In this document: piece after piece, positions 1-64,000 of the stretch
How the letters are laid out: each line of letters opens with the position of its first letter
Numbering within the stretch: position 1 is the stretch's first letter
From: Hyphomicrobiales bacterium
GTDB taxonomy: Bacteria > Pseudomonadota > Alphaproteobacteria > Rhizobiales > Devosiaceae
Direction of reading: 5' to 3'
Assembly: GCA_004144345.1 (NCBI GenBank)
Contig: SEEL01000014.1
Location: 17,626-81,625, forward strand
Length of the DNA stretch: 64,000 nucleotides
The notes under the pieces: model-generated
Told to the model about the DNA's origin: nothing
Database searches by the model: none
What the model saw: the letters and a program-made list of their open reading frames with translations, nothing else
Made by a program: the position numbers and the translations under genes

Positions 1-2
1 AA

Positions 3-1625
3 CGCGACGACGTCATCATCGTCGCCTCCGTCTCCTGCATCTATGGCATCGGCTCGGTGGAAGACTACACCGCCATGACCTTCGACCTGCGCAAGGGCCA
101 GACCATCGACCAGCGCGAGCTCCTCCGCTCCCTGACGCAGCTCCAGTACAAGCGCGGCGACACCGGCTTCGTCCGCGGCACCTTCCGCGTCCGCGGCGAC
201 ACCGTCGAACTCTTCCCCGCCCACTATGAGGATGCCGCCTGGCGCATCACCCTGTTCGGCAACACCATCGAATCCATCGCCGAATTCGATCCGCTCACCG
301 GCAAGAAATCGTCCGACCTCATCTTCGTGCGCATCTTCGCCAACAGCCACTACGTCACGCCCCGCGCCACCCTCACCGGCGCCATCAAGCTGATCCGCGC
401 CGAACTCGCCGCGCGCCTCCAGGAGCTCAACGGCGCCGGCCGCTTCCTCGAAGCCCAGCGCCTCGAACAGCGCACTTTGTTCGATCTCGAAATGATGGAA
501 GCCACCGGCTCCTGCGCCGGCATCGAGAATTACTCGCGCTACTTCTCCGGCCGCAAACCCGGCGAGCCGCCGCCGACCCTGTTCGAATATCTCCCCGACA
601 ACGCCCTCGTCTTCATCGACGAAAGCCACGTCACCATCGGTCAGCTCGGCGCCATGTATCGCGGCGACCTTCGCCGCAAGGCCACCCTCGCCGAGTATGG
701 CTTCCGCCTGCCCTCGGCCATGGACAACCGCCCGCTCCGCTTCGAGGAGTGGAACGCCATGCGCCCGCAGACCATCTATGTCTCGGCCACCCCCGGCGCC
801 TGGGAACTCGAACAGGCCGGCGGCGTCTTCGCCGAACAGGTCATCCGCCCCACCGGCCTCACCGATCCCCCGGTCGAAATCCGCCCGGCCAAGACCCAGG
901 TCGATGACGTCGTCGACGAGATCCGCCAGACGACGAAAGCCGGCTACCGCACCCTCGTCACCGTCCTCACCAAGAAGATGGCGGAAGATCTCACCGAATA
1001 CATGCATGAGCAGGGCATCAAGGTCCGCTACATGCACTCCGACATCGACACCATCGAGCGCATCGAGATCATCCGCGATCTGCGCTTAGGCGCCTTCGAT
1101 GTGCTGGTGGGCATCAACCTCCTGCGCGAAGGCCTCGACATCCCCGAATGCGCCCTCGTCGCCATCCTCGACGCCGACAAGGAAGGCTTCCTGCGTTCAG
1201 AGACGTCCCTGATCCAGACCATCGGCCGCGCCGCGCGTAACGTCGACGGCAAGGTGATCCTCTATGCCGACCGCGAAACCGGCAGCATGGAACGCGCCCT
1301 CGCCGAAACCAACCGGCGTAGAGAGAAGCAGATCGCCTACAACGAGGCGAACGGCATTACACCGCAGAGCGTCAAGTCCAACATCAAGGAGATCGTCGAC
1401 AGCGTCTACGAAAAGGACCACGTCACGGTCTCGATCGGCAAGGACAAGGCTGGCAAAGAGCAAATCCAGGTCGGCGCCAACCTCCAGGCCGTCATCAAGG
1501 ACATGGAAAAGCAGATGCGTGAAGCGGCCACGAACCTCGAATTCGAACGCGCGGCAAGGCTACGCGACGAAATCAAGCGCCTGCGCGAAGCGGAATTGGA
1601 TGTGCTGGAGGGGAGTGGGGATTAG
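3..1625 (+). CDS. uvrB: Excinuclease ABC subunit B, 5'-truncated by the window edge
   Basis: Open frame from base 3 ([18 protein letters not shown]); helicase motifs [34 protein letters not shown]; C-terminal UVR coil [17 protein letters not shown]. Confidence 0.98.
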
Positions 1626-2218
1626 CTGGTCGAATTACCGAACTCATGCTGCCGCGCGTCTCGGTCGTCGATGCTCAGCGTTCGTCGAAAGTCGTCCCTA
1701 TTGCAATTGTAGCGATGACAAAAATTGGTAGTCTGATCGACACCGAAGCCATCGTCGTAAGTCACCAATCCCCAGACAAAGCAGTATGATTCGCCAGTGG
1801 CACCAATTGGCGGCGTGCCTCGTGCCATTGTTCCCCGCGCGCCGACAATCTGGCTTCCTCGACGGATCGATGGGATTGCGAAATCTTGTTTGTCGCCATC
1901 GTTCGACATCTCAATGCAGAGGACCCATCTCAAGTTTCTAGCAGGGAGGACCCCAGAGTTCACAATCGCTACGTGGCCAAGGAAGCGATTGGCCTCGCCA
2001 CGCCAAGGAGACAAACCTCTTGGCTCCACACTAACGTAGGCCCGATTCATGAAACGCGAATCTACAAATTGCTGGCGCGCCACAAGGACCAGCATGAACG
2101 TCGCCACGGCCAAGAGCGCCGTGGAAAGGGTCAACCACAGCGTATAGTACGTGAGTTGATCATTTTGTCCTGAAGGAACGTTCTTCCAGGCCACAATTAC
2201 AATTGCGACGAAAGCCAA
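1622..2218 (-). CDS. Hypothetical membrane-anchored protein; true start uncertain, possibly frameshifted from ATG 2256/2265
   Basis: 198-aa ORF with two N-terminal hydrophobic segments, low-GC codon usage, TTG start with no clear RBS. Confidence 0.65.
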
Positions 2219-2300
2219 GGCCCCAACTGCCAGTGCACTACGGACCAGCTTTTCATTTGTGCCATTCTATCCACGATCAGGTACGGCGTTCCGATAAGCT

Positions 2301-3329
2301 CTAGCGGGCCAGCCAAGCCCTGAATGAGGCGTCTAGGATTTCGGCGCGCTGATTATGCGACCAGTCATCGTTTACGCTCCGAGACGCTTGTCGATAAGCC
2401 GCGTAGTCTGTGTCCTCGCGGTTCAACTCTTTGTCCAAGTTCAGTTCCGACTGAAACTCCTCTAGAAACTGACGGAAAATTCCAAGGCGCTTTGCCGATT
2501 GGTCGCGGCAAACCCAATAGTAGACTGGTATCTGACCCTGCGACGAAAGAAGCGGATCTCGATTGCCAAAAACGCTGCGCATCTTGTCCAGTCCGGAAAG
2601 CGTCTTCTGGAATGCCACTTTAATCTGGCCCTCGTCGGCTTCGCGCACCATGTCGTCTAGCGAGACCTTTTTGGTATCTACAGGCCCTTCTGAAAGCTCA
2701 AATATTAGCAGCTTGGCTGCCGCGTTAAGGTTCTGACCGCGCTTCGTTTGATAGCGAACGCACTCTGCGAAGAATTCGTGTTCGGCAATCCGGCGAAGCA
2801 TCTTTGGCACAGGACCAATCATCGCATTTCGCTTCTCAGCGCCAGTTAGATTCGCGCCCTTGTTCAGCCGCACAAAGAGTTCGTTGATCTTCTCTAACTC
2901 GTCGGTAACGACATGCATGATCGGCATCGGATACTCTTCAATGACAGCCGCGACAGCCTCGTGCGATCTCTGCAGGTCCTTATAGTACAATCCCCTAAGA
3001 GCCAGATTTTCATTCTTTTGATACTGGAATTTTCTGCTCAGAGGATAATCGTTACTCAAGAATCCAAATATCGCTTCAATTCTCTGCTTTCCGTCAATAA
3101 CAGCAAACTGTAGGTTATCTTCGTTTATGACGCTCTTTATCGTCGTGAAATCCGCCAAGTATAGTTTTGGGATATCGTACTCGTTAAGTATTGAGTCGAT
3201 GAGGTACTGCTTATCCTCAAGCGACCAAATACCGCCAGAGCGCTGATACTCAGGCTCCATGTCGATACGGTTTCTTATGCTAAACCAGTATCTTGCGGAT
3301 TTTAGGTTTCTAGCCTGTACCTCAAACAT
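2301..3329 (-). CDS. DUF262 (GmrS/ParB-like) domain protein
   Basis: Motifs PEYQR..IW...KQYLIDSIL...IP, AVIDGKQRIEAI, ELFVRLNKG..LT.AEKRNA; start reassigned to ATG 3329, 1 nt after the FRG stop. Confidence 0.85.
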   Translation of the reverse strand: MFEVQARNLKSARYWFSIRNRIDMEPEYQRSGGIWSLEDKQYLIDSILNEYDIPKLYLADFTTIKSVINEDNLQFAVIDGKQRIEAIFGFLSNDYPLSRKFQYQKNENLALRGLYYKDLQRSHEAVAAVIEEYPMPIMHVVTDELEKINELFVRLNKGANLTGAEKRNAMIGPVPKMLRRIAEHEFFAECVRYQTKRGQNLNAAAKLLIFELSEGPVDTKKVSLDDMVREADEGQIKVAFQKTLSGLDKMRSVFGNRDPLLSSQGQIPVYYWVCRDQSAKRLGIFRQFLEEFQSELNLDKELNREDTDYAAYRQASRSVNDDWSHNQRAEILDASFRAWLAR

Positions 3330-3330
3330 G

Positions 3331-4128
3331 CTAATATCCGTACTTTCCGCGTATCTCGGTCGCAAGGCCATCCAAGTCGGGGAATACGCTTGAGTATGTT
3401 ACTCCATAGTGCTGCAAGTCGGCATACACCCCAAGGGCCGCGGTTGGTTTAATCTCAATCTTTGTCAGCGGCACATCAGTATTCCATGCTTTATGACCTT
3501 CACAAAATTGCTCCAGAGATTTCTTCTGCGGGCCAAATATAACGAACTTTCCGCGCTGGGCGTTTATCCTAGGGTTGTTGATGACACCCTCGATCCCGAG
3601 TGGCTCGGACCGACGACTCCCCGTGGCGAGAGGATGATACTGGGCAACAGTGGTGTCGTCTGTTGGGTAAACCAGTTGAGGCCCACTTATGTCGTGCAGC
3701 ATTCCCTCGTTCCATCGAGCGGGGTCGAGAACCCAGAGGACTGGCGGCTTAGCCTTGGGTCCGTTCTTGAAACTACTGAGAGCGAAAAAAAGCCCAACAA
3801 GGGGACTGGCGGTCCAGTCCAGCAGCCTCGTAGGAAGTCGATAGTGCTGCATCAGGAACAACTGATCCCACAAATCCACCCTAACCAAGCTATCGTACAT
3901 GGGAGAGCGGAAGTGAAAGTCCTTGTACAGCCGCGCCTCCTTGGCGGAGATGTCTGCTATGGGCGCATCTAGGCGATGCAGTCCTGGTGCGAGCACGTAG
4001 GAATTGCTGCTGTGTCCCCGGTACCACAGCTCTCTATCAGGCCTAAGCGCTCTAACCGCCTCGATTGAGTCGATCACTGATCGGAATGAGTCTGCAGTAA
4101 GGGTTTTAATATTGCTGTTCTTGGACAA
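3331..4128 (-). CDS. FRG-domain protein
   Basis: WYRGH near N-terminus, MQHYRLPTRLLDWTASPLVGLFFAL, NPRINAQRGKF, C-terminal GVTYSSVFPDLDGLA. Confidence 0.9.
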   Translation of the reverse strand: MSKNSNIKTLTADSFRSVIDSIEAVRALRPDRELWYRGHSSNSYVLAPGLHRLDAPIADISAKEARLYKDFHFRSPMYDSLVRVDLWDQLFLMQHYRLPTRLLDWTASPLVGLFFALSSFKNGPKAKPPVLWVLDPARWNEGMLHDISGPQLVYPTDDTTVAQYHPLATGSRRSEPLGIEGVINNPRINAQRGKFVIFGPQKKSLEQFCEGHKAWNTDVPLTKIEIKPTAALGVYADLQHYGVTYSSVFPDLDGLATEIRGKYGY

Positions 4129-4141
4129 TTCGGCCCCGAAA

Positions 4142-4188
4142 CATCTAGAATTCCAGACATTACTATCGTCCCAAGGGGATTCTAGATG
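4142..4188. repeat. Inverted repeat just upstream of the FRG start
   Basis: CATCTAGAAT (4142-4151) and ATTCTAGATG (4179-4188) are exact reverse complements; extendable to 13 bp with one G-U pair. Confidence 0.8.
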
Positions 4189-4436
4189 GAAGAGACCGGT
4201 TCCACTGGATTTTGGTGATTGTCGCGGCTCCTACACGAAGAGCAATCTGCCTGATCCCAACTCCACTATCGTCCGCGCCCCTTATCGAGTCACGGAATCC
4301 GCAGAACGTGAACTGCTCGCCCGTCGAGGCTGAAATCCCGCTACACTTCACAACAAGATTCCGGCAGAACCCACTGCCCCCATTCAGCAATCCAAGAAAT
4401 ATCCGAAAACTTATCCACGTCCCCCTGGACCGCCCG

Positions 4437-4442
4437 CATAAT
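4437..4442 (+). promoter_or_regulatory. Putative -10 element (CATAAT) for the structured RNA
   Basis: Ends 7 nt before G4449, the first base of the first stem; no convincing -35. Confidence 0.4.
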
Positions 4443-4448
4443 GCCCTC

Positions 4449-4850
4449 GCTGCCGCCGTATAGCCCGGCGTACCGACGAAGTGCGGGTGGCAGCGGCGGG
4501 GGCGGTGTGGTCGCACATCGTATGGTCCAGCCTTGGGGTACCCGTTGGTGAGCGACTGGGCGGTGTCAGAGACCGCGCCAGACCCGCAATAAGCCCTCGC
4601 GCGCCCCACTGGTTCCTCACATCCCGTCAGCGGCATCCCCCAGCGGGGGACCGGTCGAGCCGAGGCTCGGTTGGTCACAGCGCAGGGGTAAGCGCGGAGC
4701 GTCTCGAACGCTTCGCCAAAGCATCGGAGGCGCTCCGCGCTTCCGTCCGGGGACGCTTGTCCCCGGCAAGGGAACAACCGGGGTCGCAAGACTGCCGGAA
4801 ACCTCCGCACGCCCCTACGCAGGCGAGCTACATCGGATCACCCGCAGCGC
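4449..4850 (+). ncRNA. Candidate large structured non-coding RNA, family not recognised; 3' end approximate
   Basis: Stems 4449-4457/4486-4494, 4499-4504/4602-4607, 4505-4518, 4560-4576, 4650-4675, 4692-4705/4727-4740, 4747-4766, 4778-4798 (GCAA loop), 4680-4688/4812-4820; G-U pairs consistently on the + strand; no protein-like ORF. Confidence 0.6.
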
Positions 4851-4863
4851 ACAAACAATTCCC

Positions 4864-4889
4864 GCAACCCCTGCCCGGCCCTCGCGTTT
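4864..4889 (+). promoter_or_regulatory. Putative EcfG/sigmaT (general stress response) promoter
   Basis: GCAAC-N15-GCGTTT, one mismatch to the GGAAC-N15/16-gcgTT consensus, directly upstream of a general stress protein gene. Confidence 0.55.
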
Positions 4890-4923
4890 GCCAAGCACAC
4901 TTCAAACTATAGGAGCGGCAACA

Positions 4924-5433
4924 ATGCCCCATGAAAAGCAGCAGGAAACCGACATGAGCCCGGCCGAGATTGCCGACCGCGTCTGGGAGCTGGCCAAGAG
5001 AATCGACTTCTGCATGTTCGACACCTGGGACGGCAGCAAGCAGCAATCGCGCCCGCTCAGCTCGCGCGTCTTCCGCGACGAGCACGCCATCTATTTCCTC
5101 ACCTCCGCCACGAGCCACAAGCTCGAGCAGATCGAACAATATCCGCGGGTGAATCTCGCTTATGCCGATACCGGCTCGATGAAGTTCGTCTCCATCTCGG
5201 GCGACGCGACCGCCAGCAATGACCGCGCCAAGATCAAGGAATTGTGGTCGCCCTTCGACAAGGCCTGGTGGGACGATGAGAACGATCCCGACATCCGCCT
5301 GATCACCGTGCGGCCCGATAGTGCCGAGCTGTGGGACTCGCCCAACAAGGCCATCGCGTTTTCGGCCATGCTGGTCTCGGCCGTCACCGGCGCCAAGCCC
5401 AAATTTGGCGACAACGCCACGGTGCAGCTCTAG
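4924..5433 (+). CDS. General stress protein 26 / pyridoxamine 5'-phosphate oxidase-like FMN-binding protein
   Basis: RBS AGGAG; SRPLS, IYFLT, PRVNLAY, IKELWSPFDKAWW...DPDIRLITV..DSAELWD. Confidence 0.85.
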   Translation: MPHEKQQETDMSPAEIADRVWELAKRIDFCMFDTWDGSKQQSRPLSSRVFRDEHAIYFLTSATSHKLEQIEQYPRVNLAYADTGSMKFVSISGDATASNDRAKIKELWSPFDKAWWDDENDPDIRLITVRPDSAELWDSPNKAIAFSAMLVSAVTGAKPKFGDNATVQL

Positions 5434-5452
5434 AAATGGATGCGTTCGGGCG

Positions 5453-5809
5453 TCAGCTGTCCCGCAGCCGGCGCCTGAGCGCGTTCACCGAGGCCTCGAC
5501 CCCGTCGAGCGCCTTCTCCACATCGCTGACCCGCGAATGGCCGGCGACCATGCGGGGCGCATCCATCAGCCCCATCACCAGCGCCACCCGCGCCTCCTGC
5601 ACTTCGCGCATGATGACTTCGCAGCGATCCAGCATGCGCTGCCGCTCGGCCGTACTGAAACGGCGTTCTGCAATCACGGCATATTGGGCGAGGTCGCTGC
5701 GCCAGGCCGGAAAGCGGGACACCGTATCGGCGATCGCCTGCCGGGCCTCGGCATTGCTGGTATCGGTCTTGCGGCGCGGCCGCTCGACCTCCTGTTCCTG
5801 CATATCCAT
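5453..5809 (-). CDS. Hypothetical helical protein
   Basis: ORF from MDMQEQEVER; host-like codon usage; upstream extension looks non-coding. Confidence 0.6.
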   Translation of the reverse strand: MDMQEQEVERPRRKTDTSNAEARQAIADTVSRFPAWRSDLAQYAVIAERRFSTAERQRMLDRCEVIMREVQEARVALVMGLMDAPRMVAGHSRVSDVEKALDGVEASVNALRRRLRDS

Positions 5810-6175
5810 CAGCGGAACCTGCCGGTGCGGACCGGCAGCAGCAGGCGTGCGGCGCTCAGCGCCATGAAGGGGAGACAAAGAGCAAAAGCAATATCGGCCG
5901 TCAGCAAGATTTCCTCCGCAATAGATGTCCGCCACGCAGGATGCATGCCGGCCGAATCCCATTCATTGCGCAGGAGAACGCCCGGAACACGAATCCCATC
6001 ACCGAACGCAAATCGGCGGCCGTCCCGGTCTAGGCATCACCAGATCACCCTATGGTCCGGCATGACAGTAACTTGTGTGAATCGCGATGGTTCCATCCGG
6101 CCGCCGCGCCAAACTCCCCTTGCCCGCCAGCGGCTTGCCGCCCGTACACAATTTCATGAGCGGCCGGCAGCGCGC

Positions 6176-6811
6176 CTATTCGAGCGAGCGCAGATAAGCC
6201 ACGATCGCCGCCGCCTGCTCCGGCTCGAACGCGAATTCCGGCATGTCCGGATGGCCGCTCACCAGCCCTTCGACCAGCCCTTCCTCGAGATCGCCCACAT
6301 CATAGCGCTCATCCAGCGTACGGAACGGCGGCGCCGCCTCATGCGCGCTGGCATCGTCGCGGCCGATGGCGTGGCAGGCCCCGCAATAGGTCTCGACGAG
6401 CGTCTGGCCGAGCTGCAGTTCGACCTGCGCCGGTGTCTGGAAGGTCATGATGTACGCCACCACATCGGCGATATCGGCCTCGCCCTTCAGCCCGGAAAAG
6501 ATCATCCCCGTGCCCGGCTCGAAATGGCGCGGCTTGGCGATGAAGTCCGACACCGTTTCGGCCGTCCACACCAGCCCGCCATCGCCTGCCTCACGCAGCG
6601 CCGGGCTATACGGAAAATCCGCCACGCTCGCGGCGCGCCGGCCGAACAGGCCGGTCAGCACGGGCCCCTGCCGGTTGCGCGCCCCCTCGCCGATGTCGTG
6701 GCACAGCGCACAGCGCTCAAACACTTCGGCGCCCATGCCCACATCCTGCGCGGCCGCCGGGGCTGCCGCCAGCCCTGCCACCACCGCCATCATCGCCGCA
6801 AATCTGTACAT
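6176..6811 (-). CDS. Di-heme c-type cytochrome (cytochrome c2-like domain plus a second class I domain)
   Basis: Signal peptide; CALCH and CGACH; GPVLTGLFGRRA, GTGMIF, HPDMPEF. Confidence 0.9.
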   Translation of the reverse strand: MYRFAAMMAVVAGLAAAPAAAQDVGMGAEVFERCALCHDIGEGARNRQGPVLTGLFGRRAASVADFPYSPALREAGDGGLVWTAETVSDFIAKPRHFEPGTGMIFSGLKGEADIADVVAYIMTFQTPAQVELQLGQTLVETYCGACHAIGRDDASAHEAAPPFRTLDERYDVGDLEEGLVEGLVSGHPDMPEFAFEPEQAAAIVAYLRSLE

Positions 6812-6945
6812 CCGACACTCCTCGTCCGGCCGCAGCCTACCCGCCCGCCGCCGCCATGCCATTGATCCAGCGCAAATGCCAGCCGGCGGCATCGGGAGCC
6901 CAAGCTGCCGTCACCGCGTTAAAACCCCGTAACAAGGAGCCCTCC

Positions 6946-7173
6946 ATGTCCCGCCCCGAATCCGCCCATGTCACCGCGCTGAAGTCGTTCCGCGACCGCC
7001 TCGTCGACGCGCGCCGCGCCGCCGTGCTCGAGACCAATCTCGATACGGCCCGCCAGCGCTTCGCCGAGATCCAGTCCGCTCTTGCGCTGGTCGAGCGCGC
7101 CATCGAAAATGAACTCGACCTCACGCCCCTGCCCACGGTCGATGATCCCACCGCGCCCGAGCCGCAAGTCTAG
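6946..7173 (+). CDS. Small hypothetical protein
   Basis: RBS AAGGAG, 75-aa ORF. Confidence 0.65.
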   Translation: MSRPESAHVTALKSFRDRLVDARRAAVLETNLDTARQRFAEIQSALALVERAIENELDLTPLPTVDDPTAPEPQV

Positions 7174-7192
7174 CTGTCCCAGGAGATCGCCC

Positions 7193-7558
7193 ATGCGTCA
7201 CCCCACTCTCGCCCTTCTCGCCGCCGGTGCAGTGCTGCTCGCCGGCCTCGCCGCCGCCTCCCCGGCGCTCGCCGATCGTCCCACCGCCCGTTCCTCCGGT
7301 GTGCAGGCCGTCCACCTCTTCCCGCGCAGCGGCTCCGCCGTCATCGACAAGCTCCGGAACAATGAGCGGGTCTATCTCGACCGCTGCACCCGCAAGGCAC
7401 GCTGGTGCCTTGTCCGCCAGCTCGACGGCGGCCCCTCCGGCTGGGTTCCCGGCAGCTGGCTCATCGGCTCCCCGGCCAAGGTCCAGGTCACGCCGTTCGA
7501 ATTCTCCTTCGATCCGCTGGACCCGATTCCTAACAATTTTCCGAAAATCTGGAACTAA
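7193..7558 (+). CDS. Secreted SH3b-like domain protein
   Basis: RBS AGGAG, signal peptide, C.....WCLV......SGWV.GSWL. Confidence 0.7.
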   Translation: MRHPTLALLAAGAVLLAGLAAASPALADRPTARSSGVQAVHLFPRSGSAVIDKLRNNERVYLDRCTRKARWCLVRQLDGGPSGWVPGSWLIGSPAKVQVTPFEFSFDPLDPIPNNFPKIWN

Positions 7559-7646
7559 ACGGCCGCGTCAGCTTCGGTTCAGCCAGACCGGAATAGCGTT
7601 CGGGTCAAGGCAAGCGATTGCCCGCTCAACGCGAAAGGAATCTGAA

Positions 7647-8000
7647 ATGGCTCTTTCCCTGCTGAAGACCGGCGCCCTTGCCGCCACCGTGCTCGTCCTG
7701 TCCGTCAGCGGCGCCTTCGCCGCCACCTACGGCTATGTGAACTACGACACCAAGGTCAAAAAGACCTGGTCGTCCAACTCCCCCACCGTCGAGTGGGTCG
7801 AGGAAGGCGACTACGTCAAGGTGATCAACTACACCAACAAGAATGGCGGCTGGTTCCGCATCGACCCGCCCGGCCCGAACAATGCCGGCTGGGTGAAGAA
7901 GTCGGCCATCGATATCGATGACGACTATGATTACGATCCGAAGCCCGGCGTGCAGTTCTGCTTCACCGGCCCGCTCGGTTACGTCTGCATCAACCAGTAA
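7647..8000 (+). CDS. Secreted SH3b-like domain protein
   Basis: RBS AAAGGAA, signal peptide, GDYVKV...GWFRI.....GWVKKSAI, C-terminal FCFTGPLGYVC. Confidence 0.7.
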   Translation: MALSLLKTGALAATVLVLSVSGAFAATYGYVNYDTKVKKTWSSNSPTVEWVEEGDYVKVINYTNKNGGWFRIDPPGPNNAGWVKKSAIDIDDDYDYDPKPGVQFCFTGPLGYVCINQ

Positions 8001-8022
8001 GCCGACCGGTTCCCCTTACGCG

Positions 8023-8046
8023 CGCCGGCCTCCCGCGAGGCCGGCG
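8023..8046 (+). terminator. GC-rich hairpin, possible terminator
   Basis: CGCCGGCCTC/GAGGCCGGCG 10-bp stem after the stop at 8000; weak U-tract. Confidence 0.5.
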
Positions 8047-8096
8047 TTGCCGTTTGCCGGTCAAGCTCCTATCTTTTCGGGCAACGGAGACACGCC

Positions 8097-8321
8097 ATGG
8101 CCGAACAGGGCACCAAACCCTACCTCAAGCTCGCTTCCACTCTGGTGCTTTTGGGCATCGGCCTGTTCAGCCTCGAACAGTTCGGCCTCAGCCGCCTTGC
8201 CGGCCCGAACGGCAGCACGCATCTCGACGGCACCTTGCTGTCCATCCTCGTGCTGGCCCCCCTCGCCCTCGTGCTGGCCGGGGTGCTCACCTTCATCGTC
8301 GGCAAGATAAGGCGGCTCTAG
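8097..8321 (+). CDS. Small two-helix membrane protein
   Basis: RBS GGAG; two hydrophobic segments. Confidence 0.7.
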   Translation: MAEQGTKPYLKLASTLVLLGIGLFSLEQFGLSRLAGPNGSTHLDGTLLSILVLAPLALVLAGVLTFIVGKIRRL

Positions 8322-8324
8322 CCG

Positions 8325-8765
8325 CTATTCGACGCGGAGACGCTCGACGTCGATACCCTTGGCCTCGAGCGGGCCGATCATCTGCCGGCCGAGGAACTCG
8401 TTGATGCCGTAGAGCACCAGCGCCGCCACCACCAGCGCGATACCGAAGCCGCGCGTCCCCTCTTCGGTCGCGACCAGGATCGCGCCGATCAGGCCCACCA
8501 GCACGCCACCGAACAGCAGATAGAGCCGGCGGTCGCGCTGCACCTTGAGATTGTGTGCGCTCGACATCAGCAAATCCCGCAGCTCATTGTCGCTCATCGC
8601 CACCAGCTCCTTGTTGGAGCCCTCGCGTCGGATCGTCTCGATGTAGGCGTCGACCCGGCGGTCGATCATGGCGCCGCGCGCCGCCTGCTGCCGGCCGCGC
8701 GTCATGTAGCTGACCACGCCGCCCACCAGGATCAGAGCCAGAGCAACTTCTATGATGATGAGCAT
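8325..8765 (-). CDS. Hypothetical membrane protein
   Basis: ORF from MLIIIEVALAL; three hydrophobic segments. Confidence 0.7.
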   Translation of the reverse strand: MLIIIEVALALILVGGVVSYMTRGRQQAARGAMIDRRVDAYIETIRREGSNKELVAMSDNELRDLLMSSAHNLKVQRDRRLYLLFGGVLVGLIGAILVATEEGTRGFGIALVVAALVLYGINEFLGRQMIGPLEAKGIDVERLRVE

Positions 8766-8852
8766 CGCGTGCACCCTTTCGTGTCGGCGTTCCCGGTAAA
8801 CCTCGGCTAAAGTGCCCATGGCACCTTACGGATTCAAGACCTTGGGAGACAA

Positions 8853-9068
8853 ATGGAACGCCCGCTGACCATCTGGGCCAAGCTGCTGCTGCGGCTGGGC
8901 GTCGTCCTCCTCGCCATCGGCACGTTGCCGGCCCTCGCCGTGCACTATGTCTTCACCGATGTCGACGCGCTGATCCCGGCCCTGCTGCTGTTCTCGGCCG
9001 CCCCGCTCGGGGCGCTTGTCCTCGCCGGGTCCGCTATTCTTTTCCTGGCAGCGTGGCTTCGCCGCTGA
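8853..9068 (+). CDS. Small membrane protein
   Basis: RBS GGGAG; two hydrophobic segments; 3' end overlaps the convergent DMT gene. Confidence 0.6.
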   Translation: MERPLTIWAKLLLRLGVVLLAIGTLPALAVHYVFTDVDALIPALLLFSAAPLGALVLAGSAILFLAAWLRR

Positions 9069-9960
9069 GCTGCGGCACCTTGCGGAACCGCTCCCGCGCC
9101 ATCACCACAAGGCCGGCGCCCACGATGATCGCCGCGCCCAGCAGCGAGATCCCGTCGATCGTCTCGTGAAAGATCACGATCGAGAACAAGATGCTCCAGG
9201 GCAATGATGTGTAGTTGAATGGCTGCAGCACGCTCGCCGGCGCCTGCGACAGGGCAAAGATCATCATGCCATGCGCCGTTACGCCGGTGACCATGATGTA
9301 GCCGATGAGCAGGAACGACTGCAGGTCCAGCATCTGCCAGTGGAATATCCCGACGCCCGTACTGAGCAGCAGGCCGACCACGCCCGTATAGGCCATGCTC
9401 GTCGTCGGCGAGTCATCCGCCGAAACCTTGCGCGTCAGCACTAGATAGAGCGCATAGGTCGCGCCCGAACCAATGGCGAGCCACACGCCCCAGTCGAGCG
9501 GCACGCCGCCCGGGCGCACGATCACCAGGGCGCCAAGAAAGCCGACGATGACCGCGCTGATGCGGAACACACCCACCTTCTCGCCAAGGAACGGGATCGC
9601 GAACACCGTCACCAGCAGCGGATAGACCAGCACGATCGATTGCGCTGCCGCCAGCGGCACCGTCGCCAGTGCCATGATGAACAGCCAGATATCGACGACC
9701 AGCAGCAACCCGCGCGCTACCTGCAGTTTCGGGTGCTTCGAGCGGAACGCGGCCCGCAGCCCCATCCGCCGCCAGGCAAACACCAGCGCAAAGGCGGCGA
9801 ACGCCCAGAAGCGCATCATGGTCATCTGGAAGGGCGACACGTCCGACTGGACGAGGAATTTTGACGCCGCGTCCTGCGTCGAAAAGATCAGGACCGCTCC
9901 GAGGGCCAGAGCAATCCCGCGCCCCACATTGTCGCGCCTGGGGCCTGTCATATCTGTCAT
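9034..9960 (-). CDS. DMT/EamA family transporter
   Basis: About 10 TM helices; PLLVTVFAIPFLGEKVG, APASVLQPFNYTSLPW. Confidence 0.9.
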   Translation of the reverse strand: MTDMTGPRRDNVGRGIALALGAVLIFSTQDAASKFLVQSDVSPFQMTMMRFWAFAAFALVFAWRRMGLRAAFRSKHPKLQVARGLLLVVDIWLFIMALATVPLAAAQSIVLVYPLLVTVFAIPFLGEKVGVFRISAVIVGFLGALVIVRPGGVPLDWGVWLAIGSGATYALYLVLTRKVSADDSPTTSMAYTGVVGLLLSTGVGIFHWQMLDLQSFLLIGYIMVTGVTAHGMMIFALSQAPASVLQPFNYTSLPWSILFSIVIFHETIDGISLLGAAIIVGAGLVVMARERFRKVPQLSGEATLPGKE

Positions 9961-10016
9961 CGTTCAGTCCAGTTTGCCGGGCCGTCTGCCCTCGGCCCGG
10001 CATATGTGTGTCGGCG

Positions 10017-10298
10017 CTACTTCGCGGTCGCGTTCTTGATGGCGCCGACAATCGCTGTGAGAATGCCGCCGCCCACCACGCCGGTAACGGCCTGGCCGGC
10101 ATAGGCCGCGCCACCACCCGAGATCAGGGGCAGCAGGGCAGGGATGAGCCCGGCAATCCATGTCCCGCCGAAACCACCGATCAGGCCGACAATGGCGTCA
10201 ACGGTGGGGTTGATGCTGACATTTTTTGCCACTCGACCGGTGCCATAACCACCGGCGGCGCCACCTACGAGTTGAAGAATGAGTCCTACGAAGTCCAT
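10017..10298 (-). CDS. Small Gly-rich membrane protein
   Basis: RBS AAGGAG; LVGGAAGG, IVGLIGGFGG, GVVGGGILTAIVG. Confidence 0.75.
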   Translation of the reverse strand: MDFVGLILQLVGGAAGGYGTGRVAKNVSINPTVDAIVGLIGGFGGTWIAGLIPALLPLISGGGAAYAGQAVTGVVGGGILTAIVGAIKNATAK

Positions 10299-10455
10299 GA
10301 GCAAAGCTCCTTCCCAATAGCGGGTGCGTGCCCCCGCTCGCCAACAAAGTCTATGCCGGTCATTTGGCCCCTGAAAGACGCTTCTGGCCCGCTTCCCCCG
10401 CGAACTTGCCCCTGCCCTTTCAGCCGCCGCCGCGAAATCCTATCTTGGACAGCCC

Positions 10456-11232
10456 ATGATCAAACCCTCGAATCAGCCCGTCGCTCTCGTCACCGGCGCC
10501 GCCAACCGGCTTGGCGCTGCCATGGCCCGTGCCCTCTCGGGCGCCGGCTATGCATTGGTCATCCACCATCGCGGCGGGGAGGATGACGCCAAAGCTCTGG
10601 CCGTGGAGATCAGGGCAACCGGCGGGCAGGCCGCCACGCTCAAGGCCGATCTTGCCAACCGCCGCCAGCGTGCCGCCCTCATCGAGAAGGCCATGAAGCC
10701 CTTCGGCGCGCTGACCCTCCTCGTCAACAACGCCTCGTCCTTCGAGCCGGATTCGGTCATGGATCTCGAGGAGGCGCTGTGGGACCGCCATTTCGCTATC
10801 CATCTCGAAGCGCCGGCCTTCCTCGCCCGCGATTTTGCCGCCCAACTGCCCGACGGCACGCAGGGGAACATCGTCAACATTATCGACGAGCGTATCCTGC
10901 ATCTGACCCCAAACTACTTCAGCTACACGCTGAGCAAGGCCGCGCTCTGGACCATGACCCAGACCATGGCGCAGTCACTCGCCCCACGCATCCGCGTCAA
11001 CGCCATCGGCCCCGGCCCGACCCTTCGGGACAAGGGACAATCCGAAGCAGCGTTTCAACGCAACCAGGCTGCCACGCCGCTGGGTTATGCCGCCAATGCG
11101 GGCGATATCTGCGAGGCCCTGCTCTACCTGCTCAACGCCCGCGCCGTGACGGGCACCATGATCCCGGTCGACGGTGGCCGCCATCTCGATTTCCCCGCCA
11201 CGCGCGGGCCCAGTCCGAGGCGCGCCGAATGA
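10456..11232 (+). CDS. SDR family oxidoreductase (pteridine reductase-like)
   Basis: [27 protein letters not shown]; stop overlaps the uvrC start (ATGA). Confidence 0.9.
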
Positions 11233-13109
11233 ACGACGTGCCCTACGAAGTCGGTGCGGAGATCATCCGCGCCTTCGTCAAGACGCTGCCCTCCGCCCCC
11301 GGCGTCTACCGCATGATCGATGAGGCCGGCGAGGTCATGTATGTGGGCAAGGCGCGCAGCCTCAAGGCGCGCGTCACCAACTACACCCGCCCCGAAGCCC
11401 TAGAAGTCCGGCTCCAGCGCATGATCGCGGCAACGCGCACCATGGAGTTCGTACGCACCGAGACCGAAGCCGAAGCCCTTCTCCTCGAAGCCAATCTCAT
11501 CAAGCGCCTGAAGCCGCGCTTCAACGTGCTGCTGCGTGACGACAAGAGCTTCCCCTACATCCTCATCGCCACCGAGCACGAAGCGCCCGAGCTCACCAAG
11601 CATCGCGGCACCAAGCGCCGGAAGGGCCATTATTTCGGCCCCTTCGCCTCGGCCATCGCGGTCAAGCGGACCATCACCTCACTGCAGAAGGCGTTCCTGC
11701 TGCGCACCTGCACCGACAGCTTCTACAAGGCTCGCACCCGCCCCTGCATGCTGCACCAGATCAAGCGCTGCTCTGGCCCCTGCACCGGCGAGATCTCGAT
11801 CGACGCCTATGGCGAACTTGTCGAGGAAGCTCGCCAGTTCCTCTCCGGCCGCTCCAAATCCGTGCAGGACCATCTCCAGTCCGACATGAACCAGGCCGCC
11901 GAGTCTCTCGACTTCGAACGCGCCGCCCTGCTGCGCGATCGTCTCTCCGCCCTCGCGCTGGTGCAGAGCCAGAGCGATGTCGCCGCCCGCAACGTCGAAG
12001 AGGCCGACGTCTTCGCCATCGCCCACGAAGCCGGCCAGTTCTGCGTCCAGGTGTTCTTTTTCCGCGCCCACCAGAACTGGGGCAATCACGCCTTCCGTCC
12101 CAAGGCGGATGCCACGCTCAGCGATACCGAAGTGCTCGAAGCCTTCATCGGCCAGTTCTACGAGGACCGTACGCCGCCCAAGCTGATCCTCCTGAGCCAC
12201 GAGCCCAGCGAGAACGCATTGCTCGAGGAAGCGCTGACCTCGCGGCTCGGCTCGCGCGTCTATATCGAAACACCGCGCCGCGGCGAGAAGCGCGACCTCG
12301 TCAACCACGCCCTCAACAATGCTCGCGAAGCCCTCGGCCGCCAGCTCGCCGAAGGCGCCACGCAGCGGCAATTGCTGGAAGGGGTCGCCGAACTCTTCGC
12401 CCTCGACGAAGCGCCGCGTCGCATCGAAGTTTACGACAACTCGCACATCTCCGGCACAAACGCCGTCGGCGCCATGATCGTCTCGGGTGAGGAAGGCTTC
12501 TCCAAGAAGCACTACCGCACCTTCAACATCCGCTCGACCGACATCACCCCGGGCGACGATTTCGGCATGATGCGCGAAGTGCTCACCCGCCGCTTCTCGC
12601 GCCTCGCCAACGAAAGCGAACTCGACGCCGAGGATGAAAACACCGGCATGCCCGATTGGCCCGATGTCGTCTTCATCGATGGCGGTCTCGGCCAGCTCAA
12701 TGCCGTCAAGGAAGTCATCGCCGGCCTCGACCTGCCGCGCGAAGTCACCTTCATCGGCATCGCCAAGGGCGAGGAACGCGACGCCGGGCGCGAGAAATTC
12801 TTCATGGAGGGCCAGGAGCCCTTCATGCTGCCGCATCGCGACCCGGTACTCTATTTCGTGCAGCGCCTGCGCGACGAAGCCCACCGCTTCGCCATCGGCA
12901 CCCATCGCGCCCGCCGCAAGAAGGACATCATCAAGAACCCGCTCGACGAGATCGACGGCATCGGCCCGACGCGCAAGCGCGCGCTGCTGCAGCATTTCGG
13001 CTCCGCCAAGGCCGTCAGCCGCGCTTCCCTCGCCGACCTCGCCGCCATTCCCGGCATTTCCAGCGCCATGGCGCAGTTGGTCTACGACCATTTCAACCGC
13101 ACCGGCTGA
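11229..13109 (+). CDS. uvrC: Excinuclease ABC subunit C
   Basis: GIY-YIG ([24 protein letters not shown]), [26 protein letters not shown]-terminal HhH. Confidence 0.98.
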
Positions 13110-13165
13110 GTTCAGCGCCTGTTCAGTCCGGCCCTGCTAGCGCACCGGCAAACGGGAGCTCGTCC

Positions 13166-14458
13166 ATGAATCGCATCGCCACCGCCCTTGTCCTGACCCT
13201 GCTCGCGAGCCCGGCCCTCGCCGACGCTGTCACCTACAAGGGCACCATTGGCGATCTGCCCATTGTGCTGGAGCTGTCGGAAGAGCCGCATGCCGGCAAT
13301 GCCGATCTCTTCGGCCGTTACTTCTACGTCAACAAGGGCGTCGATATCCCGTTCCACGCCGCGCCTGCCGCCCGCTCGCGCTTCGGCCTCGCCGAGGAAG
13401 TCGCCTGCTCGGCGGACACCAACAACTGCCCCGGCGCGCAGGACGACCCGCCCGGCCCCGCCCCGCTGGGCGCCAGATGGGCGCTCGAGATCTCCCGCGA
13501 CGGCCAATCGCTCGAAGGCCATTTCGCCATCAACGGCCGCAACCGTCCGGTGAGGCTCGAACGTGTCGGCACCCGCTTGTTCGATCCCGCCGGCGGCACG
13601 ATCGCCCTGCCCGAATTCGCCAACAGCCTATATTGGGACGGCACGCTGACGCCGGAGACGTCGCCCTACGACTATCTCAAGGTCACCGCGGTCAAGCTTG
13701 CCGCCAGCGACCCCGTCGAGATGAACGGCGCGAGCTTCCACTACGTTACCGATCCCAGAACGAAGTTCCGGTATCCGCGTCTGCTCGATATGTCCGGCTA
13801 CGACATCGCGCCCGCCAATGCATGGCTCGAACGGCGCCACTGGATCATGACACTCGATGCCCTCTCATGCATGGCGCAGCAGTATCAGGGCTTCGGCTGG
13901 AACGGTTACAACTACGACGCCGGTACCTTGGGCTGGTACGACGAGGAGCAGGTCACAGTCGACTACGCCTCGTCCACCGTCCTGAGCTGGACCCAGTCGG
14001 GCAGCCTGTCCTGCGGCGGCGCCCATCCCTACAACCACATCGACATCTACAATCTCGATCTGGTGGACGGCGTGCCGCTCGATCTGAGCCGCATCTTCCG
14101 CGGCTGGCGGCCGCTCAACTATGACGGTACGCCCGCCGATCTCGAAACCGCCCGCGCCAACCCGCGCGACTATCAGTGGCTCCCCGACGCCGAGCTCGCG
14201 ACCTTCGTCAAGGAACACCGCCGCACCGACGCGGAGATGGACGTCCCGAGCGGCGAGGATGGCTGCCCCATCGACGAGTTGATCGACACCAACCTCGCCA
14301 TCGGCTTCAAGGACGGTGACCGCGTGGTCTTCACGCTCGGCGGCCTGCCGCATGTCATCTTCGCCTGCACCGCCGTGCTCTACGAAACGCCGATCCTCGA
14401 TATCGCGTGGCTGCTCACCAACGAGGCCGAGAACTACTTCCCCAGCCTCGCCGATTGA
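13166..14458 (+). CDS. Secreted hypothetical protein
   Basis: RBS GGGAG; signal peptide MNRIATALVLTLLASPALA; several Cys; host-like codons. Confidence 0.75.
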   Translation: MNRIATALVLTLLASPALADAVTYKGTIGDLPIVLELSEEPHAGNADLFGRYFYVNKGVDIPFHAAPAARSRFGLAEEVACSADTNNCPGAQDDPPGPAPLGARWALEISRDGQSLEGHFAINGRNRPVRLERVGTRLFDPAGGTIALPEFANSLYWDGTLTPETSPYDYLKVTAVKLAASDPVEMNGASFHYVTDPRTKFRYPRLLDMSGYDIAPANAWLERRHWIMTLDALSCMAQQYQGFGWNGYNYDAGTLGWYDEEQVTVDYASSTVLSWTQSGSLSCGGAHPYNHIDIYNLDLVDGVPLDLSRIFRGWRPLNYDGTPADLETARANPRDYQWLPDAELATFVKEHRRTDAEMDVPSGEDGCPIDELIDTNLAIGFKDGDRVVFTLGGLPHVIFACTAVLYETPILDIAWLLTNEAENYFPSLAD

Positions 14459-14558
14459 GGTCTGCCCGGGCCGCCGCTCTGCAGCCCTGCGGGGCGCCGT
14501 GTTGATCGGCACCATCCATTCGTGTTCATCATAGCGGATTGGTTGGGAGGCTATTTCA

Positions 14559-15017
14559 TTGGCAACGCCGGACGACGCCCATCTGCTGCGCGATCTGACG
14601 CGCAATCTGCTGCTGGCCGGTCGCCAGTGGCGCAAGATCGGCCGCCAGGTCGCGGCGCGGCACGGCGTTTCCGAGGCGGCTTCCGCCCCGCTGCTGTGGA
14701 TCGAGCGGCTCGGCGAGAATGTCCGTCAGAACGCCCTGGCCGATGCCATCGGCATCGAGGGCGCCTCGCTGGTCCGCCTGCTCGACGAGCTTCAGACCCA
14801 TGGTTTCATCACCCGCGTCCCCGACCCCGCCGACCGCCGCGCCAACGCCGTGAACCTCACCGACGCCGGCTGGACCGTGGTGCATGAGGTGAACGATGCC
14901 CTCAACGAACTCCGCCTCGAGGTCTTCGCGGGCGTCAGCCGCAAGGACATCGAGGCGACGCTGAGGGTTTTCGACGCCATCGACGATGCAGCGGGCGCCG
15001 TTGACGAGACCCCGTGA
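14559..15017 (+). CDS. MarR family (SlyA-like) transcriptional regulator
   Basis: LADAIGIEGASLVRLLDEL...GFITRVPDPADRRANAVNLT. Confidence 0.9.
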   Translation: MATPDDAHLLRDLTRNLLLAGRQWRKIGRQVAARHGVSEAASAPLLWIERLGENVRQNALADAIGIEGASLVRLLDELQTHGFITRVPDPADRRANAVNLTDAGWTVVHEVNDALNELRLEVFAGVSRKDIEATLRVFDAIDDAAGAVDETP

Positions 15018-15050
15018 CAAGCGTTTCGCGCTGGTATACAGACTCCGCCC

Positions 15051-15128
15051 ATGAACCTCGTCCGCGCCAGCTTTACGTATTGGTATTTTAGCAACGGAAG
15101 CCGCTGGCAGCCGGAGGGGCGCGTTTGA
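15051..15128 (+). CDS. aroG leader peptide MNLVRASFTYWYFSNGSRWQPEGRV
   Basis: 25-codon ORF with clustered F-T-Y-W-Y-F plus a later W, between a promoter-like sequence and an intrinsic terminator upstream of DAHP synthase. Confidence 0.75.
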   Translation: MNLVRASFTYWYFSNGSRWQPEGRV

Positions 15129-15158
15129 TCTGACACCATCAAACAGACAAGTTTCCCG

Positions 15159-15186
15159 AAGCCGCCAGCGACTGGCGGCTTTTTTT
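15159..15186 (+). terminator. Attenuator terminator upstream of aroG
   Basis: AAGCCGCCAG-CGA-CTGGCGGCTT followed by a T run; its 5' arm (15164-15170) can alternatively pair with 15102-15108. Confidence 0.8.
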
Positions 15187-15222
15187 GTCGCCGGTCCCCT
15201 AAAAATCCAGAGGACCAAGACC

Positions 15223-16293
15223 ATGCTCAAGACCACCGACGACCTGCGCATCAAGGACATCCGCGAGCTCCGAACGCCCGCCGAGGTGATGCACGAATTC
15301 CCGCGCACCGATGCCGCCACCCGCACCGTGCTCGCCTCGCGTCACGCCATCCACAACGTCCTGCATGGCGCCGATGACCGGCTTGTCGTCGTGGTCGGCC
15401 CCTGCTCCATCCACGACCCCGTCGCTGCCATCGACTACGCCAAACGCCTCGCGCCGCTCCGCGAAAAACTCGGCGACCGGCTCGAAATCGTCATGCGCGT
15501 CTATTTCGAAAAGCCCCGCACCACGGTCGGCTGGAAGGGCCTCATCAACGACCCCGATCTCGATGGCAGCTTCAAGATCGACAATGGCCTGCGCGTCGCG
15601 CGCAGCCTGCTGCTCGAGATCGCCAATCTCGGCCTCCCCGCCGGCTGCGAATTCCTCGACATGACGACGCCGCAATATTTCGCCGACCTTGTCGCCTGGG
15701 GCGCCATCGGCGCGCGCACCACCGAGAGCCAGGTGCATCGCGAGCTCGCCTCCGGCCTTTCCTGCCCGGTCGGCTTCAAGAATGGCACCGACGGCAATGT
15801 CCGGATCGCCCTCGACGCGGTGAAATCCGCCAGCCAGCCGCACCATTTCCTCGCCGTCACCAAGGACGGGCGCTCCGCCATCGCCTCCACCTCAGGCAAT
15901 GACGATTGCCACATCATCCTGCGCGGCGGCAAAACCACGAACTACGACGCGCCCAGTGTCGAGGCCGCGGCAGCCGAATCGGCCAAGGCGGGCATCGCGC
16001 CCGCCATCATGATCGATGCGAGCCATGCCAATTCGTCCAAGAAGCCCGAGAACCAGCCGCTCGTCCTCGCCGATGTCGGCGCCCAGATCGCGGCCGGTGA
16101 TCGTCGCATCGTCGGCGTCATGATCGAGAGCAACATCGTCGCCGGACGCCAGGATCTCGAACCCGGCAAGGGACTGGTCTACGGCCAGTCCATCACCGAT
16201 GGCTGCATCGGCTGGGACACGACGGTTGAAACCCTCGAACTGCTCGCCAACGCCGTCGCCGCCCGCCGCGAATCCGCCCAGCAGGTCGCGTAA
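15223..16293 (+). CDS. aroG: 3-deoxy-7-phosphoheptulonate (DAHP) synthase, class I alpha
   Basis: GPCSIHD, RVYFEKPRTTVGWKGLINDP, IGARTTESQVHRELASGLSCPVGFKN, DASHANS, GQSITDGCIGW. Confidence 0.97.
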   Translation: MLKTTDDLRIKDIRELRTPAEVMHEFPRTDAATRTVLASRHAIHNVLHGADDRLVVVVGPCSIHDPVAAIDYAKRLAPLREKLGDRLEIVMRVYFEKPRTTVGWKGLINDPDLDGSFKIDNGLRVARSLLLEIANLGLPAGCEFLDMTTPQYFADLVAWGAIGARTTESQVHRELASGLSCPVGFKNGTDGNVRIALDAVKSASQPHHFLAVTKDGRSAIASTSGNDDCHIILRGGKTTNYDAPSVEAAAAESAKAGIAPAIMIDASHANSSKKPENQPLVLADVGAQIAAGDRRIVGVMIESNIVAGRQDLEPGKGLVYGQSITDGCIGWDTTVETLELLANAVAARRESAQQVA

Positions 16294-16312
16294 CGGCAGC
16301 CAGCCCTCAGGT

Positions 16313-16337
16313 TCCTCCCCCGCGTGGCGGGGGAGGA
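16313..16337. repeat. REP-like palindrome
   Basis: TCCTCCCCCGC-GTG-GCGGGGGAGGA, perfect 11-bp stem. Confidence 0.7.
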
Positions 16338-16382
16338 CGCGAGCCACAGCCACGGAGCCGAACCGCGCGCGCCGCGTTTCAC

Positions 16383-16411
16383 TTGACCCTTGCTCTCCCC
16401 CGGCCCACATT
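16383..16411 (+). promoter_or_regulatory. Putative sigma70 promoter giving a leaderless pgsA transcript
   Basis: TTGACC-N17-CACATT with the ATG A 7 nt downstream; no SD sequence. Confidence 0.45.
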
Positions 16412-16417
16412 CCCACC

Positions 16418-16996
16418 ATGTACATACCCGCCTCGCTCCGCTCGCTGCCCAATCAGCTCACCCTCGCGCGCATCGCCGCCATCCCGGTGATCTGCCTTCT
16501 TCTGGTCGCGCAGGCGGACTGGCTGGGTTGGATCGCCCTCGTCCTCTACGTCGTCGCAGCGGTGACCGACTGGCTCGATGGCTTCCTCGCCCGCCGCATG
16601 AATCTCTACTCCGATCTCGGCAAGATGCTCGATCCGATCGCCGACAAGCTGCTCGTCAGTGCCCTGCTGGTCACTTTCGCGTGGACCCGCGATTTCTCCG
16701 GCTGGGAACTGATCCCGGCCATCGCCATCCTGATGCGCGAGATTTTCGTTTCCGGTTTGCGCGAATTCCTCGGCAACAAATCCGTCTCCGTGCCCGTTAC
16801 CTTCCTAGCCAAATGGAAAACAACGGTACAACTCGTGGCCCTCTTCTTCGTCATCGTCGACGGCCTCTTGCCGAGCTTCGGCTTTATATCCGGCGCCCTG
16901 ATGTGGCTCGCCGCCGCTTTGACCGTCTGGACGGGGTGGCAGTACCTGTCGTCAGCCTGGCTGCATTTCGACAGCCCGCCGACCCCGTCGGAATGA
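16418..16996 (+). CDS. pgsA: CDP-diacylglycerol--glycerol-3-phosphate 3-phosphatidyltransferase
   Basis: LPNQLTLARI, TDWLDGFLARR....SDLGKMLDPIADK, REIFVSGLRE, AKWKTT.Q. Confidence 0.97.
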   Translation: MYIPASLRSLPNQLTLARIAAIPVICLLLVAQADWLGWIALVLYVVAAVTDWLDGFLARRMNLYSDLGKMLDPIADKLLVSALLVTFAWTRDFSGWELIPAIAILMREIFVSGLREFLGNKSVSVPVTFLAKWKTTVQLVALFFVIVDGLLPSFGFISGALMWLAAALTVWTGWQYLSSAWLHFDSPPTPSE

Positions 16997-17244
16997 AGAT
17001 TCTCTATTTCGCCTGGCTGCGCGAACGGCTCGATCGCGGCGAGGAAGAAGTGTCGCCACCCCCGGAGGTCGCCACCATCGCCGATCTCATCGCCTGGCTC
17101 CGGGCCCGGGACGAAGCGGCCGATCTCGCTTTGCAGCGCCCCGAAATCATCCGCGCCGCCATCGATGCCAGGATCGTCGCTCACGATGCCCCCATCGCCG
17201 GTGCCCGGATCATCGCCCTCTTCCCGCCCATGACGGGCGGCTAG
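16993..17244 (+). CDS. moaD: Molybdopterin synthase sulfur carrier subunit
   Basis: MKILYFAWLRE ... ALFPPMTGG. Confidence 0.95.
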   Translation: MKILYFAWLRERLDRGEEEVSPPPEVATIADLIAWLRARDEAADLALQRPEIIRAAIDARIVAHDAPIAGARIIALFPPMTGG

Positions 17245-17245
17245 A

Positions 17246-17692
17246 ATGGGTGTCCGCATCCAGGAAGCCCTGTTCGATCCCGGCGCCGAGCTCAACGCCT
17301 TCGCTGAGCTGACCGATGGCGCTGGCGCCGTCGTCACCTTCACCGGCCTTGTCCGCTCGCTGCCCGACGATCCGATCCAGAGCCTGACGCTCGAATGCTA
17401 CCCCGAGCTCGCCCTCAACCAGATCGGCGCCATCGTCGCCGAGGCCCGTCGCCGCTTCGGCCTGCTCGATGAGACCATCATCCACCGCTATGGCGTGCTG
17501 AAGCCGGGCGAACCCATCGTCCAGGTAATGACCCTCGCCCCGCACCGCGAAGCGGCATTCGAGGGCGCGCAATTCCTGATGGACTACCTCAAGACCGACG
17601 CGCCCTTCTGGAAGAAGGAAGCCACCGCGTCAGGCGAACGCTGGGTCGAACATCGTCACGAGGACGACAAGGCCAAAGCCCGCTGGAGCTAA
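17246..17692 (+). CDS. moaE: Molybdopterin synthase catalytic subunit
   Basis: GAVVTFTGLVR, LECYPELA, HRYGVL, APHREAAFEGAQFLMDYLKTDAPFWKKE. Confidence 0.96.
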   Translation: MGVRIQEALFDPGAELNAFAELTDGAGAVVTFTGLVRSLPDDPIQSLTLECYPELALNQIGAIVAEARRRFGLLDETIIHRYGVLKPGEPIVQVMTLAPHREAAFEGAQFLMDYLKTDAPFWKKEATASGERWVEHRHEDDKAKARWS

Positions 17693-17695
17693 CCG

Positions 17696-19252
17696 CTACG
17701 GCACCAGTTCGTCCGTTTGCGTCCCATCCAGCAGGAACGTCATCCAGCCGGCGTCGCCGCTGCCATTGGCCTGCCCGTAGCGGATCTCGACCATCAGCCG
17801 ATTATCGCTCGGGTCCATGATCAGTGCATGCCGCGAGAAGGTGAAACGGAACACCGCGCCCCGGGGCATCTTGAGCCGCTCTTCCGTCCGCCGCACCATG
17901 TCGGCCAGTTGCTCGACGCTAAGCCCCGCCAGATCGCCCGGCGTGAACACATTGCCCGGCTCGAGGCTGGCGAAATACGACGCCGACCCGAACCGCGTGA
18001 TCTCGCGCGCATCGACTAGGAACTGCGCCAACTGACCCGGCCGCTGCGGGTCCTCGATATCCATCGACCCTTGAGTGTCGCTTATCAGCAGTTCCGACAG
18101 TTTTGCGTCCGGCCCGAATGTCTCGCTGATCCGGCTGATCGTATCGATCACCGTCTCCGGCGCCAGCCAGGGTCCCACTGGCGGCAGCCGGCTCTCCGGC
18201 AGCTTCACCTCAACCACCAGGCCCGTAGTGTCGAGCCACACCTCGCCCTCATCGCCATTGGCCTGCCGGAACTCGACCTCCCACAACACGCGCAGCTCGC
18301 CCGATGCGCGGTCGAGCGGCTTGCTGGCCCCGATAGCGAGAAGCGTCGCGTCGGCTGCGCCGAACGCCTCGCGCGCCGCTGCCCTGATGACCGGCAACGC
18401 GGTCAGATCGACATCGCTCCACTGGAACGCTGCCCTATTACCCATGCCCAGCGTCAGGAGGTTGGGCGTGTCGATGAGCCCGTGCCTAACCCCTTCGAGG
18501 TTCCACGAATAGTCTCGCGCCAGGCCACTATCCGTCGGGTGGTTCGCCGTCACGAACACATAGCCCTCATAGATCCGCACTTCATGCACGCCCGCGCCGC
18601 CGATCGCCGCGCCAAGCGCCGCCTGCGCCTCCGCCATCGGCCACTCATCGCCCGTGAGGAAACTCGTCGCTTCGGCGCGCTTGGTGTCCGACAGATCGCC
18701 ACCGAACACCACGCCAGCCAGCGTCACATAGGCCATGGCGCGCTCGTCAGCCGTTTCCAGCATCACGGTCCAGCGCGGCCCGCCATAGGCAGGCTCGGGC
18801 AGGATCGACACCGGCCGCGACAGTTCCACAGAACTCACTACCGGCTCGCTCTCGAGCTTGGCGTAGTCGATGGCCGCCCTCACCACGCGCTCGAAGCTCG
18901 CGAGGTCCGCTTCCGACAACCTGAAATACGCCCCTGACACATCGCCGACGAGGTCGAAGGCCGAAACTCGCCGCGGTCCCGTCACGCTATGGATATTGGC
19001 CACCAGCAGATCCGTGCGATGCGCCGTCCATTCGGCGAAATCGCGCCCGCTGTCGGCCTGCATCGTGGCGATGATCTTGTCTGGCGTGAACAGCAGCCGC
19101 GCCACCGGTCGCGTCTCGCCCATCCGCGCCACCAGCGCCGCCATCCCCTTGTAGCGGACGTCCGCATTGTTGGTGTAAGTCCGGTCGGCCGCCATCGCCG
19201 GCAGCGCCGCGAACATCAGAGCAAGGGCAAGCAGCATCGCGCGCATCATCAT
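17696..19252 (-). CDS. Secreted hypothetical protein with an apparent three-fold internal repeat
   Basis: RBS GGGAG, signal peptide; recurring F..S..DL..L...A...W.V pattern. Confidence 0.7.
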   Translation of the reverse strand: MMMRAMLLALALMFAALPAMAADRTYTNNADVRYKGMAALVARMGETRPVARLLFTPDKIIATMQADSGRDFAEWTAHRTDLLVANIHSVTGPRRVSAFDLVGDVSGAYFRLSEADLASFERVVRAAIDYAKLESEPVVSSVELSRPVSILPEPAYGGPRWTVMLETADERAMAYVTLAGVVFGGDLSDTKRAEATSFLTGDEWPMAEAQAALGAAIGGAGVHEVRIYEGYVFVTANHPTDSGLARDYSWNLEGVRHGLIDTPNLLTLGMGNRAAFQWSDVDLTALPVIRAAAREAFGAADATLLAIGASKPLDRASGELRVLWEVEFRQANGDEGEVWLDTTGLVVEVKLPESRLPPVGPWLAPETVIDTISRISETFGPDAKLSELLISDTQGSMDIEDPQRPGQLAQFLVDAREITRFGSASYFASLEPGNVFTPGDLAGLSVEQLADMVRRTEERLKMPRGAVFRFTFSRHALIMDPSDNRLMVEIRYGQANGSGDAGWMTFLLDGTQTDELVP

Positions 19253-19338
19253 GCTCCCATCTTGCCCGCCGCGCCTGTATCCGCGATGAACGCCGCCGCC
19301 TCAATTGTTACAGTCGGGTGGCGCAGTCAGCACGGATA

Positions 19339-19390
19339 CCCTCTCCCGCCTGCGGGAGAGGGGGGACCAGCGAAGCTGGTGGGAGAGGGG
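19339..19390. repeat. Composite REP-like element (copy 1)
   Basis: CCCTCTCCCG/CGGGAGAGGG hairpin + ACCAGCGAAGCTGGT hairpin + GGGAGAGGGG. Confidence 0.75.
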
Positions 19391-19424
19391 TGCACCGTGA
19401 GTGGAGCCGCCCTGCCCTACCCGC

Positions 19425-19454
19425 AAAACAAAAGGCCCGCATCGCTGCGGGCCT
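19425..19454 (-). terminator. Intrinsic terminator of ilvE
   Basis: GGCCCGCA/TGCGGGCC stem with an A-run on the left (U-tract on the minus strand). Confidence 0.75.
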
Positions 19455-19478
19455 CTCCAATTCCGTATCGATCGCACC

Positions 19479-20366
19479 TTACTCGGCAGCGACCTTCTTG
19501 GGCGTCACGGCTTCGGTGTAGGCATTGATCAGCGTCTCGCAGCCCTTGCCCGGCGTGAATTTGTACTCGCCCACCAACGACACCGGCGTCACTTCGGCCG
19601 CCGTGCCGGTCAGGAAGCACTCGTCGTAATTGGCGAGTTCTTCCGGCAGGATGTGCCGCTCGACAACCTTGAAGCCCTTCTCCTTGGCCAGTGCGATCAC
19701 CGTCTGACGGGTCAGGCCGTTGAGGAAGCAATCGGGCTCCGGCGTATGCATCTCGTCGCCCTTGATGAAGAACACATTGGCGCCCGTCGCTTCCGCGACA
19801 TAGCCGCGATAGTCGAGCATCAGCGCATCGGCATAGCCATTGGCCATCGCCGCGTCCTTCGACAGTGTGCAGATCATGTAGAGGCCGGCGGCCTTCGCCG
19901 TGCACGGGATCGTCTCCGGGCTCGGGCGCTTCCACTTGCTCCATTCGAGGCGGATGCCCTTGAGCTTTTCCTCAACCGAGAAATAGCTCGGCCACACCCA
20001 GGCCGCGATCGCCAGATGCACCGTGTTCTTGCGCGCCGGCACGCTGAGCTCTTCCGAACCGCGCCAGGCGACAGGACGCACATACGCATCGACCAGCCCG
20101 TTCTTCTCGAGCACCAGGCGCTTGGCCGCCTCGATCTCGTCGACGCTATAGGGAATGGTGAAGTCCAGCGTCTTGCCCGAGCGGATCAGCCGCTCCGTGT
20201 GCAGACGCGACTTGAAAATTTCGCCGCCATAGGCGCGCTCGCCCTCGAACACGCTGCTCGCGTAATGCAGCCCATGGGTCAGGACGTGTATCTTCGCGTC
20301 CTTCCACGGTTTCATCTCGCCGTCGAACCAGATCCAGCCCTCGCGCTGGTCCATCGGAATAGCCAT
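19479..20366 (-). CDS. ilvE: Branched-chain amino acid aminotransferase
   Basis: THGLHYASSVFEGERAY, AKAAGLY, EATGANVF, LNGLTRQTVI, GTAAEVTPV. Confidence 0.95.
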   Translation of the reverse strand: MAIPMDQREGWIWFDGEMKPWKDAKIHVLTHGLHYASSVFEGERAYGGEIFKSRLHTERLIRSGKTLDFTIPYSVDEIEAAKRLVLEKNGLVDAYVRPVAWRGSEELSVPARKNTVHLAIAAWVWPSYFSVEEKLKGIRLEWSKWKRPSPETIPCTAKAAGLYMICTLSKDAAMANGYADALMLDYRGYVAEATGANVFFIKGDEMHTPEPDCFLNGLTRQTVIALAKEKGFKVVERHILPEELANYDECFLTGTAAEVTPVSLVGEYKFTPGKGCETLINAYTEAVTPKKVAAE

Positions 20367-20496
20367 ACTAGCCTCCACTTCCCACCAGGCCTCGCAGGCC
20401 CTTCTCCCCATCGTTCAATCTTGTCCCGAAGCGCCAGCCTTGGCAAACCGGAATGGCTAGGGGATAAGTTTTCGACGGGCTCGCAATGGAGAAACA

Positions 20497-21015
20497 ATGG
20501 CACCGGCCAAAATAAATGTCAACAGTACTGACATAAATGCCGGAGCACCCGCGGCGGACAAGCTTCCGCTGGACGTTATGGGGCTGTTTTTCTTCGCTTA
20601 TCGCGACTTCGTCGGCGACGCCGACGCCCTGCTCGAGCGCCAGGGCTTTGGCCGCGCCCACCACCGCGTGCTGTATTTCGTGAACCTGAAGCCCGGCATG
20701 CCGGTCGCCGACCTTCTCGATATCCTCAAGATCACCAAGCAGAGCCTCGCCCGCGTCCTGCGCCAGCTCATCGACAATGGCTATATCGAGCAGCGCACCG
20801 GCGATGCTGATCGCCGCCAGCGCCTGCTGCACGCGACCGAGAAGGGCCGGCGCCTGTTCGACGTCCTGTCCGCCACCCAGACCAGCCGCATCGAAGCCGC
20901 CATCGCCGCCCTCCCCCCTGAAGGCAAGCGCACCGTGCTCCGCTTCTTCGTCGGCATGGTCGAACCGGGCGACCGCGCCACGCTCGATCGCCTGAAGTTG
21001 ACAGACGACCTCTAG
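20497..21015 (+). CDS. MarR family regulator (PetP-like), divergent from ilvE
   Basis: FFFAYRDF...DALL...GFGRAHHRVLYFV, ITKQSLARVLRQL, DRRQRLL. Confidence 0.9.
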   Translation: MAPAKINVNSTDINAGAPAADKLPLDVMGLFFFAYRDFVGDADALLERQGFGRAHHRVLYFVNLKPGMPVADLLDILKITKQSLARVLRQLIDNGYIEQRTGDADRRQRLLHATEKGRRLFDVLSATQTSRIEAAIAALPPEGKRTVLRFFVGMVEPGDRATLDRLKLTDDL

Positions 21016-21028
21016 TCGACCTCTAGTC
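21007..21028. repeat. 11-bp tandem duplication spanning the marR stop codon
   Basis: GACCTCTAGTC x2. Confidence 0.85.
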
Positions 21029-21195
21029 GTCCCCTAATCAACTCATAGTCGTGCGGCGGCTTCGCCTCGCACTCATGGATTGCTCACTGTCTATTGCTCC
21101 GCGCCTCTTAGGAGGCTCACGGCACTACAGCGTCACGCCTCTCTACTGCCGACCATTGTCAGAATAAGCACCATCCAGTTTGAGGAGTCTGAGCC

Positions 21196-22314
21196 ATGGC
21201 CTTGGCCCGCCTCTACTCGATCGAGGGACGTCAGAAGACCCACGAGATGGAATACTCGACGCCCGGCGACTTCGTGCTGGGCGCCCCGGCCATCGCGCCG
21301 GCAGCTATCATCCTCAACGAACCCGGCTGGTCCCCCTATTGCATCGACCACACCAACCACGAGCTGGTGTGCGTCCACCTGGCCGATAGTATCGACCTCG
21401 CCAAATCAGCGTTCTACTATCTGACTCAGTATCAGCGTGCCGACCGCATGCTGACACTGCCGCTCACCGCGCTCGCCGATCTCGCCGGCGATTTGCCCGA
21501 CCCCAATGTGGTCATCATCTACTCCATGGGCCGGTGCGGCACGACGCTCGCGAGCCTCGCGCTCAACGAATCCCCGCAGGCCTGGAGCCTGAGTGAGCCC
21601 GAGGTATTCAATGACCGCTCGCTCAGGCTCCCTCCTGACGCTCCGGTCGCCGGCGGCGATCTCGTCCGCCTGCTGATCCGCATCATCTTCGCCCAGCGCG
21701 CGCGGCGCGAGGCGACAACCCTCGCGCTGAAGCTGCGGAGCCAGGCGACGTTCCACATGCAGCAGTTCATCGACGCGCGGCCCGATGCGCGCGCCGTCTT
21801 CATGTATCGCGACGCCCTTGGCTGGGGGCAGTCGATGTATCAATTCCTCGGCGAGTTTGACTGGCAGGACGACATCCCGGCCGACCAGCGCCTGCCCTAC
21901 TGGGATTTCTTCTCGGGCGGCGGACCGCTCTCACAGCTGGAGCGCTACGTCGAGACGCCTTCAGCCGCCACGCTCACCACCATGATCGGCGCGGGCTGGC
22001 TGCACTGCCTCGAGACCTATCTCGACCGCCTTGCCGGTGGCGTGCAGTTTCTTGCCCTGCGCTACAACGACCTCACCTTGGGGCGGCGGCATGAGATCGA
22101 AAAGCTGTTCCGCCACGCCGGCCTCGACACGTCAGGTCTCGATGGGCTCGACGCCGTCTTCGACGAGGACTCGCAGAAAGGTCTGAGCATCGGCCAGCGC
22201 GAAGGCAAGCGGCGTTTGAGCGAAGCGCAGATCAGCGAACTGCGCGCCGTACTGGACGCGCATCCGCGCCTGCGCGACCCGAACCTTGTTCTGCCCGACA
22301 TCTATTCGCGCTAG
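21196..22314 (+). CDS. Sulfotransferase-fold (P-loop) protein
   Basis: RBS GAGGAG; IYSMGRCGTTL (5'-PSB-like), SLSEP, FMYRD (3'-PB-like), RYNDL. Confidence 0.65.
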   Translation: MALARLYSIEGRQKTHEMEYSTPGDFVLGAPAIAPAAIILNEPGWSPYCIDHTNHELVCVHLADSIDLAKSAFYYLTQYQRADRMLTLPLTALADLAGDLPDPNVVIIYSMGRCGTTLASLALNESPQAWSLSEPEVFNDRSLRLPPDAPVAGGDLVRLLIRIIFAQRARREATTLALKLRSQATFHMQQFIDARPDARAVFMYRDALGWGQSMYQFLGEFDWQDDIPADQRLPYWDFFSGGGPLSQLERYVETPSAATLTTMIGAGWLHCLETYLDRLAGGVQFLALRYNDLTLGRRHEIEKLFRHAGLDTSGLDGLDAVFDEDSQKGLSIGQREGKRRLSEAQISELRAVLDAHPRLRDPNLVLPDIYSR

Positions 22315-22649
22315 AGCAGCTTCTCGCCATTCGGCACGGGCTTGTCGCTCGCCGCCAGAACGATCGCGCCATTGGCGTCGGCAAAGCCCAGCGTCAGCAC
22401 TTCCGAGCGCACCGGCCCGATCTGCCGCGGCGGGAAGTTCACCACGCCCAGCACCTGCCGCCCGACCAATTGCTCGGGCGTATAATGCACCGTGATCTGC
22501 GCCGAGCTCTTCTTGACGCCGATCTCGGGTCCGAAATCGATGAGCAGGATGATCGCGGGCTTGCGGGCTTCGGGAAAGGGCTTCGCCTCGATCACCGTGC
22601 CGACGCGGATGTCGACCTTGGTGAAATCGTCATAGCTGATCTCAGCCAC
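22311..22649 (-). CDS. csaA: tRNA-binding protein / chaperone CsaA
   Basis: DFTKVDIRVGT, KKSSAQIT, VVNFPPRQIG...SEVLTLG. Confidence 0.93.
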   Translation of the reverse strand: MAEISYDDFTKVDIRVGTVIEAKPFPEARKPAIILLIDFGPEIGVKKSSAQITVHYTPEQLVGRQVLGVVNFPPRQIGPVRSEVLTLGFADANGAIVLAASDKPVPNGEKLL

Positions 22650-23466
22650 GACCGAGTTCCTCCGAGCGGTGCCGCGCCGCGCGCACCGCCCGCTCCATCA
22701 GCGGCTCGAGGCCATCGGCCGCCATCAGCACGCTCAGCGCCGCCGCCGTCGTGCCCTTGGGCGATGTCACGTTCTCGCGCAGCACCGACGCGGGCGCCTC
22801 GTCGGCTTCGAGCAGCGCCGCCGCGCCGATGATCGTCTGTCGCGCAAAGCGCATCGCCTGCTGCGGATCGAACCCCTGCCGCATCGCCGCCACCGCCAGC
22901 GCCTCGACCATGTAGAACACATAGGCCGGCCCCGACCCCGAGATCGCCGTCACCGCGTCGATCATGTTCTCGGCATCGAACCACGCCACATCACCCGCCG
23001 CCTTGAGCAACAAATCGGTTACCTCGCGGTCGGCTTCCGACACCTCAAGCCCTACCGCACCGGTGATTCCCTTGCCCAGTTGCGCCGGCGTATTGGGCAT
23101 CGCCCGCACCACGCGCTCCGTATCGAGCCCCGCCGCCAGGGTGTGCAGCGATATCCCCGCGGCAATCGAAATCACCAGCGTGTGCTTGCCGACGACAGGC
23201 AGCACCTGCTGCAGCACGGGGATCATGTTCTGCGGCTTCACTGCCAGCACCAGCACATGCGTCAGCACGCCCTCGGCGCTCTTGAGCAGCCGCACGCCGG
23301 TTTCGCTGGCAAAAGCCTGTGCCGGTTCACCGGCCATCGGATCGACCAGCACCAGCCGGTCGGCGGGCAAGCCACCATTGATCCAGCCCCGCGCCAGCGC
23401 GAGGCCCATCTTGCCGGCCCCGATCAGGACGACGGGACCGATATCTTTGAGAGTCTGTGCAGCCAA
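22642..23466 (-). CDS. proC: Pyrroline-5-carboxylate reductase
   Basis: IGAGKMG, LAVKPQ, SIAAG, RAMPNTP, TAISGSGPAY, VTSPKGTT. Confidence 0.96.
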   Translation of the reverse strand: MAAQTLKDIGPVVLIGAGKMGLALARGWINGGLPADRLVLVDPMAGEPAQAFASETGVRLLKSAEGVLTHVLVLAVKPQNMIPVLQQVLPVVGKHTLVISIAAGISLHTLAAGLDTERVVRAMPNTPAQLGKGITGAVGLEVSEADREVTDLLLKAAGDVAWFDAENMIDAVTAISGSGPAYVFYMVEALAVAAMRQGFDPQQAMRFARQTIIGAAALLEADEAPASVLRENVTSPKGTTAAALSVLMAADGLEPLMERAVRAARHRSEELGRG

Positions 23467-23497
23467 CGCCTAATCCCCGCGTCTGGCGGGGAGGCGT

Positions 23498-23998
23498 TCA
23501 GGCTTCCCCGACGGTCTCGAACAGCACGCTTTCGAGTGCTTCGGTAGCCGACTTACCGGCCCAGACGACGAACTGGAAGGCCTGATAGTAAAGATCGCAG
23601 CTTTCCGTCGCCGAACGCAGCAGCGCCTCGCATTGCTGCGGGCTCACTTCCGCCCCGCCGGTCAAGAGGTGCGAATTGCGGAACAGGATCACGCCTTCGT
23701 GGTGCCAGACGTCGAAATGCCCGATCCACAGCTGCTCGTTGACCAGCGCGATCAGCGCCTTCACCTCGGCCCGGCGCGGCTCCGGCACCTTGAGGTCGAA
23801 CGCCGAAGCGATATGGAGCGACTCGAGGTCTTCCATCCAGTTGAACGACACGTGGTAATCGCTCCACGACCCACGCACCGAGATCGAGATCTCGTCGGTG
23901 TCCTGGCGTTCGAAATTCCAGTCGTTGATCGCTGCGATATGTTCGATGATGTCCACCGGATGAACGGTGGTTTCGGGCTCGAGTTCGAGTAGGGCCAT
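23498..23998 (-). CDS. YbjN domain protein
   Basis: HPVDIIEHIA...W.FER, INEQLWIGHFDVW, YYQAFQFVVWAG, ETVGEA. Confidence 0.88.
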   Translation of the reverse strand: MALLELEPETTVHPVDIIEHIAAINDWNFERQDTDEISISVRGSWSDYHVSFNWMEDLESLHIASAFDLKVPEPRRAEVKALIALVNEQLWIGHFDVWHHEGVILFRNSHLLTGGAEVSPQQCEALLRSATESCDLYYQAFQFVVWAGKSATEALESVLFETVGEA

Positions 23999-24171
23999 GG
24001 TGGTTCCCGCCGGTGAGCGTGAAGGAAAAAACGCTTTACTCAAAGGAACTTGCCGCACGCAGGAAGCCTACGAATCGTGCCTTGGGGTCAACCTAGGCAG
24101 TGTGCTGATTCAGGGGAATCCCCCCGAAGCGCCATCGCGGCTTTCTCCTGTGGATGATCCCGCTCAGACTG

Positions 24172-24187
24172 TTAAGAACGTCTTAAC
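24172..24187. promoter_or_regulatory. CtrA-binding consensus
   Basis: TTAA-GAACGTC-TTAAC = TTAA-N7-TTAAC. Confidence 0.65.
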
Positions 24188-24215
24188 CATACGCCCCCAG
24201 CCCCATGAATTTGGT

Positions 24216-24235
24216 GTCACATTCGGACATGTGAC
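24216..24235. promoter_or_regulatory. Dyad-symmetric putative operator
   Basis: GTCACAT-N6-ATGTGAC. Confidence 0.45.
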
Positions 24236-24325
24236 GCATGCGCTGCCCGCCCGGATCACAATCGAGTCATCTGCCGTTCAGTCACCTCCTGCTAGCCGCC
24301 CGCCTTCCTTCGAAGGACCACGACT

Positions 24326-25759
24326 GTGCAGCCGATCCGTCTCCTTGCCGCCCTCCTGCCATTCCTTATTCTCCCCACCGCGGCGGAGGCCGCCGGCCGC
24401 TATTTCGCCCCGGCACAGGAATCGGCCAGCGCCGCCATCGCGGCGGATAGCGCGGGAGGCCTCCATGCCGCCCATACCGGTTATGACGGCGAGACCGGCG
24501 ATTTCGTCTATTATTCGGCGTGCACCGCATCCTGCGAGAATGCTGGCAACTGGCGCAGCGTCACCCTGCCCCTCGCCGATCCGCAGATTCTACAGGTTGC
24601 CGTCACCCCGGACGGGCGCCCCCGCCTGATGATCGGCAGCTCGACCTATGTCTCCGGCGCCTCGACGCTGTTCACCTATGCCGAATGCGACACCGCCTGC
24701 ACCGAGGCGGCCAACTGGACCCTCGTGCCCGTCGCCAACAAGGCCGACGGCACCTTTGGCAACATCTTCCTCTACCGGATCCCGCAGCACAGCTTCGCCG
24801 TCGATGGAGAGGGCCGCCCCTGGTTCGCCTACACCGACGCCAATTACGGTGCCGAGCCAGATCATTACGGCACGTTCGTGACCACCTGCGCCGCCGATTG
24901 CACCGATCCCGAGAACTGGACCGAAACCAACGTCGCGGTGCGCCTCCCCGAGCGCTACACCACCGAATATTGGGATCAGGTGGCGCTAGCCGTCACGCCC
25001 GACGGCCGCCCACGCCTTCTCGGCAAGGTCTATCCGCTCGACGAAGAGGGCAACCAGATCGAGAACGGCGAAGGCCTCTTCTACTATGAGTGCGACGCCG
25101 GCTGTGACACGCGCACCAATTGGCGCCGCACCCGCATCATCGACACCGGTTCGGGCTCCTACCCCAATCCAGGCTGGGATCTCGAAGTCCTGCCCGACGG
25201 CCGGCCGCGGGCCGCCTTCTTCACCGGCTCGAGCATGCTGCAGCCCAGCCTCGACAATTCGCTGCTTTATCTCTGGTGCGACAGCGCCTGCGATAAGGAT
25301 GCCAATTGGTACGGCCACGGCCTCACTGCCAAGGGCGACGGCGAATCTCCTGATCTCGCCCTCACCGCATCCGGCGCACCGCGCCTCGTCTTCCTCGGCG
25401 GCTATGGCGACCTCGGCTATCTCGCCTGCGACATCGATTGCGAATCCGACAAGGGCCAGTGGTCGCTCGCCCTGCAGGACTCGACCGATGCCGCTGCTGC
25501 CGACCGTCCCACCGCCCTACCCTACACCTGTGACGCCGAACTTTGGCACGGCCTCATCCCGCGCCTCGCCGTCGCCGGCGACAAGCCCTGGTTCGCCTAT
25601 GACCTCGTCGTCGAAGCCCGCTGCCTCTACAAGGAATTCGGCGAACCCGAGATCACCTACCAGTTCCACGAACTCTGGCGCGGCGCCCGCCTGAGCTGGG
25701 GCGACGGCACGCTCGTGCCACCACCATCAGGCGCCTCTGCTACCTCACTCCGCCGCTAG
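24326..25759 (+). CDS. Secreted repeat protein with six C-x3-C-x4/6-(N/Q)W units, probable beta-propeller
   Basis: RBS GAAGGA, signal peptide, repeats visible in the translation. Confidence 0.75.
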   Translation: MQPIRLLAALLPFLILPTAAEAAGRYFAPAQESASAAIAADSAGGLHAAHTGYDGETGDFVYYSACTASCENAGNWRSVTLPLADPQILQVAVTPDGRPRLMIGSSTYVSGASTLFTYAECDTACTEAANWTLVPVANKADGTFGNIFLYRIPQHSFAVDGEGRPWFAYTDANYGAEPDHYGTFVTTCAADCTDPENWTETNVAVRLPERYTTEYWDQVALAVTPDGRPRLLGKVYPLDEEGNQIENGEGLFYYECDAGCDTRTNWRRTRIIDTGSGSYPNPGWDLEVLPDGRPRAAFFTGSSMLQPSLDNSLLYLWCDSACDKDANWYGHGLTAKGDGESPDLALTASGAPRLVFLGGYGDLGYLACDIDCESDKGQWSLALQDSTDAAAADRPTALPYTCDAELWHGLIPRLAVAGDKPWFAYDLVVEARCLYKEFGEPEITYQFHELWRGARLSWGDGTLVPPPSGASATSLRR

Positions 25760-25768
25760 CAGTCAGGA

Positions 25769-25817
25769 CTCCCTCCCCACCGGGGAGGGGGGACCGGCGA
25801 AGCCGGTGGGTGGGGCG
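25769..25817. repeat. Composite REP-like element (copy 2)
   Basis: CTCCCTCCCC/GGGGAGGGGG hairpin + ACCGGCGAAGCCGGT hairpin + GGGTGGGG. Confidence 0.75.
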
Positions 25818-25835
25818 AGCCCCAAACACCAAACC

Positions 25836-26558
25836 TCAGAACAACCCCTTCGCCCCGACCCAGCCGGCGATCAGCGCGTCCCGCCACTGCGGAAAACCGT
25901 TGGCTTCCGCCTGCCGCGCCGCCGCGAAATGATCGTACGGCACCGTGTGGAACGCCGCGTAATATTTGCCGCCGCGCAGCTCGACCGTCGCATAGCGCGC
26001 ATCAGGCGAGCCATGGTTCAGTTGCAGCCCAACCGCCCCCGGATTGACGATCAGCCGCCCGTCCCTCAGCCGCACCGCCCGCGGAATATGCGTGTGCCCG
26101 CAGAGCAGCACCGGATAGTCGAAGCCCTCGGCCTTGGCCGCCACCGTCGCATGGTCGGGTATCGTCGTCGTCCGCCCGTCCCACCAGCCATCGAGCCAGG
26201 GCTCTTCGTCCGAAGTCGGCGTGCCGTGGCAAAGAAATATGTCATCGACGATCGACAGCGTCGGCGGCAGCGCATTGATCCAGCCCCGATGCCGCGCTTC
26301 CATCTGGATTTGCGCGAAGCGGTCCACCGGCCCGAGCTTTTCGGGCGGATTGTCGATCAGCGCCCGCTCGTGATTGCCGCGCACCGTCGGAATGTCGATA
26401 TCCATCAGGATATCGAGCACCCAGTTGGGCTCCATCGGCCCGGCCACCAGGTCGCCGAGGTTGAACGTGCCGTCCACCCCCTGCCGCGCAATATCGTCCA
26501 GCACCGCCTCGAGCGCGAGGCGGTTGCCGTGAATGTCGGAGATGACGGCGATCTTCAC
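25836..26558 (-). CDS. Metallophosphoesterase (calcineurin-like, YfcE type)
   Basis: ISDIHGN, LGDLV, VRGNHE, LCHGTP, CGHTH, NPGAVG. Confidence 0.92.
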   Translation of the reverse strand: MKIAVISDIHGNRLALEAVLDDIARQGVDGTFNLGDLVAGPMEPNWVLDILMDIDIPTVRGNHERALIDNPPEKLGPVDRFAQIQMEARHRGWINALPPTLSIVDDIFLCHGTPTSDEEPWLDGWWDGRTTTIPDHATVAAKAEGFDYPVLLCGHTHIPRAVRLRDGRLIVNPGAVGLQLNHGSPDARYATVELRGGKYYAAFHTVPYDHFAAARQAEANGFPQWRDALIAGWVGAKGLF

Positions 26559-26812
26559 GCGGCGGGCGGCGTGTCCGTGCCTTTCAGCGCGGCCACTTCC
26601 GCCTTCAACGCCTTGAGTTCGGCGCTCTGCGCCTGCACCAGTTCGCGCAGGGCATCATAGTCCTCGCGCTTGACGAGGTTCATATCCATCACGAAGCGCT
26701 CGGCCTGCGCCCGCACCATGGTCTCGACTTCACGCCGCACGCCATCCGCGACGCCCGCCGCATCGTTCATCATTCGACCGACATTGTCGAAAATCCGGCT
26801 GCTCTGGGCCAT
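26555..26812 (-). CDS. UbiK/BMFP accessory factor family protein
   Basis: IFDNVGRMMNDAAGVA..VRREVET...MNLVKREDYDA, coiled-coil tail. Confidence 0.88.
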   Translation of the reverse strand: MAQSSRIFDNVGRMMNDAAGVADGVRREVETMVRAQAERFVMDMNLVKREDYDALRELVQAQSAELKALKAEVAALKGTDTPPAA

Positions 26813-26924
26813 GTTGCACTCCGAAACGCGAATTGAGGCCCCTATTTAGGGGGAACCGCCCGGCTTGACCAGAGCGACGGGCCGCCTACAAGGACCCCAG
26901 CCACCTTAAAACAGAGCGCCCCGC

Positions 26925-27740
26925 TTGCCCTTTCCCGATATCAGCCCGATCGCCTTCGAACTCGGCCCCTTCGTCGTCCGCTGGTATGCCCTGGGCTATC
27001 TCGCCGGCGTCTTCGGCGGCGCCTGGTATGCGACGAGCTTGCTGAGCCGCCCGCAATTGTGGGCCAACAACCGGCCGCCCTTCCCCACGCCCGCTATCTG
27101 GGATTTCGCCTTCTGGGCCGTCATCGGCATCGTCGCCGGCGGGCGGCTGGGCTATGTGCTCTTCTACAATCTGCCCTATTACGCCGCGAACCCGGGCGAG
27201 ATCATCGCTCTGTGGGACGGCGGCATGTCCTATCATGGCGGCATGCTGGGCCTGATGCTGGCCATGGCGCTGTTCACCCGGCGCCATAAGGGCGCGATCC
27301 TGTCGAGTTTCGATCTCCTCGGCGCCATTGCCACCATCGGCATCTTCCTCGTCCGCATCACCAATTTCATCAATGCCGAACTCTATGGCGCGCCGACCGA
27401 CATGCCCTGGGGCGTCGTCTTCCCGACCGACCCCGAGCAGTTGCCGCGCCACCCCACCCAGCTCTACGAAGCCGCTCTCGAAGGCCTGCTGCTGTTCGTC
27501 CTGATCATGGCCGGCACCCGGCTCTGGGGCTGGCTCCGCCGCCCCGGCCTAACCGCCGGCATTTTCGGGGTCGGCTATGCGCTCGGCCGCATCCTTGTCG
27601 AATTCTGGCGCCTGCCCGATATCCAGCTCGGTTACCTCCTCGGCACCGGCTGGCTCACCATGGGCATGGTGCTGAGCCTCCCCATCCTCGCGGCCGGCAT
27701 CGCGCTCGTCGCCTACGCATTGGCAAGACCCCGTGGCTGA
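26925..27740 (+). CDS. lgt: Prolipoprotein diacylglyceryl transferase
   Basis: VRWYALGY, GGRLGYVLFY, WDGGMSYHGG, RITNFINAELYG, RHPTQLYEA. Confidence 0.97.
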   Translation: MPFPDISPIAFELGPFVVRWYALGYLAGVFGGAWYATSLLSRPQLWANNRPPFPTPAIWDFAFWAVIGIVAGGRLGYVLFYNLPYYAANPGEIIALWDGGMSYHGGMLGLMLAMALFTRRHKGAILSSFDLLGAIATIGIFLVRITNFINAELYGAPTDMPWGVVFPTDPEQLPRHPTQLYEAALEGLLLFVLIMAGTRLWGWLRRPGLTAGIFGVGYALGRILVEFWRLPDIQLGYLLGTGWLTMGMVLSLPILAAGIALVAYALARPRG

Positions 27741-28812
27741 AGAAAAAACTCTCACTCTCGCTGAACAGATCGACACCCAGATCCGCACCACGGGTCCGAT
27801 GTCCCTCGCCACCTATATGGGCCTCTGCCTCAGCCATCCGCGCCACGGCTATTACACGCAGGGCCGCCCCATCGGCGCCGCGGGCGATTTCATCACCGCC
27901 CCCGAGATCAGCCAGATGTTTGGCGAGCTGGTCGGCTTCTTCATCGTCAATCTCTGGCAGCAGATGGGCGAGCCCAAGAGCTTTACCTTGCTCGAACTTG
28001 GCCCCGGCCGCGGCACCCTGATGCAGGATGCGCTGCGCGCCGCCAGCAAGGCCGACGGATTCGAAAATGCCTTGCATCTCCAGCTCTTCGAGTCGAACGC
28101 TCTTCTAAAGGGCGAACAGGAAAAACGCCTCGGCAACTACTCGCCCTATTGGGCCAGCGAGCTCGACGCCGTCAGCGAAGACCCCATCTTCGTCATCGCC
28201 AACGAATTCTTCGACGCGCTGCCCATCCGCCAGTTCGTCAAGACCGATGATGGCTGGCACGAGCGCCTTGTCGGCCTCACCGAAGGCCAGCGCGCCTTCG
28301 GCCTGTCGCCCACCCCCATCGCCGATTCCGCCGCGCCACCCGAAGTGCACGGCGCCTATGCCGGCGAAGTCCTTGAAATCGGCACGGCCGGCGTCGATGC
28401 CATGCAGTCGCTTGCCCGCAAGGTCGCGCTGCAGGGCGGCGCCATCCTCGCCATCGACTATGGGTACCCGGTCACCCAGACCGGCGAGACCCTGCAGGCC
28501 GTCAAATCCCACGCCTTCGCCGAGCCGCTCGAGGCGCCCGGCGAGGCCGACATCTCGGCCCATGTCAATTTCGGCGTCCTCGGCGAAGCCGCGAAGGCCT
28601 CTGGCCTTGCCGTCGCCCCCCTCGCCAACCAGGGCGAATGGCTGCTCCGCATCGGCCTCGGCCAGCGCGCCAAGGCGCTGGCGACCGCCAATCCCGCCGA
28701 AGCCGCCAACATTGTCCGCGCTATCGAGCGACTGACCTCGCCCGAGCAGATGGGCACCTTGTTCAAGGTGCTCTGCGCCCATTCCCCCGGTCTCCGTCCC
28801 GCAGGTTTCTGA
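27733..28812 (+). CDS. SAM-dependent methyltransferase, MidA/NDUFAF7 family
   Basis: GDFITAPEISQMFGEL, ELGPGRGTLM, ANEFFDALP, IDYG, DISAHVNF, MGTLFKV. Confidence 0.93.
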   Translation: MAEEKTLTLAEQIDTQIRTTGPMSLATYMGLCLSHPRHGYYTQGRPIGAAGDFITAPEISQMFGELVGFFIVNLWQQMGEPKSFTLLELGPGRGTLMQDALRAASKADGFENALHLQLFESNALLKGEQEKRLGNYSPYWASELDAVSEDPIFVIANEFFDALPIRQFVKTDDGWHERLVGLTEGQRAFGLSPTPIADSAAPPEVHGAYAGEVLEIGTAGVDAMQSLARKVALQGGAILAIDYGYPVTQTGETLQAVKSHAFAEPLEAPGEADISAHVNFGVLGEAAKASGLAVAPLANQGEWLLRIGLGQRAKALATANPAEAANIVRAIERLTSPEQMGTLFKVLCAHSPGLRPAGF

Positions 28813-29585
28813 TGGCCGCCCCCTACACCGTCTCCAAGGCGCTGAACGTCCCCGGTATCAGCCACGGCTTCTTCGGCCGCGAGGGTGGCCGCTCGAAGGG
28901 CGATCTTGCCGCCAACAACATGTCGATCACGCAGGGCGACAACCCCGATCTGGTCGTTTCCAACCGCTCCAGCGCCGCCTTCGCCATGGGCGGCTACGAC
29001 ATCAAGGATCTGGTCGTCTTCCGCCAGACCCACTCGACCACCGTCGTCACCCTCACCGAGCGCCCCGACCGCACCGTCGCCATCGAGGCCGACGCCATGG
29101 TCACCAACCGCCCGGATCTGCTGCTCGGCATCCTCACGGCCGATTGCGCCCCGGTGCTGCTGGCCGACCCTGAGGCGGGAATCATCGGCGCCGCCCATGC
29201 CGGCTGGAAGGGCGCCGCCGGCGGCATCCTCCAGGCCACCGTCATGGCCATGGTGACCCTCGGCGCCGACCCGAAAGACATCCGTGCCGCCATCGGCCCG
29301 ACCATTTCGGCAGCCAATTACGAGGTCGGCCCCGACACGGCCGCCCAGATCGCCGCCCTCGACAGCACGGCAGCCCACCACGTCACTACCCCCGAGGGTA
29401 AGACCCGGGAACATTTCGACATTCCGGGTCTCCTTGCCGAACAGCTGTTCGGCGCCGGCGTCGGCACCGTGGGCGATCTCGGCCTTTGCACCTATGCCGA
29501 CCCTGCCCGCTTCTTCTCCCACCGCTATGCCACCCACCAGGGCATCACCACCGGCCGCCAGATCAGCTGCATCGGCCTTCGCTGA
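28812..29585 (+). CDS. pgeF: PgeF/YfiH family purine nucleoside phosphorylase / laccase-like protein
   Basis: HGFFGREGG, ADAMVT, TADCAPVLL, AHAGWKG, AIGPTIS, FFSHR, GRQIS. Confidence 0.93.
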   Translation: MAAPYTVSKALNVPGISHGFFGREGGRSKGDLAANNMSITQGDNPDLVVSNRSSAAFAMGGYDIKDLVVFRQTHSTTVVTLTERPDRTVAIEADAMVTNRPDLLLGILTADCAPVLLADPEAGIIGAAHAGWKGAAGGILQATVMAMVTLGADPKDIRAAIGPTISAANYEVGPDTAAQIAALDSTAAHHVTTPEGKTREHFDIPGLLAEQLFGAGVGTVGDLGLCTYADPARFFSHRYATHQGITTGRQISCIGLR

Positions 29586-29689
29586 TGCCGGCTAATACAA
29601 GACATTCATCACTCCGTCATAAGGTGCATTGCGCCTGACAGAGTCGCGGGATAAACACCCGCCACCTTTCCGATACTGAGGCGCGCACC

Positions 29690-30622
29690 ATGAAACTGGT
29701 CACCGGCAATTCCAACCGGGCCCTCGCGCTGGCGGTATCAGATTACCTGGAATTGCCCCTGACGGACTGTACGGTGAAGCGCTTCGCCGACAAGGAAGTC
29801 TATGTCGAGGTGCATGAGAACGTCCGCGGCGAAGACGTTTTTGTCCTCCAGTCGACCTCCTTCCCGGCCAATGACAATCTGATGGAGCTGCTGATCGTCA
29901 TCGACGCGCTCCGCCGCTCCTCGGCCCGCCGCATCACCGCCGTGCTCCCCTATTTCGGCTATGCCCGCCAGGACCGCAAGTCCGCCCCGCGCACCCCGAT
30001 CTCGGCCAAGCTCGTGGCCAACCTCATCACCACCGCCGGCGCCAATCGCGTTCTCACCCTCGATCTCCACGCCGCGCAGATCCAGGGTTTCTTCGATATC
30101 CCGACCGACAATCTGAGCTCGGCCCCAGTGATCGTGCGCGACATCCGCGCCAATTACGACACCTCCAACACCATCATCGTATCGCCCGACGTCGGCGGCG
30201 TGATCCGCGCCCGCAACGTCGCGCAGCGGCTGGGCACCAATCTCGCCATCGTCGACAAGCGCCGCCCCAAGGCCGGCGTCTCGGAAGTCATGAACATCAT
30301 CGGCGATGTGTCCGGCCATGACTGCATCCTCATCGACGACATCGTCGATTCCGGCGGCACGCTGGTCAACGCCGCCGAGGCGCTGATGAAAGCCGGCGCG
30401 CGGAACGTCTCGGCCTACATCACCCACGGTGTGCTGTCGGACCAGGCTCCGGTAAAGGTCTCGGGCAGCAAGCTCAAGGAACTCGTCGTCTCCGACTCCA
30501 TCGAGGCCCGCCCCGAAGTCGCCGCCGTCGCCAACATCCGCCGCATGAGCATCGCCCCCCTGATCGGCGAAGCCATCGCCCGCACGGCCAGCGAACAGAG
30601 CGTCAGCTCCCTCTTCGACTGA
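29690..30622 (+). CDS. prs: Ribose-phosphate pyrophosphokinase
   Basis: [46 protein letters not shown]. Confidence 0.98.
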
Positions 30623-30673
30623 CGGCTCAAGCCGATCGCCAGCCTCCACGTCAGGCGGAAAGCGGACGCACGA

Positions 30674-31567
30674 TCATGCGCCCGCCCGAAGCGCATTGAT
30701 GATCACCTGAAACGCCAGGGAGTTCTGGCGCCGGCTCGGGTAGTACAGATAGTAGCCCGCGAACAGGGGCGACCAATCGTCCAGCACCTGCACGAGCGCG
30801 CCCGATGCAATCCGCTCCTGCACCAGATCCTCCGGCAAATAGGCAATGCCATAGCCCGCCACTGCAGCTTCGATCTGCGCGTAGGAGGTGTTGAAGGTGA
30901 ATTGCCCATCGACGCGAACCCGCAGCTCCCGCCCGCGCTTCTCGAACTCCCATACATACAGTCCGCCCGACCTGACCTGCCGTTGGTTGATGCAGCTGTG
31001 GTGGACCAGATCTTCGGGATGGCGGGGTACCGGACGCGCGGCGAAATACGACGGCGACGCCACCGCAACGAGCCGCCAGTCCGGGCCAATCCTGACGGCG
31101 ATCATGTCCCGGTCGACGCTCTCCCCTAGCCGGACACCTGCATCGAAGCGCTCCTGGACGATGTCGCGGAATCCGTTGTCGCTGTTCAGCTCGACCTTGA
31201 TGTCGGGATAGTCGCGCATGATGGGCCTCAGCTTTGGCCAGACGACACTTTCGAGGGCATGGTCCGACAGCGTGATCCTGACCGTCCCGGAGGGCTTGTC
31301 GCGTATCGCCATTAAGGCGTCGATGTCGGTCTCAAGTCCCTGAATGCGAGGCCTGAGGGCCGCTAGAAGACGCTCGCCGGCTTCGGTCGGCGCAACGCTC
31401 CGCGTTGTCCGGGTCAGAAGCCGGAACCCCAGCCGTTCCTCCAGCGCCTTGATCGTCTGGCTGAGCGTCGGCTGGGAGGTGCCCAGCTTGGCTGCCGCCT
31501 TGGTAAAGCTCCCCTCCTCCGCGACGGCGAGGAACCAGAGCATGTCGGTCAGTTCGCGACGGTCCAT
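30674..31567 (-). CDS. LysR family regulator (PgrR/DmlR-like)
   Basis: FLAVAEEGSFTKAAAKLG.SQPTLS, LLTRTTRSV, FDAGVRLGE, YYLYYPSRR. Confidence 0.95.
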   Translation of the reverse strand: MDRRELTDMLWFLAVAEEGSFTKAAAKLGTSQPTLSQTIKALEERLGFRLLTRTTRSVAPTEAGERLLAALRPRIQGLETDIDALMAIRDKPSGTVRITLSDHALESVVWPKLRPIMRDYPDIKVELNSDNGFRDIVQERFDAGVRLGESVDRDMIAVRIGPDWRLVAVASPSYFAARPVPRHPEDLVHHSCINQRQVRSGGLYVWEFEKRGRELRVRVDGQFTFNTSYAQIEAAVAGYGIAYLPEDLVQERIASGALVQVLDDWSPLFAGYYLYYPSRRQNSLAFQVIINALRAGA

Positions 31568-31584
31568 CTCTCACCTCCAATCGC

Positions 31585-31609
31585 CACTTATATCACAAGC
31601 CGATAAGTG
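31585..31609. promoter_or_regulatory. LTTR recognition box
   Basis: CACTTAT-N11-ATAAGTG dyad containing TATC-N7-GATA (T-N11-A). Confidence 0.6.
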
Positions 31610-32018
31610 CATGTGGATTACCATGGCTAATCGCCATGACAGGCGAACGCTATCTTCGCCTCATGCCAAGAACGGAAGATCGAAAGCCTGGTCATGAACC
31701 GATGACGCCCCGGCGCTACTGGGAGCGGGCATTGACGGGTGGTCTTGGCGCTCAACTGGACTGGCTGGCCATCTCGATGACCGCGCCGTCCCCCTCGCCC
31801 GACCGCCAAGGTCCGCAATCGACTAACGACACGGCAAACCCGTCGCGCCCCGCTGACCAGCCAGCCACCGCCACATCGTGGGGCGCCGTATGCATGGCGC
31901 TCCTCCGCAATATAACATCGCTATAGACAGCATGCGCCTCTATCGATCAGCGCAGCCCACATCTGCCCAACACTAGAAGACCGATTGTCCGTTCAAGTAG
32001 CGTTAGCTTGTCCGCCCT

Positions 32019-32705
32019 TCACTCGAAATAGGTGTTTGACCATTCGAGAATGTGAGCGCGCATCGCCGCGGAAGCTTCGGCGGGGCGCCGGGCTTTCACC
32101 AGCTCGAATATGGAACGGTGATCGTCGATCTCCTTGCGGCGGGCATTGGGGATCGCATCGATGCGTCGACCGCGTTCCTGCATGATATGCAGGATCGATG
32201 ACATGAACGACGCTGCCACGCGATTGTGCGACGCTTCCGCCAGTAATATATGGAATCGCGCTCCATATTCTGAAACTGGCCGATCCTGCTCGTGCCGCTC
32301 CTCATGCTCATCGAGCAGGCGCTCGATACGTTCGAGGTCCTCCTCGGTAGCGCGCTGGGCAGCAAAGCCGACGCAGTCGGGTTCGATCATGACCCGCGCC
32401 TCCAGCATCTCCTCGGCCAACGTATCGTTGATCAAAAGACCAATCACGTCGGTGCGGAAGAGTTCGGCCGGCGTCGGCGCTTTGACAATGGTGCGATGAC
32501 CGGCCGAGGACTCGACGACGTTGAGCGCGACCAAATTCTGCAATGCTTCGCGCACCGTCGAGCGGCCCACGTCCAGGCTCTCGGCAAGCTCCTTCTCCGA
32601 TGGCAGCACATCGCCGACGCGCCAGGTGCCAGAACGGATCATGCCAAGCAGTTGGTTCGCCGCTGTCTGAGCGCTGGTCCGCCTCACCACGGGTTTGAGC
32701 GTCAT
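32019..32705 (-). CDS. GntR/FadR family regulator
   Basis: LPSEKELAESLDVGRSTVREAL; FCD domain with ASHNRV. Confidence 0.93.
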   Translation of the reverse strand: MTLKPVVRRTSAQTAANQLLGMIRSGTWRVGDVLPSEKELAESLDVGRSTVREALQNLVALNVVESSAGHRTIVKAPTPAELFRTDVIGLLINDTLAEEMLEARVMIEPDCVGFAAQRATEEDLERIERLLDEHEERHEQDRPVSEYGARFHILLAEASHNRVAASFMSSILHIMQERGRRIDAIPNARRKEIDDHRSIFELVKARRPAEASAAMRAHILEWSNTYFE

Positions 32706-32721
32706 GAGGTATCCTCTCAGG

Positions 32722-32732
32722 TTGTCTGATAG
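32722..32732. promoter_or_regulatory. Degenerate copy of the FadR-type operator
   Basis: TTGTCTGATAG versus TTGTCTGACAA at 34656-34666. Confidence 0.4.
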
Positions 32733-32763
32733 CTAGTTCGCAACCGCTGCATTTGCAATCTGC

Positions 32764-33501
32764 TCAGACGAAGTTTCGGGGTGGCAGCAGGCGCGCGACG
32801 CGTTGCATGGCTTCCGCCACATGCGACTTTGCACCGGAAAGCACGGCACTGCCGTGCCCCGCCAGAAACGCATCGAAGCTTAGCGAGGCCAGGCGCCTGA
32901 TCGACTCGCAGCTTTGGGCGACCGAACTGTCCCAGATGTCCTGGAGGATAATGGTCCCCCCGGCAAAGATGGCGTCGCCGGCGATCAGGGTCGCCTCCCC
33001 ATCGATGGTCACGAGGTAACTGAGGTGATCGGCGCTGTGCCCCGGCGTCGCCACCGGCCGGATTTCAGCATCACCGATGGCAATCGCCGCCGCATCGTCA
33101 ACAATCTGGTCAATCACCAGCGGCTGCCACTTATACTGGTCGGGATAGACGCCGGCGCGGCGGGCAGCCGGTAGGCTGATCCTCTCCTCGTCGCCGGCAG
33201 CTAGCCACTCCGCCGTAAGCGGACCGGCATAGACCACCGAGCCATACTGCCGTGCGATGTGGGCTGCCCCACCGGAATGGTCGGCGTGCCCATGCGTCAG
33301 GAACAGATGTCGCGGACCATTCGCAAAGCCGGCGGCCGCGACGGCAGTATGCAACTCCACCGGATCGATGCCCGCCCCCGCATCAAACATCACGAGTCCG
33401 GCGCTCGTTTCGAGACCGAATGCGTTGCAGTCGACGGCATTCGACAGGGGCACGCCGTTGGAACTTCCAAGAATCTGGTGCCAGCGATGGTTGATGCGCA
33501 T
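32764..33501 (-). CDS. Metallo-beta-lactamase-fold hydrolase
   Basis: THGHADHSGG, TPGHSADH, AGDAIF, GHG. Confidence 0.9.
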   Translation of the reverse strand: MRINHRWHQILGSSNGVPLSNAVDCNAFGLETSAGLVMFDAGAGIDPVELHTAVAAAGFANGPRHLFLTHGHADHSGGAAHIARQYGSVVYAGPLTAEWLAAGDEERISLPAARRAGVYPDQYKWQPLVIDQIVDDAAAIAIGDAEIRPVATPGHSADHLSYLVTIDGEATLIAGDAIFAGGTIILQDIWDSSVAQSCESIRRLASLSFDAFLAGHGSAVLSGAKSHVAEAMQRVARLLPPRNFV

Positions 33502-33505
33502 GAGC

Positions 33506-34603
33506 CTATCTTGCCAGCAATTCCGGCAACGTCGCCAGCGTCGCCGTTTCCATCGTGAGCGGCGCGGCATCCAGCAAGACGCTCGTTTCACGGAAGCCCG
33601 AGCCACAGGCTAGCGCGACGACAGTCTGGCCCGGCGAAATCACGCCGTCCCGCTGCATCTGGCGCAAGGCCGGCAGCGCGATGGCGCTTGAGGGCTCGAG
33701 GTAGATCCCGTCGCTCCGCCCGATCTCGGCCACGGCCAGGATGGCATCACTGTCCTCGAAGGCGTAGACGGCGCCCTTGCTCTCGCGCAGCGCGCGCAGC
33801 GCTTCGATGCCATCGGGGGCGTGGTCGTGCGCGATCTTGTTGAGCACCGTTGGACCTCCCACCGGCGCAGGAAGATCGAAGAACGCCTTGGCGTCGGCGA
33901 TACCCGCTTCGTGAGCCGTCTTCAGCGCGTCATACCGGGACGGCACCACGCCGATGAGCCGTGGCAGCCGGGCGATCCTGCCCGCCTGAAGCAACTGCGT
34001 GAAACCGCGATGGATCGCCCCAAGCGTGCCGCCCCCACCGACCGGCACGACGAGAACATCGGGGGCGTCGCCCAGATCGTCGACCAGTTCGAAGGCGATG
34101 GTGCGGGCGGCTTCCGCCTGAACCGCGTTGGCAGATTGGGTGGTCGAGGCGACGTAAATGCCGTCCTTGCCGGCCAGCCCGGTTACGGTCGCAATGAGCT
34201 CGTCGATACCGCCGTCAACGGCCACCAATCGCGAACCCAGGGCATGCAGTGGATAGACGCGCTCGCGCGGCGCGCCGGCCGACATCACGGCAATGCTGCG
34301 TAACCCGGCGCGCGCCGCATAGGCAGCGTTGGAGAGGCCAGTAGACCCCGCCGACACGACAACCATCGTCCGCGCGCCGATAGCCCGTGCATGCGTCGCG
34401 GCCAGGGAAAGAGCCCGGTCCTTGTGGGAACCGGTCGGGTTGCGAGTCTCGTCTTTCCACTTGAGATCGATGCCCGGCAACAGGTGGCTCGCGACCAGCG
34501 GCGTCAGCCCCTCCCCCAGCGATACCGGCCGCTCGCCCATCTCGGGGAGCATGGCACGATAGCGCCACATCGACTTATCCAGCCTGCTGTCTTCCATCTG
34601 CAT
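33506..34603 (-). CDS. Threonine synthase-like PLP enzyme (fold type II)
   Basis: SLGEGLTPL, NPTGSHKDR, SAGSTG, VPVGGGG, EPSSA; start could be 34597. Confidence 0.85.
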   Translation of the reverse strand: MQMEDSRLDKSMWRYRAMLPEMGERPVSLGEGLTPLVASHLLPGIDLKWKDETRNPTGSHKDRALSLAATHARAIGARTMVVVSAGSTGLSNAAYAARAGLRSIAVMSAGAPRERVYPLHALGSRLVAVDGGIDELIATVTGLAGKDGIYVASTTQSANAVQAEAARTIAFELVDDLGDAPDVLVVPVGGGGTLGAIHRGFTQLLQAGRIARLPRLIGVVPSRYDALKTAHEAGIADAKAFFDLPAPVGGPTVLNKIAHDHAPDGIEALRALRESKGAVYAFEDSDAILAVAEIGRSDGIYLEPSSAIALPALRQMQRDGVISPGQTVVALACGSGFRETSVLLDAAPLTMETATLATLPELLAR

Positions 34604-34622
34604 TCTAGTTCGCACCACCCGC

Positions 34623-34668
34623 TTGACGTATGGCGGCTTTCTACACATATTCTGATTGTCTGACAATC
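34623..34668 (+). promoter_or_regulatory. sigma70 promoter plus FadR-type operator
   Basis: TTGACG-N17-CATATT, then palindrome GATTGTC-T-GACAATC (34654-34668) over the predicted start site. Confidence 0.7.
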
Positions 34669-34719
34669 GGGCAGGAGGGCAGTTGGGATGCTCTTCCGAT
34701 CGAAAGGGCAGGGAGCCTC

Positions 34720-35994
34720 ATGATAATCCGCACGACTAAAGCCTCGACCTTGGCTACCTCGGTAGCCGCCACCGTACTTGGCCTCGCGCTGGCGAATGGC
34801 GCTGTTGCAGCCGAGCTCAATTTCTCCGTGATGGAATCGGGAACGTACGACAAAGCCGCCAACCAGATCGCGGCCGAGTTCGCGTCGACTGGCACCGACG
34901 TGAAGGTCTTCGCCTTCCCGTGGGCCGTGCTGCGCCAGAACAACACGACCGACCTGATTTCGGGCACCAACCAGTACGACGTGATGAGCGGCGGCTACTA
35001 TCTCGCCGACGTCTATTCCTATTTCTCTACTGTCGACGACCTCATCGCCAAGGACAACTATGCCGAGGGCATGATCCCCGGCCTGCTGTCGCCGGGCCGC
35101 TCGGAATTCGTCGACGGCAGGTCGATCGGCATTCCATATGGCATCGACGCCTACGGCCTGATCTTCAACAAGGAGATGCTCGAAAAGGCCGGCGTGTCGC
35201 CCGAGTTCGCCAGTTGGGCAGACCTCGCTGCGGCTTGCGAAAAGATCGTCGCGGCCAACCCGGGCGTTGCCTGCCTCAGCCACGCGACCGGTAGCCCCGA
35301 GCAGATCGGCGGCTTCTTCTTCTCGGGCTATGCGGGCACCTACGTCTCGAGCGACGGCAAATATGCCCTCGACGTTCCGGCCGCCACGGCTGCCGCCGAA
35401 GAGATCGCCGCGCTCTGGAAGTATCTGCCCGAAAAGGGCACGGCGCTCACCTTTGACGAGGCGCACCAGCTGTTCAAGGATCAGCAGGCCGCCATCACCG
35501 TCACCTATCCGAGCTTCATCACCAACAGCCTCGATGTTGAGGGCTCGCCGGTGGCCGGCAATTGGGGCATGAGCAAGTTCCCCGGGCAGGGCTTCCCCTG
35601 GCTGTCGCTGTGGCAGCTCTTCATCCCCTCGGCGACCGAGGACAAGGATGCCGCCTGGGCTTGGATCAAGGCCTATGCCGGTCCGGAAAACGCCAAGCGC
35701 AACCTCGTTGAGCACAACATCGGTTCGGTCTGGCTCGCTACCTATGAAGATGCCGAGCTCAAGGCAAAGAACGCGCACTTCTGGCCGGCTCTGATCGCGG
35801 GCTTCTCGGCCGCCAAGAACCCGCCGCTCTCGGGTGAAGCGCAGGATCTGCTCACCAACACCCTGCAGGACATCGCCAACGGCCGCGTCTCGGCCGCCGA
35901 TGGCATTGCCTCAGTGGCCGCGCAGTGGGCCAACATTCCGGTGCCGTCGGCCATGTTGGAAGCCGCCGCTGGATCGGACCTGCAGGCAAAGTAA
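34720..35994 (+). CDS. Carbohydrate ABC transporter substrate-binding protein (family 1)
   Basis: RBS GGGAG, signal peptide, GIPYGID..GLIFNKEML. Confidence 0.9.
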   Translation: MIIRTTKASTLATSVAATVLGLALANGAVAAELNFSVMESGTYDKAANQIAAEFASTGTDVKVFAFPWAVLRQNNTTDLISGTNQYDVMSGGYYLADVYSYFSTVDDLIAKDNYAEGMIPGLLSPGRSEFVDGRSIGIPYGIDAYGLIFNKEMLEKAGVSPEFASWADLAAACEKIVAANPGVACLSHATGSPEQIGGFFFSGYAGTYVSSDGKYALDVPAATAAAEEIAALWKYLPEKGTALTFDEAHQLFKDQQAAITVTYPSFITNSLDVEGSPVAGNWGMSKFPGQGFPWLSLWQLFIPSATEDKDAAWAWIKAYAGPENAKRNLVEHNIGSVWLATYEDAELKAKNAHFWPALIAGFSAAKNPPLSGEAQDLLTNTLQDIANGRVSAADGIASVAAQWANIPVPSAMLEAAAGSDLQAK

Positions 35995-36007
35995 GCTGCC
36001 GCACAAT

Positions 36008-36032
36008 TCGGGGCGCGCAAGTCGCGCCCCGA
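36008..36032 (+). other. Intercistronic hairpin after the SBP gene (mRNA stabiliser or partial terminator)
   Basis: TCGGGGCGCG/CGCGCCCCGA 10-bp stem. Confidence 0.55.
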
Positions 36033-36055
36033 TCCCACGACGCATGGACCACACA

Positions 36056-37003
36056 ATGACTGTGCCTGAGACAATCACGGAGAAGCGACGGCCCGCCGGT
36101 CTGGTGGCTCGTCTGGAGGGGCGGCTCGGCGAGAGTGGCGTGCTCCTGCTGTTTCTGGCACCGGCGCTGTTGGTGGTTGCAGTGGCGCAGTTCTACCCGC
36201 TGGCGTCGTCGGCCGTCCTGTCGTTCTTCGACTGGAGCCTGTCGCGATCACCCCGGGTCGGTCCCTTTATCGGCTTCGACAACTATGCTCGAACCTTCAA
36301 CGATCCGATCTTCTCGGGCGCCGTAACCTACACCATCATTTTCGCCATCTCCTCGACGCTGCTGCAGCTCGTGTGCGGGTTGGGCATTGCGCTTCTGACC
36401 GTTGGCGAGAGCTATACGCTGCGACTGGTCCGCACGCTGTTGATGCTGCCCATGGTCATTGCCCCGATCGCCGTGGGCACGATCTGGCGCATGATCCTCG
36501 CAGCGCGCGTCGGCCCGCTCAACCAGGGCCTCGCCAGTATCGGCATCGACGGTCCCAATTGGCTGGGCGACCCGATGTGGGCGTCCTTCTCGCTGATCAT
36601 GATCGACGCCTGGGAATGGACGCCCTTCGTCGCGATAACGCTCACCGCTGCTCTCACATCGATCCCCAACGACCTGACGCTCGCCGCGTCGGTCGATGGC
36701 GCTGGCCGGTGGAAGACCTTCCGCTATGTCGTGTTCCCGATGATCTTGCCGGTACTTGTCCTCGTGGCGATGTTCCGCATGATCGAGGCCTTCCTGACCC
36801 TCGATATCGTGTTTACCACCACGGCCGGCGGTCCCGGCTACGCCACGCACACGCTCAGCTTCTGGATCTACCAGCAGGGTCTGCGCTACTTCAACATCTC
36901 CTACGCTGCGGCCACGTCCTGGATCATGCTCCTTGCATGCCTGGCCATGGCGCTCGGCTTCCTTGCCTGGCGCCGGCATGTCAGCAAGTGGCAGGTGTCG
37001 TGA
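36056..37003 (+). CDS. Carbohydrate ABC permease (CUT1)
   Basis: FIGFDNY, LMLPMVIAPIAVG.IW, WEWTPF, AASVDGA; start 36044 or 36056. Confidence 0.92.
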   Translation: MTVPETITEKRRPAGLVARLEGRLGESGVLLLFLAPALLVVAVAQFYPLASSAVLSFFDWSLSRSPRVGPFIGFDNYARTFNDPIFSGAVTYTIIFAISSTLLQLVCGLGIALLTVGESYTLRLVRTLLMLPMVIAPIAVGTIWRMILAARVGPLNQGLASIGIDGPNWLGDPMWASFSLIMIDAWEWTPFVAITLTAALTSIPNDLTLAASVDGAGRWKTFRYVVFPMILPVLVLVAMFRMIEAFLTLDIVFTTTAGGPGYATHTLSFWIYQQGLRYFNISYAAATSWIMLLACLAMALGFLAWRRHVSKWQVS

Positions 37004-37839
37004 TGATGACGACCCTTGCCCTCCGCCTCGGCCGTGTGGTGCTGATCAGCATTGCGCTGATCATTGCGCTGGCGCCTTTCGTGGTGCTGTTCCTCAACAG
37101 TCTGCGGCCCGCCGACGAATTCCTTTCCGCTGGCTCGGGCCTCATCCCCTCGCATGTGACGTTCGAGCACTATGCCGAGATCTTCGATCCGAGCGGCGAC
37201 ACCTTCCGTTACCTGCTCAATTCGCTGATCATCACTACGGCGAGCACGATCATTGCTGTGCTGTTGGGTGCCATGGCGGCCTATGCGCTGGCGCGCCTCA
37301 AGCTGCCGTTCCGGCTGTCGATCGTCATCGGCATCATGTTCCTCGTGATCCGCTTCTATCCCAAGATCACGGTTGCCCTGCCCTACTTCCTGCTCATGCG
37401 GCAGTTCAACCTGCTCGACACGCACCTGGCAGTGATCATTGCCCATGTCAGCATGACCGTGCCCTTCGTCGTCTGGATGCTGCTGGCCTTCTTCGAGGAC
37501 TTCCCGAAGGAACTGGAGCAGGCGGCGATGGTCGATGGTGCCGGTGCCCTGACGCGCTTCACCCTGATTATCGTGCCGCTGATGGCCCCTGCCCTCGCCG
37601 CCTCTGCCGTGCTCACCGCCTTCATGTCGTGGAATGAGTTTCTGATGGCGTCGACGGTTGCCCCCAATTTTGCCAAGACGCTGCCGGTTCGCATCTCGGG
37701 CTTCATCACCGACAAGGGCATCCTGTGGGGTTCGATGTCGGCGATGAGTTCGGTGATCGTCATTCCCGTCGCGCTGTTCGCCCTGTTTACACAACGCTGG
37801 CTGGCCCGTGGCCTGACGGCCGGCGCGGTGAAGGGCTAG
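37003..37839 (+). CDS. Carbohydrate ABC permease (CUT1)
   Basis: LLNSLII, ELEQAAMVDGA, SWNEFL, RGLTAGAVKG. Confidence 0.93.
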   Translation: MMTTLALRLGRVVLISIALIIALAPFVVLFLNSLRPADEFLSAGSGLIPSHVTFEHYAEIFDPSGDTFRYLLNSLIITTASTIIAVLLGAMAAYALARLKLPFRLSIVIGIMFLVIRFYPKITVALPYFLLMRQFNLLDTHLAVIIAHVSMTVPFVVWMLLAFFEDFPKELEQAAMVDGAGALTRFTLIIVPLMAPALAASAVLTAFMSWNEFLMASTVAPNFAKTLPVRISGFITDKGILWGSMSAMSSVIVIPVALFALFTQRWLARGLTAGAVKG

Positions 37840-37937
37840 CCCATGGCACGCCTTCCATCGCCATCGATCGGCGGCTCACCACTACCGGCAGCAGGTTTCC
37901 TTGCCGCCTCCCCAACGCACACCCGGAGAACCTAGAA

Positions 37938-38750
37938 ATGACGACCAAGCACCTCTACGCCGACATGACGTGGCCCGAGGTCAATGAAGCCGTGAAGCAG
38001 GAACGCGTCGTGCTCATTCCTGTCGGCGCTATCGAGCAACACGGCTACCATCTGCCGGTCGACGTGGACAACGTCATTGCCGTCCACATTTGCGACGAAG
38101 TGGCCAAGCGGTCCAACGAGACCATCGTGACGATGCCGCCGATCCATTATGGCTACAATGACCACAACATGGATTTTCCCGGCACCATCTCGATCAAGAT
38201 GCAGCACTTCATCGACTATTGCGTCGATGTCGGTCTGAGCCTCGCCTCACAGGGCTTCAAGCACATCCTCTACGTCAACGCCCACGGCTCGAACGCCCCC
38301 TTGTGCGACCTTATCTCTCGCCGGGTGACGGTAGAGAACGAGAACTGCCTGTGCGGCTCGGTCAATCACTGGCAGGTTGGCTGGGACGTGATCAGTTCGG
38401 TGCTCGAAGGCGGTCCCTATGCCGCCGACCACGCCTGCGAATGGGAGACGTCGGAATATCTCTACATCGACCCCAACAAGGTGCAGATGGACAAGGCCGT
38501 CGACGAAATCCCGGCCCACCGCGGCGGTCCGCGCTGGCTCTATCCGGATCTGAGCGATAGCCGCAAAGTGTTCTTCATGAACTACTGGAGCCGGATGAAC
38601 GTGTCGGGTGTCGCCGGCACCGCAACTCTCGCAACGCCGGAAAAGGGCAAGGCCATGGTCGAAGGGACGATCGAACGCCTGATCACCATCGCCAATGAGT
38701 TCCGTGACCTCGAAATCGTCCCGCGCATCGATTACCGCGTGAAGGTGTGA
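37938..38750 (+). CDS. Creatininase-family amidohydrolase
   Basis: PVGAIEQHGYHLPVDVD, DFPGTIS, NAHGSN, HACEWETS. Confidence 0.92.
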   Translation: MTTKHLYADMTWPEVNEAVKQERVVLIPVGAIEQHGYHLPVDVDNVIAVHICDEVAKRSNETIVTMPPIHYGYNDHNMDFPGTISIKMQHFIDYCVDVGLSLASQGFKHILYVNAHGSNAPLCDLISRRVTVENENCLCGSVNHWQVGWDVISSVLEGGPYAADHACEWETSEYLYIDPNKVQMDKAVDEIPAHRGGPRWLYPDLSDSRKVFFMNYWSRMNVSGVAGTATLATPEKGKAMVEGTIERLITIANEFRDLEIVPRIDYRVKV

Positions 38751-39739
38751 TGACGACCGTAACTATAGCTGCATCCTCTGGCGCTGCCGTTACTGCGGCA
38801 GCGCCAGGGAGCCGGGTAGATCGCCTGGTCACCTTCGCGGTCGCGCCCGATGGCACCGAGCAGAGCTTTCCGCTGATCGTCATTCGGGGCAGCCACGAAG
38901 GACCCACCATGGTCTTCACGGCGGGTATCCATGGCGACGAATTTGAGGGGCCCGCCGCGCTTTGGCGGTTGGCCGAGGCCCTCGACCCATCGCAGCTGCG
39001 CGGTACCCTGCTGCTCGTGCCGATTGCCAATGCCAGCGCCTTTGCGGCCGGGATGCGCACCAGCCCGGTCGACAATGAGAACCTGGCCCGCATCTTTCCC
39101 GGCAACGCCGAGGGCACGCTGTCGCATCGGCTCGCCGACGCGCTGATGCGCACCGTCGTCGAGAAGGCGGACATTCTCATCGACAGCCATTCCGGAGGCG
39201 TCCGTCTTGCCTTCGTTCCCGTTGCCGGCTTTTACGAAGGCGGCGATGTGTCGGCCGCAGTGACGGCGCGCTCGCTCCAGATCGCCAAGCAGATGGGCAT
39301 CGAGTATTTGTGGCAATTGCCGCCGGTCAACGGTGTACTCTCCTATGAGGCGGCGCGGCGCGGTATCGCCGTCTGCGGCGCCGAGATCGGCGGTCGCGGC
39401 AACTGTTTGCCCGAGGATGCCGAGAATTATCTCGGCGCCTATCTCTCGGTTCTCGCCCACCAAGGCATGATCGATCCGGCTCACAAGCGCGCCGAGACCA
39501 CCGCCTGCCTTGAGGGCGATTGGCAGACGACGCCCGATGCGGGCTATCTTGAAACCGTGGTCAGCCTTGGGTCGCGCGTCGGCAAGGGTGAAACGGTCGC
39601 CGTACTGCACGACGCACTGGGCCAGACAATTCGCGAATTCCCCGCCGGGTTTGATGGCCGCGTGATGGCGGTACGTCACCTCAACAGTGTTCAGAGCGGC
39701 GACCTCGCGATCTGCGTGGTCAAGGAGACAATACGATGA
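38750..39739 (+). CDS. Succinylglutamate desuccinylase/aspartoacylase (AstE/AspA, M14-like) deacylase
   Basis: AGIHGDEFEG, PIAN..AF...RTSP.D..NLARIFPG, IDSHSGG, AEIGG. Confidence 0.9.
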   Translation: MTTVTIAASSGAAVTAAAPGSRVDRLVTFAVAPDGTEQSFPLIVIRGSHEGPTMVFTAGIHGDEFEGPAALWRLAEALDPSQLRGTLLLVPIANASAFAAGMRTSPVDNENLARIFPGNAEGTLSHRLADALMRTVVEKADILIDSHSGGVRLAFVPVAGFYEGGDVSAAVTARSLQIAKQMGIEYLWQLPPVNGVLSYEAARRGIAVCGAEIGGRGNCLPEDAENYLGAYLSVLAHQGMIDPAHKRAETTACLEGDWQTTPDAGYLETVVSLGSRVGKGETVAVLHDALGQTIREFPAGFDGRVMAVRHLNSVQSGDLAICVVKETIR

Positions 39740-40503
39740 GCATGCGCTTTGCGGGTAAGGTCGTCCTAGTCACCGGAGCCGCCGGGGGCATCGGCGCCGC
39801 GACGGTCCGTGCCCTCGTGGCGGAGGGCGCGCTCGCCATCGCCTCCGACCTCAAGCGTCCAGCGCGAGACCTTGGCATCGAAGACGTCCGCTTCATCGAA
39901 GCCGAGGTCAGCGACCGGTCCAGCGTGGACAACCTCGTCGCCGCAGCAGAAGCTGTCGCCGGGCACATTGATGCGCTGGTGCACACCGCGGCGATCCTCG
40001 GGGCCAGTGGCCCCTTCGAGCAACTCAGCAGTGATGACTGGTCGCGCTACCTCGACATCAATCTCACCGGCACCTTCAATACGTGTCAGTCGGTCGCCCG
40101 CTCGATGATCCGCACCGGCACCAGGGGACGGATCGTTACGATGGGTTCCGTCAACGCCTTCGCCGCCGAACCTGAGGCTGCCCCCTACGTCGCCAGCAAG
40201 GGCGGCATTCGCCTGCTGACCAAGGCAATGGCCGTCGATCTGGCCCGCCACGGTATCGCCGCCAACATGGTCGCCCCCGGTCCTATCCATGTGCCGCGCA
40301 ACACCGAGCTGTTCGCCCAGCCTGAACTCGTCGCCTTGTTTGCTCAGTCCGTCCCCTACGGGAGCGCCGGCAGCGCCGAAGACGTCGCGCGCGCCGCCGT
40401 GTTCCTAGCCGATCCCAACCTCGCCTTCGTCACCGGCGCCGAGCTCGCCGTCGACGGCGGCACCATGGCGCAGGTGCTGGCCCTCCCAAAAGCTGCCGGA
40501 TAA
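39736..40503 (+). CDS. SDR family oxidoreductase
   Basis: TGAAGGIG, INLTG, YVASKGG, NMVAPG. Confidence 0.92.
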   Translation: MSMRFAGKVVLVTGAAGGIGAATVRALVAEGALAIASDLKRPARDLGIEDVRFIEAEVSDRSSVDNLVAAAEAVAGHIDALVHTAAILGASGPFEQLSSDDWSRYLDINLTGTFNTCQSVARSMIRTGTRGRIVTMGSVNAFAAEPEAAPYVASKGGIRLLTKAMAVDLARHGIAANMVAPGPIHVPRNTELFAQPELVALFAQSVPYGSAGSAEDVARAAVFLADPNLAFVTGAELAVDGGTMAQVLALPKAAG

Positions 40504-40721
40504 CCGGCCCCGCCGCGACTGGCGGCCATCTTTTGTCCTTGCACACGAAGTGCTTGGCGGCCGCGGATCGGTACGCCACCGCTCCGAGTTGCCCGGGTCA
40601 TACCGTTCCGGCCGCCATGACGGGATCATTTCTTCCGCTCTGTGGTCCGCGCGCATGACAGGGCGGCTTCCTGCCCGGTGCGAGGGTGCAGGCGATGCAA
40701 CCGCCAGCACCGGAGGAACTC

Positions 40722-40904
40722 ATGGACGTCTACAGCCTCGCCGCAACCCAACTGCATTCGGGTAACCGTTCCGCGCCAAAGGACGGCAAGTCCGAAGACC
40801 GCTACTATGCCGAGGGGATTACCCTGCCCCGGTTGGCGCCGGGACTGGTCGGGCCAATCATCGTCTGTGCCCTGCTCATTTTCATCGGCCTGCCCGTCAG
40901 CTGA
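40722..40904 (+). CDS. Small single-pass membrane protein
   Basis: RBS GGAGG; 60 aa with a C-terminal hydrophobic helix. Confidence 0.55.
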   Translation: MDVYSLAATQLHSGNRSAPKDGKSEDRYYAEGITLPRLAPGLVGPIIVCALLIFIGLPVS

Positions 40905-40961
40905 CGCCGCTGACCACGAGGGCACCGCCGTGATAGGCTGCCCGGTGCCGGAGTGCGCATC

Positions 40962-41930
40962 ATGGACGATAGCGAGACCGAGAAGGCTGCAGTGGTGGCG
41001 GTGATCCGCGCCGAGACGGAAGCCTGGCTGCTGCGGGACTTCGATCTCTTGTCGAACTACTGGCTGCAATCGCCCCAGACCCGGCGCATGGAGGCCTTTG
41101 CCTCGCTCGGCGTCCGGGTCGATGAAGGTTGGGACGCCATCGCCGCCCGGCTCAGGAAGATCGTCGAGCGCTTCCCCGACCAGCATGCCTTCGAGGAGCG
41201 GGTGCGCTGGGAGAAGGTCAACATCGTCATCGAGGGCAATGTCGCCTGGATGACATTCGACCAGATCGGCAGTGACACGGGCGAAGACCGCAAGCGCCAG
41301 CTTCGCATTCTCCAGCGCATCGACGGCAACTGGAAGATCGCCTGCATGGTGATGATGGAGAGCAGCGTCGAGGAAACGAACAGCCCGCTGATCGAAATCG
41401 ACGCGGAGGGGCGCATCCTGTGGACGAACCAGTTGGCGCGCGAGCGGATCGCTGGTCACCCCGGCTTGATCAACGCCGCCGGTCGCCTGCGGGCCCGGCG
41501 CCGCGAGCGTGACGCCGGACTGCAGGACGCAGTGCGCCTGGCGTTTCGCGAGCTGCAGAGCCAGCGGCCCCTGAACGTATCGCCGAAACAGGCCTGGGCC
41601 GTAGCGCTCGGCGAGGACGAGGCCGGGCTGCCGATGCATTGCTGGGTTCTGCTCGAGGATGGCAAGGCGCTGGTGTCGTTCGACGATGCCGCGACCATCG
41701 CCAGGCGGATCACCGCGGCACAGGAAGTCTACGGGCTCTCGCCGGCCCAAGTGAGGCTTGCCCGCCTCATCGTCGATGGGCACGATCTGGCGGCCGCCGC
41801 CGATCTCCTCGCCGTCAGCATCAACACGCTGAGGACGCAATTGCAGCGGATCTTCGACAAGACCGGCGTGCGAAGCCAGGCCGCCCTCGTGCGCTCACTG
41901 CTCAGCACCGAAGCGCCGAACAAGACCTGA
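40962..41930 (+). CDS. NTF2/SnoaL-like + PAS-like + LuxR HTH regulator
   Basis: N-terminal NTF2-like domain ending GNWKIA; IDAEGRILWTN; LSPAQVRLA...HDL..AAD.L.VS.NTLRTQLQRIFDKTG. Confidence 0.8.
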   Translation: MDDSETEKAAVVAVIRAETEAWLLRDFDLLSNYWLQSPQTRRMEAFASLGVRVDEGWDAIAARLRKIVERFPDQHAFEERVRWEKVNIVIEGNVAWMTFDQIGSDTGEDRKRQLRILQRIDGNWKIACMVMMESSVEETNSPLIEIDAEGRILWTNQLARERIAGHPGLINAAGRLRARRRERDAGLQDAVRLAFRELQSQRPLNVSPKQAWAVALGEDEAGLPMHCWVLLEDGKALVSFDDAATIARRITAAQEVYGLSPAQVRLARLIVDGHDLAAAADLLAVSINTLRTQLQRIFDKTGVRSQAALVRSLLSTEAPNKT

Positions 41931-41936
41931 TGCCCG

Positions 41937-43052
41937 TCAGAGCGCCGTTCTATAGATGGTCTCAATATCTGCGAGGGTGAACTCGCGGGGGTTGTTGAGG
42001 ATCAGGCGCTTGATGGCGAAGGCGTCCTCGGCGAAGAGGCCGATATCCTCGGCCCGGGCGCCATGGTGCGCGAGGCTCATGTCGATCCCCAGCCTTGCAC
42101 AGAAGGTGAGGCTTTCCGCTCGCGCTGCAGCCTCGTCAGTTGCGCTGGCGAGGCCGAGCGCCGCCATGATGGTCGCGGTCTTGTCGCGCTGGACCGGCGC
42201 GTTGAAGGCGAGCACATGCGGAAAGATGATGGCGTTGGCGAGCCCGTGCGGCAGCTTCAGCCTGGTGCCAAGCGGATAGGCGAGCGCATGGCCGCCAGCG
42301 GTATTCACCGGCCCGAGGCAGACGCCGCCATAATAGGAAGCGAGCATCATGCCAGCCCGCGCTTCGGTGTCGCTGCCGTCGGCAACGGTGCGGCGCAGAT
42401 AGCGGCCCACCAGCTCGATGCCGAGTGTGGCATAGCCATCGATCAGCGGATGCGCCTTGATGTTGGTGAAGGCCTCGACGCAATGCGCCAGCGCGTCGAC
42501 GCCCGTGGCGGCCGTCACTGCCGGCGGCACGGAATAGGTAAGCTCGGGGTCGAGGACCGCGATATCGGCCAGCATGAAGCGGCTCTCGATCGCCAGCTTG
42601 GCCTGCGTCGCCGGGTTTGTCACCAGCGAGCGGATGCCTGCTTCCGATCCCGTGCCGGACGTCGTCGGGACCTGCGCGAGCGCCGTACGGCGGCCACCGA
42701 CCCTGTCGACGCCAACGACATCGAGCACGCTTTGCTCGCTGTCCCACAGCACGGCGACGAGCTTGGCAACATCCATCACCGAGCCGCCGCCGAGCCCGAT
42801 GACGAGATCCGGCTTGAAGGCGCGCGCGCTGGCCAGCACGGCCTCGACGGCGGGCAGGTCAGGCTCGGGCGGGATATCGGTATAGGTGACGATTTCACCG
42901 GCAAGGCCGATGCTTGCGGCAAAGCCAACCGTCGGCGCCATGGCGACAATGAAGATGCGCTTGTAGGCCGACGCCCAGAGGCCGAGCCGCCCAATCGCCC
43001 CTGCCCCGATCTCCAGACGTGCCGGCTGCAGCAGCGTGATCGGCCGCGCCAT
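41937..43052 (-). CDS. Iron-containing alcohol dehydrogenase
   Basis: GLGGGSVMDVAK, PTTSGTGSE, DALAHCVE, HALAYPLG...PHGLAN. Confidence 0.93.
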   Translation of the reverse strand: MARPITLLQPARLEIGAGAIGRLGLWASAYKRIFIVAMAPTVGFAASIGLAGEIVTYTDIPPEPDLPAVEAVLASARAFKPDLVIGLGGGSVMDVAKLVAVLWDSEQSVLDVVGVDRVGGRRTALAQVPTTSGTGSEAGIRSLVTNPATQAKLAIESRFMLADIAVLDPELTYSVPPAVTAATGVDALAHCVEAFTNIKAHPLIDGYATLGIELVGRYLRRTVADGSDTEARAGMMLASYYGGVCLGPVNTAGGHALAYPLGTRLKLPHGLANAIIFPHVLAFNAPVQRDKTATIMAALGLASATDEAAARAESLTFCARLGIDMSLAHHGARAEDIGLFAEDAFAIKRLILNNPREFTLADIETIYRTAL

Positions 43053-43065
43053 CGATAGGGTGGCG

Positions 43066-43998
43066 CTAGACATTCTCCTCGGCCTCCAGCGCGTCCATCC
43101 TGGCCCACACATTGGCGATCTCGTCTGCCGTCAGTTCGACCAGCGGCGGGCGCACCCGGGTCCAGCCGGCATGGCCGCGACGCTTCGCCAGCATCGCCTT
43201 GACGGTGGGCAATTGCACATAGGCATTGGAGAGGTCGCGCCAGGCATTGATGCGAGCCTGCGCGGCATCGACTTCGGCGCTCCTATTGGCGTCGAACCAA
43301 TTGTCGAACACGACGCGCAAATGCCTGGCGATGAGGTTCGAGCTCGAGGTGATGCAGCCGGCGCCGCGCGAGCGGAGCAGCGGCAGCATGAAAGGATCAG
43401 CCCCGGCGAGAACGGAGAAATTCTCGAAGGACGAGGCGAACGCCTGCATGCTGTCGAGCTTGCCCGAGCTATCCTTGATACCGACAACGATGCCGGGGAA
43501 GGCTTCAAGCAACCGGCCGGTCAGTTCGAGCGACAGGCCGACCTGCGCGATCGGCGGGATGTGGTAGAGCACTACCCGCAGCCTGTCACTGCCGACCCCC
43601 TCGATCACCTCCGCATAGAAGCGGAACAGTCCCTCATCGCTCACGCCCTTGTAATAGAAGGGCGGCAACAGGACGCTGGCCTGCACACCGGCGTCGAGCG
43701 CGTGCCGCGTCAGCGCAACGGTATCGCCGACATTGGTCTGCGACGTGCCGGGCAACAGGCGCTTGGCGTCGACGCCGGCCGCGATGACGTTTTCCACCAA
43801 TTGCATGCGCTGCGCGAGGCTGAACGAGTTTGCCTCGCCCGTGGTCCCGAGCAGCGCGATACCGTCGCAGCCTTCAGTCAGCAGCGCCTTGGCATGAGTG
43901 GCGAAGGCGTCGTGGTCCGGCGTGCCGTCGGCGAGCACCGGCGTCGCCGAGGCGCTGAACACGCCGTGGATGGGGAGGCTGCTGGCGGGATTCATCAC
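43066..43998 (-). CDS. DHDPS/NAL-family Schiff-base aldolase
   Basis: GTTGE, PPFYY, LYHIP, GIKDSSG (catalytic Lys). Confidence 0.92.
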
Positions 43999-44942
43999 TT
44001 CTTCCCCGAGACGAGCCGGCGCGCATAGGCGATGGCCGAATTCATGTTGACGTGGTTGGCCCGGCCCGTGCCGGCGATATCAAACGCCGTGCCGTGATCG
44101 ACCGAGGTGCGGTCGATGGGCAGGCCCAGCGACACGTTCACCGCCGTATCGAAGGCAACGAGCTTTATCGGGATGTGGCCCTGGTCGTGGTACTGCGCCA
44201 CCACCAGGTCGAACGCCCCATTGTAAGCGCGGTGATAGACCGTATCGGCGGAGATCGGCCCCGACACGTCGATGCCTTCAGCCCGCGCCATGGCGACGGC
44301 GGGCACCACCTGCTGATCGTCCTCGGTACCGAACAGCCCACTCTCGCCGCAATGCGGATTGATGCCAGCCACCGCAATGCGCGGACTGGCATAGCCGATG
44401 CGCTTCAGATGCTCATTGCCGGCGCGGATGGTCGCCAGAATGCGTTGGGGCGTCGCGCGGTCGATCGCCGTCTTCAGCGACACATGCGTCGAGACGTGGA
44501 TGACCTTGAGCCGTTCCGAGCCGAGCAGCATGAAGGCCGACTTCTGTCCGGTCAGCGCGGCGAGCATGCCGGTGTGGCCATCATAGTGGTGACCGGCGAG
44601 GTTGAGCGCTTCCTTGTTGATCGGCGCCGTGACGATGCAGCCGATGGCGCCGGCCTGCGCGTCGCGCACCGCCTTCTCGATGAAGCGGAACGCCGCGTCG
44701 CCGGCCCGCGGATCGAGCTTGCCCCAGGGCAGCACGCCGCCCTCGATCGGCAGGTCGACAACCAGCGTCTCGAGGTCGAGCGCGAGGCCCGTCGCCTGCA
44801 ACGCTTTATCCAGCGTCGCGCGGTTGCCATATATGCGGGTACGCGCCCGATCCCCGGCGCTCATCTCGGCTACCGCCTTGACCGCGATTTCGGGCCCGAC
44901 GCCGGCCGGGTCACCCATGGTGATGCCAATGATGTCGCTCAC
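43995..44942 (-). CDS. pdxA: PdxA-family (PdxA2-type) 4-phospho-tetronate dehydrogenase
   Basis: [48 protein letters not shown]. Confidence 0.93.
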
Positions 44943-46111
44943 TCGGTCACTCCGTCGATCCATCCCCGCGGGAGACGGACATATTTTATGGCGCGGCGGA
45001 AGTAGGTGTAGGCGACATGCAGCGCGCCGTCCGGACCTTCCAGCAGATAGGGGTAGGACAGTTCCCTGTTCTTGCCGTCGACCGAATTGTTGGTGAGGCA
45101 GGTGCCGGGGCTGTCATCGACGATGCGGCGCAGCGGCCAGCTCTTGCCGCCATCGCTCGAGACGCACAGCGTCAGCGGCGCGCGCGGCACGCCCCACACC
45201 GGGGCACAGCCGCCGGTGGCATCGGGTCGGTCGTCGCCCGCTTCGATCTCGTCATAGAGCGACACGCGCCGGTCCGGCGAGATTGCCGCCGACATCGGGT
45301 TGCACACCATGGCGAGTCGGCCGTCGGCGAGGCGCACGACGTTGATCGAAGAATTGTTGTTGGGCACATCGGTCGGCTCAGGCGCCGACCAGGTGAAGCC
45401 GCCATCGAGGCTTTCGGAGCGGTGGACGAAATCCGACTGGCGGCGGCGATAGAAGGCCACCATGTGGTCGCCATCGAGCGGCACGATCGTCATGTGCACC
45501 GAGCCGATGGAGCCCGGCACTTCGCTCAGCGTCCAGCTCTGCCCTTCGTCGAGACTCACTGCAACGCCGGCCGTGTCATGGCTGCCGTTCCAGCGCTGGC
45601 CGGGCCGCGAAATGCAGCGGAACACCGGCATCATCCACGCCCCGTCCTTGCGGCGCGGGAAGCGGGCACGCACAAATGTCCCGAGCGGCAGATCGAGATC
45701 GCGCGGCGCACCGCCAACCAGCCGGTCGCCCTCAAGCGACACCGGGCGCGAACGCAGCAGGCATTCGTCCTGGTTGCCGGCGGGCTGCGCCGTATGGATC
45801 AGCTGCCACTGGCCGTTGCCGTCGCGGGCAAGCACCGGGTTCTGCTCCGAGCGGTCGGGGTCGTGACTGAGCGCCACCGTCGGTCCCCAGCTCCTGGAAC
45901 CGGGCGCGAGGACCGTGCCATGGATCGAGATATCGGACTTGCCCTCCAGCGTGCCGCCGAACCACAGGCAGGCGAGCGTGCCGTCGTCGAGCAGCTCGAT
46001 GAACGCCGCATGGTTCTGCACCATCGGTGAAGCGAGGAAGGCTTCCTGCCTGCCATCAGCGCCATCGATGAGCCGCCCGTCCATGCGGGCGGCGATCTCG
46101 TCGGGAGTCAT
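44939..46111 (-). CDS. Cytoplasmic BNR/Asp-box (sialidase-like) beta-propeller protein
   Basis: Asp boxes [24 protein letters not shown]; QNHAA, EQNPVL, NNNSSI, ELSYP; no signal peptide. Confidence 0.88.
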
Positions 46112-46412
46112 CTCGTCCTCTTGCTGTTTGGCGGCAAACTCTAGGTCACCACACATGTTGTCAAGTTATAATCTCGCCGCAACACCTTGCATGTGCCGTT
46201 TTGTCTCATATTTTATATAGCTATTTCAATACGTTATACGACTACGCGACGTGACAAGCATTTGCCAAAGTAGTTTTAATTTGACAACTCGACCGCGTCT
46301 CCGGTTAGGTGCTGTCCGTTGGGCACCGCAACAGCGGCGCCCGTGGAAATATTCGCGTGGGCTGTTCGCAGCTCTGCCCATGCCTTCCGCAAAGCTGCGA
46401 AGGGAGGATGAC

Positions 46413-47918
46413 TTGATCATCAAACACGTTCTGGTGGGCGCCCTGATGGCGTCGGGGCTGGTTGCCCCGGCGATGGCGCAATCCAACACCGATATCACCG
46501 TGGTGCTCAGCGAAGAACTCGACCTGGTTGAGCCCTGCATGGCGACGCGATCCAACATTGGCCGCGTCATCATGGGCAATATCAGCGAGACGCTGACCGA
46601 GCTCGACGTGCGCGGCGACAAGGGCCTGATGCCCCGCCTCGCCGACAGCTGGGAAGACAAGGGCAATGGCACCTGGCAGTTCAAGCTGCATCCGGGCGTC
46701 AAGTTCTCCGACGGCACCGATTTCGATGCCGCCGACGTCAAGCACTCGTTCGATCGCGTCTTCAGCGACCAGATCACCTGCGAGAGCAAGCGCTACTTCG
46801 CCGACACCGCCCTGACCTTCAACATTGTCGACGCCACCACCATCGACATCACCGCGACGCCGGCCCAGCCGATCCTGCCGTTGCTGATGTCGCTCGTCAC
46901 CATCGTGCCGTCGGAAACGCCGGTCGAGTTCGTGCGTGATCCGGTCGGCACCGGCCCCTACAAGATGACCGAGTGGACCGCCGGCCAGCAGATCGTGCTC
47001 GAACGCCGCGACGATTATTGGGGCGCCGCCCCGGCCGTGACCAAGGCCACCTATGTGTTCCGCTCCGAGCCGACCGTTCGCGCGGCGATGGTCGAAGCCG
47101 GCGAGGCCGACATCGCGCCGCAGATCACCGAGGTGGAAGCCACCAACCCCAAGACCGACTTTACCTACCCGAACTCGGAAACCGTCTATCTGCGCATCGA
47201 CCAGACCGTCGAGCCGATGGGTGACCTGCGCGTCCGCAAGGCGCTCAACGCGGCGATCGATCGCGATGCCTTCATCGGCACCGTGCTTGCCGCCGGCACC
47301 GAGCTTGCTGTCGCCATGGTGCCCCCGACGACCCTGGGCTGGAACGGCGACCTCACCCCGCCGGCCTATGATCTTGAGCAGGCCAAGAAGTGGCTCGCCG
47401 AAGCCGAGGCCGATGGCGTCAACGTCAAGGCGCCGGTCGAAGTGATCGCCCGCACCGAGAACTTCCCGCACGTCACCGAAGTCGGTGAAGCGCTGGTCGA
47501 CATGCTCAACGAAGCCGGCTTCAACGCCAGCCTCCGCATGGTCGAAGTGGCCGAGCACGAGCAGTACTACTCCAAGCCCTACCCCGAAGGCCGCAATGCC
47601 CAGCTCGTCGTCGCCCAGCACGACAATGCGCGCGGCGACCCGGTGTTCTCGATGTACTTCAAGTACCACAGCCAGGGCACGCAGTCGGGCGTCAACGACC
47701 CCAAGGTCGACGAGCTGATCGAAAAGGCCAGCGCTGCGACCGGTGCGGATCGTGCCGCCCTGTGGTCCGAACTGTTCGCCTATGTGCAGAAGGACATCGT
47801 CGCCGACGCCCTGCTGTTCCACATGGTTGCCCATAGCCGGGTGAGCGAGCGTCTCGACTTCACCCCGACCATCGCCACCAACCAGCAGCTCCAGCTGAGC
47901 GAGATCGGCTTCAAGTAA
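46413..47918 (+). CDS. Opp/Dpp-type ABC substrate-binding protein (family 5)
   Basis: RBS GGGAGG, TTG start, signal peptide, LADSW, GVKFSDG, VGTGPYK, DLRVRKALNAAIDR. Confidence 0.92.
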   Translation: MIIKHVLVGALMASGLVAPAMAQSNTDITVVLSEELDLVEPCMATRSNIGRVIMGNISETLTELDVRGDKGLMPRLADSWEDKGNGTWQFKLHPGVKFSDGTDFDAADVKHSFDRVFSDQITCESKRYFADTALTFNIVDATTIDITATPAQPILPLLMSLVTIVPSETPVEFVRDPVGTGPYKMTEWTAGQQIVLERRDDYWGAAPAVTKATYVFRSEPTVRAAMVEAGEADIAPQITEVEATNPKTDFTYPNSETVYLRIDQTVEPMGDLRVRKALNAAIDRDAFIGTVLAAGTELAVAMVPPTTLGWNGDLTPPAYDLEQAKKWLAEAEADGVNVKAPVEVIARTENFPHVTEVGEALVDMLNEAGFNASLRMVEVAEHEQYYSKPYPEGRNAQLVVAQHDNARGDPVFSMYFKYHSQGTQSGVNDPKVDELIEKASAATGADRAALWSELFAYVQKDIVADALLFHMVAHSRVSERLDFTPTIATNQQLQLSEIGFK

Positions 47919-47941
47919 GCCTCTCTCCGGCCTACACTCAG

Positions 47942-47969
47942 GCGGTGCCGGACCTCACTTCGGCACCGC
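47942..47969 (+). other. Intercistronic hairpin after the SBP gene
   Basis: GCGGTGCCG/CGGCACCGC 9-bp stem. Confidence 0.55.
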
Positions 47970-47995
47970 TGCCCCGAACCAAACGGACGATCGCG

Positions 47996-48910
47996 ATGAC
48001 CAAACTGATCGGACAACGCGCGATTGCCAGTCTTCTGTCCCTGTTCGGGCTGATGATCCTGGTCTTCTTCCTGTCGCGCCTCACCGGTGACCCGGCGGTG
48101 CTGTTCCTGCCCATCGATGCCACCGAGCAGATGAAGCAGGAATTCCGTGCCCTGCACGGCCTCGACCTTCCCGTCATCGAGCAGTTCTGGCGCTACATCG
48201 TCGACCTCGCCCAGCTCGATTTCGGCGACAGCCTGCGCAAGGCCCGCCCTGCCCTCGACATCGTGCTCGAAGCCTATGCCTGGACGCTGCCGCTGGCCCT
48301 CATCACCATGGGCCTCGTCATCGTCGCCGCCATCGTGCTCGGCTCGCTCGCCGCCTTCAACGTCGGCGGCTTCTTCGACCGGCTCGTCTCCATCATCTCG
48401 CTGATCGGCGCCTCGGCCCCGGATTTCTGGATCGCCATCGTGGCGATCGTCATCTTTTCGATCGGGCTGGGCTGGGTGCCCACCTCCGGCGTCGGCACGC
48501 CGCTGCACTGGGTGTTGCCCATCGCCGTGCTGTTCATCCGCCCCTTCGGCCTCGTCGTGCAGGTGGTGCGCGGCTCGATGCTCTCAGCCCTCTCGGCGCC
48601 CTATGTGAAGACGGCGCGCGCCAAGGGCGTGAAAAACCTGCCGCTGATCTTCGTCCATACCCTGCGCAACGGCATGCTGCCGGTCGTCACCGTCATTGGC
48701 GACCAGGCCGCCGCCATGCTCAACGGCGCCGTGATCGTCGAGACCATTTTCGGCTTCCCTGGCATCGGCAAGCTGATGATCGACTCGATCCTGCAGCGCG
48801 ATTTCAACGTCGTGCTCGCCGCCATCATGATCACCGCCATCGCCATCTTCCTCATGAACATCCTGATCGACATCGCCTATTCGGTGCTCGATCCGCGTAT
48901 CCGTCACTAG
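47996..48910 (+). CDS. Opp/Dpp-type ABC permease
   Basis: GDPAV, YVKTARAKG, VETIFGFPGIG, DIAYSVLDPRIR. Confidence 0.93.
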   Translation: MTKLIGQRAIASLLSLFGLMILVFFLSRLTGDPAVLFLPIDATEQMKQEFRALHGLDLPVIEQFWRYIVDLAQLDFGDSLRKARPALDIVLEAYAWTLPLALITMGLVIVAAIVLGSLAAFNVGGFFDRLVSIISLIGASAPDFWIAIVAIVIFSIGLGWVPTSGVGTPLHWVLPIAVLFIRPFGLVVQVVRGSMLSALSAPYVKTARAKGVKNLPLIFVHTLRNGMLPVVTVIGDQAAAMLNGAVIVETIFGFPGIGKLMIDSILQRDFNVVLAAIMITAIAIFLMNILIDIAYSVLDPRIRH

Positions 48911-48922
48911 GAGGCGTCGCGC

Positions 48923-49840
48923 TTGTCCGACCTGTCGCTCGCCAAGACCCCTGCTCCCCGCCTCGCGCCGCCTTTGCTCGGCATGCTGTGGCGCGACAAG
49001 CTCGCCTTCACCTCGGCACTGGTGCTGCTGCTGATCGTCGCCGCGGCGCTGTTCGGCCCCATGCTGCTCGGCGAAATGGCGAGCGACCAGAATCTGCGTG
49101 GCCGCAATTTCCCGCCCTTCAGCCTCGACCGGGGCTGGGCCTTCTTCCTCGGCGGTGACTCTCTGGGCCGGCCGATGCTCGCCCGCCTCATCGTCGCGGC
49201 GCATTCGACCATGCTGATTGCCGCCGGCACTGTGGCCGCTGCCATGCTGATCGGCGCCACCCTCGGCCTCGTCGCGGGCTATCTGGGCCGCAACGTCTCG
49301 CAGGTCATCATGCGCCTTGCCGACGTCATCATGTCCTTCCCCTCGCTGCTGCTCGCCGTGGTGGTGCTCTATGTGCTCGGCGCGTCGATCCCCAACATGA
49401 TCCTCGTGCTCGCGCTCACCCGCATCCCGATCTATCTGCGCACGACCCGGGCCGAAGTGCTGGAAGTGCGCGAGCGCATGTTCGTACAGGCCGCCGTCGT
49501 GATGGGGGCGTCGCATGCCCGCATCATCTTCCGCCACATCCTCCCCGTCGTGGCGCCGACGCTGGTGACCATTGCAACGCTCGACTTCGCTTTCGTCATG
49601 CTGGCGGAAAGCTCGCTGAGCTTCCTCGGCATCGGCGTGCAGCCGCCCGATATCACCTGGGGCCTGATGGTGGCACAGGGCCGCCCCTACCTCACTACCG
49701 CCTGGTGGCTCGCCTTCTGGCCGGGCCTGCTGATCGTCATCACCGCCCTGTCGCTCAACCTGTTGTCGAACTGGATGCGGATCGCGCTCGACCCCAATCT
49801 GCGCTGGCGCCTCGAAGCGCGGAGTACCGCCAATGGCTGA
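48923..49840 (+). CDS. Opp/Dpp-type ABC permease
   Basis: LGGDSLGR, MRLADVIMSFP, AAVVMGAS, ESSLSFLGIG. Confidence 0.93.
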   Translation: MSDLSLAKTPAPRLAPPLLGMLWRDKLAFTSALVLLLIVAAALFGPMLLGEMASDQNLRGRNFPPFSLDRGWAFFLGGDSLGRPMLARLIVAAHSTMLIAAGTVAAAMLIGATLGLVAGYLGRNVSQVIMRLADVIMSFPSLLLAVVVLYVLGASIPNMILVLALTRIPIYLRTTRAEVLEVRERMFVQAAVVMGASHARIIFRHILPVVAPTLVTIATLDFAFVMLAESSLSFLGIGVQPPDITWGLMVAQGRPYLTTAWWLAFWPGLLIVITALSLNLLSNWMRIALDPNLRWRLEARSTANG

Positions 49841-51452
49841 CGCCCTGCTCACCGTCCGCAATCTGTCGGTCGATTTCCACACCGCCCGCGGCACCGTTCA
49901 TGCCGTCAAGAACATCAGCTGGTCGGTCGGCCGCGGCGAGACCCTTGCCGTGCTCGGCGAAAGCGGTTCGGGCAAGTCGGTCTCCGCCAATGCGGTGATG
50001 AACCTGCTCGACACTCCGCCGGCCCAGATCGTCTCGGGCGAGATCATCTATGACGGCAAGGATCTGTTGAAGGTCAGCTACGAGGAGCACCGGGCGCTCA
50101 ACGGCAAGAAGATCGCCATGATCTTCCAGGACCCGCTCGGTCACCTCAATCCGGTCTACACCGTGGGCTGGCAGATCATCGAGATGATGACCGCGCATGG
50201 CCGCCCCGCCGGCCTCGCGCGCAGCCGCGCGCTCGAACTCATCGCCCGCGTCGGCATTGCCGACCCCCAGGCGGCGATGCGCAAATATCCGCATCAATTC
50301 TCCGGCGGCCAGCGCCAGCGCCTGATGATCGCCATGGCGCTGATGCTGAAGCCCGACATCCTGATTGCCGACGAGCCGACGACGGCACTCGACGTCACCA
50401 TCCAGGCGGAAGTGCTCGCGCTCCTCAAGGAACTGCAGGCCGAGACCGGCATGAGCCTCGTGCTCATCACCCATGACCTCGGCGTTGTCGCCGAGATCGC
50501 CGACCGCGTGGTGGTGATGAACCAGGGCGAGATCGTCGAACAGGGTTCGGTGCGCGACGTCTACCACAACCCCCAGCACCCCTATACGAAGAAGCTCATT
50601 GGTGCCGCCCCCGGCAAGGGTGAGATCAAGCAGCTCGAAGCGGATTTGCCGCTCCTGCTCGACGTGAAAAACCTGAGCAAGACCTACGGCGATTTTACCG
50701 CGCTCAATAGTGTCTCGCTGACTCTCGCGCGCGGCCAGAGCCTCGCGGTCGTGGGTGAGAGCGGCTCGGGCAAATCGACCCTCGCCCGCACCCTGCTCCG
50801 GCTTGAAACCGCCGATGGCGGCGAAGCCCTGTGGAAGGGTCGCGACCTGATCCGTATGAAGGCGCGCGACCTGCTCGGTGTCCGCCGCGAAATCCAGATG
50901 GTGTTCCAGGACCCGACGCAATCGCTCAATCCGCGCATGTCGGTCTACCAGCTCATCGCCGAAGGCTGGGACATCCACCGGCTGATGCCGGACAAATCGC
51001 AGCGCCGGGCCCGGGTGCTTGAGCTGCTCGATCAGGTCGGCCTCGCACCCGAGCATGCCGAACGCTATCCGCATCAATTCTCGGGCGGCCAGCGCCAGCG
51101 CATTGCGATCGCAAGGGCGCTGGCGCTCGAGCCCGAGCTGATCATCTGCGACGAAGCGGTCTCGGCCCTCGACGTGTCCATCCAGGCGCAGGTCATCGCC
51201 CTCCTCGACGGCCTGCGCCAGCGGCTGAACATCTCGTTCCTCTTCATCGCCCATGATCTCGGCGTCGTGCGCGATTTCGCCGATACGGTGATCGTCATGA
51301 AAGCCGGTGAGATCGTCGAACGCGGCCCGACCGCACAGATCTTCGACGCCCCGCCGCACCCCTATACGCAGCGCCTCCTCGCCGCCAATCTCGACCCCGA
51401 TCCCGACGTGCAGGCCCAACGTCGCGCGGCCAAGGCGCCCGCCGATGCCTGA
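49833..51452 (+). CDS. Opp/Dpp-type ABC ATPase with two fused NBDs
   Basis: GESGSGKS x2, FSGGQRQR x2, [18 protein letters not shown]. Confidence 0.95.
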
Positions 51453-52485
51453 GCTGACGATTGTCGCCGATGATTTGACCGGCGCACTCGATACGGCCGC
51501 GCCCTTCGCCATGCGCGGCATCCGGACGGTGGTCGCGCTGAACCCCGAGGCGCTCCCCGAGGCCATCGCCAGCGGCGCCCGGATCGTCTCCGTCTCCACC
51601 GACAGCCGCGAGTTGAGCCCGGCAGGTGCCAGCAGCACTGTCGAACGGGCGATCGCCGCGCTGCCGGCGGGCACACGGCTGTTCAAGAAGATCGACTCGC
51701 GGCTCAAGGGCAATATCGAGGCCGAGCTCGATCCCCTCCCCCATACACGGAGCCTCGTCATCCCCGCCATTCCCGCCTTCGGCCGGTTGGTGCAGGGCGG
51801 CAGTCTCCACGGCGCCGGCGTCAGCGAGCCCATCGGCATCGCCGCCCGCCTCGGCCGCCACGCGGGCGCCGCGACCATCCCCGACATCCGCACCCAGGCC
51901 GATATCGAGGCCGCCCTCGCTGGCGATTTTGACCTGCTCGTCGGCGCGCGGGGCCTCGCCGAGGCGATGGCCGTCGCAATGGCGCCTGAACCGCGCGTGC
52001 CCGGCATCGAGCTGCCGTCCGGCCCCGCTTATTGCGTGATCGGCTCCACCGATCCCATCACTGTCGAACAACTCAGGCGCCTGCGCCGCCGCCTGCCGGA
52101 GCTCGCTTGCATCGCCGCGCCCAATGGCGAAGCGCCCATCGGCTTGGCCGCCGCCGGGCCGCTGACCATCATCGAAGCGACGCAGGGAACCGCACCCGCC
52201 GACGCGAGGACCGTTGCCGCGGCTCTCGCCCGCTCCCTCGTCCGCCTGTCGCCGCCGCCGGGCGCGCTGCTTGTCCTCTCAGGCGGGGCTACCGCTCAGG
52301 CCATTCTCGAGCAGATGCATGTGCATATCCTCGATCTGGTCGGCGAAGCGTTGCCCGGCCTGCCCTTGGCGACAGCAGGTGACTTGACTGTCGTGACCAA
52401 ATCGGGCGGCTTTGGCGACGAGAACACCCTGCTTCGCCTGCTCGCTGGGTTTCTCGAACCCCGGGAGCGTGTTGCCCTATCATGA
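51445..52485 (+). CDS. Four-carbon acid sugar kinase (DUF1537, DtnK/DenK family)
   Basis: VADDLTGALD, FKKIDSRLKGNI, PAIPAFGR, SGGATA, TKSGGFG. Confidence 0.92.
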   Translation: MPELTIVADDLTGALDTAAPFAMRGIRTVVALNPEALPEAIASGARIVSVSTDSRELSPAGASSTVERAIAALPAGTRLFKKIDSRLKGNIEAELDPLPHTRSLVIPAIPAFGRLVQGGSLHGAGVSEPIGIAARLGRHAGAATIPDIRTQADIEAALAGDFDLLVGARGLAEAMAVAMAPEPRVPGIELPSGPAYCVIGSTDPITVEQLRRLRRRLPELACIAAPNGEAPIGLAAAGPLTIIEATQGTAPADARTVAAALARSLVRLSPPPGALLVLSGGATAQAILEQMHVHILDLVGEALPGLPLATAGDLTVVTKSGGFGDENTLLRLLAGFLEPRERVALS

Positions 52486-53186
52486 ACGAAGGTCTCAACG
52501 TCCGGCGCAGCCTCTCCGATGCGGTGTTCGATCGCATCCAGCGGGCCATCAAGTCCGGGGCCTATGCCATTGATGAGCGCCTGCCCACCGAGCACACGCT
52601 TGCCTCCGAATTCCAGGTGTCGCGACCGGTGGTCCGCGATGCCCTGCAGCGGCTGCGCGATCAGGGCCTCATCTACTCGCGTCGCGGCGCCGGCAGCTTT
52701 GTGCGCGAACAGGGCATCCGCGAGCCGCTCGGCTTCGGCCAGATGGAGAACCTCTCCGATCTGCAGCATTGCTACGATTTTCGCCTGACCATCGAGCCAG
52801 AGGCGGCGGCGATGGCGGCCCTCAGGCGCACACCCGAGGGGCTGCAGAAGATCAAGACGGCGCTGGCCCTGCTGCGCGACGCGACCAACCGGCAGGCGCA
52901 CCGCGCCGATGCCGATTTTCTGTTCCACCTCAGCATCGCCCAGGCCTCGGGGAACCCCTATTTCTCCACTGCCATGCAGGCGCTCGAAGAGCACATCGCC
53001 GTGGGTATGCGCTTTCACGGCATGACGCTGCGTAGCACCACCGATGGCCTCCAGCATGTGTTCGTCGAACACTCCGCGGTGTGCGAGGCGATCGAGCGCG
53101 GCGACGCATCTGCGGCCCGCAGCCTGATGCGCACCCACCTCACCGGCTCCCGCGACCGCCTGTTCGCGCCCAAGCCCCCGGCCTGA
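52482..53186 (+). CDS. GntR/FadR family regulator
   Basis: RLPTEHTLASEFQVSRPVVRDAL, GAGSFV, FHLSIAQASGN. Confidence 0.94.
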   Translation: MNEGLNVRRSLSDAVFDRIQRAIKSGAYAIDERLPTEHTLASEFQVSRPVVRDALQRLRDQGLIYSRRGAGSFVREQGIREPLGFGQMENLSDLQHCYDFRLTIEPEAAAMAALRRTPEGLQKIKTALALLRDATNRQAHRADADFLFHLSIAQASGNPYFSTAMQALEEHIAVGMRFHGMTLRSTTDGLQHVFVEHSAVCEAIERGDASAARSLMRTHLTGSRDRLFAPKPPA

Positions 53187-53192
53187 GGCTCC

Positions 53193-54851
53193 CTAGCCGT
53201 CAACCGATGCGGCCGTCGCCCACACATTGGCCTCGAACGGGCCAAGCGACAGCGTCGCCGGAAGCACATCAGCGGGCGCCGCAGCGCCAATGACCGTGAC
53301 CCATTTGCGGCGCAGCGCCTGCGGCACATCCACGGTTACGCTTCGTGCCGTGAAGTTGGCGACCACCATTATCGACTGGTCCGCGACGCTGCGCGTATAG
53401 GCCATGACATCCGGGTGCTCATCGAGCCATGACCTGTACCGGCCATCGACGATGATGCGCATCTCCTTGCGCAGCGCGATCAGCCGCCGGTAGTGCGCCA
53501 AGATGGACAGCGGATCGTGCTCGGCCGCCTCGACATTGATCTGCGTATGGTTGGGATTGACGTCGATCCACGGCGTGCCGCTCGTGAACCCGGCATTCGG
53601 GCCGGCGCTCCATTGCATCGGCGTGCGGGAATTGTCGCGACCATTTTCATTCGCGCCGGCAATGAAATCGGCCTCGGGCAGGCCCGCCTCGAGATGCAGC
53701 CGATGCATGTTGAGCGTTTCGATGTCGCGATACTGCGCAATCGAGGTGAACGGCACATTGGTCATGCCGATCTCCTCGCCCTGATACACATAGGGCGTGC
53801 CCTTGAGGAAATGCAGTACCGTCGCCAGCATCTTCGCCGACTCGACGCGATAGCCCTTGTCATCGCCATATTTCGACACGGCGCGCGGCAGATCGTGATT
53901 GCCCCAGAACAGCGAGTTCCAGCCATCGTCGGCCAGCGCCTCCTGCCAGCGGCTGATGATGCGCTTGAGCCCGACGAGGTCGAACGGCTTGGGCTGCCAC
54001 TTGCCCCATGTCTCGTGCCACTGCGCCATCACATGCTCGAACTGGAACACCATCGACAGCTCGCGCCGGTCGCGGCCGGAATAGAGCAGCGCACTCTCCG
54101 GCGTCGCGCTCCATGACTCGCCAACCGTCAGCACGTCGCGCCCGGCCAGCGTCTCGCGGTGCATCTCCTGCAGATACTCATGCAGCTTCGGCCCGTCGGC
54201 GGTGATGCCGCGATCGGGTTCCTTGGCAATGAGGTTGATCACATCCATGCGAAAGCCCGCGATGCCGCGATCGAGCCAGCGATTCATCATCGCATAGATC
54301 TCGGCCCGCACTTCCGGGTTCTCCCAGTTGAGATCCGGCTGCTCCTTGGCGAACTGGTGGAAGTAATATTGCCCGCTCGCCTCATCCAGCGTCCATGCCG
54401 GGCCGCCAAAGGTCGATTGGATATCATTGGGCAGGCCGCCATCGGACCCGGCATCGCGCCACACATAGAAGTCGCGATAGCGGCTGGTCCGCGCCGATCG
54501 CGCGTCGATGAACCAGCGATGGTGGTCCGAGGTGTGGTTGACCACCAGATCCATCAGGATGCCGATGCCCCGCGCCTTCGCTTCCGCGATCAGCCGGTCG
54601 AAATCCTCGAGCGTGCCGAAGATCGGCGCGATCGCCTCATAGTCGGCAATGTCATAGCCATTGTCCGCCATCGGCGACTGGAAGATCGGCGACAGCCAGA
54701 TCACCCCGATGCCGAGCTGCTGCAGATAGTCGAGCTTCGACACGATGCCCGGCAAGTCGCCCATGCCGTCGCCATTGCTGTCGGCAAAGCTGCGCGGATA
54801 GATCTGGTACACGGTGGCGCTCTGCCACCAATGCGTCGGCTGCTTGGTCAT
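53193..54851 (-). CDS. GH13 oligo-1,6-glucosidase / alpha-glucosidase
   Basis: YQIYPRSFADSNGDG.GD, DNGYDI, DLVVNHTSD, GFRMDVI, VGE, NHD.PR, RDNSRTPMQW. Confidence 0.94.
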   Translation of the reverse strand: MTKQPTHWWQSATVYQIYPRSFADSNGDGMGDLPGIVSKLDYLQQLGIGVIWLSPIFQSPMADNGYDIADYEAIAPIFGTLEDFDRLIAEAKARGIGILMDLVVNHTSDHHRWFIDARSARTSRYRDFYVWRDAGSDGGLPNDIQSTFGGPAWTLDEASGQYYFHQFAKEQPDLNWENPEVRAEIYAMMNRWLDRGIAGFRMDVINLIAKEPDRGITADGPKLHEYLQEMHRETLAGRDVLTVGESWSATPESALLYSGRDRRELSMVFQFEHVMAQWHETWGKWQPKPFDLVGLKRIISRWQEALADDGWNSLFWGNHDLPRAVSKYGDDKGYRVESAKMLATVLHFLKGTPYVYQGEEIGMTNVPFTSIAQYRDIETLNMHRLHLEAGLPEADFIAGANENGRDNSRTPMQWSAGPNAGFTSGTPWIDVNPNHTQINVEAAEHDPLSILAHYRRLIALRKEMRIIVDGRYRSWLDEHPDVMAYTRSVADQSIMVVANFTARSVTVDVPQALRRKWVTVIGAAAPADVLPATLSLGPFEANVWATAASVDG

Positions 54852-54863
54852 GCTGTCTCGATG

Positions 54864-56021
54864 TCAGTGCTGATCGGTACGGTGCCCGAGAACGAAGGTC
54901 TGGATGGCGACGACGGCGGCGCCACGGCACCACTCGACATTGTCGCCGGAACGAATGGTCAGCGGCAACGGCCTCGTGCGCGGATCGCGGTCGGCCCGCA
55001 GCCCCATCTCGACCGCCTCCGACGCCACCGACGCGAGCCGCACCCCCTCGCCGCCGATCACCACCGTCTCGGGCATGGTAAGATTGGCGATCGCCGCGAG
55101 CAGCCGGCCGAGCCCCCGGCCCGCATCGTCGACAATGCGTCGCGCCGCCGGCTCACCCGAGGCGGCAAGGTTGAGCGCCGCCTTGTAGGTGACGGGCTTG
55201 CCCAGCGCCTGCGATACCGATTGCGCGATGGCGCTGTCGGTGAGGATAGCCTTGGCGCAGCCGCGATGGCCTTCCGAACACACCGGCCCGAACGGATCGA
55301 GCGGCCAGTGGCCGATCAGCCCGATGCCGAATTCGTCGTTGCTCACGATCTCGTCATGGATGACGAGGCCATAGCCGATACCGGCGCCCAGCGTCACCAC
55401 CGCAAAGCGGTCGAGACCGCGCCCCGCCCCGAACCAGTGCTCATACTCGGTGAAGGCAACGAGATCGTTCTCGATGATGACAGGCAGGCCAGTGGCAGCC
55501 TCGACGAGACTGCCGAGCGAAACGTCGTTCCATTTGAGGAACGGCGCGCTGCGCACCAGCCCATGCTCCTCGATCAACCCGCCTACGCCGATGCCGATTG
55601 CCGTGACTTCCGGCTGCCCGCGCATCAGCGATTTCGCCAGTTCGGCGATGACCTCGACCACCGCTGCCGGATCGGTGCCCTTGAGCTTCCGGCTCTCGGT
55701 CGCCAGCACATTGGCGCGCAGATCTGCGGTGACGCCGAGCACTTCTTCCGATGTCAGCTTCATGCCGACGAAGCGGCGCGAGCCGGGCACGATATCGAGC
55801 AATTGCTGCGGCCGGCCCACCTTGCCGTCGGCCTGCTCGCCAGCCTCGACCAACAGGCCCGACTCCAGCAGCGGGTTGGCAAGCCGCGTCAGCGAGCCCG
55901 GCGACAGCTCGAGCCGGCGCGCCACTTCGCTGCGCGACAGCGGCCCGTGAATGAGCACTTCAAGCGCCACGGCGCGCATAGCCCCATCTCCGGGCGTCCA
56001 GCGTGGCGTGGTTATTCTCAT
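54864..56021 (-). CDS. ROK family transcriptional regulator
   Basis: N-terminal HTH with GRP, IENDLVA, LGAGIG, GHRGC, CRGAA. Confidence 0.92.
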   Translation of the reverse strand: MRITTPRWTPGDGAMRAVALEVLIHGPLSRSEVARRLELSPGSLTRLANPLLESGLLVEAGEQADGKVGRPQQLLDIVPGSRRFVGMKLTSEEVLGVTADLRANVLATESRKLKGTDPAAVVEVIAELAKSLMRGQPEVTAIGIGVGGLIEEHGLVRSAPFLKWNDVSLGSLVEAATGLPVIIENDLVAFTEYEHWFGAGRGLDRFAVVTLGAGIGYGLVIHDEIVSNDEFGIGLIGHWPLDPFGPVCSEGHRGCAKAILTDSAIAQSVSQALGKPVTYKAALNLAASGEPAARRIVDDAGRGLGRLLAAIANLTMPETVVIGGEGVRLASVASEAVEMGLRADRDPRTRPLPLTIRSGDNVEWCRGAAVVAIQTFVLGHRTDQH

Positions 56022-56061
56022 GGGTCAGGGCTCCTCATTTCGAGGCATTAGCGCATCACAA

Positions 56062-56149
56062 TAGTTTTGCCAAGGAACATAATCGGCCGGAATCCAGCCC
56101 TTGTTCCGCCAGTTGACAGCCTAATTACTTCCGTCATAAAACAATTAGG
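56062..56149. promoter_or_regulatory. Divergent promoter region with putative ROK operators
   Basis: TTGACA (56113-56118)-N16-CATAAA; related sites TAGTTTTGCCAAGGAACATA (56062) and TACTTCCGTCATAAAACAAT (56126); CCTAATT/AATTAGG dyad. Confidence 0.5.
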
Positions 56150-56187
56150 ACGGGTCCCCCGAAGGTCCCGCATCAGGAGGATTTCAC

Positions 56188-57447
56188 ATGTCATTCGTAC
56201 CGACGCGCCGCGGCGCGTTGCTTTCCGTGGCGGCTGTTTCCGCCCTCATGCTCGCCTCTCCCGTGTTGGCCCAGGACGTCACCATCGAGTTCTGGGGCTC
56301 CTATGGCAATGGCGGCAACTCCACCCAGCAGGACGCGCTCAACGACACCCTCATTCCCGCCTTCGAGGCCGCCCATCCCGGCATCAAGGTGAAGTATGTC
56401 GACGTGCCCTATGACTCGCTGCTGCAGAAGCTGACGACGTCCGCCGCCGGTGGCGAACTGCCCGATCTCGTCCGCGCCGACCTCGGCTGGGTGCCGCAAT
56501 TCGCCGATCTGGGCGTCCTCGATCCGCTCTCGGACACCATGCCCGACTTCCAGGCGCTCGCCGACGCGACCTATCCGGGCGTGCTCGCCACCAATCTCTA
56601 CAAGGGCAAATATTACGGCCTGCCGCTCGACACCAACACCCGCGTGCTGGTCACCAGCCAGGCCGCGCTCGACGCCGCCGGCCTCAGCGCCCCGCCCGCC
56701 ACCTTCGACGAGCTGAAGGCCGCCGCGCCCAAGCTCAAGGAAGCCGGCTTCTCGGTCTTTGCCGATGGCGGCCTTGGCGGCTGGAACATCCTGCCCTGGA
56801 TCTGGTCGGGTGGCGGCAACATCACCAACCCGGAGATCACCAAGTCCTCGGGCTATCTCGATAGCGCCGAGAACATCGCCACCGTGCGGATGCTGGTCGA
56901 CCTCTACAATGCCGGCAGCATCCCGAACCTGATCATCGGCAACCAGGGCGCGACCGGCACCTCCGACGGCCTGCCCTCGGGCGAATATGCCAACATCTTC
57001 GATGGCCCGTGGATGGCCGGCATCTGGCGCGACCAGTATCCAGACTTCACGCCCATCTATGCGCCGATCCCCGCCGGTCCCGGCGGCTCGGTCAGCGTCG
57101 TCGGCGGCGAGGATATCGTCGTGACCGCCTCCTCGCCCCACAAGGAAGCCGCTTACGAGTTCGTGCGCTTCACCCAGTCCGAACTGTTCCAGGTCGAAAT
57201 GGTCAAGACCGGCCAGATGACGGTGCTGCCGGCCTATGCCGACCAGCAGGCCAGCATCGCGCCCTTCTACTCGACCTTCTCCGAGCAGTTGAAGACCGCC
57301 AAGTCCCGCCTCGCCATCGCGCAGGGCGGCAAGGTCGATGGCATCCTCAGTGCCGAGTTGACCAAGGCCTTCACCGGCGAGGCCAGCGTCAAGGATGCCC
57401 TCACCGCTGCGGCAACGCAGATCGACGCGATCCTCGCGGCCGAATAG
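56188..57447 (+). CDS. Carbohydrate ABC substrate-binding protein (family 1)
   Basis: RBS AGGAGG, signal peptide, LPDLVRAD, YYGLPLDTN, SVVGGED. Confidence 0.93.
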   Translation: MSFVPTRRGALLSVAAVSALMLASPVLAQDVTIEFWGSYGNGGNSTQQDALNDTLIPAFEAAHPGIKVKYVDVPYDSLLQKLTTSAAGGELPDLVRADLGWVPQFADLGVLDPLSDTMPDFQALADATYPGVLATNLYKGKYYGLPLDTNTRVLVTSQAALDAAGLSAPPATFDELKAAAPKLKEAGFSVFADGGLGGWNILPWIWSGGGNITNPEITKSSGYLDSAENIATVRMLVDLYNAGSIPNLIIGNQGATGTSDGLPSGEYANIFDGPWMAGIWRDQYPDFTPIYAPIPAGPGGSVSVVGGEDIVVTASSPHKEAAYEFVRFTQSELFQVEMVKTGQMTVLPAYADQQASIAPFYSTFSEQLKTAKSRLAIAQGGKVDGILSAELTKAFTGEASVKDALTAAATQIDAILAAE

Positions 57448-57455
57448 TAGCAGCG

Positions 57456-58400
57456 ATGACGGACTTGGTTCGCACGCCATCCTCCGTCACACTCGCGCGG
57501 CGCTCCTCCTCCGGAGCGTCGCGCAGAGCGGGGGGAAGCATGCACAGTCTGCGGCCATGGCTGACGCCGGCGCTGTTCGTGGCGCCGGGCTTCCTCGTCT
57601 ACACCGCCTTCATCCTCTACCCGATGCTGCAGGCCGTGATCATCAGCCTCTACGACTGGAAGATCGTCGCGGGCGCCACCAGCACCTTTCTCGGCCTTGC
57701 CAATTATGTGCGCGCCTTCAACGACGCGCATCTGTGGCTGAGCCTCTCCAACAGCGCCATCTACATGCTGTTCACCGTGCCGCCGCAGATCGCCCTCGGC
57801 CTCGGCATCGCGCTGCTCCTGCAGCACAAGAGCCCCGCGCAGCCCCTCTTCCGCGTGCTCTATTACCTGCCTGTCGTGACCAGCTGGGTCGTGGTCTCGC
57901 TGCTGTTCAAATATCTCTTCGCCGATCGTGGCCTCATCAACTTCCTGCTCGGCCTCCAGGTCTCGTGGCTCTCCGAGCGCGGCACCGCGCTGGTCGCCAT
58001 CTGCGCGCTCGGCGTGTGGAAAGGCATCGGCTGGTCGATGATGATCTTCATCGCAGCGCTCCAGGGCGTGCCGGGCTCGCTGATCGAGGCCGCCAAGATC
58101 GATGGCGCCGGCCCGTGGCAGCGCTTTGTCAGCGTCACCCTCCCCGCCATCTGGCCCACCATGGGCTTCATCAGCATCATGCTGGTCATTGGCGGGCTCA
58201 ATGTCTTCACCTCGGTGCAGGCCATCACCGATGGCGCGCCGGGCGGCTCGACCGATGTGGTGCTCACCCACATGTACCGCACCACCTTCGCCTTCCTCGA
58301 TTTCGGTTATGGCTCGGCCATCGCCGTGCTGCTCACCGTCCTCGTGTTTGCGCTCTCGGCTTTCCAGCTCCGCTTCTTCCGCAACGGAGCAACGTCATGA
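57456..58400 (+). CDS. Carbohydrate ABC permease
   Basis: FLGLANY, FRVLYYLP, WKGIG, EAAKIDGA. Confidence 0.93.
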   Translation: MTDLVRTPSSVTLARRSSSGASRRAGGSMHSLRPWLTPALFVAPGFLVYTAFILYPMLQAVIISLYDWKIVAGATSTFLGLANYVRAFNDAHLWLSLSNSAIYMLFTVPPQIALGLGIALLLQHKSPAQPLFRVLYYLPVVTSWVVVSLLFKYLFADRGLINFLLGLQVSWLSERGTALVAICALGVWKGIGWSMMIFIAALQGVPGSLIEAAKIDGAGPWQRFVSVTLPAIWPTMGFISIMLVIGGLNVFTSVQAITDGAPGGSTDVVLTHMYRTTFAFLDFGYGSAIAVLLTVLVFALSAFQLRFFRNGATS

Positions 58401-59230
58401 GCGCGCAGGCCCGGGCCCTGTCGAGCCTCCGCATCGTCACCCTCACCATCGGCGCCATGGTGATGATCACGCCCTTCCTCTACATGGTCTCGACCAGCTT
58501 CAAGGCGCAGCAATACGTGCTGAAGGTGCCGCCGCAATTCATCCCCGATCCGGCGACGCTGTCGAACTATCAGCGCATCCTGTTCAAGGACGATTTCGGC
58601 CTCTACTTCCTCAATTCGCTGATCGTCTCGGTCACCTCGACCACCCTCTCGGTGCTGCTCAGCGCCATGATGGCCTATGGCTTCGCGCGCTACCGCTTCC
58701 CCGGCCGCGAATGGCTGTTCCGCATCCTGCTGCTCGGCCTGATGATCCCGGCCATGATGCTCATCGTGCCGCAATTCGTGCTGGCCAAATGGCTCGGCCT
58801 CATCGACTCGCTGCCCGGCCTCATCGTCTTCTACGTCGCCGGCACGCTGGCGCTGAACACCTTCCTCATGCGCGGCTTCTTCGAGGCCCTGCCGCAGGAG
58901 CTCGACGACGCCATGCAGATCGATGGCGCCAATGCCTGGCGCCGCTTCATCACCCTCGCGCTGCCGCTGGCCCGCCCGGCGCTCGCCACCGCCACCATCT
59001 TCACCTTCCTCGCCACCTGGGACGAATATGCCTGGGCCCTCACCAGCATCGTCAGCCCCGAGAACAAGACGCTGCCCATCGCCGTGGCCCTGCTGCAGGG
59101 GCCGCGCGGCACGCAATGGGGTCTCGTCTTCGCGGCGTCGATCATCGCCATCCTCCCGGTGATAACCGTCTTCCTCATCTTCCAGCGTCACTTCGTGCAG
59201 GGCCTGACGGCCGGCGCGGTCAAAGGATAA
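58397..59230 (+). CDS. Carbohydrate ABC permease
   Basis: YFLNSL, ELDDAMQIDGA, TWDEY, VQGLTAGAVKG. Confidence 0.93.
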   Translation: MSAQARALSSLRIVTLTIGAMVMITPFLYMVSTSFKAQQYVLKVPPQFIPDPATLSNYQRILFKDDFGLYFLNSLIVSVTSTTLSVLLSAMMAYGFARYRFPGREWLFRILLLGLMIPAMMLIVPQFVLAKWLGLIDSLPGLIVFYVAGTLALNTFLMRGFFEALPQELDDAMQIDGANAWRRFITLALPLARPALATATIFTFLATWDEYAWALTSIVSPENKTLPIAVALLQGPRGTQWGLVFAASIIAILPVITVFLIFQRHFVQGLTAGAVKG

Positions 59231-59232
59231 TC

Positions 59233-60804
59233 ATGCCCGAATTGCTGCCGGCGAAAGCCTCGTTCCGCCCGGACGAGCCCATCGAGATCGAGATCCGCGG
59301 CAATGTGCCGGCCGGCACGCTGCGCGTCTGGCATCTGGGCCAGCTCGTCAGCGAGACACCTTATCCCGGCGGCCCGTCGCTCACCCTCCCCGGCTTGCCC
59401 GAAGGCGGCTACGGCATTGAGCTCGGCGACCTCCGCACCGCCATCGAGATCGCCGCCGATCCCCGCCAGCGCCTCCGCTACGGCTTTGTCGCGAGCTATG
59501 CCCCCGACAAGGATGTCACCGGACTCACCGACACGGCCCGGCGCCTGCATCTCACCGGAATCCAGTTCTATGACTGGGCCTACCGCCATGCCGATTTGAT
59601 GGGCGGTGGTGACAGCTACAACGACGCCCTCGATCAGCCCATCGCGCTCGCCACGGTGCAACGGCTCGTCACGGCCGTGCAGGCCGCCGGCTCGCGCGCC
59701 CTCGGCTATGCGGCGGTCTATGCCGTCGGCCCGAAGGAATGGCCGCTCTGGCAGCATCAGGCCCTGCTCAAGGCCGGCGGCGAGCCCTATGCGCTGGGCG
59801 ATTTCCTCTTCGTCCTCGATCCCGCCGCGCCCGACTGGCTGGCGCATTTCACCGCCGACCTCACATCGGCGACGGCGACGCTCGGCTTCGATGGCTATCA
59901 TCTCGACCAATACGGCTACCCCAAGCGCGCCATCCGCGCCGACGGTGCCGATGTCGATGTGGCCGCCTCCTTCGTCACGCTGATCGAAGGCGTCCGCGCC
60001 GCCCTGCCCGACGCTCACCTGGTCTTCAACAACGTCAACGACTTCCCCACCGGCCTCACCGCCCGCGCCGATCAGGACGCGGTCTATATCGAGCCCTGGG
60101 CGCCGCAACTGACGCTGCAGGCGCTCGCCGACACCGCCAGCCGCGCCCGTGCTGCTGGCAATGGCAAGCCGGTGGTCTTCGCGGCCTACCAGCATGTCTA
60201 TGACAAGGCATCGGCCGTCGAATCCGACCGCGCCACGGCGCTGACCATGGCGACCCTCTTCTCGCATGGCGCCACGCAGCTGCTGGCCGGCGAGACCGAC
60301 CGCATCCTCGTCGATCCCTACTACGTGCGGAACCATGTCGCCGAGCCGGGCACCGCGGCGCTGCTCAAGCGCTGGTACGATTTCCTCGTCGCCCATGACG
60401 AACTGCTGATGCCGCCCGCGCTGGTCGAGGTGACCCACTCCTATGCCGGCGACTACAATGGCGATCTGGATGTGACCTTCGCGAACGCGGAAACCAGCGT
60501 CACCGCCGAACCCGGCAAGATCTGGCGCCGGATCGTCCGGGCAGGCGACCGGCTGGTCATCCATTTGATCAATCTGTGCGGCCAGACCGACACGCTCTGG
60601 GACGCCGCGCGGCAGCCCCTTTCCTCCCCCGGTGACGCGACCCTCCGGATCAGGGCCCTCCGGGGCCGGCAACCGCAGGTCTCCATTGCCGACCCGGACG
60701 GCTCCGGCCGGCTTGAGCCCGTGGCCACGACCAGCCATGGCGACCACGCGACAGCGTCGCTGCCGACCCTTGGAACCTGGCAGCTCATCGTCGTCGATCT
60801 GTGA
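59233..60804 (+). CDS. GH66 family glycoside hydrolase (dextranase/cycloisomalto-oligosaccharide-active), no signal peptide
   Basis: RYGF, IQFYDWAYRH, ALGYAAVYA, FDGYHLDQYG, VFNNVN, YIEPW, LVIHLINL. Confidence 0.8.
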   Translation: MPELLPAKASFRPDEPIEIEIRGNVPAGTLRVWHLGQLVSETPYPGGPSLTLPGLPEGGYGIELGDLRTAIEIAADPRQRLRYGFVASYAPDKDVTGLTDTARRLHLTGIQFYDWAYRHADLMGGGDSYNDALDQPIALATVQRLVTAVQAAGSRALGYAAVYAVGPKEWPLWQHQALLKAGGEPYALGDFLFVLDPAAPDWLAHFTADLTSATATLGFDGYHLDQYGYPKRAIRADGADVDVAASFVTLIEGVRAALPDAHLVFNNVNDFPTGLTARADQDAVYIEPWAPQLTLQALADTASRARAAGNGKPVVFAAYQHVYDKASAVESDRATALTMATLFSHGATQLLAGETDRILVDPYYVRNHVAEPGTAALLKRWYDFLVAHDELLMPPALVEVTHSYAGDYNGDLDVTFANAETSVTAEPGKIWRRIVRAGDRLVIHLINLCGQTDTLWDAARQPLSSPGDATLRIRALRGRQPQVSIADPDGSGRLEPVATTSHGDHATASLPTLGTWQLIVVDL

Positions 60805-60835
60805 TTGCGGACGCGCCGCAGCGCCTCACCCGCGC

Positions 60836-62359
60836 TCAAACCGGCAGCCCGGCTTTCCGGGCGCCATCGAGGACCATCGCGATCTGCTTGGGTTGCACCG
60901 CGGTGCGGTTGAGCCGTTCCTCCATCGCGTAGTTCGGATTGACCGCCATCAGCTCGGCCCACACCTGCCGCGCCTCCTCGAACCTGCCGAGATGGCCGAG
61001 GGCGGCGGCGAGATAGCCGCGCGACGAATCCGTATCTGGCATCAGCAGGATGCGCTCGCGGAACAGCGCCACGGCCGTCTCGTAGCGGCCGCCATAGAAA
61101 TACGCCCTGCCGAGCAGTTGCAAATAGAGCAGCGTCGCGCTCAGCGACGGGTCGAGCCGCATGCAGCGCTCGAAATGCGCGATGGCCTCGAGCGGCGCCT
61201 CGTTGACGAGGCAGAGATGGCCCTGCATGTCGCTGGCAATCCCGGCATCCGGGTTGAGCGCGATGACGATCGCGGCCTCGCGGCGAAACCGCTCGAAATT
61301 GCGGGCGACCATCGATGTAAGCGCGACGGCGAAATGCCCGCCGGCGTGGTTCGGCGCCAGCTCGACGATCCTCTCGCCCAGGCTCTGCGCCTCCCTCAGC
61401 GAGCGGTCGGGGTCGTCGCTCCAGCGGTTCAGATAGTCCGCCTGGAGGGCAATCGCCAGCTCGCGCAGGGCATCCACATAGTTGGGATCGCGTTCTATGG
61501 CGCGCCGGATGAGGTCGGTCGCATGCTTGTGCAAGGCAAGGTTCTGGGTCGGTCCGCCAAACAGCGCGCGACCCCGCATCAGCAGATCCAGCGCCTCGAT
61601 ATCACTGGTGCCGCCGTCGCTCAGCGCCTGCGACGGCGACAGTTTGAGCCTGAGGGCATCGACGATCCGCCGGGTCACTTCGTCCTGGAGCGCGAACACA
61701 TCGGCCAGTTCGCGATCGAAAGTCTCCGCCCAGAGCTGCGCCCCGCTCCCGGCGTCGGCGAGCTGGGCGCTCATGCGCAGCCGCGATCCGCCGCGCCGCA
61801 CGCTACCCGACAGCACATAGCGCACATCGAGCTCACTGCCGACCTTGCGCACATCGACATCATTGCCGCGATAGGCAAAGCTCGAGTTGCGCGCCATCAC
61901 CAGCAGCCCGGGGAGTTTCCCCAACGCGACGATGATCTCCTCCGCCAGACCATCGGCGAAGAACGCCTGCTCGAGATCGCTGCTGAGATTGACGAACGGC
62001 AACACCGCGATCGATTTTTGCTCGCGTCCATCCGACGACGCAGTGGACGCCGATGGCGAAGCAAAGCGGTAGCCGACGCGCGGCACGGTCACGATCCACT
62101 CGCCGCCATTGGGCGATGGCCCGAGCACCTTGCGCAACGCCGCGATTTGCACCGACAGATTGCTTTCCTCGATCGCGGCGCCACCCCAGGCGGCATCCAT
62201 CAGTTCGGTCTTGGTGAGAACTTCGCCCGGGCGGCTGAACAGGATCGCGAGCAAGGCGACGCCGCGGTGGCCGAGCGGCAAAGGCGCGCCGTCCCTCGTC
62301 ACCAGCTTGGCGGCGACGTCGATCGCAAACGGCCCACAGATGATCCGCTGGTCGGACAT
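60836..62359 (-). CDS. Winged-helix (CadC/OmpR-type) + TolB-like + TPR transcriptional regulator
   Basis: VLTKTELMDAAW, NLSVQIAALRKVL, IVTVPRVGYRF, IAVLPFVNLS..EQAFFADGLAEE, TPR-like tail. Confidence 0.9.
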   Translation of the reverse strand: MSDQRIICGPFAIDVAAKLVTRDGAPLPLGHRGVALLAILFSRPGEVLTKTELMDAAWGGAAIEESNLSVQIAALRKVLGPSPNGGEWIVTVPRVGYRFASPSASTASSDGREQKSIAVLPFVNLSSDLEQAFFADGLAEEIIVALGKLPGLLVMARNSSFAYRGNDVDVRKVGSELDVRYVLSGSVRRGGSRLRMSAQLADAGSGAQLWAETFDRELADVFALQDEVTRRIVDALRLKLSPSQALSDGGTSDIEALDLLMRGRALFGGPTQNLALHKHATDLIRRAIERDPNYVDALRELAIALQADYLNRWSDDPDRSLREAQSLGERIVELAPNHAGGHFAVALTSMVARNFERFRREAAIVIALNPDAGIASDMQGHLCLVNEAPLEAIAHFERCMRLDPSLSATLLYLQLLGRAYFYGGRYETAVALFRERILLMPDTDSSRGYLAAALGHLGRFEEARQVWAELMAVNPNYAMEERLNRTAVQPKQIAMVLDGARKAGLPV

Positions 62360-62476
62360 TTGCCCCGCTTCGGAATGGTCTTGGAACTATTCGGCGAGAT
62401 TTCGGCGAGGTTTCAATACCCCGGCCAGCGTTCCGGCAACACTCCCCCCCGTCGATCCACAAGGGGAGAACGGCCC

Positions 62477-62686
62477 ATGTACTTCTGCCACGAGTTTTAT
62501 CGCGACGCCTGCTCCGCCGGCGCCTTGGAAGATCTCGGCGCCCGGGAGCCGCGCGACGACGACCGCCACTGCGCGCCCGCGCCGATCCCCTTCCCTGCCA
62601 TGCTGATCTGGCTGCTTGTGGTAAGCGTCGCCCTTTGCGCGCTCACCATTGCCATCCAGCTCCTGAGCTCAGGGGCCGCAACATGA
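62477..62686 (+). CDS. Small single-pass membrane protein
   Basis: RBS GGGGAG; 69 aa with a C-terminal TM helix; ATGA overlap with the next gene. Confidence 0.6.
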   Translation: MYFCHEFYRDACSAGALEDLGAREPRDDDRHCAPAPIPFPAMLIWLLVVSVALCALTIAIQLLSSGAAT

Positions 62687-63402
62687 CGCAACGCCATCGG
62701 CAGATGCGCCTGACGGCGGCGCATGTCGCGCTCCTGCCCACCCGGATCGACGACCCCGGTCCCATGCCCCTCGAGAGCCGGCGGGCCCGGCCCGACGGCT
62801 ATTACGCCGCAACCACCGAGGCCCTGATCAACGCGGTGCCTCCCGGCGGCGACATGTGGCTCTTCGCCTGCGGCTCGCTCATCTGGAACAAGCGCTTCAC
62901 GTCAATCGAAGAGCGCCCCGCTTTGGTCCGCGGCTGGCATCGCGACTTCTGTCTCGGTCCCGACACCCGCTTCCGCGGCAACCCGGCGGCGCCCGGCTAT
63001 ACGCTGTCGCTCGATCGCGGCGGCCAGTGCAAGGGCATGGTCTATCGCTTCCCGCGCGACGGTCTCGCCGCCAATGTCGAGGGCCTGCTGCGCAAGGAAC
63101 CGCCGTTCCCGCCCCGCTGGGTAACCGCCGTCACGCCCCTCGGCACGGTGCGCGCCATCGCCTTCACCCATCCGGGCAAGCGCATCGAATACACCGGCCA
63201 TCTCACCGACGAGGCCATCGCCGACGCACTCGCCCAATCGGTCGGCATGGTCGGCTCCATGGCCGAGTATGTCTATCTGACGGCCCTGCATCTGGAACAA
63301 CTGGGCCTCTGCGACGATCGCCTGTGGCACATGCAGGACATGATCGCCGAGCGCATCGAACGCGCCCATCCCGGCCGCCTCCCCACGCCGGCGCGCGCGT
63401 GA
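62683..63402 (+). CDS. ChaC-family gamma-glutamylcyclotransferase
   Basis: WLFACGSLIWN, GWHRDFC, RG...PG..LSLDRGGQCKG, GSMAEY. Confidence 0.9.
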   Translation: MTQRHRQMRLTAAHVALLPTRIDDPGPMPLESRRARPDGYYAATTEALINAVPPGGDMWLFACGSLIWNKRFTSIEERPALVRGWHRDFCLGPDTRFRGNPAAPGYTLSLDRGGQCKGMVYRFPRDGLAANVEGLLRKEPPFPPRWVTAVTPLGTVRAIAFTHPGKRIEYTGHLTDEAIADALAQSVGMVGSMAEYVYLTALHLEQLGLCDDRLWHMQDMIAERIERAHPGRLPTPARA

Positions 63403-63515
63403 CCAACCGCACGCGCGCCGCCACACCAAAAACCTCCCTTCGCCTGTCGAAATGCGCCATGCTCGCGCGACATCATCATGAGGCGGCTGTGCCGCTCCCA
63501 ACTGAGGATGACGCG

Positions 63516-63863
63516 ATGAAATTCATGTTCCTGCTTTACGCCAACGAACAGGGCGGCGTGTCGCTGCCGCCCGAGGAAATGGCCGCCTGGATGGAGAAGA
63601 TGGGCGCTTACGCCGCCGCCCTCGAAAAGGCCGGCGCCCTCGTCTCGACCGGCGGCCTCGGCCTCACCCGGGACGCAGCCGTCGTCCACATCGAGGCTGG
63701 CGAGCTGCAGGTCCATAACGGCCCCTATGCCGAAACCCAGGAACAGCTCGGCGGCTATTTCCTGATCGAGGCGGCGGACATGAACGCCGCCCGCGACTGG
63801 GCCGCCAAATGCCCGGCCGCGCTCTGGGGCCACATCGAAATCCGCGCCATCATGCACGGCTGA
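63516..63863 (+). CDS. YciI/DGPF family protein
   Basis: MKFMFLLY, NGPYAETQEQLGGYFLI, WAAKCP, IEIRAI. Confidence 0.92.
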   Translation: MKFMFLLYANEQGGVSLPPEEMAAWMEKMGAYAAALEKAGALVSTGGLGLTRDAAVVHIEAGELQVHNGPYAETQEQLGGYFLIEAADMNAARDWAAKCPAALWGHIEIRAIMHG

Positions 63864-63966
63864 GGCGCAGGCCTTCCCTTTTCTTCCGGGGAGGAGTCGA
63901 AATCCGTCTGGCCGCCGCGTCATAACTGCATCCGGACCCGATGCTCCGGCTCAAAGGAGAAACCGA

Positions 63967-64000
63967 ATGCGCTACATGATGCTGATCCACCACGACGATG
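63967..64000 (+). CDS. Probable second YciI-family protein, truncated by the window edge
   Basis: RBS AAGGAG, MRYMMLIHHDD. Confidence 0.6.
   Translation, partial: MRYMMLIHHDD

Follow-up and report, generated by a model that had tools for sequence, protein, structure and literature searches.

A conserved FRG–DUF262 gene pair as a candidate two-gene anti-phage module

The locus lies near one end of a stretch of 64,000 nucleotides from a Hyphomicrobiales contig (hereafter, the window) and consists of two consecutive genes of the minus strand: an FRG gene (4128..3331, 265 aa, TTG start), which encodes the predicted effector, followed by a DUF262 gene (3329..2301, 342 aa, ATG start), which encodes the predicted sensor or switch. 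At their junction (TAG-C-ATG; 3333..3327, minus strand), the FRG stop codon TAG (3333-3331) is separated from the DUF262 start codon ATG (3329-3327) by a single C (3330). An ATG at 3371 was considered as an alternative DUF262 start and ruled out, as the homologues open with MFxV; because 84 of them begin in this way, with F2 at least 90% conserved, the start at 3329 stands, and so does the 1-nt spacing. The earlier note on this DNA, written from the letters alone, had reported both this one-base gap and a low GC content of the two genes; the sequence and the start consensus of the family bear out the former, while the latter is confirmed by values of 0.533 (FRG) and 0.491 (DUF262) against 0.645 for the whole window.

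The two genes belong to a low-GC islet (1600..4400, no strand; GC 0.38-0.57 across 200-nt bins, 1600 to 4399), which extends between uvrB (end at 1625) and a high-GC non-coding stretch. In the window, the pair has housekeeping flanks and sits between uvrB and a general-stress-type gene; neither other defence genes nor an integrase were found near it there. Downstream, the islet carries as a passenger a 198-aa ORF with a hydrophobic N-terminus (1622..2218, minus strand; GC 0.536), for which Pfam, PADLOC and NCBIfam returned no family and of which the approximately 40 homologues are metagenomic. It was ruled out as a third component, since its family is an orphan one and none of 80 other loci carries a homologue of it next to the pair. 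Upstream, a 215-aa ORF (4163-4810) without any Pfam family was taken as non-coding. A 13-nt inverted repeat (CATCTAGAATTCC / GGGATTCTAGATG, 21-nt spacer; 4142..4188, no strand), which spans the region from 14 to 60 nt ahead of the FRG start codon, is possibly an operator; it is visible in the fold of 4129-4260, the total energy of which is no better than that of shuffles. Scans for promoters and terminators yielded nothing above shuffles either, no tRNA, tmRNA or Rfam match turned up in the surroundings of the islet, and the search for insertion-marking direct repeats flanking it found just short matches at chance level. Finally, no attC-type hairpin was detected 3' of the pair, the 91 nt that follow the stop codon of DUF262 folding no better than shuffles on the two strands (z +0.67 and +1.57).

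The FRG protein, for which our search recovered 2306 homologues, matches the Pfam family FRG (PF08867, 5e-22) and displays the two motifs that had been noticed in its sequence: WYRG (residues 35-38; 4026..4015, minus strand), which shows no variation at W35, R37 and G38 across 77 homologues, and QHY (residues 94-96; 3849..3841, minus strand), which opens the invariant block MQH..PTRLLDW (Q94, H95, T100, R101, D104 and W105). Its AF2 model is confident (pLDDT 91.9). The top Foldseek matches of this model in the PDB are the RES-type ADP-ribosyltransferases (ARTs) ParT and MbcT (E 0.75-1.7, TM 0.22-0.36), followed by the equally sub-threshold pertussis-like PltA and CARDS toxin, the list of ARTs spanning E 0.75-7 and none being significant. 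Nothing significant was found among viral models, and a direct sequence search of the PDB gave no match to a solved structure (best E 0.17, for an irrelevant match). To our knowledge, no FRG protein has a demonstrated activity, and Burroughs and Aravind, in J Bacteriol in 2020, were reportedly the first to propose Frg as an effector. According to PMC9503650, Frg belongs to the ART superfamily beside RES and is a predicted effector against viruses that may work as an NADase; it is listed there among the NAD+-processing ART clades, so that the link to NAD+-using conflict effectors mentioned in the earlier note is correct. On the basis of this published assignment, with sub-threshold support from Foldseek, we infer that the FRG protein is an ART-superfamily enzyme.

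The DUF262 protein matches the Pfam family GmrSD_N (PF03235, 1.8e-16). It retains an intact DGKQR nucleotide-binding motif (residues 79-83; 3095..3081, minus strand), also singled out beforehand, which shows across 84 homologues no variation at D79, G80, Q82 and R83 and at least 90% conservation at K81; in GmrSD-like proteins, the corresponding DGQQR motif is needed for defence (10.1101/2024.01.29.577857). Pfam detected neither DUF1524 nor HNH nor any other nuclease family in the protein, and the AF2 model (pLDDT 93.6) comprises only helices past residue ~185, in line with the missing nuclease tail noted at first reading. The search extended to the FRG protein and to the neighbouring ORFs did not reveal DUF1524 either. 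The best structural match of the model is BrxU (7p9k; Foldseek E 2e-3, prob 0.97), next to which come ParB structures bound to CDP or CTP, while the sequence itself retrieves nothing useful from the PDB (0.011 to a DUF262 chain). Altogether, sequence and model support a ParB/GmrS-type domain, predicted to act as an NTPase, followed by a helical C-terminal domain devoid of nuclease.

We examined the 80 FRG loci most similar to ours, all from other distinct species and together covering more than 10 phyla. In 72 of them, FRG is directly followed by a DUF262 gene on the same strand, and the junction is tight beyond chance: over 66 loci, the median distance from the FRG stop to the DUF262 start is 2 nt, with 60 loci between -11 and +20. 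The reverse also holds: a sample of 400 genomes from the class of our bacterium contained only three full-length relatives of either gene, the three matches to the DUF262 subfamily (G056, G147 and G021) each abutting one of the three best FRG matches. The prevalence in this class sample is ~1%. Moreover, the pairwise identities of the two proteins are correlated (r = 0.78, a value reached by none of 2000 permutations), even if shared host phylogeny may explain part of this co-divergence. These observations support a conserved and co-inherited two-gene unit; that the pair is kept together elsewhere, which the earlier note had proposed to check, holds for most of the loci surveyed.

The pair also appears to be horizontally mobile. 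The foreign look of the low-GC islet counts in support of this view, as do plasmid-borne copies (FRG and DUF262 were matched in the same records, 20 from Ralstonia and one from Hymenobacter, where they lie side by side), the IS5 copies present on both sides of the pair in Ralstonia, and the variability of its neighbours, which are often housekeeping genes and never include a conserved third gene. Alternatively, the two genes might have no joint function: they would be unrelated, or a housekeeping ParB-like protein of DNA segregation or regulation would happen to follow FRG. ParB-fold proteins do have non-defence roles, and ParB, Noc and KorB are among the Foldseek matches of the DUF262 model, just as housekeeping genes flank the pair in the window. 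Yet, reciprocal co-occurrence across phyla, tight junctions, co-divergence of the proteins, a patchy distribution (~1%) and carriage on plasmids and between IS copies all speak against this reading. It is strongly disfavoured by the co-occurrence data, and we regard the absence of any joint function as highly improbable.

If the two genes form a unit, the question is whether this unit is already known. No named PADLOC system combines FRG and DUF262, and no paper in the literature searched, the 2020 article of Burroughs and Aravind lying outside that search, mentions both. This supports the earlier note, which knew of no named system with this composition. The effector half, however, is already known: PADLOC catalogues FRG as PDC-S15 (4e-43), an uncharacterised single-gene candidate. 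Altogether, 14 models of PDC-S15 recognise the FRG protein, PDLC04938 scoring best (4.1e-43, over nearly the full length). The DUF262 partner is outside the PDC-S15 definition, which shows that a single-gene definition misses an obligate-looking partner in the present FRG clade. The best PADLOC match of the DUF262 protein is NsnA (8.8e-27, residues 33-243 vs. positions 62-260 of a profile of 385), from the Menshen system NsnABC (Millman et al. 2022; PMC12065111), where it is the proposed DNA sensor. Like the DUF262 protein, NsnA combines a ParB-DUF262 domain with a helical one (ParBDB) on its C-terminal side; however, our pair has one FRG gene upstream instead of the NsnB ABC ATPase and the NsnC inPIN-nuclease. 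Neither an ABC ATPase of the NsnB type (AAA_15/DUF3696) nor an NsnC or PIN-like gene was found beside the pair, and none is conserved in 66 other loci. A weaker and partial match (8.2e-15, residues 33-217) is PD-T4-2_A, from an E. coli system made of a DUF262 protein A and a HEPN protein B (Vassallo et al. 2022, summarised in PMC10952713). PD-T4-2 resembles the pair in having two genes and a nuclease-less DUF262 protein with a separate effector, but the partner here is FRG rather than a HEPN RNase, and the effector gene comes first; Pfam identified no HEPN family in the FRG protein, the 198-aa ORF or the upstream 215-aa ORF. GmrSD, BrxU and SspE share the N-terminal ParB-like NTPase domain with its DGQQR-type motif, while their DUF1524 His-Me/HNH nuclease domain is missing here, the output being a separate protein. 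As for Dazbog, neither protein matched DzbA or DzbB in PADLOC at E up to 0.1, assuming that PADLOC-DB 2.0.0 includes models for them, just as it covers Menshen, their sister system.

We consider it somewhat probable that the two genes work as a single, horizontally mobile unit, and that this unit is most likely a two-gene module of anti-phage defence, of the abortive-infection type and still unnamed. The defence role would be in agreement with the PDC-S15 match, the distant FRG homologues carried by P2-like and other coliphage genomes, the requirement for DUF262 in GmrSD-like enzymes (10.1101/2024.01.29.577857), Menshen and Dazbog, and the restriction, methylase and Fic genes among the neighbours of the pair; the intact DGKQR motif and FRG invariants also count in its favour. 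Against it, the majority of the neighbourhoods are not defence islands, the window has no other defence gene near the pair, and PDC-S15 is itself a candidate. Under this reading, the DUF262 protein would detect DNA that is invading or modified and serve as a switch driven by nucleotides, and FRG would be the output, in the place held by the DUF1524 nuclease in GmrSD, BrxU and SspE, by the HEPN protein in PD-T4-2 and by NsnB/NsnC in Menshen. Once licensed by DUF262, FRG would deplete NAD+ or ADP-ribosylate a target.

Regarding the direction of control, we infer that DUF262 activates FRG. In 8 of the 80 loci, which form a clade, FRG occurs solo, with no DUF262 gene within 6 kb and with all core invariants intact (including those of the WYRG motif). 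Positions S75, P109, G181 and N184 of FRG are pair-specific. Because these solo genes keep all their core residues, FRG seems to be tolerated without DUF262, and an activator therefore fits DUF262 better than an antitoxin. This matters for another possible reading, that of a toxin-antitoxin or addiction module: here, FRG would be a constitutively toxic ART-like enzyme and DUF262 its proteinaceous antitoxin, the whole stabilising mobile DNA without any sensing of phages. The compact organisation of the cassette, with genes overlapping or abutting, would suit such a module, as would its location on plasmids, between IS copies and, in some loci, beside genes for ParD-type antitoxins or toxins. 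Besides, the nearest, albeit weak, structural matches of FRG are the toxins of ParT-ParS and MbcT-MbcA, but no Xre/ParS-type antitoxin is present here. In RES-Xre-type pairs, the antitoxin gene usually comes first. Here, it is the putative toxin gene that leads, and an NTPase of 342 aa whose nucleotide-binding motif is invariant is far more elaborate than a neutralising antitoxin, while the solo clade argues against DUF262 as an obligatory one. As a result, we view an addiction module as rather unlikely.

The anti-phage reading must also be weighed against a restriction-like alternative, in which DUF262, as in GmrSD, BrxU and SspE, recognises modified or foreign DNA and FRG acts on that DNA itself, either cutting it as a new type of nuclease or ADP-ribosylating it in the manner of DarT, instead of depleting NAD+. 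DUF262 proteins of known function do recognise modifications of DNA and drive a domain that cuts it, BrxU is the best structural match, and the surroundings of the pair are enriched in C5-methylase and restriction genes. The genes adjoining it include C5-methylases (4), Eco29kI (2), DpnI, type I S subunits (2), ResIII (2) and Fic (2), and a C5-methylase is found within 6 kb in 7 of the 80 loci. However, most loci (the window included) have no methylase nearby. Furthermore, neither Pfam nor Foldseek recognised a nuclease motif or fold in FRG, and the literature places Frg in NAD+-processing clades (PMC9503650). A direct action on DNA thus appears unlikely to us.

Going one step further than a defence module as such, the pair could represent a widespread unnamed anti-phage system in which a DNA-reading nucleotide switch of the ParB type directly licenses an ART-fold enzyme that consumes NAD+ or ADP-ribosylates; we put this forward only tentatively. 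If true, it would connect ParB/CTPase-like sensing with NAD+-based immunity for the first time and give the FRG domain its first function. As far as we know, DUF262 is a recurring sensor module of bacterial immunity, the outputs of which have so far been nucleases or RNases. Its pairing with FRG would give it another output chemistry, probably based on NAD+. Owing to its small size (1.8 kb), its occurrence in many phyla and on plasmids, and the high confidence of both models, the pair is well defined and lends itself readily to cloning and phage challenge, and it would offer a first experimental handle on the FRG domain, hitherto flagged as PDC-S15 without a mechanism.

The window begins inside uvrB (forward strand, gene end at 1625), and core-looking genes are found again from about 4888; between the two lie three minus-strand ORFs of clearly lower GC. 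The low GC first attributed to the FRG and DUF262 genes was recovered (0.533 and 0.491, respectively, vs. 0.645 window-wide), the third ORF, of 198 aa, being at 0.536 and 200-nt bins from 1600 to 4399 ranging from 0.38 to 0.57. The FRG ORF (4128..3331, minus strand), the single FRG copy of the source genome, has a TTG start, encodes 265 aa and stops at a TAG (3333–3331), which a lone C at 3330 separates from the ATG (3329–3327) of the minus-strand DUF262 ORF, as originally described. An upstream DUF262 start, at the ATG in 3371, would extend the ORF, and it was ruled out by the homologues: their alignment (n = 84) begins with “MFxV”, F2 being conserved in at least 90% of the sequences, hence the start at 3329. 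The 198-aa ORF (1622–2218, minus strand), with its hydrophobic N-terminus, belongs to the same low-GC islet, where it lies 82 nt past the DUF262 stop and finishes in a 4-nt overlap with the uvrB stop. It has no family match in Pfam, PADLOC or NCBIfam and represents a small orphan family of about 40 homologues, none of them named and almost all from metagenomes (best identity 60%). It was rejected as a component of the pair because none of its homologues lies near the pair in the 80 other FRG loci. On the other side, 760 nt without a credible gene (4129–4887) separate the FRG start from the next core gene, and GC climbs there to 0.66–0.70. This stretch includes a 24-nt hairpin (4690–4713/4719–4742, 83% complementary); for a structured RNA proposed at 4449–4850, Rfam returned only chance miRNA matches (E 0.66–0.81) and ARAGORN no tmRNA. 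An inverted repeat at 4142–4188 (13 nt, CATCTAGAATTCC ... GGGATTCTAGATG, 12/13 complementary, 21-nt spacer), 14–60 nt upstream of the FRG start codon, could be an operator of the pair; the region around it, taken whole, folds no better than shuffles.

To survey conservation, FRG homologues were aligned and the 80 best FRG loci were fetched from their contigs, with one genome per species. Lineages represented include Alphaproteobacteria, Betaproteobacteria, Gammaproteobacteria, Myxococcota, Verrucomicrobiota, Bacteroidota, Nitrospirota, Acidobacteriota, Actinomycetota, Chloroflexota, Planctomycetota, Gemmatimonadota and Cyanobacteria. In 65 of the 80 loci, a homologue of the window's DUF262 protein (tblastn) immediately follows FRG on the same strand, while in six apparent exceptions a more divergent GmrSD_N protein occupies this position; by profile search, DUF262 accompanies FRG in 72 of the 80 loci, so that the co-occurrence anticipated in the earlier note is real. 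Reciprocally, an even sample of 400 genomes from the same class contains just three with full-length matches to the window's DUF262 subfamily (E ≤ 1e-53), each match adjoining one of the three best FRG matches; weaker matches to either protein correspond to other subfamilies and are unpaired. In the plasmid collection, both genes are side by side in the same 20 Ralstonia megaplasmids and in one Hymenobacter plasmid. A more distant, different FRG subfamily is present in 51 Klebsiella plasmids (part of a mostly conjugative hit set), where the window's DUF262 protein has no match at E ≤ 1e-20, and the partner there, if any, is therefore a different one. Separate searches with each protein list the same organisms and contigs (Mesorhizobium, Rhizobium, Agrobacterium, Stappia, Thalassospira). 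Over 60 loci, pairwise identities of the two proteins are correlated (r = 0.78; 0/2000 permutations as high) and in 32 of these loci both proteins have their nearest neighbour in one and the same other locus. This correlation, to which shared host phylogeny contributes, fits inheritance as a unit, and we regard a meaningless adjacency of the two genes as extremely improbable.

Stop-to-start distances from FRG to DUF262, measurable in 66 loci, have a median of 2 nt, with 60 of them between −11 and +20 and 20 pairs overlapping (−4, −1, −8), which makes abutting or overlapping genes a family trait. No third gene is conserved, the 121 immediate neighbours falling in 109 different Pfam families. 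The pair is often inserted between housekeeping genes (e.g., RidA-like and carB in Mesorhizobium); on a metagenome contig, it adjoins parC and recO, with a ParD antitoxin and a GIY-YIG gene also close. On a Ralstonia solanacearum megaplasmid (CP052129.1; locus L082, 3032–8784), IS5-family transposase genes flank the pair left and right, an arrangement reminiscent of a composite transposon, and this pair is near-identical across 20 Ralstonia megaplasmids. In the window, the 91 nt that follow the DUF262 stop contain no attC-like hairpin of the type found in integron cassettes and fold no better than shuffles on either strand (z +0.67 and +1.57). Restriction- and defence-type genes are over-represented among the immediate neighbours, yet a minority: four C5-methylases, two Eco29kI, one DpnI, two type I S subunits, two ResIII and two Fic. 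In 7/80 loci, though not in the window, a C5-methylase is encoded at most 6 kb away from the pair. In a subset of loci, such methylase neighbourhoods favour a restriction-like system that targets DNA, with FRG as the protein that would modify or cut it, a reading that we consider quite unlikely overall. Distant FRG homologues also occur in coliphage genomes: gp44 of Peduovirus P2_2H1 (NC_049386.1; locus L084, 320–1684), a 454-aa hypothetical protein, fuses a distant FRG domain (27% identity) to extra sequence and is encoded at the right-hand end of this P2-like genome, a region that is probably one of the recognised hotspots of defence genes carried by phages. Further distant matches come from the Escherichia phages Tritos and PhiR11_1.

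Pfam assigns the first protein to FRG (PF08867, 5e-22) and the second to GmrSD_N/DUF262 (PF03235, 1.8e-16), without DUF1524 or any other nuclease family in either; NCBIfam matches neither. Like the pairing itself, the motifs WYRG and QHY (FRG) and DGKQR (DUF262) are directly observed, all in invariant columns of the family alignments. The last is the counterpart of DGQQR, of which the Q and R are needed for defence in a GmrSD-like protein (10.1101/2024.01.29.577857). FRG matches 14 models of PDC-S15 (best 4.1e-43), an uncharacterised single-gene “phage defence candidate” of PADLOC and a high-impact feature in one P. aeruginosa phage-infectivity classifier, the evidence being correlational only. 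The link to NAD+-using conflict effectors, as initially suggested, agrees with the literature: in the classification of the Aravind laboratory, Frg stands beside RES within the ADP-ribosyltransferase (ART) superfamily and is predicted to be an antiviral effector, possibly an NADase (PMC9503650). FRG has no sequence relatives in the PDB, and its confident AF2 model (pLDDT 91.9) has no significant Foldseek match (E 0.75–7, TM at most 0.36); the top-ranked long alignments, all sub-significant, are to the RES-type ARTs ParT and MbcT, PltA and CARDS toxin, so that the modelled fold appears only weakly consistent with the ART assignment.

The DUF262 model (pLDDT 93.6) best matches BrxU (7p9k, E 2e-3, prob 0.97), followed by CDP- or CTP-bound structures of ParB, Noc and KorB. 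Its second half (residues ~185–342) is helical throughout and thus devoid of a His-Me finger, which, with the Pfam result, bears out the lack of a DUF1524/HNH tail. Two Pseudomonas partners (loci L035 and L039, ~6807–8250) reach ~480 aa instead of the usual ~350 and may therefore carry an additional domain at the C-terminus. In PADLOC, the DUF262 protein matches Menshen NsnA (8.8e-27) and, over part of its length, PD-T4-2 protein A (8.2e-15), but not Dazbog. It shares with NsnA the “ParB-DUF262 + ParBDB” architecture, proposed to be the DNA sensor of Menshen (PMC12065111). PD-T4-2, Menshen and Dazbog have a common plan with the pair, i.e., a nuclease-less DUF262 sensor plus a separate effector; however, since the HEPN component of PD-T4-2, NsnB/NsnC of Menshen and the DUF1524 of GmrSD-type enzymes are absent and Dazbog gives no match, the pair is not a member of these three systems. 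The presumed novelty holds in part: no named PADLOC system contains both genes, whereas the FRG half is already catalogued as PDC-S15, the definition of which leaves out the DUF262 partner. Our literature search returned no paper naming FRG together with DUF262, a prior description being possible, in which case Burroughs & Aravind 2020 would be its likeliest source.

Eight of the 80 loci (L020, L034, L048, L050, L051, L057, L071, L077) have an FRG gene, at about 6001–6800 in most of them, without any DUF262 inside 6 kb. These solo FRGs keep every core invariant (W35, R37, G38, R52, E64, Q94, H95, T100, R101, D104, W105, N140, R187, Q191), from which it follows that FRG is viable without DUF262. 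Seven of them share changes at positions that do not vary in the paired clade (A or C in place of S75, P in place of G181, N184 and P109 variable), and these four positions may belong to the FRG–DUF262 interface. A toxin–antitoxin or addiction module, at odds with such loci, is in our opinion unlikely. Of the two roles initially offered for DUF262, sensor or antitoxin, the solo FRGs argue against an obligatory antitoxin, while a sensor or activator fits. Judging from these sequences, FRG looks like the core enzyme, and we favour, with moderate confidence, a two-gene defence module, in which DUF262 would bind DNA and an NTP and would turn on FRG, itself probably acting via NAD+ chemistry.

Follow-up and report, generated by a model that had tools for sequence, protein, structure and literature searches.

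We begin by asking what kind of element occupies the region around positions 4449 to 4850 of the window (the whole 64,000-nucleotide stretch of DNA analysed here), and whether it is the single non-coding RNA gene that an earlier note, made from the letters of this stretch, took it for. That note proposed a highly structured element on the + strand that belongs to no recognised class. On both counts the proposal stands. The + strand of 4449-4850 folds to -206 kcal/mol, a z-score of -3.5 against dinucleotide shuffles, whereas the - strand reaches only -1.8. Rfam 15 at gathering scores gives no match anywhere in the window, a search of 4100-5000 at E values up to 10 returns just chance hits of the miRNA type, and nine homologous loci from other genomes yield nothing on the element. 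The families left unmatched include OLE, ROOL, GOLLD, raiA, HEARO, RNase P, tmRNA, SRP, the group II intron and the riboswitches.

The reading as a single gene, with the limits first given to it, does not hold. When the window's own assembly (Devosia, a 4.1 Mb draft in 132 contigs, 99.99% complete; G000 in what follows) is searched with 4440-4860, 40 matching pieces are found, and the genome holds about 20 copies at 75-97% identity. Mapping all of these matches back onto the window places the limits of the repeat at about 4329/4338 and 4815/4818, which gives a unit of about 475 bp with a fold-bearing part of about 370 nt. Positions 4338-4815 are one copy of an intergenic repeat family of the Devosiaceae, multicopy and modular. 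Compared with the boundaries 4449-4850, the repeat takes in the promoter region and about 110 nt upstream, and it excludes 4816-4850, which is unique flank.

The mapped matches divide the + strand of the unit into module A1 (4338-4407), module B (4408-4505), module C (4506-4635), a rare insert D (4636-4689) and module E (4690-4815). By profile searches, module B, with the promoter, is present 16 times in the genome, C 19 times and E, the 3' domain, about 20 times, the last count leaving out palindromic self-hits of the hairpin P3. The left arm comes in two alternatives: A1 (4338..4407, + strand, CGCTACAC...AATCCAAGAAATATCCG) is found at 11 genome places, and other copies bear A2. Some copies are truncated (C25, C19). 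Very many modules are located at contig ends, and the element thus breaks the assembly. On one contig (C125:20805-21509 of G000) a pair of copies stands head to head with a single A2 arm common to both; the promoter module is missing from the second copy, and the two face different genes, cysG and a sugar-phosphate isomerase-like gene.

The earlier note had named dispersed, near-identical copies with terminal repeats as the mark of a MITE or REP. Many similar copies do exist, but conserved terminal inverted repeats are absent: neither these nor target duplications are visible by eye at the ends of the aligned copies, and the sole inverted pair lying anywhere near the termini, 4359-4367/4792-4800, overlaps the part of A1 that differs in other copies.

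Insert D (4636-4689) bears a hairpin and occurs in very few copies (that of the window, C27 and partly C13); judged from the aligned copies, it is not part of the family core. With it go two structures once counted in the fold, the 11-bp hairpin at 4650-4675, which falls inside the insert, and the helix 4680-4688/4812-4820, which pairs the copy-specific insert with unique flank. The insert is a separate small hairpin-bearing piece, and a related version lies downstream of the copy on contig C124, between the element and the DUF2948 gene. In the window copy there is also an internal duplication: the -10 region and start at 4433-4450 (CCCGCATAATGCCCTCGC) recur at 83% identity within the central domain at 4583-4600 (CCCGCAATAAGCCCTCGC), a feature confined to the subfamily of this copy.

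Other REP-like palindromes precede many copies. They belong to two or three other short palindromic families, exemplified by CCTTCTCCC..GGGAGAAGG..GGATGAGGGTGG and by GGGGAGGGGGGACCGGCGAAGCCGGTGGGTGGGGC, that lie just upstream of most copies and are seen on G000 contigs C15, C23, C25, C62, C77, C92, C106, C108 and C110; because they adjoin most copies, the intergenic regions are best described as mosaics of several repeat kinds. In D. nanyangense, several copies are followed by one to three tandem units, each about 37 nt long (GTGCTGNGCTTGACGAAGCACGAYARCAAGGGACC) and bearing CTTGAC (L034; also L041/L097).

The next question is how widely the family is distributed. When public genomes are scanned for exact matches to a pattern from the P1b segment, the hits fall almost exclusively in Devosia records: a D. 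nanyangense MAG has about 22 of them and Devosia sp. ant_bin.602 has one. Of 64 Devosia species genomes searched with R1, a covariance model built on the 3' domain, 18 carry the element, and the copy number among them ranges from 1 to about 25. The remaining 46 genomes, some of them complete, give no match with R1, and the element is therefore dispensable. Among 150 genomes sampled from the order, the only convincing matches come from a second genus of the Devosiaceae (G080, whose genome is complete); its four copies, more diverged, can be seen by eye to have the same architecture. Outside the Devosiaceae in this sample, R1 and a second covariance model (R2) give weak, unconvincing matches under strict filters; one of the matches tried as a family member (G127) looked spurious and was rejected. 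No record in the plasmid collection matches the element.

We turn our attention to the module that precedes the fold. At its start is a conserved box, AACTTATCCACG (4408..4419, + strand), whose core ACTTATC is present in all copies, in all Devosia species that carry the element and in the genus G080. A spacer that measures 19-20 nt in all copies, in these species and in G080, and that is variable in sequence, separates it from the -10-like hexamer CATAAT (4437..4442, + strand). As had been pointed out before, this hexamer lies 7 nt before the first stem, P1; we find a TA-rich hexamer at the same place in every copy and species (TATGAT, TATTAT, TAAATT and CTATGA elsewhere), 6-9 nt before P1. 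It is the fixed position of the hexamer, despite its varying sequence and spacer, together with the conserved ACTTATC box, that leads us to infer a promoter, with a putative transcription start near 4449. A sigma-70 consensus scan of 4250-5000 calls no promoter, the -35 match being missing. We considered the ACTTATC box as a DnaA box, as an ECF -35 and as a sigma-32 -35, but its spacing and conservation fit none of the three. At the other end, the 3' tail (4799..4815, + strand, AAACCTCCGCAC..., family consensus YCUYCG...) is conserved, and the repeat ends with it. It is not followed by a U-tract, and a scan for intrinsic terminators over 4250-5000 finds none.

Between these ends, the parts follow in the order ACTTATC box, TA-rich hexamer, P1, P1b, P2, P2a, P3, P4 and P5, an anatomy common to the copies, to the Devosia species and to the second genus G080 (from alignments, and for G080 by eye). 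All helices are given on the + strand. The 5' stem GCTGCCGCC/GGTGGCAGC of the earlier note is P1 (4449-4457/4486-4494), which the comparison of homologues supports; it encloses P1b (4469-4473/4481-4485), whose loop is CGACGAA, with the family consensus YGACGAR. The central domain had been thought to be closed by GGGGCG/CGCCCC (4499/4602). The homologues favour a different helix in this role, P2 (4495-4501/4622-4628, 3' strand TCCCGTC), on the basis of compensatory changes. Inside it stand P2a (4503-4509/4514-4520), with an invariant GUCG loop, and the variable central domain (4521..4621), which contains the conserved pieces GGUCCAGCCUUNGGG and ACUGGUUCC and whose length is about 85 nt in D. 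nanyangense and about 100 nt in the window, reaching about 200 nt or more in G080.

The 3' domain is made of three hairpins, each of which had been recognised in the window and is supported by homologues, with one correction. P3 (4691-4705/4727-4741), the long stem placed earlier at 4692/4727, is 15-17 bp across the family and carries a nearly invariant U-G wobble at 4702/4730. P4 (4747-4752/4761-4766) is the hairpin at 4747-4766. For the hairpin at 4778-4798, the stem, P5 (4778-4785/4790-4798), is supported, but the GCAA loop to which the earlier note drew attention varies among homologues. It is elsewhere that the loops are constant. YGACGAR and GUCG never change, which suggests that they may make a loop-loop contact or bind a factor; GUCG and the YGAC of the P1b loop are mutually complementary.

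To what extent is this fold maintained by selection on pairing? The earlier note had pointed to covariation among homologues as a check, and the covariation is strong. A MAFFT alignment of the 3' domain (n=30) has 94.8% of cells paired, compared with 40-51% when the partners are slid, and 11 pairs altered on both sides. With 80 distinct sequences aligned to the model, 96.2% of cells are paired and both-side changes occur in 16 of 30 pairs (198 cells), a result matched by none of 500 shuffles; these counts at n=80 lean upward, for the copies are related and their alignment was fitted to the model. Among 12 5' domains drawn from 8 species, compensatory change is seen at 14 of 23 pairs; the MAFFT alignment of G080 with Devosia 5' domains was misaligned and is left out. 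For P2, a G-to-A change in the 5' strand is mirrored by C-to-U in the 3' strand between two subfamilies of G000, and other species have, by eye, different complementary strands such as GGCAGG/CCUGCC and GGUGG/CCACC. The duplex energies of cognate and non-cognate P2 strands (-13.9 and -11.8 kcal/mol, sd 4.2) do not discriminate in such GC-rich RNA, so P2 rests on the compensatory changes read from the alignments.

The direction of the fold can be read from the wobble pairs. The note had counted G-U pairs on the + strand in one copy; across the family, G-U/U-G cells outnumber A-C/C-A cells by 203 to 10, and this excess marks the + strand as the folding strand. Single-stranded DNA also tolerates G-T pairs, so the strand bias alone does not prove that the molecule is RNA. 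The substitutions taken together show a predicted fold that is under selection on the + strand and conserved there through compensatory change.

We now consider the genes around the copies. These are unrelated housekeeping genes and include icd, putA, fadD, cysG, adenine deaminase, an MFS transporter, a GGDEF protein, a 5'-nucleotidase and DUF2948, among others; in front of icd, putA, fadD, cysG and others, modules E and B show 80-97% identity. The downstream gene is co-oriented for about 16 of 20 copies in the window genome, 17 of 21 in D. nanyangense and 8 of 14 in G070, or 41 of 55 in total, as counted from crude GC3 ORF calls. The window copy is located between a low-GC gene pair and a stress gene. 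The pair, on the - strand between uvrB and the element, encodes an FRG-domain protein (3331-4128) and a GmrSD_N/DUF262 protein (2301-3371), and as a unit (2301-4128) it resembles a small defence island. Since other copies flank unrelated housekeeping genes, we regard the adjacency as incidental.

On the other side, and outside the element, is a gene for a Pyrid_ox_like protein of the general-stress type (4924..5433, + strand). The earlier note had given this gene a promoter of its own, and the EcfG-like sequence GCAAC-N16-CGTT (4864..4889, + strand) is indeed kept upstream of the orthologues in four relatives (G016, G017, G073 and G076), in all of which the element is missing at this site. The window copy thus appears to be a lineage-specific gain, or to reflect loss elsewhere, located upstream of the stress gene's own promoter. 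Beyond the EcfG-like promoter, the upstream regions of the relatives are too diverged for an empty-site comparison to place the insertion point.

Other sites are shared between species. The putA and fadD sites are both occupied in G000 and G067, the DUF2948 site in G000, D. nanyangense and G023, the 5'-nucleotidase site in G000, G003 and D. nanyangense, and the site at an MBL-fold exonuclease in G000, G024 and G046; further shared sites exist. At DUF2948 and fadD, the flanks from the element to the start codon align between species. The sequences of the elements themselves follow a different pattern. Copies within a genome have identities of 0.80-0.85, whereas 17 of 19 pairs at orthologous sites have 0.59-0.71 (the exceptions are 0.81 and 0.90), and orthologous-site copies are no closer than non-orthologous copies of the same two genomes. 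Orthologous sites combined with greater likeness among genome-mates imply that the copies evolve in concert, through gene conversion, or are replaced time and again where they stand, and since the upstream arms are homogenised too, the homogenising acts on DNA. These comparisons show a family whose copies are gained and lost between species and kept alike within one genome.

One would then like to know what machinery might act on the copies. In a Pfam search of the window genome, the TnpB-type domain PF07282, the IS110 DEDD transposase PF01548, the Y1 transposase PF01797 and the reverse transcriptase PF00078 are all absent; controls matched, for PF01797 in six control genomes. No small four-cysteine ORF occurs within 600 nt downstream of the element in 77 distinct downstream regions, and genome-wide we find no credible candidate for a recurrent small Cys/Arg-rich protein.

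What, then, is the family? We think it reasonably probable that an RNA is made from the element's own promoter and that the fold matters at the RNA level, which would make this a self-promoted structured-RNA repeat family. Each copy would then form its own small transcription unit, with RNA polymerase initiating near 4449, about 7 nt beyond the -10-like hexamer. The resulting RNA, of at least 370 nt, would fold into a 5' domain (P1, P1b, P2, P2a and the variable insert) and a 3' domain (P3-P5). Because an intrinsic terminator is absent, we propose that the transcript is processed, stopped by Rho or continued into the next gene; such run-on would explain why about three quarters of the copies point into a co-oriented gene. 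Duplication and homogenisation of the copies would take place at the DNA level and extend to the upstream arms, with gene conversion as the most likely route. As for its role, we would guess that the RNA binds a factor as a non-coding RNA or serves as a stabilising leader, and that it does not sense a metabolite. A bolder proposal, which we put forward only tentatively, is that the family could be the Devosiaceae member of an undescribed class of ornate, self-promoted RNAs of 300-480 nt, present in 1-25 copies per genome, gene-converted, with a contact between YGACGAR and GUCG and with a cellular function such as binding or titration of a host factor.

The upstream arms count against an RNA reading, for they are repeated and would be non-transcribed, as expected of a DNA-level repeat. 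An alternative that we consider fairly unlikely is a repeat of the REP, BIME, RIME or MITE kind, acting purely as DNA, whose hairpins would work in the single- or double-stranded form, for example in transposase or recombinase recognition or in binding nucleoid proteins, and whose RNA would be incidental. A multicopy, modular family that breaks assemblies, with truncated and head-to-head copies and with REP-like palindromes adjoining many of them, is what this alternative would lead one to expect; so is the lack of both a -35 consensus and a terminator, and so is species-specific sequence at conserved sites, a pattern known from the enterobacterial REP/BIME. It is less easily reconciled with the absence of Y1/RAYT, TnpB, IS110 and RT genes from an assembly that is 99.99% complete, or with ends where neither conserved terminal inverted repeats nor a target duplication is seen. 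Also against it are a long-range helix, P2, that spans more than 120 nt, loops that are invariant across genera, a -10-like hexamer held in position though its sequence varies, and a strand asymmetry as strong as 203 to 10.

If the RNA reading is kept, the element could instead be a cis-regulatory leader, like a riboswitch or attenuator, with each copy controlling the gene that follows it, which we judge quite unlikely. About 75% of the copies do point into a gene whose start lies 40-200 nt further on, different species have several sites in common, and the stretch from element to gene has no terminator. The genes so placed, however, are unrelated (icd, putA, fadD, cysG, adenine deaminase, the MFS transporter, the GGDEF protein and the stress protein), about a quarter of the copies face the 3' end of a convergent gene, and promoters belonging to the genes themselves intervene, EcfG-like here and of the TTGACG type before fadD. 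The distance to the start codon varies, no expression platform is found, and homogenisation within a genome is unlike the behaviour of riboswitch paralogues. We regard as largely refuted, and very improbable, a guide or scaffold RNA of a mobile system, be it an IscB/TnpB omega RNA (HEARO), an IS110 bridge RNA, a retron or the remnant of a group II intron: the copies are multiple and promoter-bearing, their size would suit, and unique flank comes after a conserved scaffold, but HEARO, the IS605-orfB motifs and the group II introns go unmatched in Rfam at E up to 10, the four Pfam domains and the four-cysteine ORF are missing as described, and the neighbours are housekeeping genes. Protein coding can be dismissed. 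The open frames at 4481-4912 (+) and 4163-4810 (-) run for 143 and 215 codons, and their Arg/Pro/Gly-rich translations are off-frame products typical of GC-rich DNA; substitutions in the stems are compensatory, and no frame is kept because copies differ by indels of 1-2 nt and by whole modules. Guide RNA and coding together take up a very small share of the probability. The self-promoted structured RNA, copied as DNA, remains the reading that we prefer.

Large RNAs with many covarying helices are, to our knowledge, seldom found in bacteria, and the classes studied so far have almost all brought new biochemistry to light. The present element is an unusual mix: it has the size of a ribozyme or a large riboswitch, a promoter-like module of its own and up to about 25 copies per genome. 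It is also unusual that the same intergenic sites are occupied across species and yet the copies are alike within a genome. If the RNA is the active product, alphaproteobacteria of soil and groundwater would have in it a new and abundant RNA. If the family is a repeat only, it would clearly exemplify a promoter and leader in portable form, with the potential to rewire how housekeeping genes are expressed; in practice it would also account for fragmented Devosia assemblies and for sRNA genes wrongly predicted as novel.

Finally, we compare the element with known systems. The nearest kinds, namely structured intergenic repeats, putative mobile promoters and orphan large non-coding RNAs, work alike, and the likeness that we see is one of manner. 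Several groups resemble the element in part and can be set aside as its class. REPs are palindromic, measure 20-40 nt and depend on a Y1 (RAYT) transposase for their movement. REP/BIME and REPIN-RAYT systems are like the element in having species-specific sequence at partly conserved intergenic sites and homogeneity within a genome, but a unit of about 475 bp is more than ten times longer and PF01797 is absent from G000, so we reject membership. We reject a MITE for want of conserved terminal inverted repeats and target-site duplications. The HEARO/IscB and TnpB omega RNAs are likewise large structured RNAs tied to mobile DNA, sometimes as stand-alone copies, but the Devosia element has no Rfam match and its genome no TnpB-type or Y1 gene; membership among the TnpB/IscB omega RNAs, the IS110 bridge RNAs or the retron msr-msd is rejected with the absence of the partner genes PF07282, PF01548 and PF00078. 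Unrelated downstream genes, the missing terminator, the varying distance to the start and the intervening promoters speak against membership among riboswitches and attenuators.

The element does have the properties of a structured RNA, with compensatory helices beyond controls and strand-specific G-U pairs. In this respect it is like OLE, ROOL, GOLLD and the raiA motif: it is 300-480 nt long and has many helices, strong covariation, some conserved loops and no assigned function. It differs from them in being unmatched by their models, in being repeat-like with up to about 25 copies per genome, and in being confined, among the genomes searched, to the Devosiaceae. Looking from the side of the repeats, the pneumococcal BOX, the enterobacterial ERIC/IRU, the Correia elements of Neisseria and the rhizobial RIME and Sm-repeats are, like the element, dispersed, multicopy, intergenic, partly modular and foldable, and some repeats of the BOX/ERIC/Correia/RIME type bear promoters and are co-transcribed with neighbouring genes. 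The Devosia element exceeds these in size by a factor of 3-4 (about 475 bp, of which about 370 nt are the RNA part) and has a long-range helix, loops that are invariant across genera and no conserved terminal inverted repeats. The resemblance, drawn from descriptions rather than from sequence, would be one of function and not of membership.

A last group is defined by what it does in the genome. Putative mobile promoters (PMPs) were reportedly described by Matus-Garcia, Nijveen and van Passel in 2012. Dozens of such repeats, without a known function, are on record for rhizobial genomes (PMC2573895), and Correia, ERIC and REPIN elements have been cited as promoter-bearing mobile elements (PMC3575422). 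PMPs are sequences with at least 80% identity over at least 50 nt before unrelated genes of one genome, some with RNA motifs; their mechanism of spread is unknown, and they form an operational class rather than a family (PMC3575422). The Devosia element shows just such identity, at least 80% over at least 50 nt upstream of non-paralogous genes. Compared with the PMPs, the Devosia unit also holds a large covarying fold, occupies orthologous sites and is homogenised within each genome.

What the first reader, a model, noticed from the sequence alone, without database searches (positions are those of the whole stretch)
15051..15190. Ribosome-mediated attenuator of aroG that could read Phe, Tyr and Trp together
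Seen: a 25-codon leader MNLVRASFTYWYFSNGSRWQPEGRV, in which five of six consecutive codons are aromatic (TTT ACG TAT TGG TAT TTT), using AT-rich codons atypical of this genome. It is followed by a strong intrinsic terminator (15159-15186). CGCTGGC (15102-15108), just downstream of the aromatic cluster, is perfectly complementary to the terminator 5' arm GCCAGCG (15164-15170), giving an antiterminator; an extra 7-bp hairpin (15123-15144) covers the stop. Established: DAHP synthase is the entry step for all three aromatic amino acids, and leader-peptide attenuation is known for trp and pheA operons. Inference: one leader integrates starvation for any of the three end products. I know no characterised alphaproteobacterial example, though in-silico reports may exist.
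Basis: partly seen in the sequence, partly recalled or inferred. Interest (0 to 1): 0.75.

Follow-up and report, generated by a model that had tools for sequence, protein, structure and literature searches.

The report
Aromatic leader-peptide attenuator before aroG
A 25-codon mini-gene packed with Phe, Tyr and Trp codons, followed by a switchable transcription stop signal, sits in front of a Devosia gene for the first enzyme of aromatic amino-acid synthesis; it is a textbook kind of switch, real and widely conserved, but apparently uncatalogued for this gene in Proteobacteria.

Summary
Window 15051-15128 encodes MNLVRASFTYWYFSNGSRWQPEGRV. A strong intrinsic terminator (15158-15186) follows, then a class I (AroG-like) DAHP synthase gene at 15223.

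- An anti-antiterminator: region 1 (15061-15071) pairs with region 2 (15103-15115).
- A much longer antiterminator: 15102-15120 with 15151-15170, -29.7 kcal/mol.
- A conserved promoter ending 9 nt before the ATG, so the leader mRNA is probably leaderless.

The device precedes every AroG-clade gene I found with intact upstream DNA in Devosia. It also occurs in Mesorhizobium, Bradyrhizobium, Methylosinus, Xanthomonadales and Burkholderiales. Aromatic codons interchange (F<->Y) between species, while downstream only the RNA sequence, not the reading frame, is kept. The 1:2 and 3:4 stems covary.

It is the only small ORF in this genome that combines such an aromatic run with a terminator.

Joint Phe/Tyr/Trp sensing is plausible but unproven. 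The one tested analogue (C. glutamicum aroR-aroF) responded to Phe only.

This scan has already reported the same device on other DNA: 85 notes in at least 84 genomes. I rate it a new member of a known kind, of moderate interest.

The parts
15014..15019 (+). -35-like hexamer GTGACA; it overlaps the stop codon of the upstream MarR/SlyA-like gene
   Evidence: GTGACA(A) is conserved at this spacing in nearly all alphaproteobacterial leaders. A promoter role is inferred, not shown.
15036..15041 (+). -10-like hexamer ATACAG (CTACAA / CTATAT in relatives), ending 9 nt before the leader ATG
   Evidence: The hexamer is conserved, and the gap to the ATG is 7-9 nt in the Devosia, Bradyrhizobium and Mesorhizobium leaders measured. 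No Shine-Dalgarno precedes the ATG. A leaderless or near-leaderless mRNA is therefore inferred.
15051..15128 (+). Leader peptide ORF, 25 codons plus TGA
   Evidence: It is conserved in 22 of 22 genus loci with upstream DNA and in other genera.
15072..15089 (+). Regulatory codon block TTT ACG TAT TGG TAT TTT (F T Y W Y F), lying in the loop between regions 1 and 2
   Evidence: The block varies between species only among aromatic codons or at the non-aromatic slot (SFTYWYF, TYFYWYF, AYSYWYF, TFFYWYF and so on).
15061..15071 (+). Region 1 (TCCGCGCCAGC), the anti-antiterminator arm that pairs with region 2
   Evidence: It appears in the MFE fold. There are compensatory changes in the genus (CG->UA) and across 69 sequences (for example GC:22 / CG:21 / AU:3 / UA:3 at one pair).
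15102..15120 (+). Region 2 (CGCTGGCAGCCGGAGGGGC), which pairs either with region 1 or with region 3 and the bases before it
   Evidence: The core CTGGC(G)G is conserved across classes and mimics the terminator 3' arm.
15123..15144 (+). 7-bp hairpin containing the leader stop codon
   Evidence: It is kept, with changed pairs, in many Devosia (GTTTGA/TCAAAC versus GTTCG/CGAAC) but not all. Its role is unknown; it may be a pause or spacer element.
15151..15171 (+). Region 3: the terminator 5' arm (15158-15168) plus flanking bases that pair with region 2 in the antiterminator
   Evidence: When region 1 is masked and region 4 is not yet made, 15102-15120 pairs with 15151-15170 at -29.7 kcal/mol. 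The core pairs form in 84% of cells of 69 sequences.
15172..15186 (+). Region 4: the terminator 3' arm CTGGCGGC plus the U-tract (7 T at 15180-15186)
   Evidence: The 3:4 stem is 98.5% paired in 69 sequences, with GC<->AU covariation at one pair.
15187..15194 (+). GTCGCCGG, complementary to the terminator 3' arm (a possible 4:5 hairpin in read-through RNA)
   Evidence: RNAalifold pairs it with 15172-15179. It is present in all Devosia, Xanthomonas, Methylosinus and some others. It is absent in Bradyrhizobium, Mesorhizobium and Burkholderia. Function is unresolved.
15223..16293 (+). Regulated gene: class I (type I-alpha, AroG-like) DAHP synthase, 356 aa
   Evidence: Pfam DAHP_synth_1, 2.1e-94. 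NCBIfam aroFGH 530 bits and AroG equivalog 556 bits. The closest solved structure is the E. coli Phe-sensitive AroG.

Best explanation
This is a classical ribosome-mediated (leader-peptide) transcription attenuator controlling the Devosia class I DAHP synthase gene aroG.

**Proposed sequence of events**
1. Transcription starts a few bases before, or at, the leader ATG (inferred).
2. A ribosome translates the 25-codon leader while RNA polymerase proceeds.
3. If charged tRNA-Phe, tRNA-Tyr and tRNA-Trp are plentiful, the ribosome runs to the stop codon at 15126. Region 2 is then covered, or is re-paired with region 1 behind the ribosome. The terminator (3:4, 15158-15182 plus U7) forms, and transcription ends at about 15186.
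4. If any of these charged tRNAs is scarce, the ribosome stalls in the block at 15072-15089. This block lies between regions 1 and 2, so a stalled ribosome masks or sterically blocks region 1.
5. Region 2 is then free to pair with region 3 as region 3 emerges. This antiterminator (-29.7 kcal/mol) forms before region 4 exists. The terminator cannot form and aroG is transcribed.
6. With no translation at all, 1:2 and 3:4 both form and transcription terminates.

**Shown:** the ORF, the three alternative helices, their conservation and covariation, and the constant linkage to aroG.

**Inferred:** translation of the leader, the start site, stalling, and which of the three amino acids actually matter.
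For: - **Anatomy.** ORF, terminator and alternative folds are all present.
- **Linkage within Devosia.** All 22 Devosia-genus AroG loci with upstream DNA carry the leader.
- **Linkage across the order.** A covariance model built from these loci found 10 further true hits in other genera, each directly upstream of an AroG orthologue.
- **Wider spread.** 50 of the 80 closest AroG loci in public genomes have an aromatic leader. 48 of those also have a terminator at about +100-115 nt.
- **Conservation pattern.** Aromatic residues are kept with F<->Y exchanges. In one Devosia subgroup a 1-nt insertion shifts the frame after the block and moves the stop, yet the nucleotide sequence is kept. Selection downstream of the block is therefore on RNA, not peptide.
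- **Four-region repeat.** R1 CCGCCA / R2 CTGGCGG / R3 CCGCCAG / R4 CTGGCGG recurs throughout the family.
- **Covariation of 1:2 + 3:4.** 97 double-change cells against 35 +/- 4 in shuffles (0/500). Covariation score 0.169 against at most 0.080 for slid partners.
- **Support for 2:3.** The core pairs in 84% of cells. R3 C->U is matched by R2 G->A in two distant lineages, L079 and L091.
- **Uniqueness.** It is the only small ORF in the genome with this aromatic run plus a terminator.
- **Precedent.** A tested precedent exists for the same gene function: C. glutamicum aroR-aroF (PMC11802643).
Against: - Translation of the leader, the termination site and the amino-acid response are therefore all untested.
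- **No Shine-Dalgarno before the leader ATG.** The model needs leaderless or near-leaderless initiation, which is inferred only from promoter spacing.
- **Thermodynamics do not decide it.** At equilibrium the terminator remains the MFE even when region 1 is masked, so the switch must be kinetic.
- **Modest per-sequence signal.** Antiterminator energy is only moderately better than shuffles in this GC-rich RNA (median z = -1.86).
- **The 2:3 core is almost invariant**, so covariation support for it is weak.
- **The A3 alignment was fitted to the 1:2 + 3:4 structure**, which favours it.
- **Only one Trp codon is conserved.** In C. glutamicum, Tyr availability had no effect despite a Tyr codon.
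Confidence: 0.87

Rival explanations
1. The terminator simply ends transcription of the upstream MarR/SlyA-like gene, and the aromatic ORF is a chance reading frame. On this view aroG has its own unregulated promoter downstream.
For: A MarR-family gene ends at 15017 on the same strand with no terminator of its own. GC-rich genomes are full of spurious small ORFs.
Against: - The leader and terminator are present where the upstream gene is different (L002, L006, L013, L017, other genera).
- A conserved promoter-like element lies between the MarR-like gene and the leader.
- Aromatic codons are conserved across classes.
- No promoter-like site lies between the terminator and aroG.
- Only 36 nt separate the U-tract from the aroG start.
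Confidence: 0.03
2. The element is a real attenuator but effectively senses only one or two of the three amino acids (for example Phe, or Phe plus Tyr). The single Trp codon would then contribute little, so it is not a three-input integrator.
For: - In C. glutamicum the F-Y-F leader aroR responded to Phe limitation but not to Tyr.
- Characterised attenuators carry several tandem regulatory codons (trpL, pheL, hisL; textbook knowledge, not checked here).
- Oxalobacteraceae members of this family have no Trp codon at all.
- The enzyme is closest to the Phe-sensitive AroG.
Against: - The single Trp codon is kept in the core [FY]-W-[YF]-F in all but one (L091) of the alphaproteobacterial leaders examined. 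It is also kept in Xanthomonadales and Burkholderia, which argues that it is selected.
- TGG sits in the middle of the block, where a stalled ribosome would cover region 1.
Confidence: 0.35
3. Besides, or instead of, cis attenuation, the terminated ~135-nt leader RNA or its peptide acts in trans. The precedent I have in mind is the trp attenuator products rnTrpL/peTrpL of Sinorhizobium meliloti (from my own knowledge, not checked here).
For: There is very high nucleotide conservation of the whole leader within Devosia and recognisable homology across classes. An abundant terminated transcript is expected from any attenuator.
Against: - The peptide's C-terminal half is not conserved in frame, which argues against a peptide function.
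- All conserved RNA segments are accounted for by the four pairing regions.
- No data bear on any target.
Confidence: 0.08
4. The switch also gates translation. On this view GTCGCCGG (15187-15194) pairs with the terminator 3' arm in read-through RNA, or otherwise with the aroG ribosome-binding region, giving a dual transcription/translation control.
For: - GTCGCCGG is invariant in Devosia and complementary to 15172-15179.
- GGTCC (15195-15199) can pair with GGACC (15211-15215) next to the SD.
- In other Devosia, GTCGCCGG..CTC pairs with GAGCCGACGAC just before the aroG ATG.
Against: - Constrained folds of 11 Devosia leaders show no consistent difference in SD/AUG accessibility between the terminator and antiterminator states. 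For the window it is 0.34 versus 0.42.
- The element is missing in Bradyrhizobium, Mesorhizobium and Burkholderia members.
Confidence: 0.12

Closest known systems
Corynebacterium glutamicum aroR-aroF attenuator (Neshat et al. 2014, as summarised in PMC11802643)
   Same: A leader peptide with aromatic codons, plus attenuation, upstream of a DAHP synthase gene. Read-through rises on aromatic amino-acid limitation. From my memory of that paper, its attenuators are leaderless transcripts, as inferred here.
   Different: - Actinobacterium versus Proteobacteria.
- The motif there is only F-Y-F with no Trp. Here there are five aromatic codons including Trp.
- Sequence homology was not tested here.
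- In C. glutamicum only Phe was shown to act.
Enterobacterial pheL-pheA (Rfam Phe_leader RF01859) and trpL-trpEDCBA attenuators
   Same: The same four-region logic: 1:2 anti-antiterminator, 2:3 antiterminator, 3:4 terminator. The regulatory codons lie at or next to region 1.
   Different: - Each of those reads one amino acid and controls a terminal branch, not the common entry step.
- There is no sequence-model membership: Phe_leader scores 19.8 bits against a gathering score of 55, and matches the terminator only.
Predicted attenuators before aroF-tyrA in Vibrio (Merino database, cited in PMC1173090) and RNA motifs before aroF/aroH in Shewanella (PMC2659441)
   Same: In-silico proposals that DAHP synthase genes of Proteobacteria can be under attenuation.
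   Different: Those concern Tyr- or Trp-type isoenzyme genes of Gammaproteobacteria. They give no description of an F/Y/W leader peptide, and were not compared with this element here.
The same aromatic leader family noted earlier in this scan (for example e1-4225699, e1-4056374, e1-5143560)
   Same: An aromatic-codon leader plus switchable terminator before aroG in Alpha-, Beta- and Gammaproteobacteria. My searches reproduce this spread.
   Different: Those are other genomes. This window is the Devosia member, with the variant region 2 GCTGGCAGCC and a +1-frame subgroup within the genus.

Membership tests
Ribosome-mediated (leader-peptide) transcription attenuators | A short ORF enriched in codons for the end product(s) of the regulated pathway | tested here: met
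   Five of six consecutive codons are aromatic. The enrichment is conserved across genera and is unique in the genome when combined with a terminator.
Ribosome-mediated (leader-peptide) transcription attenuators | An intrinsic terminator between the leader ORF and the structural gene | tested here: met
   11-bp stem plus U7 at 15158-15186. It was found in 80 of the 83 leaders examined across the family.
Ribosome-mediated (leader-peptide) transcription attenuators | An antiterminator helix mutually exclusive with the terminator | tested here: met
   15102-15120 pairs with 15151-15170 at -29.7 kcal/mol when region 4 is absent. The core pairs in 84% of cells. There are two independent R2/R3 compensatory changes. 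Covariation is weak because the core is nearly invariant.
Ribosome-mediated (leader-peptide) transcription attenuators | An anti-antiterminator (1:2) that a ribosome stalled at the regulatory codons would disrupt | tested here: met
   15061-15071 pairs with 15103-15115, with the aromatic block in the loop. Compensatory changes are seen.
Ribosome-mediated (leader-peptide) transcription attenuators | The leader is translated, and read-through responds to charged-tRNA supply | not testable with these tools
Rfam Phe_leader (RF01859) | Score at or above the gathering threshold of the covariance model | tested here: not met
   19.8 bits against 55; only the terminator aligns.
Rfam BcKCsr7 (RF02884) | Score at or above gathering, and the same genomic context | tested here: not met
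   18.1 bits against 59. A true member (161.9 bits, L041) encodes an Arg-rich leader upstream of argD.
T-box / other known aromatic RNA switches in Rfam | A match to any Rfam family at gathering score | tested here: not met
   No family reaches its gathering score in 14000-16500.
C. glutamicum aroR-type attenuator | Sequence or structure homology to aroR | not tested
   No aroR sequence was at hand. The relation is by function and design only.

The most novel reading that the evidence does not exclude
One probably leaderless 25-codon leader works as a three-input OR gate: starvation for Phe, Tyr or Trp each opens aroG. It would belong to a single ancient leader-aroG module that has stayed attached to this AroG clade while spreading patchily through Alpha-, Beta- and Gammaproteobacteria. 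Lineages would retune the inputs by changing the codon mix, for example by dropping Trp in Oxalobacteraceae.
Probability: 0.3. Interest if true: 0.55.

Novelty: new member of a known kind. Interest (0 to 1): 0.4.

Why it matters
DAHP synthase sets the carbon flow into all three aromatic amino acids. In Alphaproteobacteria its transcriptional control is, to my knowledge, poorly described.

- **Control logic.** Here a second, AroG-type enzyme sits beside the housekeeping class II enzyme. It would be switched on only when charged aromatic tRNAs run short. This uses no protein regulator such as the E. coli repressors TyrR and TrpR.
- **Annotation.** The family is widespread (Devosia, Bradyrhizobium, Mesorhizobium, Xanthomonas, Stenotrophomonas, Burkholderia). 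It is absent from Rfam and from the papers I could search. A covariance model and one set of reporter experiments would fill an annotation gap in many genomes.
- **Mechanism.** It offers a natural system for asking how a single leader weighs three different amino acids.
- **Engineering.** It is also relevant to engineering aromatic-compound production in these hosts.

Tried and rejected
1. **Rfam BcKCsr7 as the same RNA.** The window gave a weak full-length match (18 bits). A genuine BcKCsr7 locus turned out to be an Arg-rich (RRRR) leader before argD. Rejected.
2. **Translation gating through GTCGCCGG (15187-15194) and the SD.** Constrained folds showed no state-dependent SD exposure, and the element is not universal. 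Left as a weak rival.
3. **Equilibrium folding as proof of the switch.** The terminator stays the MFE even with region 1 masked. Only co-transcriptional folding, with region 4 absent, gives the antiterminator.
4. **Shuffle test of antiterminator energy per sequence.** This gave only a moderate signal (median z = -1.86), because any GC-rich RNA pairs with the GC-rich arm.
5. **A second aromatic small ORF in the genome.** MVFYWYYEPAREGGLRSP on contig C19, before a GntR-type gene, has no terminator. It has no significant nucleotide similarity to the leader either. Treated as chance.
6. **A genome-wide screen for other single-amino-acid leaders.** The output was noise. One WW candidate lay inside or antisense to coding sequence.
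7. **The class II DAHP synthase gene.** It has no leader: the upstream spacer is about 65 nt.
9. **Nine literature searches.** These found no description of this proteobacterial AroG leader.

Full report
**What is there**

Window 15051-15128 (+) is an ATG-initiated ORF of 25 codons, MNLVRASFTYWYFSNGSRWQPEGRV. Codons 8-13 (15072-15089) read TTT ACG TAT TGG TAT TTT.

- **Terminator.** An 11-pair hairpin (15158-15168 / 15172-15182, loop CGA) is followed by seven T (15180-15186). It is the only terminator-like site in 14400-16500.
- **Downstream gene.** A 356-aa class I DAHP synthase begins 36 nt after the U-tract, at 15223 (Pfam DAHP_synth_1, 2e-94). It passes the NCBIfam aroFGH cut-off. It is closest to the AroG equivalog and to the solved E. 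coli Phe-sensitive AroG.
- **Upstream gene.** A MarR/SlyA-like gene ends at 15017.
- **Organism.** The nearest public AroG loci are Devosia species.
- **Second enzyme.** The genome also carries a class II DAHP synthase on another contig, with no leader. The attenuated gene is therefore a second, extra entry enzyme.

**Alternative RNA structures**

The full leader folds into three elements:
- a long 1:2 stem (15061-15071 with 15103-15115), whose loop holds the aromatic codons;
- a small hairpin over the stop codon (15123-15144);
- the terminator.

If the RNA 5' of a ribosome stalled in the aromatic block is removed, and region 4 is not yet transcribed, the fold changes. Bases 15102-15120 pair with 15151-15170 at -29.7 kcal/mol. 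It consumes the terminator's 5' arm.

Once region 4 is present, the terminator is again the equilibrium structure. The choice must therefore be kinetic, as in classical attenuators.

A ribosome with its A site on 15072-15081 would cover region 1. Further into the block it sits between regions 1 and 2. At the stop codon it covers 15111 onward, and 1:2 can re-form behind it. These footprint statements are inference from standard ribosome dimensions.

**Is it more than chance?**

The genome has 46,346 ATG ORFs of 10-45 codons. Five have at least five aromatic residues in a window of six. Only this one is followed by a terminator.

TTT makes up 14% of Phe codons in the window's genes. It fills both Phe codons here and 76% of Phe codons in 42 alphaproteobacterial leaders. 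TAT is not unusual in this genome.

**Comparative evidence**

- AroG was found in 21 of 24 other genomes of the genus. All 22 loci with upstream DNA carry the leader.
- The aromatic block changes only by exchange among aromatic codons or at one non-aromatic slot.
- In one Devosia subgroup an extra base after the block shifts the frame and moves the stop, while the nucleotide sequence stays almost identical. Selection downstream of the block therefore acts on RNA rather than peptide.
- A covariance model built from these sequences (R1) hit 14 of 151 genomes sampled across the order. Besides the window's own genome there were 13 hits. Ten are true leaders, each directly upstream of an AroG orthologue. 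One is a different Tyr/Phe leader before tyrS. Two are terminator-only matches.
- Among the 80 closest AroG loci in 185,579 species genomes, 50 have an aromatic leader, and 48 of those also have a terminator about 100-115 nt from the ATG. Taxa include Devosia, Mesorhizobium, Bradyrhizobium, Methylosinus, Neorhizobium and Roseovarius. They also include Xanthomonas, Stenotrophomonas, Dyella and Luteimonas. Among Burkholderiales they include Burkholderia, Paraburkholderia, Caballeronia, Janthinobacterium and Massilia.
- Erwinia and most of the more distant loci have none.
- The Devosia model scores Xanthomonadales leaders at 55-68 bits and Burkholderia leaders at 30-50 bits. The RNA itself is therefore homologous across classes.

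Throughout the family the four regions are variations on CCGCCA(G) / CTGGCGG / CCGCCAG / CTGGCGG.

Pair counts on 69 sequences (A3):

| Structure | Cells paired | Double-change cells | Covariation score |
|---|---|---|---|
| 1:2 + 3:4 | 86.7% | 97, against 35 +/- 4 in shuffles (0/500) | 0.169, against at most 0.080 for slid partners |
| 2:3 core | 83.8% | few (core nearly invariant) | 0.066, against 0.043 in shuffles (1/500) |

One 1:2 pair reads GC:22 / CG:21 / AU:3 / UA:3. A3 was fitted to the 1:2 + 3:4 structure, which favours it.

The best evidence for 2:3 is that a C->U change in R3 is matched by a G->A change in R2 in two distant lineages.

**Promoter and start**

Alphaproteobacterial members share GTGACA(A), about 16 nt, then CTAYAN. 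In the leaders measured (Devosia, Bradyrhizobium, Mesorhizobium) this ends 7-9 nt before the leader ATG. No Shine-Dalgarno is present. Xanthomonadales show TGnGCTATCAnT at the same distance.

I infer a leaderless or nearly leaderless leader mRNA. This removes the objection that the ORF lacks a ribosome-binding site, but it remains untested.

**What is sensed**

All but one (Neorhizobium, L091) of the alphaproteobacterial leaders seen keep the core [FY]-W-[YF]-F, with one Trp codon and several Phe/Tyr codons. Burkholderia has KFYFYFFW. Oxalobacteraceae have no Trp codon.

Joint reading of the three amino acids is thus plausible and apparently tunable by lineage. It remains inference. In the only tested analogue, C. 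glutamicum aroR (F-Y-F), Phe limitation raised aroF transcription but Tyr availability had no effect (PMC11802643).

**Comparison with what is known**

The mechanism is the textbook one (trpL, pheL).
- For DAHP synthase genes it has been shown in C. glutamicum.
- It has been predicted in silico for aroF-tyrA in Vibrio (PMC1173090) and for aroF/aroH in Shewanella (PMC2659441).
- No Rfam family reaches threshold here.
- The tempting weak match to BcKCsr7 is a false lead. That RNA is an Arg-rich leader before argD.
- Nine full-text searches found no description of this proteobacterial AroG leader.

This scan's own notes already hold 85 findings of the same device in at least 84 other genomes. My independent searches agree with their claim of spread across Alpha-, Beta- and Gammaproteobacteria.

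**Limits**

Translation, termination site and response are all untested. The idea that the conserved GTCGCCGG after the U-tract adds a translational layer was not supported.

**Verdict**

This is a real, well-formed leader-peptide attenuator of aroG: a new (uncatalogued) member of a known kind. Confidence in the mechanism is about 0.87. Confidence that all three amino acids are effective inputs is about 0.3-0.5.

Noticed in passing
L035 (genome G161, another genus of the same order), about 1509-1680 in the orientation of the match: A different small ORF, MIKTAATFVYFYYVTSIPAAA, plus a terminator lies directly upstream of a tyrosine--tRNA ligase gene (TIGR00234, 353 bits). It is a candidate Tyr/Phe leader-peptide attenuator of tyrS, analogous to pheM-pheST.
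   Followed up: partly
L041 (genome G242), the Rfam BcKCsr7 match (161.9 bits): The Burkholderia 'sRNA' BcKCsr7 (Bc_KC_sr7 / nc5U30 / RIT34) contains the ORF MNRFLSALRRRRSPLRPDAAGSSRTRA. A terminator follows, and it sits just upstream of acetylornithine transaminase (argD, NF002985, 817 bits). It looks like an Arg-codon leader-peptide attenuator rather than a trans-acting sRNA.
   Followed up: partly
window 15187-15194 (and 15195-15199 / 15211-15215): GTCGCCGG right after the U-tract is invariant in Devosia and complementary to the terminator 3' arm. GGTCC/GGACC can enclose the aroG Shine-Dalgarno. A similar post-terminator complement occurs in Xanthomonas, Stenotrophomonas and Methylosinus, but not in Bradyrhizobium, Mesorhizobium or Burkholderia. 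Its purpose is unknown.
   Followed up: partly
window 14559-15017: A MarR/SlyA-like regulator gene ends 34 nt before the leader. Its stop codon lies inside the -35-like GTGACA. This synteny recurs in many but not all Devosia loci. Whether the regulator acts on the aroG leader promoter is unknown.
   Followed up: no
genome contig C19, minus strand, about 45227 in plus-strand coordinates (outside the window): A second aromatic-rich small ORF, MVFYWYYEPAREGGLRSP, lies upstream of a GntR-type regulator gene. It has no terminator and no significant nucleotide similarity to the aroG leader. It is probably chance, although its C-terminus resembles Xanthomonadales aroG leaders.
   Followed up: partly
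Devosia loci L004, L005, L007-L010 versus L001-L003, L006: Within one genus the leader exists in two frame variants. They differ by one inserted base after the aromatic block. The peptide tails are different (…SNGSRWQPEGRV versus …SSRCPLAAGGVRSI) and the stop is shifted, but the RNA sequence is nearly identical.
   Followed up: yes

What the first reader, a model, noticed from the sequence alone, without database searches (positions are those of the whole stretch)
32019..40503. Uncharacterised catabolic regulon: ring-opening amidohydrolase + deacylase + PLP eliminase + SDR + MBL with a sugar-type ABC importer
Seen: divergent operons (ThrC-like, MBL, FadR | SBP, two permeases, creatininase, AstE/AspA, SDR), all with intact catalytic motifs. 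Established: creatininase-family enzymes open cyclic amides/amidines or deformylate; AstE/AspA enzymes remove N-acyl groups; fold-type II PLP enzymes eliminate beta/gamma substituents. Ectoine/hydroxyectoine catabolism uses the same logic (ring hydrolase, DoeB deacetylase, EutB) with different families. Inference: a pathway for a polyhydroxylated cyclic N-compound (amino-sugar, cyclitol or osmolyte derivative). No kinase is present, so the ThrC-like enzyme is unlikely to be a true threonine synthase. I cannot name the substrate.
Basis: partly seen in the sequence, partly recalled or inferred. Interest (0 to 1): 0.62.

Follow-up and report, generated by a model that had tools for sequence, protein, structure and literature searches.

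The report
Predicted oxidative N-acetylmannosamine breakdown operon
This is a real, repressor-controlled pair of divergent operons that most likely lets the bacterium (probably a Devosia) import an N-acetylated amino sugar, probably N-acetylmannosamine, and burn it by an oxidative route that has not been described, using enzyme families whose roles here are new.

Summary
At 32019-40503 lie two divergent operons: ThrC-like PLP enzyme, MBL hydrolase and GntR/FCD repressor on one side; sugar-type SBP, two permeases, creatininase-family hydrolase, AstE/AspA deacylase and SDR on the other.

- **Unit:** a conserved FadR-type operator sits over the shared promoter, and a terminator follows the SDR. 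Homology to a related Devosia stops exactly at both ends.
- **Co-occurrence:** of 78 loci holding a relative of the creatininase-family gene, 33 have AstE/AspA on the same strand. 23 have creatininase + AstE + PLP enzyme + dehydrogenase, and 15 of those also have the MBL, across at least five phyla.
- **Substrate clue:** the SDR's best solved relative is N-acylmannosamine 1-dehydrogenase (216 bits, 49% identity; next SDR 142 bits). In two genomes a NanE-NanK gene follows the cluster.
- **ThrC-like enzyme:** it misses every ThrC cut-off and lacks ThrC's phosphate-binding residues. In some phyla an SHMT-like enzyme plus a sugar kinase replaces it, which points to a beta-hydroxy-alpha-L-amino acid intermediate.

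Best reading (confidence about 0.5): ManNAc is oxidised to the lactone, hydrolysed to N-acetylmannosaminate, deacetylated to mannosaminate, and deaminated to 2-keto-3-deoxygluconate plus ammonia. This mirrors the known GlcNAc1A (ong) pathway with other enzyme families. The creatininase-family step is unresolved. No paper describing this pathway was found.

The parts
32019..32705 (-). GntR-family regulator with FCD effector domain (FadR subfamily); predicted repressor of both operons
   Evidence: PF00392 + PF07729. The best NCBIfam hit is NanR at 121.9 bits, below its cut-off of 260. Orthologues are present in L001, L004, L005, L009 and L083-L085.
32764..33501 (-). MBL-fold metallohydrolase; predicted lactonase for the SDR product (optional member of the module)
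   Evidence: PF00753; the HxHxDH motif THGHADH is present. Only weak hits to B3 lactamases, glyoxalase II and AHL lactonases. Found in 19 of 78 related loci, and in three cluster arrangements it lies next to the dehydrogenase gene.
33506..34603 (-). Threonine-synthase-like fold-type II PLP enzyme (type I clade); predicted 2-amino-2-deoxy-aldonate (mannosaminate) ammonia-lyase/dehydratase
   Evidence: PF00291. Below all ThrC cut-offs: TIGR00260 scores 125 against 167, PRK08197 188 against 303. About 34% identical to solved ThrCs, with changed motifs: FKDR to HKDR, STGNT to SAGST, NPHR to NAVQ, PVGNAGN to PVGGGGT. It forms a clade separate from true ThrC.
34623..34651 (+). Sigma-70-like promoter of the transporter/enzyme operon (TTGACG, 17 nt, CATATT)
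   Evidence: Promoter scan. The -35 TTGAC and a -10-like box are conserved at the same place in eight orthologous intergenic regions.
34654..34668 (.). Palindromic operator GATTGTCTGACAATC of FadR type (T.GT...AC.A), just downstream of the -10 box
   Evidence: It is the only copy in the window at up to 3 mismatches. The core TGTCTGACA(A/T)T is conserved in L004, L084, L001 (variant), L009, L085, L005 and L083.
34720..35994 (+). Periplasmic solute-binding protein, CUT1 sugar/polyol type, with Sec signal peptide
   Evidence: PF01547 and PF13416. The nearest solved relatives are sorbitol- and maltose-binding proteins, with weak scores. It is 68-92% identical to the binding proteins of L004, L084, L005, L083, L085 and L009.
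36044..37003 (+). ABC permease 1 (MalF/UgpA type)
   Evidence: PF00528; UgpA-, GlcT- and MalF-like.
37003..37839 (+). ABC permease 2 (MalG type); its start codon overlaps the stop codon of permease 1
   Evidence: PF00528; MalG- and GlcU-like; TGATG overlap.
37845..37920 (.). Site where relatives carry a MalK-type ATPase gene that is absent here
   Evidence: Devosia sp. 66-22 (L004) has 1084 extra bases (8900-9984) encoding the ATPase between these points. L084 also lacks it. There is no MalK-type ATPase anywhere in the window.
37938..38750 (+). Creatininase-family binuclear metallohydrolase of an uncharacterised subfamily; the most constant enzyme of the module, exact reaction unresolved
   Evidence: PF02633 at 216 bits. 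Below the cut-offs of creatininase (124.5 against 235), MftE (110 against 172) and IolN (103 against 245). Residues E33, H35, D44, H116, H165 and E170 are invariant in 33 relatives. At least 1019 relatives exist in public data, all named generically.
38750..39739 (+). AstE/AspA-family zinc deacylase; predicted N-acetyl-(L-configured)-amino-aldonate deacetylase
   Evidence: PF24827. DoeB-like but far below cut-off, 158 against 403. The best solved relative is N-acetyl-L-2,4-diaminobutyrate deacetylase, 130 bits. It is translationally coupled to both neighbouring genes.
39736..40503 (+). SDR; predicted N-acyl-D-mannosamine 1-dehydrogenase
   Evidence: The best PDB hit is 4CR6, N-acylmannosamine 1-dehydrogenase: 216 bits, E 7.6e-63, 119 of 245 residues identical (49%), aligned end to end. 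The next SDR scores 142 bits. All five close homologues examined lie in the same kind of cluster.
40510..40534 (+). Terminator-like hairpin with T run, closing the operon
   Evidence: Terminator scan. Homology to L004 ends at 40490.

Best explanation
This is a repressor-controlled catabolic unit for an N-acyl-2-amino-2-deoxy-hexose, most probably N-acetyl-D-mannosamine (ManNAc) or its aldonic acid. It works by an oxidative route without phosphorylation.

Proposed steps (all inferred unless marked otherwise):
1. The CUT1 ABC importer takes up the substrate. Its ATPase must be supplied from elsewhere in the genome.
2. The SDR oxidises C1 of ManNAc to N-acetylmannosaminolactone. This step rests on 49% identity to the one characterised enzyme of that activity.
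3. The lactone is opened to N-acetyl-D-mannosaminate. The MBL hydrolase is the likely lactonase. The creatininase-family enzyme may act on the same or a rearranged ring form, or it may be a second deacylase.
4. N-acetylmannosaminate has the configuration of an N-acetyl-L-amino acid. The AstE/AspA deacylase removes the acetate.
5. The ThrC-like PLP enzyme, which has lost ThrC's phosphate pocket, eliminates the beta-hydroxyl. The products are 2-keto-3-deoxy-D-gluconate and ammonia, and the keto acid enters central metabolism.

In some other phyla step 5 is replaced. There an SHMT-like aldolase would give glycine plus D-erythrose, followed by an FGGY kinase.

The FCD-GntR repressor binds the palindrome over the shared promoter and would be released by the substrate or an intermediate.
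For: - **Anatomy, coupling, operator and terminator:**
- **SDR:** it matches N-acylmannosamine 1-dehydrogenase at 216 bits and 49% identity, about 74 bits above any other solved SDR.
- **Reverse check:** all five close SDR homologues sit with cluster genes.
- **ManNAc neighbours:** a NanE-NanK fusion (NanE 280 bits against a cut-off of 189; the best ROK hit is ManNAc kinase) lies directly downstream of the SDR in L084. NanE and NanK lie beside the cluster in Rubellimicrobium L009.
- **Regulator:** its top family hit is NanR, a weak match.
- **Stereochemistry:** AstE/AspA relatives with known function act on N-acyl-L-amino acids (family knowledge). Only manno-configured hexosaminates are L (stereochemical reasoning).
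- **ThrC-like enzyme:** it is not ThrC, and R160, N188, N154 and T85 are replaced.
- **Alternative PLP branch:** ThrC-like alternates with SHMT-like plus FGGY in otherwise similar clusters. That implies a beta-hydroxy-alpha-L-amino acid carrying a sugar-like tail.
- **Carbohydrate context:** glycoside hydrolases flank the cluster in Phycisphaerae.
- **Precedent:** the same chemistry is proven for the 2-epimer GlcNAc1A in the ong pathway (PMC9537276).
Against: - No enzyme here has been assayed, and 49% identity does not prove ManNAc specificity.
- The creatininase-family enzyme is the most conserved member, yet it has no necessary step in the scheme. The MBL already covers lactone opening, and the lactone is reported to hydrolyse spontaneously (my recollection of the NAM-DH literature).
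- In L009 the NanE/NanK genes have their own regulator and ABC importer. This cluster's binding protein may therefore carry something other than ManNAc, for example the aldonic acid.
- Close relatives lack parts. Bauldia has no AstE, SDR or MBL nearby. Dongiaceae L083 has only the SDR and the PLP enzyme.
- SDRs of the distant clusters are not specifically NAM-DH-like. Their ThrC-like enzymes form a separate deep clade.
Confidence: 0.5

Rival explanations
1. The chemistry is the same, but the substrate is a different N-acyl amino sugar or amino-aldonic acid. Candidates are oxidised chitin monomer (GlcNAc1A) after 2-epimerisation, a 6-deoxy or talo-configured N-acetylhexosamine, or a di-N-acetylated sugar. 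With a di-N-acetylated sugar, the creatininase-family enzyme and AstE would each remove one acyl group.
For: - Two amide hydrolases are translationally coupled.
- Some relatives add a third amidase: M20 in L003/L011, S58 in Bauldia.
- The binding protein is nearest to a polyol-binding protein, which would suit an open-chain aldonate.
- Acidobacterial clusters use an SSS transporter, as the GlcNAc1A system does.
- SDRs and GFO enzymes of distant clusters are not NAM-DH-like.
Against: - The window's SDR is clearly closest to the ManNAc-specific enzyme.
- NanE/NanK adjacency points to ManNAc.
- D-configured acids such as GlcNAc1A are handled in the known pathway by D-aminoacylase-type and D-amino-acid-deaminase-type enzymes, not by AstE/AspA- or ThrC-type ones.
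Confidence: 0.25
2. An imported cyclic amide or amidine with a polyhydroxylated side chain is opened by the creatininase-family enzyme to an N-acyl amino acid, which AstE deacylates. The SDR and the MBL would act on the side chain or on later products.
For: - The creatininase-family enzyme is nearly always paired with a second amidase: AstE in 33 of 78 loci, an M24 creatinase/DoeA-like enzyme in Thermomicrobiales, M20, or S58. This is the two-step pattern seen in ectoine, creatinine and hydantoin breakdown.
- Its metal ligands and catalytic histidine are conserved.
Against: - No candidate compound is known.
- The SDR's specific similarity to an aldose 1-dehydrogenase for ManNAc and the NanE/NanK neighbours are left unexplained.
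- The importer types vary (CUT1, Opp, SSS) and suggest no particular heterocycle.
- L083 works without the creatininase-family enzyme or AstE in the cluster, although its binding protein is 71% identical.
Confidence: 0.12
3. N-acyl-homoserine-lactone or homoserine-lactone salvage. The MBL would be the lactonase, AstE the N-acyl-homoserine deacylase, and the ThrC-like enzyme would convert the homoserine derivative.
For: The MBL gives weak hits to the AidB and AttM lactonase families. The ThrC fold acts on homoserine phosphate.
Against: - The lactonase hits are 27-37 bits against cut-offs of 360-390.
- There is no homoserine kinase, and the ThrC phosphate pocket is lost.
- The binding protein is of sugar type.
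- The SDR is NAM-DH-like.
- The SHMT + FGGY alternative makes no sense for homoserine.
Confidence: 0.03
4. Ectoine/hydroxyectoine or creatinine catabolism in disguise.
For: AstE is nearest to DoeB, and the hydrolase belongs to the creatininase family.
Against: - Both enzymes are far below the equivalog cut-offs: 158 against 403, and 124.5 against 235.
- There is no DoeA/EutD, DoeC/D, EutABC, creatinase or sarcosine oxidase in the cluster.
- The importer is of sugar type rather than the Ehu/Ueh type.
Confidence: 0.02

Closest known systems
Oxidative chitin (ong) pathway for GlcNAc1A in Pseudoalteromonas prydzensis (PMC9537276; PMC12017989)
   Same: The chemical logic is the same: an N-acetyl-hexosaminic acid is deacetylated to the free 2-amino-2-deoxy-aldonate. 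A PLP enzyme then deaminates it to 2-keto-3-deoxygluconate, which goes to the Entner-Doudoroff branch. Both systems are repressor-controlled, and acidobacterial versions of the present module also use an SSS transporter.
   Different: The enzyme families differ. OngB is a D-aminoacylase-type amidohydrolase and OngC a D-amino-acid-deaminase-type PLP enzyme, with a RidA protein and KdgK in the cluster. Here the enzymes are AstE/AspA and ThrC-like, families that work on L-amino acids, which fits the 2-epimer (manno) series. The present cluster adds a dehydrogenase and an MBL, so it can start from the sugar itself, plus a creatininase-family enzyme that has no counterpart in ong.
N-acyl-D-mannosamine 1-dehydrogenase of Flavobacterium sp. 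141-8 (EC 1.1.1.233; PDB 4CR6-4CR8)
   Same: The window's SDR aligns end to end at 49% identity and 216 bits, far above all other solved SDRs.
   Different: To my knowledge that enzyme is known only as an isolated activity used in sialic-acid assays, with no physiological pathway. Here its relative sits in a complete operon. Specificity has not been tested.
Canonical ManNAc utilisation (NanK kinase, NanE epimerase, then NagA/NagB)
   Same: The presumed substrate is the same. NanE-NanK genes lie next to the cluster in L084 and L009.
   Different: The canonical route phosphorylates and epimerises to GlcNAc-6-P. The window cluster has no kinase and no epimerase, and would oxidise the sugar instead.
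Ectoine degradation (DoeA ring hydrolase, DoeB deacetylase; EutB PLP dehydratase for hydroxyectoine)
   Same: AstE/AspA-family deacetylase of DoeB type (130-158 bits). The order hydrolase, then deacetylase, then PLP enzyme is the same.
   Different: DoeB's cut-off is not reached. There is no M24 DoeA, no aminotransferase or dehydrogenase (DoeD/DoeC), and the importer type differs.
D-glucosaminate routes (Salmonella DgaE on the 6-phosphate; predicted haloarchaeal route, PMC12343721)
   Same: A sugar 1-dehydrogenase makes a 2-amino-aldonate, which a PLP ammonia-lyase converts to a KDG(P).
   Different: Those routes act on the D-configured, non-acetylated and phosphorylated acid, with unrelated PLP enzymes.
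Threonine synthase (ThrC)
   Same: The fold, the PLP lysine motif and about 34% identity.
   Different: It is below the equivalog cut-offs. The residues I recall as binding the substrate phosphate in Thermus ThrC (R160, N188, N154, T85/N87) are replaced throughout the clade. No homoserine kinase is present as a partner.

Membership tests
N-acylmannosamine 1-dehydrogenase (EC 1.1.1.233, SDR) | Classical SDR with the TGxxxGxG cofactor motif and the Ser...YxxxK catalytic residues | tested here: met
   TGAAGGIG and YVASK are present; PF13561 and PF00106 match.
N-acylmannosamine 1-dehydrogenase (EC 1.1.1.233, SDR) | Closer to the characterised enzyme than to any other characterised SDR | tested here: met
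   4CR6 scores 216 bits and 49% identity over 245 residues; the next SDR scores 142 bits.
N-acylmannosamine 1-dehydrogenase (EC 1.1.1.233, SDR) | NAD-dependent oxidation of ManNAc at C1, with strict sugar specificity | not testable with these tools
   Needs an enzyme assay. The list of substrate-pocket residues was not available in the held literature.
Threonine synthase (ThrC) | Score above the curated equivalog cut-off | tested here: not met
   TIGR00260 scores 125.4 against 167.1, PRK08197 188 against 303, PRK05638 188 against 421.
Threonine synthase (ThrC) | Residues binding the phosphate of O-phosphohomoserine (Thermus numbering R160, N188, N154, T85/N87; the roles are from memory) | tested here: not met
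   R160 is Q, N188 is G, N154 is Q, T85 is A and N87 is S, in the window and in all eight type I relatives.
Threonine synthase (ThrC) | PLP-binding lysine in the S-x-K-D-R motif | tested here: met
   PTGSHKDR.
Creatininase (EC 3.5.2.10) | Equivalog score and the companion genes creatinase and sarcosine oxidase | tested here: not met
   TIGR04448 scores 124.5 against 235. No such neighbours appear in the window or in type I loci.
Creatininase superfamily (PF02633) | Fold plus binuclear metal ligands and catalytic histidine | tested here: met
   PF02633 scores 216 bits. E33, H35, D44, H116, H165 and E170 are invariant in 33 relatives. The mapping to creatininase E34, H36, D45, H120, H178 and E183 is from memory.
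IolN (3-dehydro-scyllo-inosose hydrolase) / MftE | Equivalog score | tested here: not met
   IolN scores 102.6 against 245; MftE scores 110.3 against 172.
DoeB (N-acetyl-L-2,4-diaminobutyrate deacetylase) / ectoine pathway | Equivalog score and presence of DoeA | tested here: not met
   TIGR02994 scores 157.9 against 402.7. No M24 hydrolase is in the cluster.
AstE/AspA zinc deacylase family | Catalytic domain | tested here: met
   PF24827 scores 102.5 bits. It aligns over residues 40-321 with the solved deacetylase 6TWL.
ong (GlcNAc1A) pathway | OngB-type D-aminoacylase, OngC-type deaminase, RidA and KdgK in the cluster | tested here: not met
   None of these families is among the nine genes; compared.
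CUT1 ABC sugar importer | SBP_bac_1 binding protein plus MalF/MalG-type permeases | tested here: met
CUT1 ABC sugar importer | Cognate MalK-type ATPase | tested here: not met
   Absent from the cluster and the window, though present in L001, L002, L004, L005, L009, L083 and L085. The rest of the genome could not be searched.
FadR-subfamily GntR repressor system | GntR HTH + FCD domain, and a T.GT...AC.A palindrome at the regulated promoter | tested here: met
   GATTGTCTGACAATC at 34654-34668 is conserved in eight loci.

The most novel reading that the evidence does not exclude
A complete oxidative pathway for N-acetylmannosamine that has not been described and is spread over several phyla. It would give the long-orphan enzyme N-acylmannosamine 1-dehydrogenase a physiological role and contain two new enzyme activities. 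One is a threonine-synthase-fold enzyme that has become a mannosaminate ammonia-lyase. The other is a creatininase-fold enzyme that opens the N-acetyl-aminolactone, or its azlactone form, which has the same ring shape as creatinine.
Probability: 0.35. Interest if true: 0.72.

Novelty: new variant of a known kind. Interest (0 to 1): 0.6.

Why it matters
- **A carbon and nitrogen source without a known oxidative route.** ManNAc is released from sialic acids and from bacterial wall polymers such as the teichoic-acid linkage unit, capsules and secondary wall polymers. Only phosphorylative or epimerase routes for its use are known.
- **An orphan enzyme gets a context.** An oxidative route in soil and water bacteria (Devosia, Rubellimicrobium, Chloroflexota; related modules in Acidobacteriota and the PVC group) would explain why N-acylmannosamine dehydrogenase exists.
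- **Annotation.** It would correct many genes now labelled 'threonine synthase' or 'creatinine amidohydrolase'.
- **New reaction types.** It would add reaction types to the creatininase and ThrC folds.
- **Comparison with the ong pathway.** It forms an L-series counterpart to the recently found GlcNAc1A pathway of oxidative chitin use.
- **Testability.** The prediction can be tested directly with purchasable substrates and with culturable carriers.

Tried and rejected
- **Neighbouring cluster at 41937-46156** (BNR/sialidase-like, PdxA, DHDPS-type aldolase, Fe-ADH) as the source of ManNAc from a sialic acid. Rejected as unsupported. The aldolase is not NanA-like: 84 bits against 281, and closer to DapA. 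None of these genes accompanies the cluster in any other locus.
- **LuxR-type gene at 40962-41930** as part of the unit. It is not conserved, and homology to L004 ends at 40490.
- **Three context look-ups wasted.** Match coordinates were used instead of whole genes.
- **Plasmid collection.** It gave only two haloarchaeal creatininase-family hits and no model organism.
- **Metagenome scan with the SDR.** It returned mostly generic SDRs. Only two close ones came back, both with AstE upstream.
- **Literature searches.** Searches for the creatininase + AstE + ThrC combination, ManNAc dehydrogenase, mannosaminate or mannosaminolactone, the creatininase family, and NAM-DH found no description of such a pathway.
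- **Confirming the ThrC phosphate-site residues from papers.** This failed, so those roles rest on memory.
- **Earlier notes of this scan.** They hold nothing on this cluster elsewhere.
- **Own genome.** It could not be searched for thrC, kdgK, eda, nanA/nanK/nanE or a shared MalK-type ATPase.
- **Tartrate dehydrogenase next to the Bauldia cluster** and **MTTB/DAO next to a distant creatininase-family gene in L037**. Both were judged to belong to other functions.

Full report
**1. What is there**

The region holds nine intact genes in two divergent operons.

On the minus strand:
- ThrC-like PLP enzyme, 33506-34603
- MBL-fold hydrolase, 32764-33501, four bases downstream of the ThrC-like gene
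- GntR/FCD regulator, 32019-32705

On the plus strand:
- SBP_bac_1 binding protein with a signal peptide, 34720-35994
- two MalF/MalG-type permeases, 36044-37003 and 37003-37839
- creatininase-family hydrolase, 37938-38750
- AstE/AspA-family deacylase, 38750-39739
- SDR, 39736-40503

Three gene junctions have overlapping stop and start codons: permease 1 with permease 2, the creatininase-family gene with AstE, and AstE with the SDR.

A sigma-70-like promoter (TTGACG, 17 nt, CATATT; 34623-34651) is followed at once by a perfect palindrome, GATTGTCTGACAATC (34654-34668). This has the FadR-subfamily operator form and is the only such site in the window. Promoter and palindrome are conserved in eight orthologous intergenic regions. 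A hairpin with a T run follows the SDR.

DNA similarity to Devosia sp. 66-22 is about 80%. It covers exactly 32024-37845 and 37920-40490 and stops at both ends. The flanks are housekeeping genes on one side (proC, lgt, prs, a LysR regulator). On the other side lie an unrelated LuxR-type gene and a separate sugar-acid cluster. The finding's coordinates therefore bound a real, discrete unit. The organism is probably a Devosia.

**2. One difference from relatives**

Devosia sp. 66-22 and most other relatives carry a MalK-type ATPase gene between permease 2 and the creatininase-family gene. In the window 75 bases stand in its place, and the window holds no MalK-type ATPase at all. L084 also lacks it. 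CUT1 importers often share an ATPase encoded elsewhere (general knowledge).

**3. Do the genes belong together?**

I scanned one genome per species for relatives of the creatininase-family protein and compared the window's proteins with the 78 loci found.
- AstE/AspA lies nearby in 33 loci, always on the same strand and often directly downstream.
- A ThrC-like enzyme lies nearby in 26.
- An SDR or a GFO/IDH/MocA dehydrogenase lies nearby in 35.
- The MBL lies nearby in 19.
- 23 loci hold creatininase + AstE + PLP enzyme + dehydrogenase, and 15 of those also hold the MBL.

The carriers span Alphaproteobacteria, Acidobacteriota (Bryobacteraceae, Terriglobia), Chloroflexota, Planctomycetota (Phycisphaerae) and Verrucomicrobiota.

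The importer varies. It is a CUT1 ABC system here, an Opp-type ABC system in some Chloroflexota, and an SSS symporter in Acidobacteriota. In a Phycisphaerae contig the module lies among glycoside hydrolases.

**4. The clue to the substrate**

Against all solved structures, the SDR's best match is N-acylmannosamine 1-dehydrogenase of Flavobacterium sp. 141-8 (4CR6). The match scores 216 bits, E 7.6e-63, with 119 of 245 residues identical and alignment from end to end. The next SDR reaches 142 bits.

I ran the reverse test: are close relatives of this SDR found in such clusters? All five that I could examine are.

In one of them (L084, same gene order as the window) the next gene is a fusion of NanE and a ROK kinase. 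The NanE part scores 280 bits against a cut-off of 189, and the kinase part's best match is N-acetylmannosamine kinase. In the isolate Rubellimicrobium sp. CFH 75288, NanE and the ROK kinase lie beside the cluster in an operon with its own UTRA-type regulator and ABC importer. The window's regulator has NanR as its best, sub-threshold family hit.

These are independent pointers to ManNAc.

**5. The amino-acid end of the pathway**

The ThrC-like enzyme is below every threonine-synthase cut-off. It keeps the PLP lysine. It has lost the residues that, as I recall from the Thermus thermophilus structures, hold the substrate's phosphate: R160 is Q, N188 is G, N154 is Q, T85 is A and N87 is S. This holds in the window and in all close relatives. 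I could not confirm those roles from held papers.

In several Chloroflexota the ThrC-like gene is replaced, within an otherwise similar cluster, by two genes. One is an SHMT-like gene (295 bits, below SHMT's cut-off of 335; the next hit is fluorothreonine transaldolase). The other is a xylulokinase-like FGGY kinase.

A PLP eliminase and a PLP retro-aldolase can only stand in for each other on a beta-hydroxy-alpha-L-amino acid. The kinase appears only with the aldolase, which suggests the aldol product is a small sugar.

AstE/AspA enzymes of known function remove N-acyl groups from L-amino acids with a free alpha-carboxylate. The solved relative here is the N-acetyl-L-2,4-diaminobutyrate deacetylase.

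Oxidising an N-acetylhexosamine at C1 gives exactly such an N-acetyl amino acid. Of the common sugars only the manno series gives the L configuration: in the Fischer projection the amino group is on the left. It also gives the erythro relation that SHMT-type aldolases prefer (stereochemical reasoning and general knowledge).

**6. Proposed mechanism**

1. ManNAc, or its aldonic acid, is imported.
2. The SDR oxidises ManNAc to N-acetylmannosaminolactone.
3. The lactone is opened to N-acetylmannosaminate.
4. AstE/AspA removes acetate, giving mannosaminate.
5. The ThrC-like enzyme eliminates water and ammonia, giving 2-keto-3-deoxy-D-gluconate.

In the SHMT-type clusters, step 5 would instead give glycine plus D-erythrose, which is then phosphorylated.

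All steps are inferred. Step 2 has the strongest sequence support.

The same chemistry has been shown experimentally for the 2-epimer, GlcNAc1A, in the ong pathway of Pseudoalteromonas (PMC9537276). That pathway uses D-aminoacylase-type and D-amino-acid-deaminase-type enzymes. The present cluster looks like its L-series counterpart, built from other families and extended upstream by a dehydrogenase.

**7. What does not fit**

- **The creatininase-family step.** This enzyme is the most constant member, yet it has no necessary step. The MBL is optional and in three arrangements lies beside the dehydrogenase, so it is the natural lactonase. The creatininase-family enzyme keeps its metal ligands and catalytic histidine. 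It is coupled to AstE, and in other lineages it is partnered with a second amidase of another family: M24 creatinase/DoeA-like, M20 or S58. Possible roles are hydrolysis of one lactone form, hydrolysis of the azlactone that N-acyl-amino lactones can form (a ring shaped like creatinine), or removal of a second or different N-acyl group. Sequence cannot decide this.
- **Incomplete close relatives.** Bauldia has only the importer, the creatininase-family enzyme and the ThrC-like enzyme, plus GFO and S58 upstream. A Dongiaceae contig has only the importer, the SDR and the ThrC-like enzyme, although its binding protein is 71% identical to the window's.
- **Distant clusters may differ.** The ThrC-like enzymes of the distant clusters form a second deep clade, no closer to the window's clade than to true ThrC. 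Their SDRs are not specifically NAM-DH-like. Those clusters may act on other amino sugars.

**8. Comparison with known systems, and novelty**

- It is not the ectoine, creatinine, inositol (IolN) or mycofactocin system. Every equivalog cut-off is missed, and the companion genes are absent.
- It is not the ong pathway.
- It is not the NanK/NanE route.

Six literature searches found no description of an oxidative ManNAc pathway, nor of this gene combination. The library lacks most subscription journals, so an existing description cannot be excluded.

I rate it a new variant of a known kind: oxidative, non-phosphorylative sugar and amino-sugar catabolism. It probably contains two new enzyme activities.

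**9. Verdict**

| Question | Answer |
|---|---|
| Observation | confirmed |
| Catabolic module for an N-acyl amino sugar, via a beta-hydroxy-alpha-L-amino acid | confidence about 0.75 |
| Substrate is ManNAc or its aldonic acid | confidence about 0.5 |
| Interest | 0.6 |

Noticed in passing
window 37845-37920: The MalK-type ABC ATPase gene that relatives carry between permease 2 and the creatininase-family gene is missing here; in Devosia sp. 66-22 it occupies L004 8900-9984. It is also missing in L084. No MalK-type ATPase lies anywhere in the 64-kb window, so the importer must borrow one.
   Followed up: partly
window 34654-34668, and the orthologous sites in L004, L084, L001, L009, L085, L005 and L083: A perfectly palindromic FadR-type operator, GATTGTCTGACAATC, lies just after the -10 box. 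It is conserved across genera and could be used to find further regulon members in whole genomes.
   Followed up: partly
L084 10135-11682; L009 about 12538-19041: A NanE-ROK (ManNAc-6-P epimerase / ManNAc kinase) fusion lies directly after the cluster in L084. In Rubellimicrobium a UTRA-GntR regulator, NanE, a ROK kinase and a second CUT1 ABC importer lie beside it. This looks like an 'amino-sugar island' holding both the phosphorylative and the putative oxidative route.
   Followed up: partly
L016 2913-14845 (Thermomicrobiales MAG): A variant module: ThrC-like (type II), an M24 creatinase/DoeA-like hydrolase, an Opp-type importer, the creatininase-family enzyme, an SDR and an M20 peptidase. 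The creatininase + creatinase-like pairing with a ThrC-like enzyme suggests a different, unknown N-compound.
   Followed up: no
L020-L022, L026, L029, L031, L034, L047, L054, L055, L075 and others (Acidobacteriota); L050, L051, L060 (PVC): A second deep clade of ThrC-like enzymes has the motifs PTWSWKDR, STGNHG, NPFG.EGFKT and P.GSGDG. They are as far from the window's clade as from true threonine synthases, and are probably annotated as threonine synthase.
   Followed up: partly
L037 8721-12484 (Anaerolineae MAG): A more distant creatininase-family gene sits between a DAO-type FAD oxidoreductase and an MTTB-family (trimethylamine/glycine-betaine type) methyltransferase. This hints at yet another role of the family, in methylated-amine metabolism.
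   Followed up: no
window 40962-41930 (+): A 322-aa protein with a C-terminal LuxR/GerE-like helix-turn-helix has no confident Pfam or NCBIfam hit (only a weak PucR HTH match). It is not conserved next to the cluster elsewhere.
   Followed up: partly
window 41937-46156 (-): The neighbouring cluster holds Fe-ADH, a DHDPS-family aldolase (closest to DapA, not NanA), PdxA (above the TIGR00557 cut-off; D-threonate-4-P dehydrogenase-like) and a BNR_2 sialidase-like protein. None of these accompanies the present cluster in any other locus, so the adjacency looks coincidental.
   Followed up: partly
L005 11041-12114 (Bauldia litoralis): A bona fide tartrate dehydrogenase (TIGR02089, 580 bits against a cut-off of 470) directly follows the creatininase-family gene. 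An S58 (DmpA-like) peptidase and a GFO oxidoreductase lie upstream, while AstE, the SDR and the MBL are absent.
   Followed up: no
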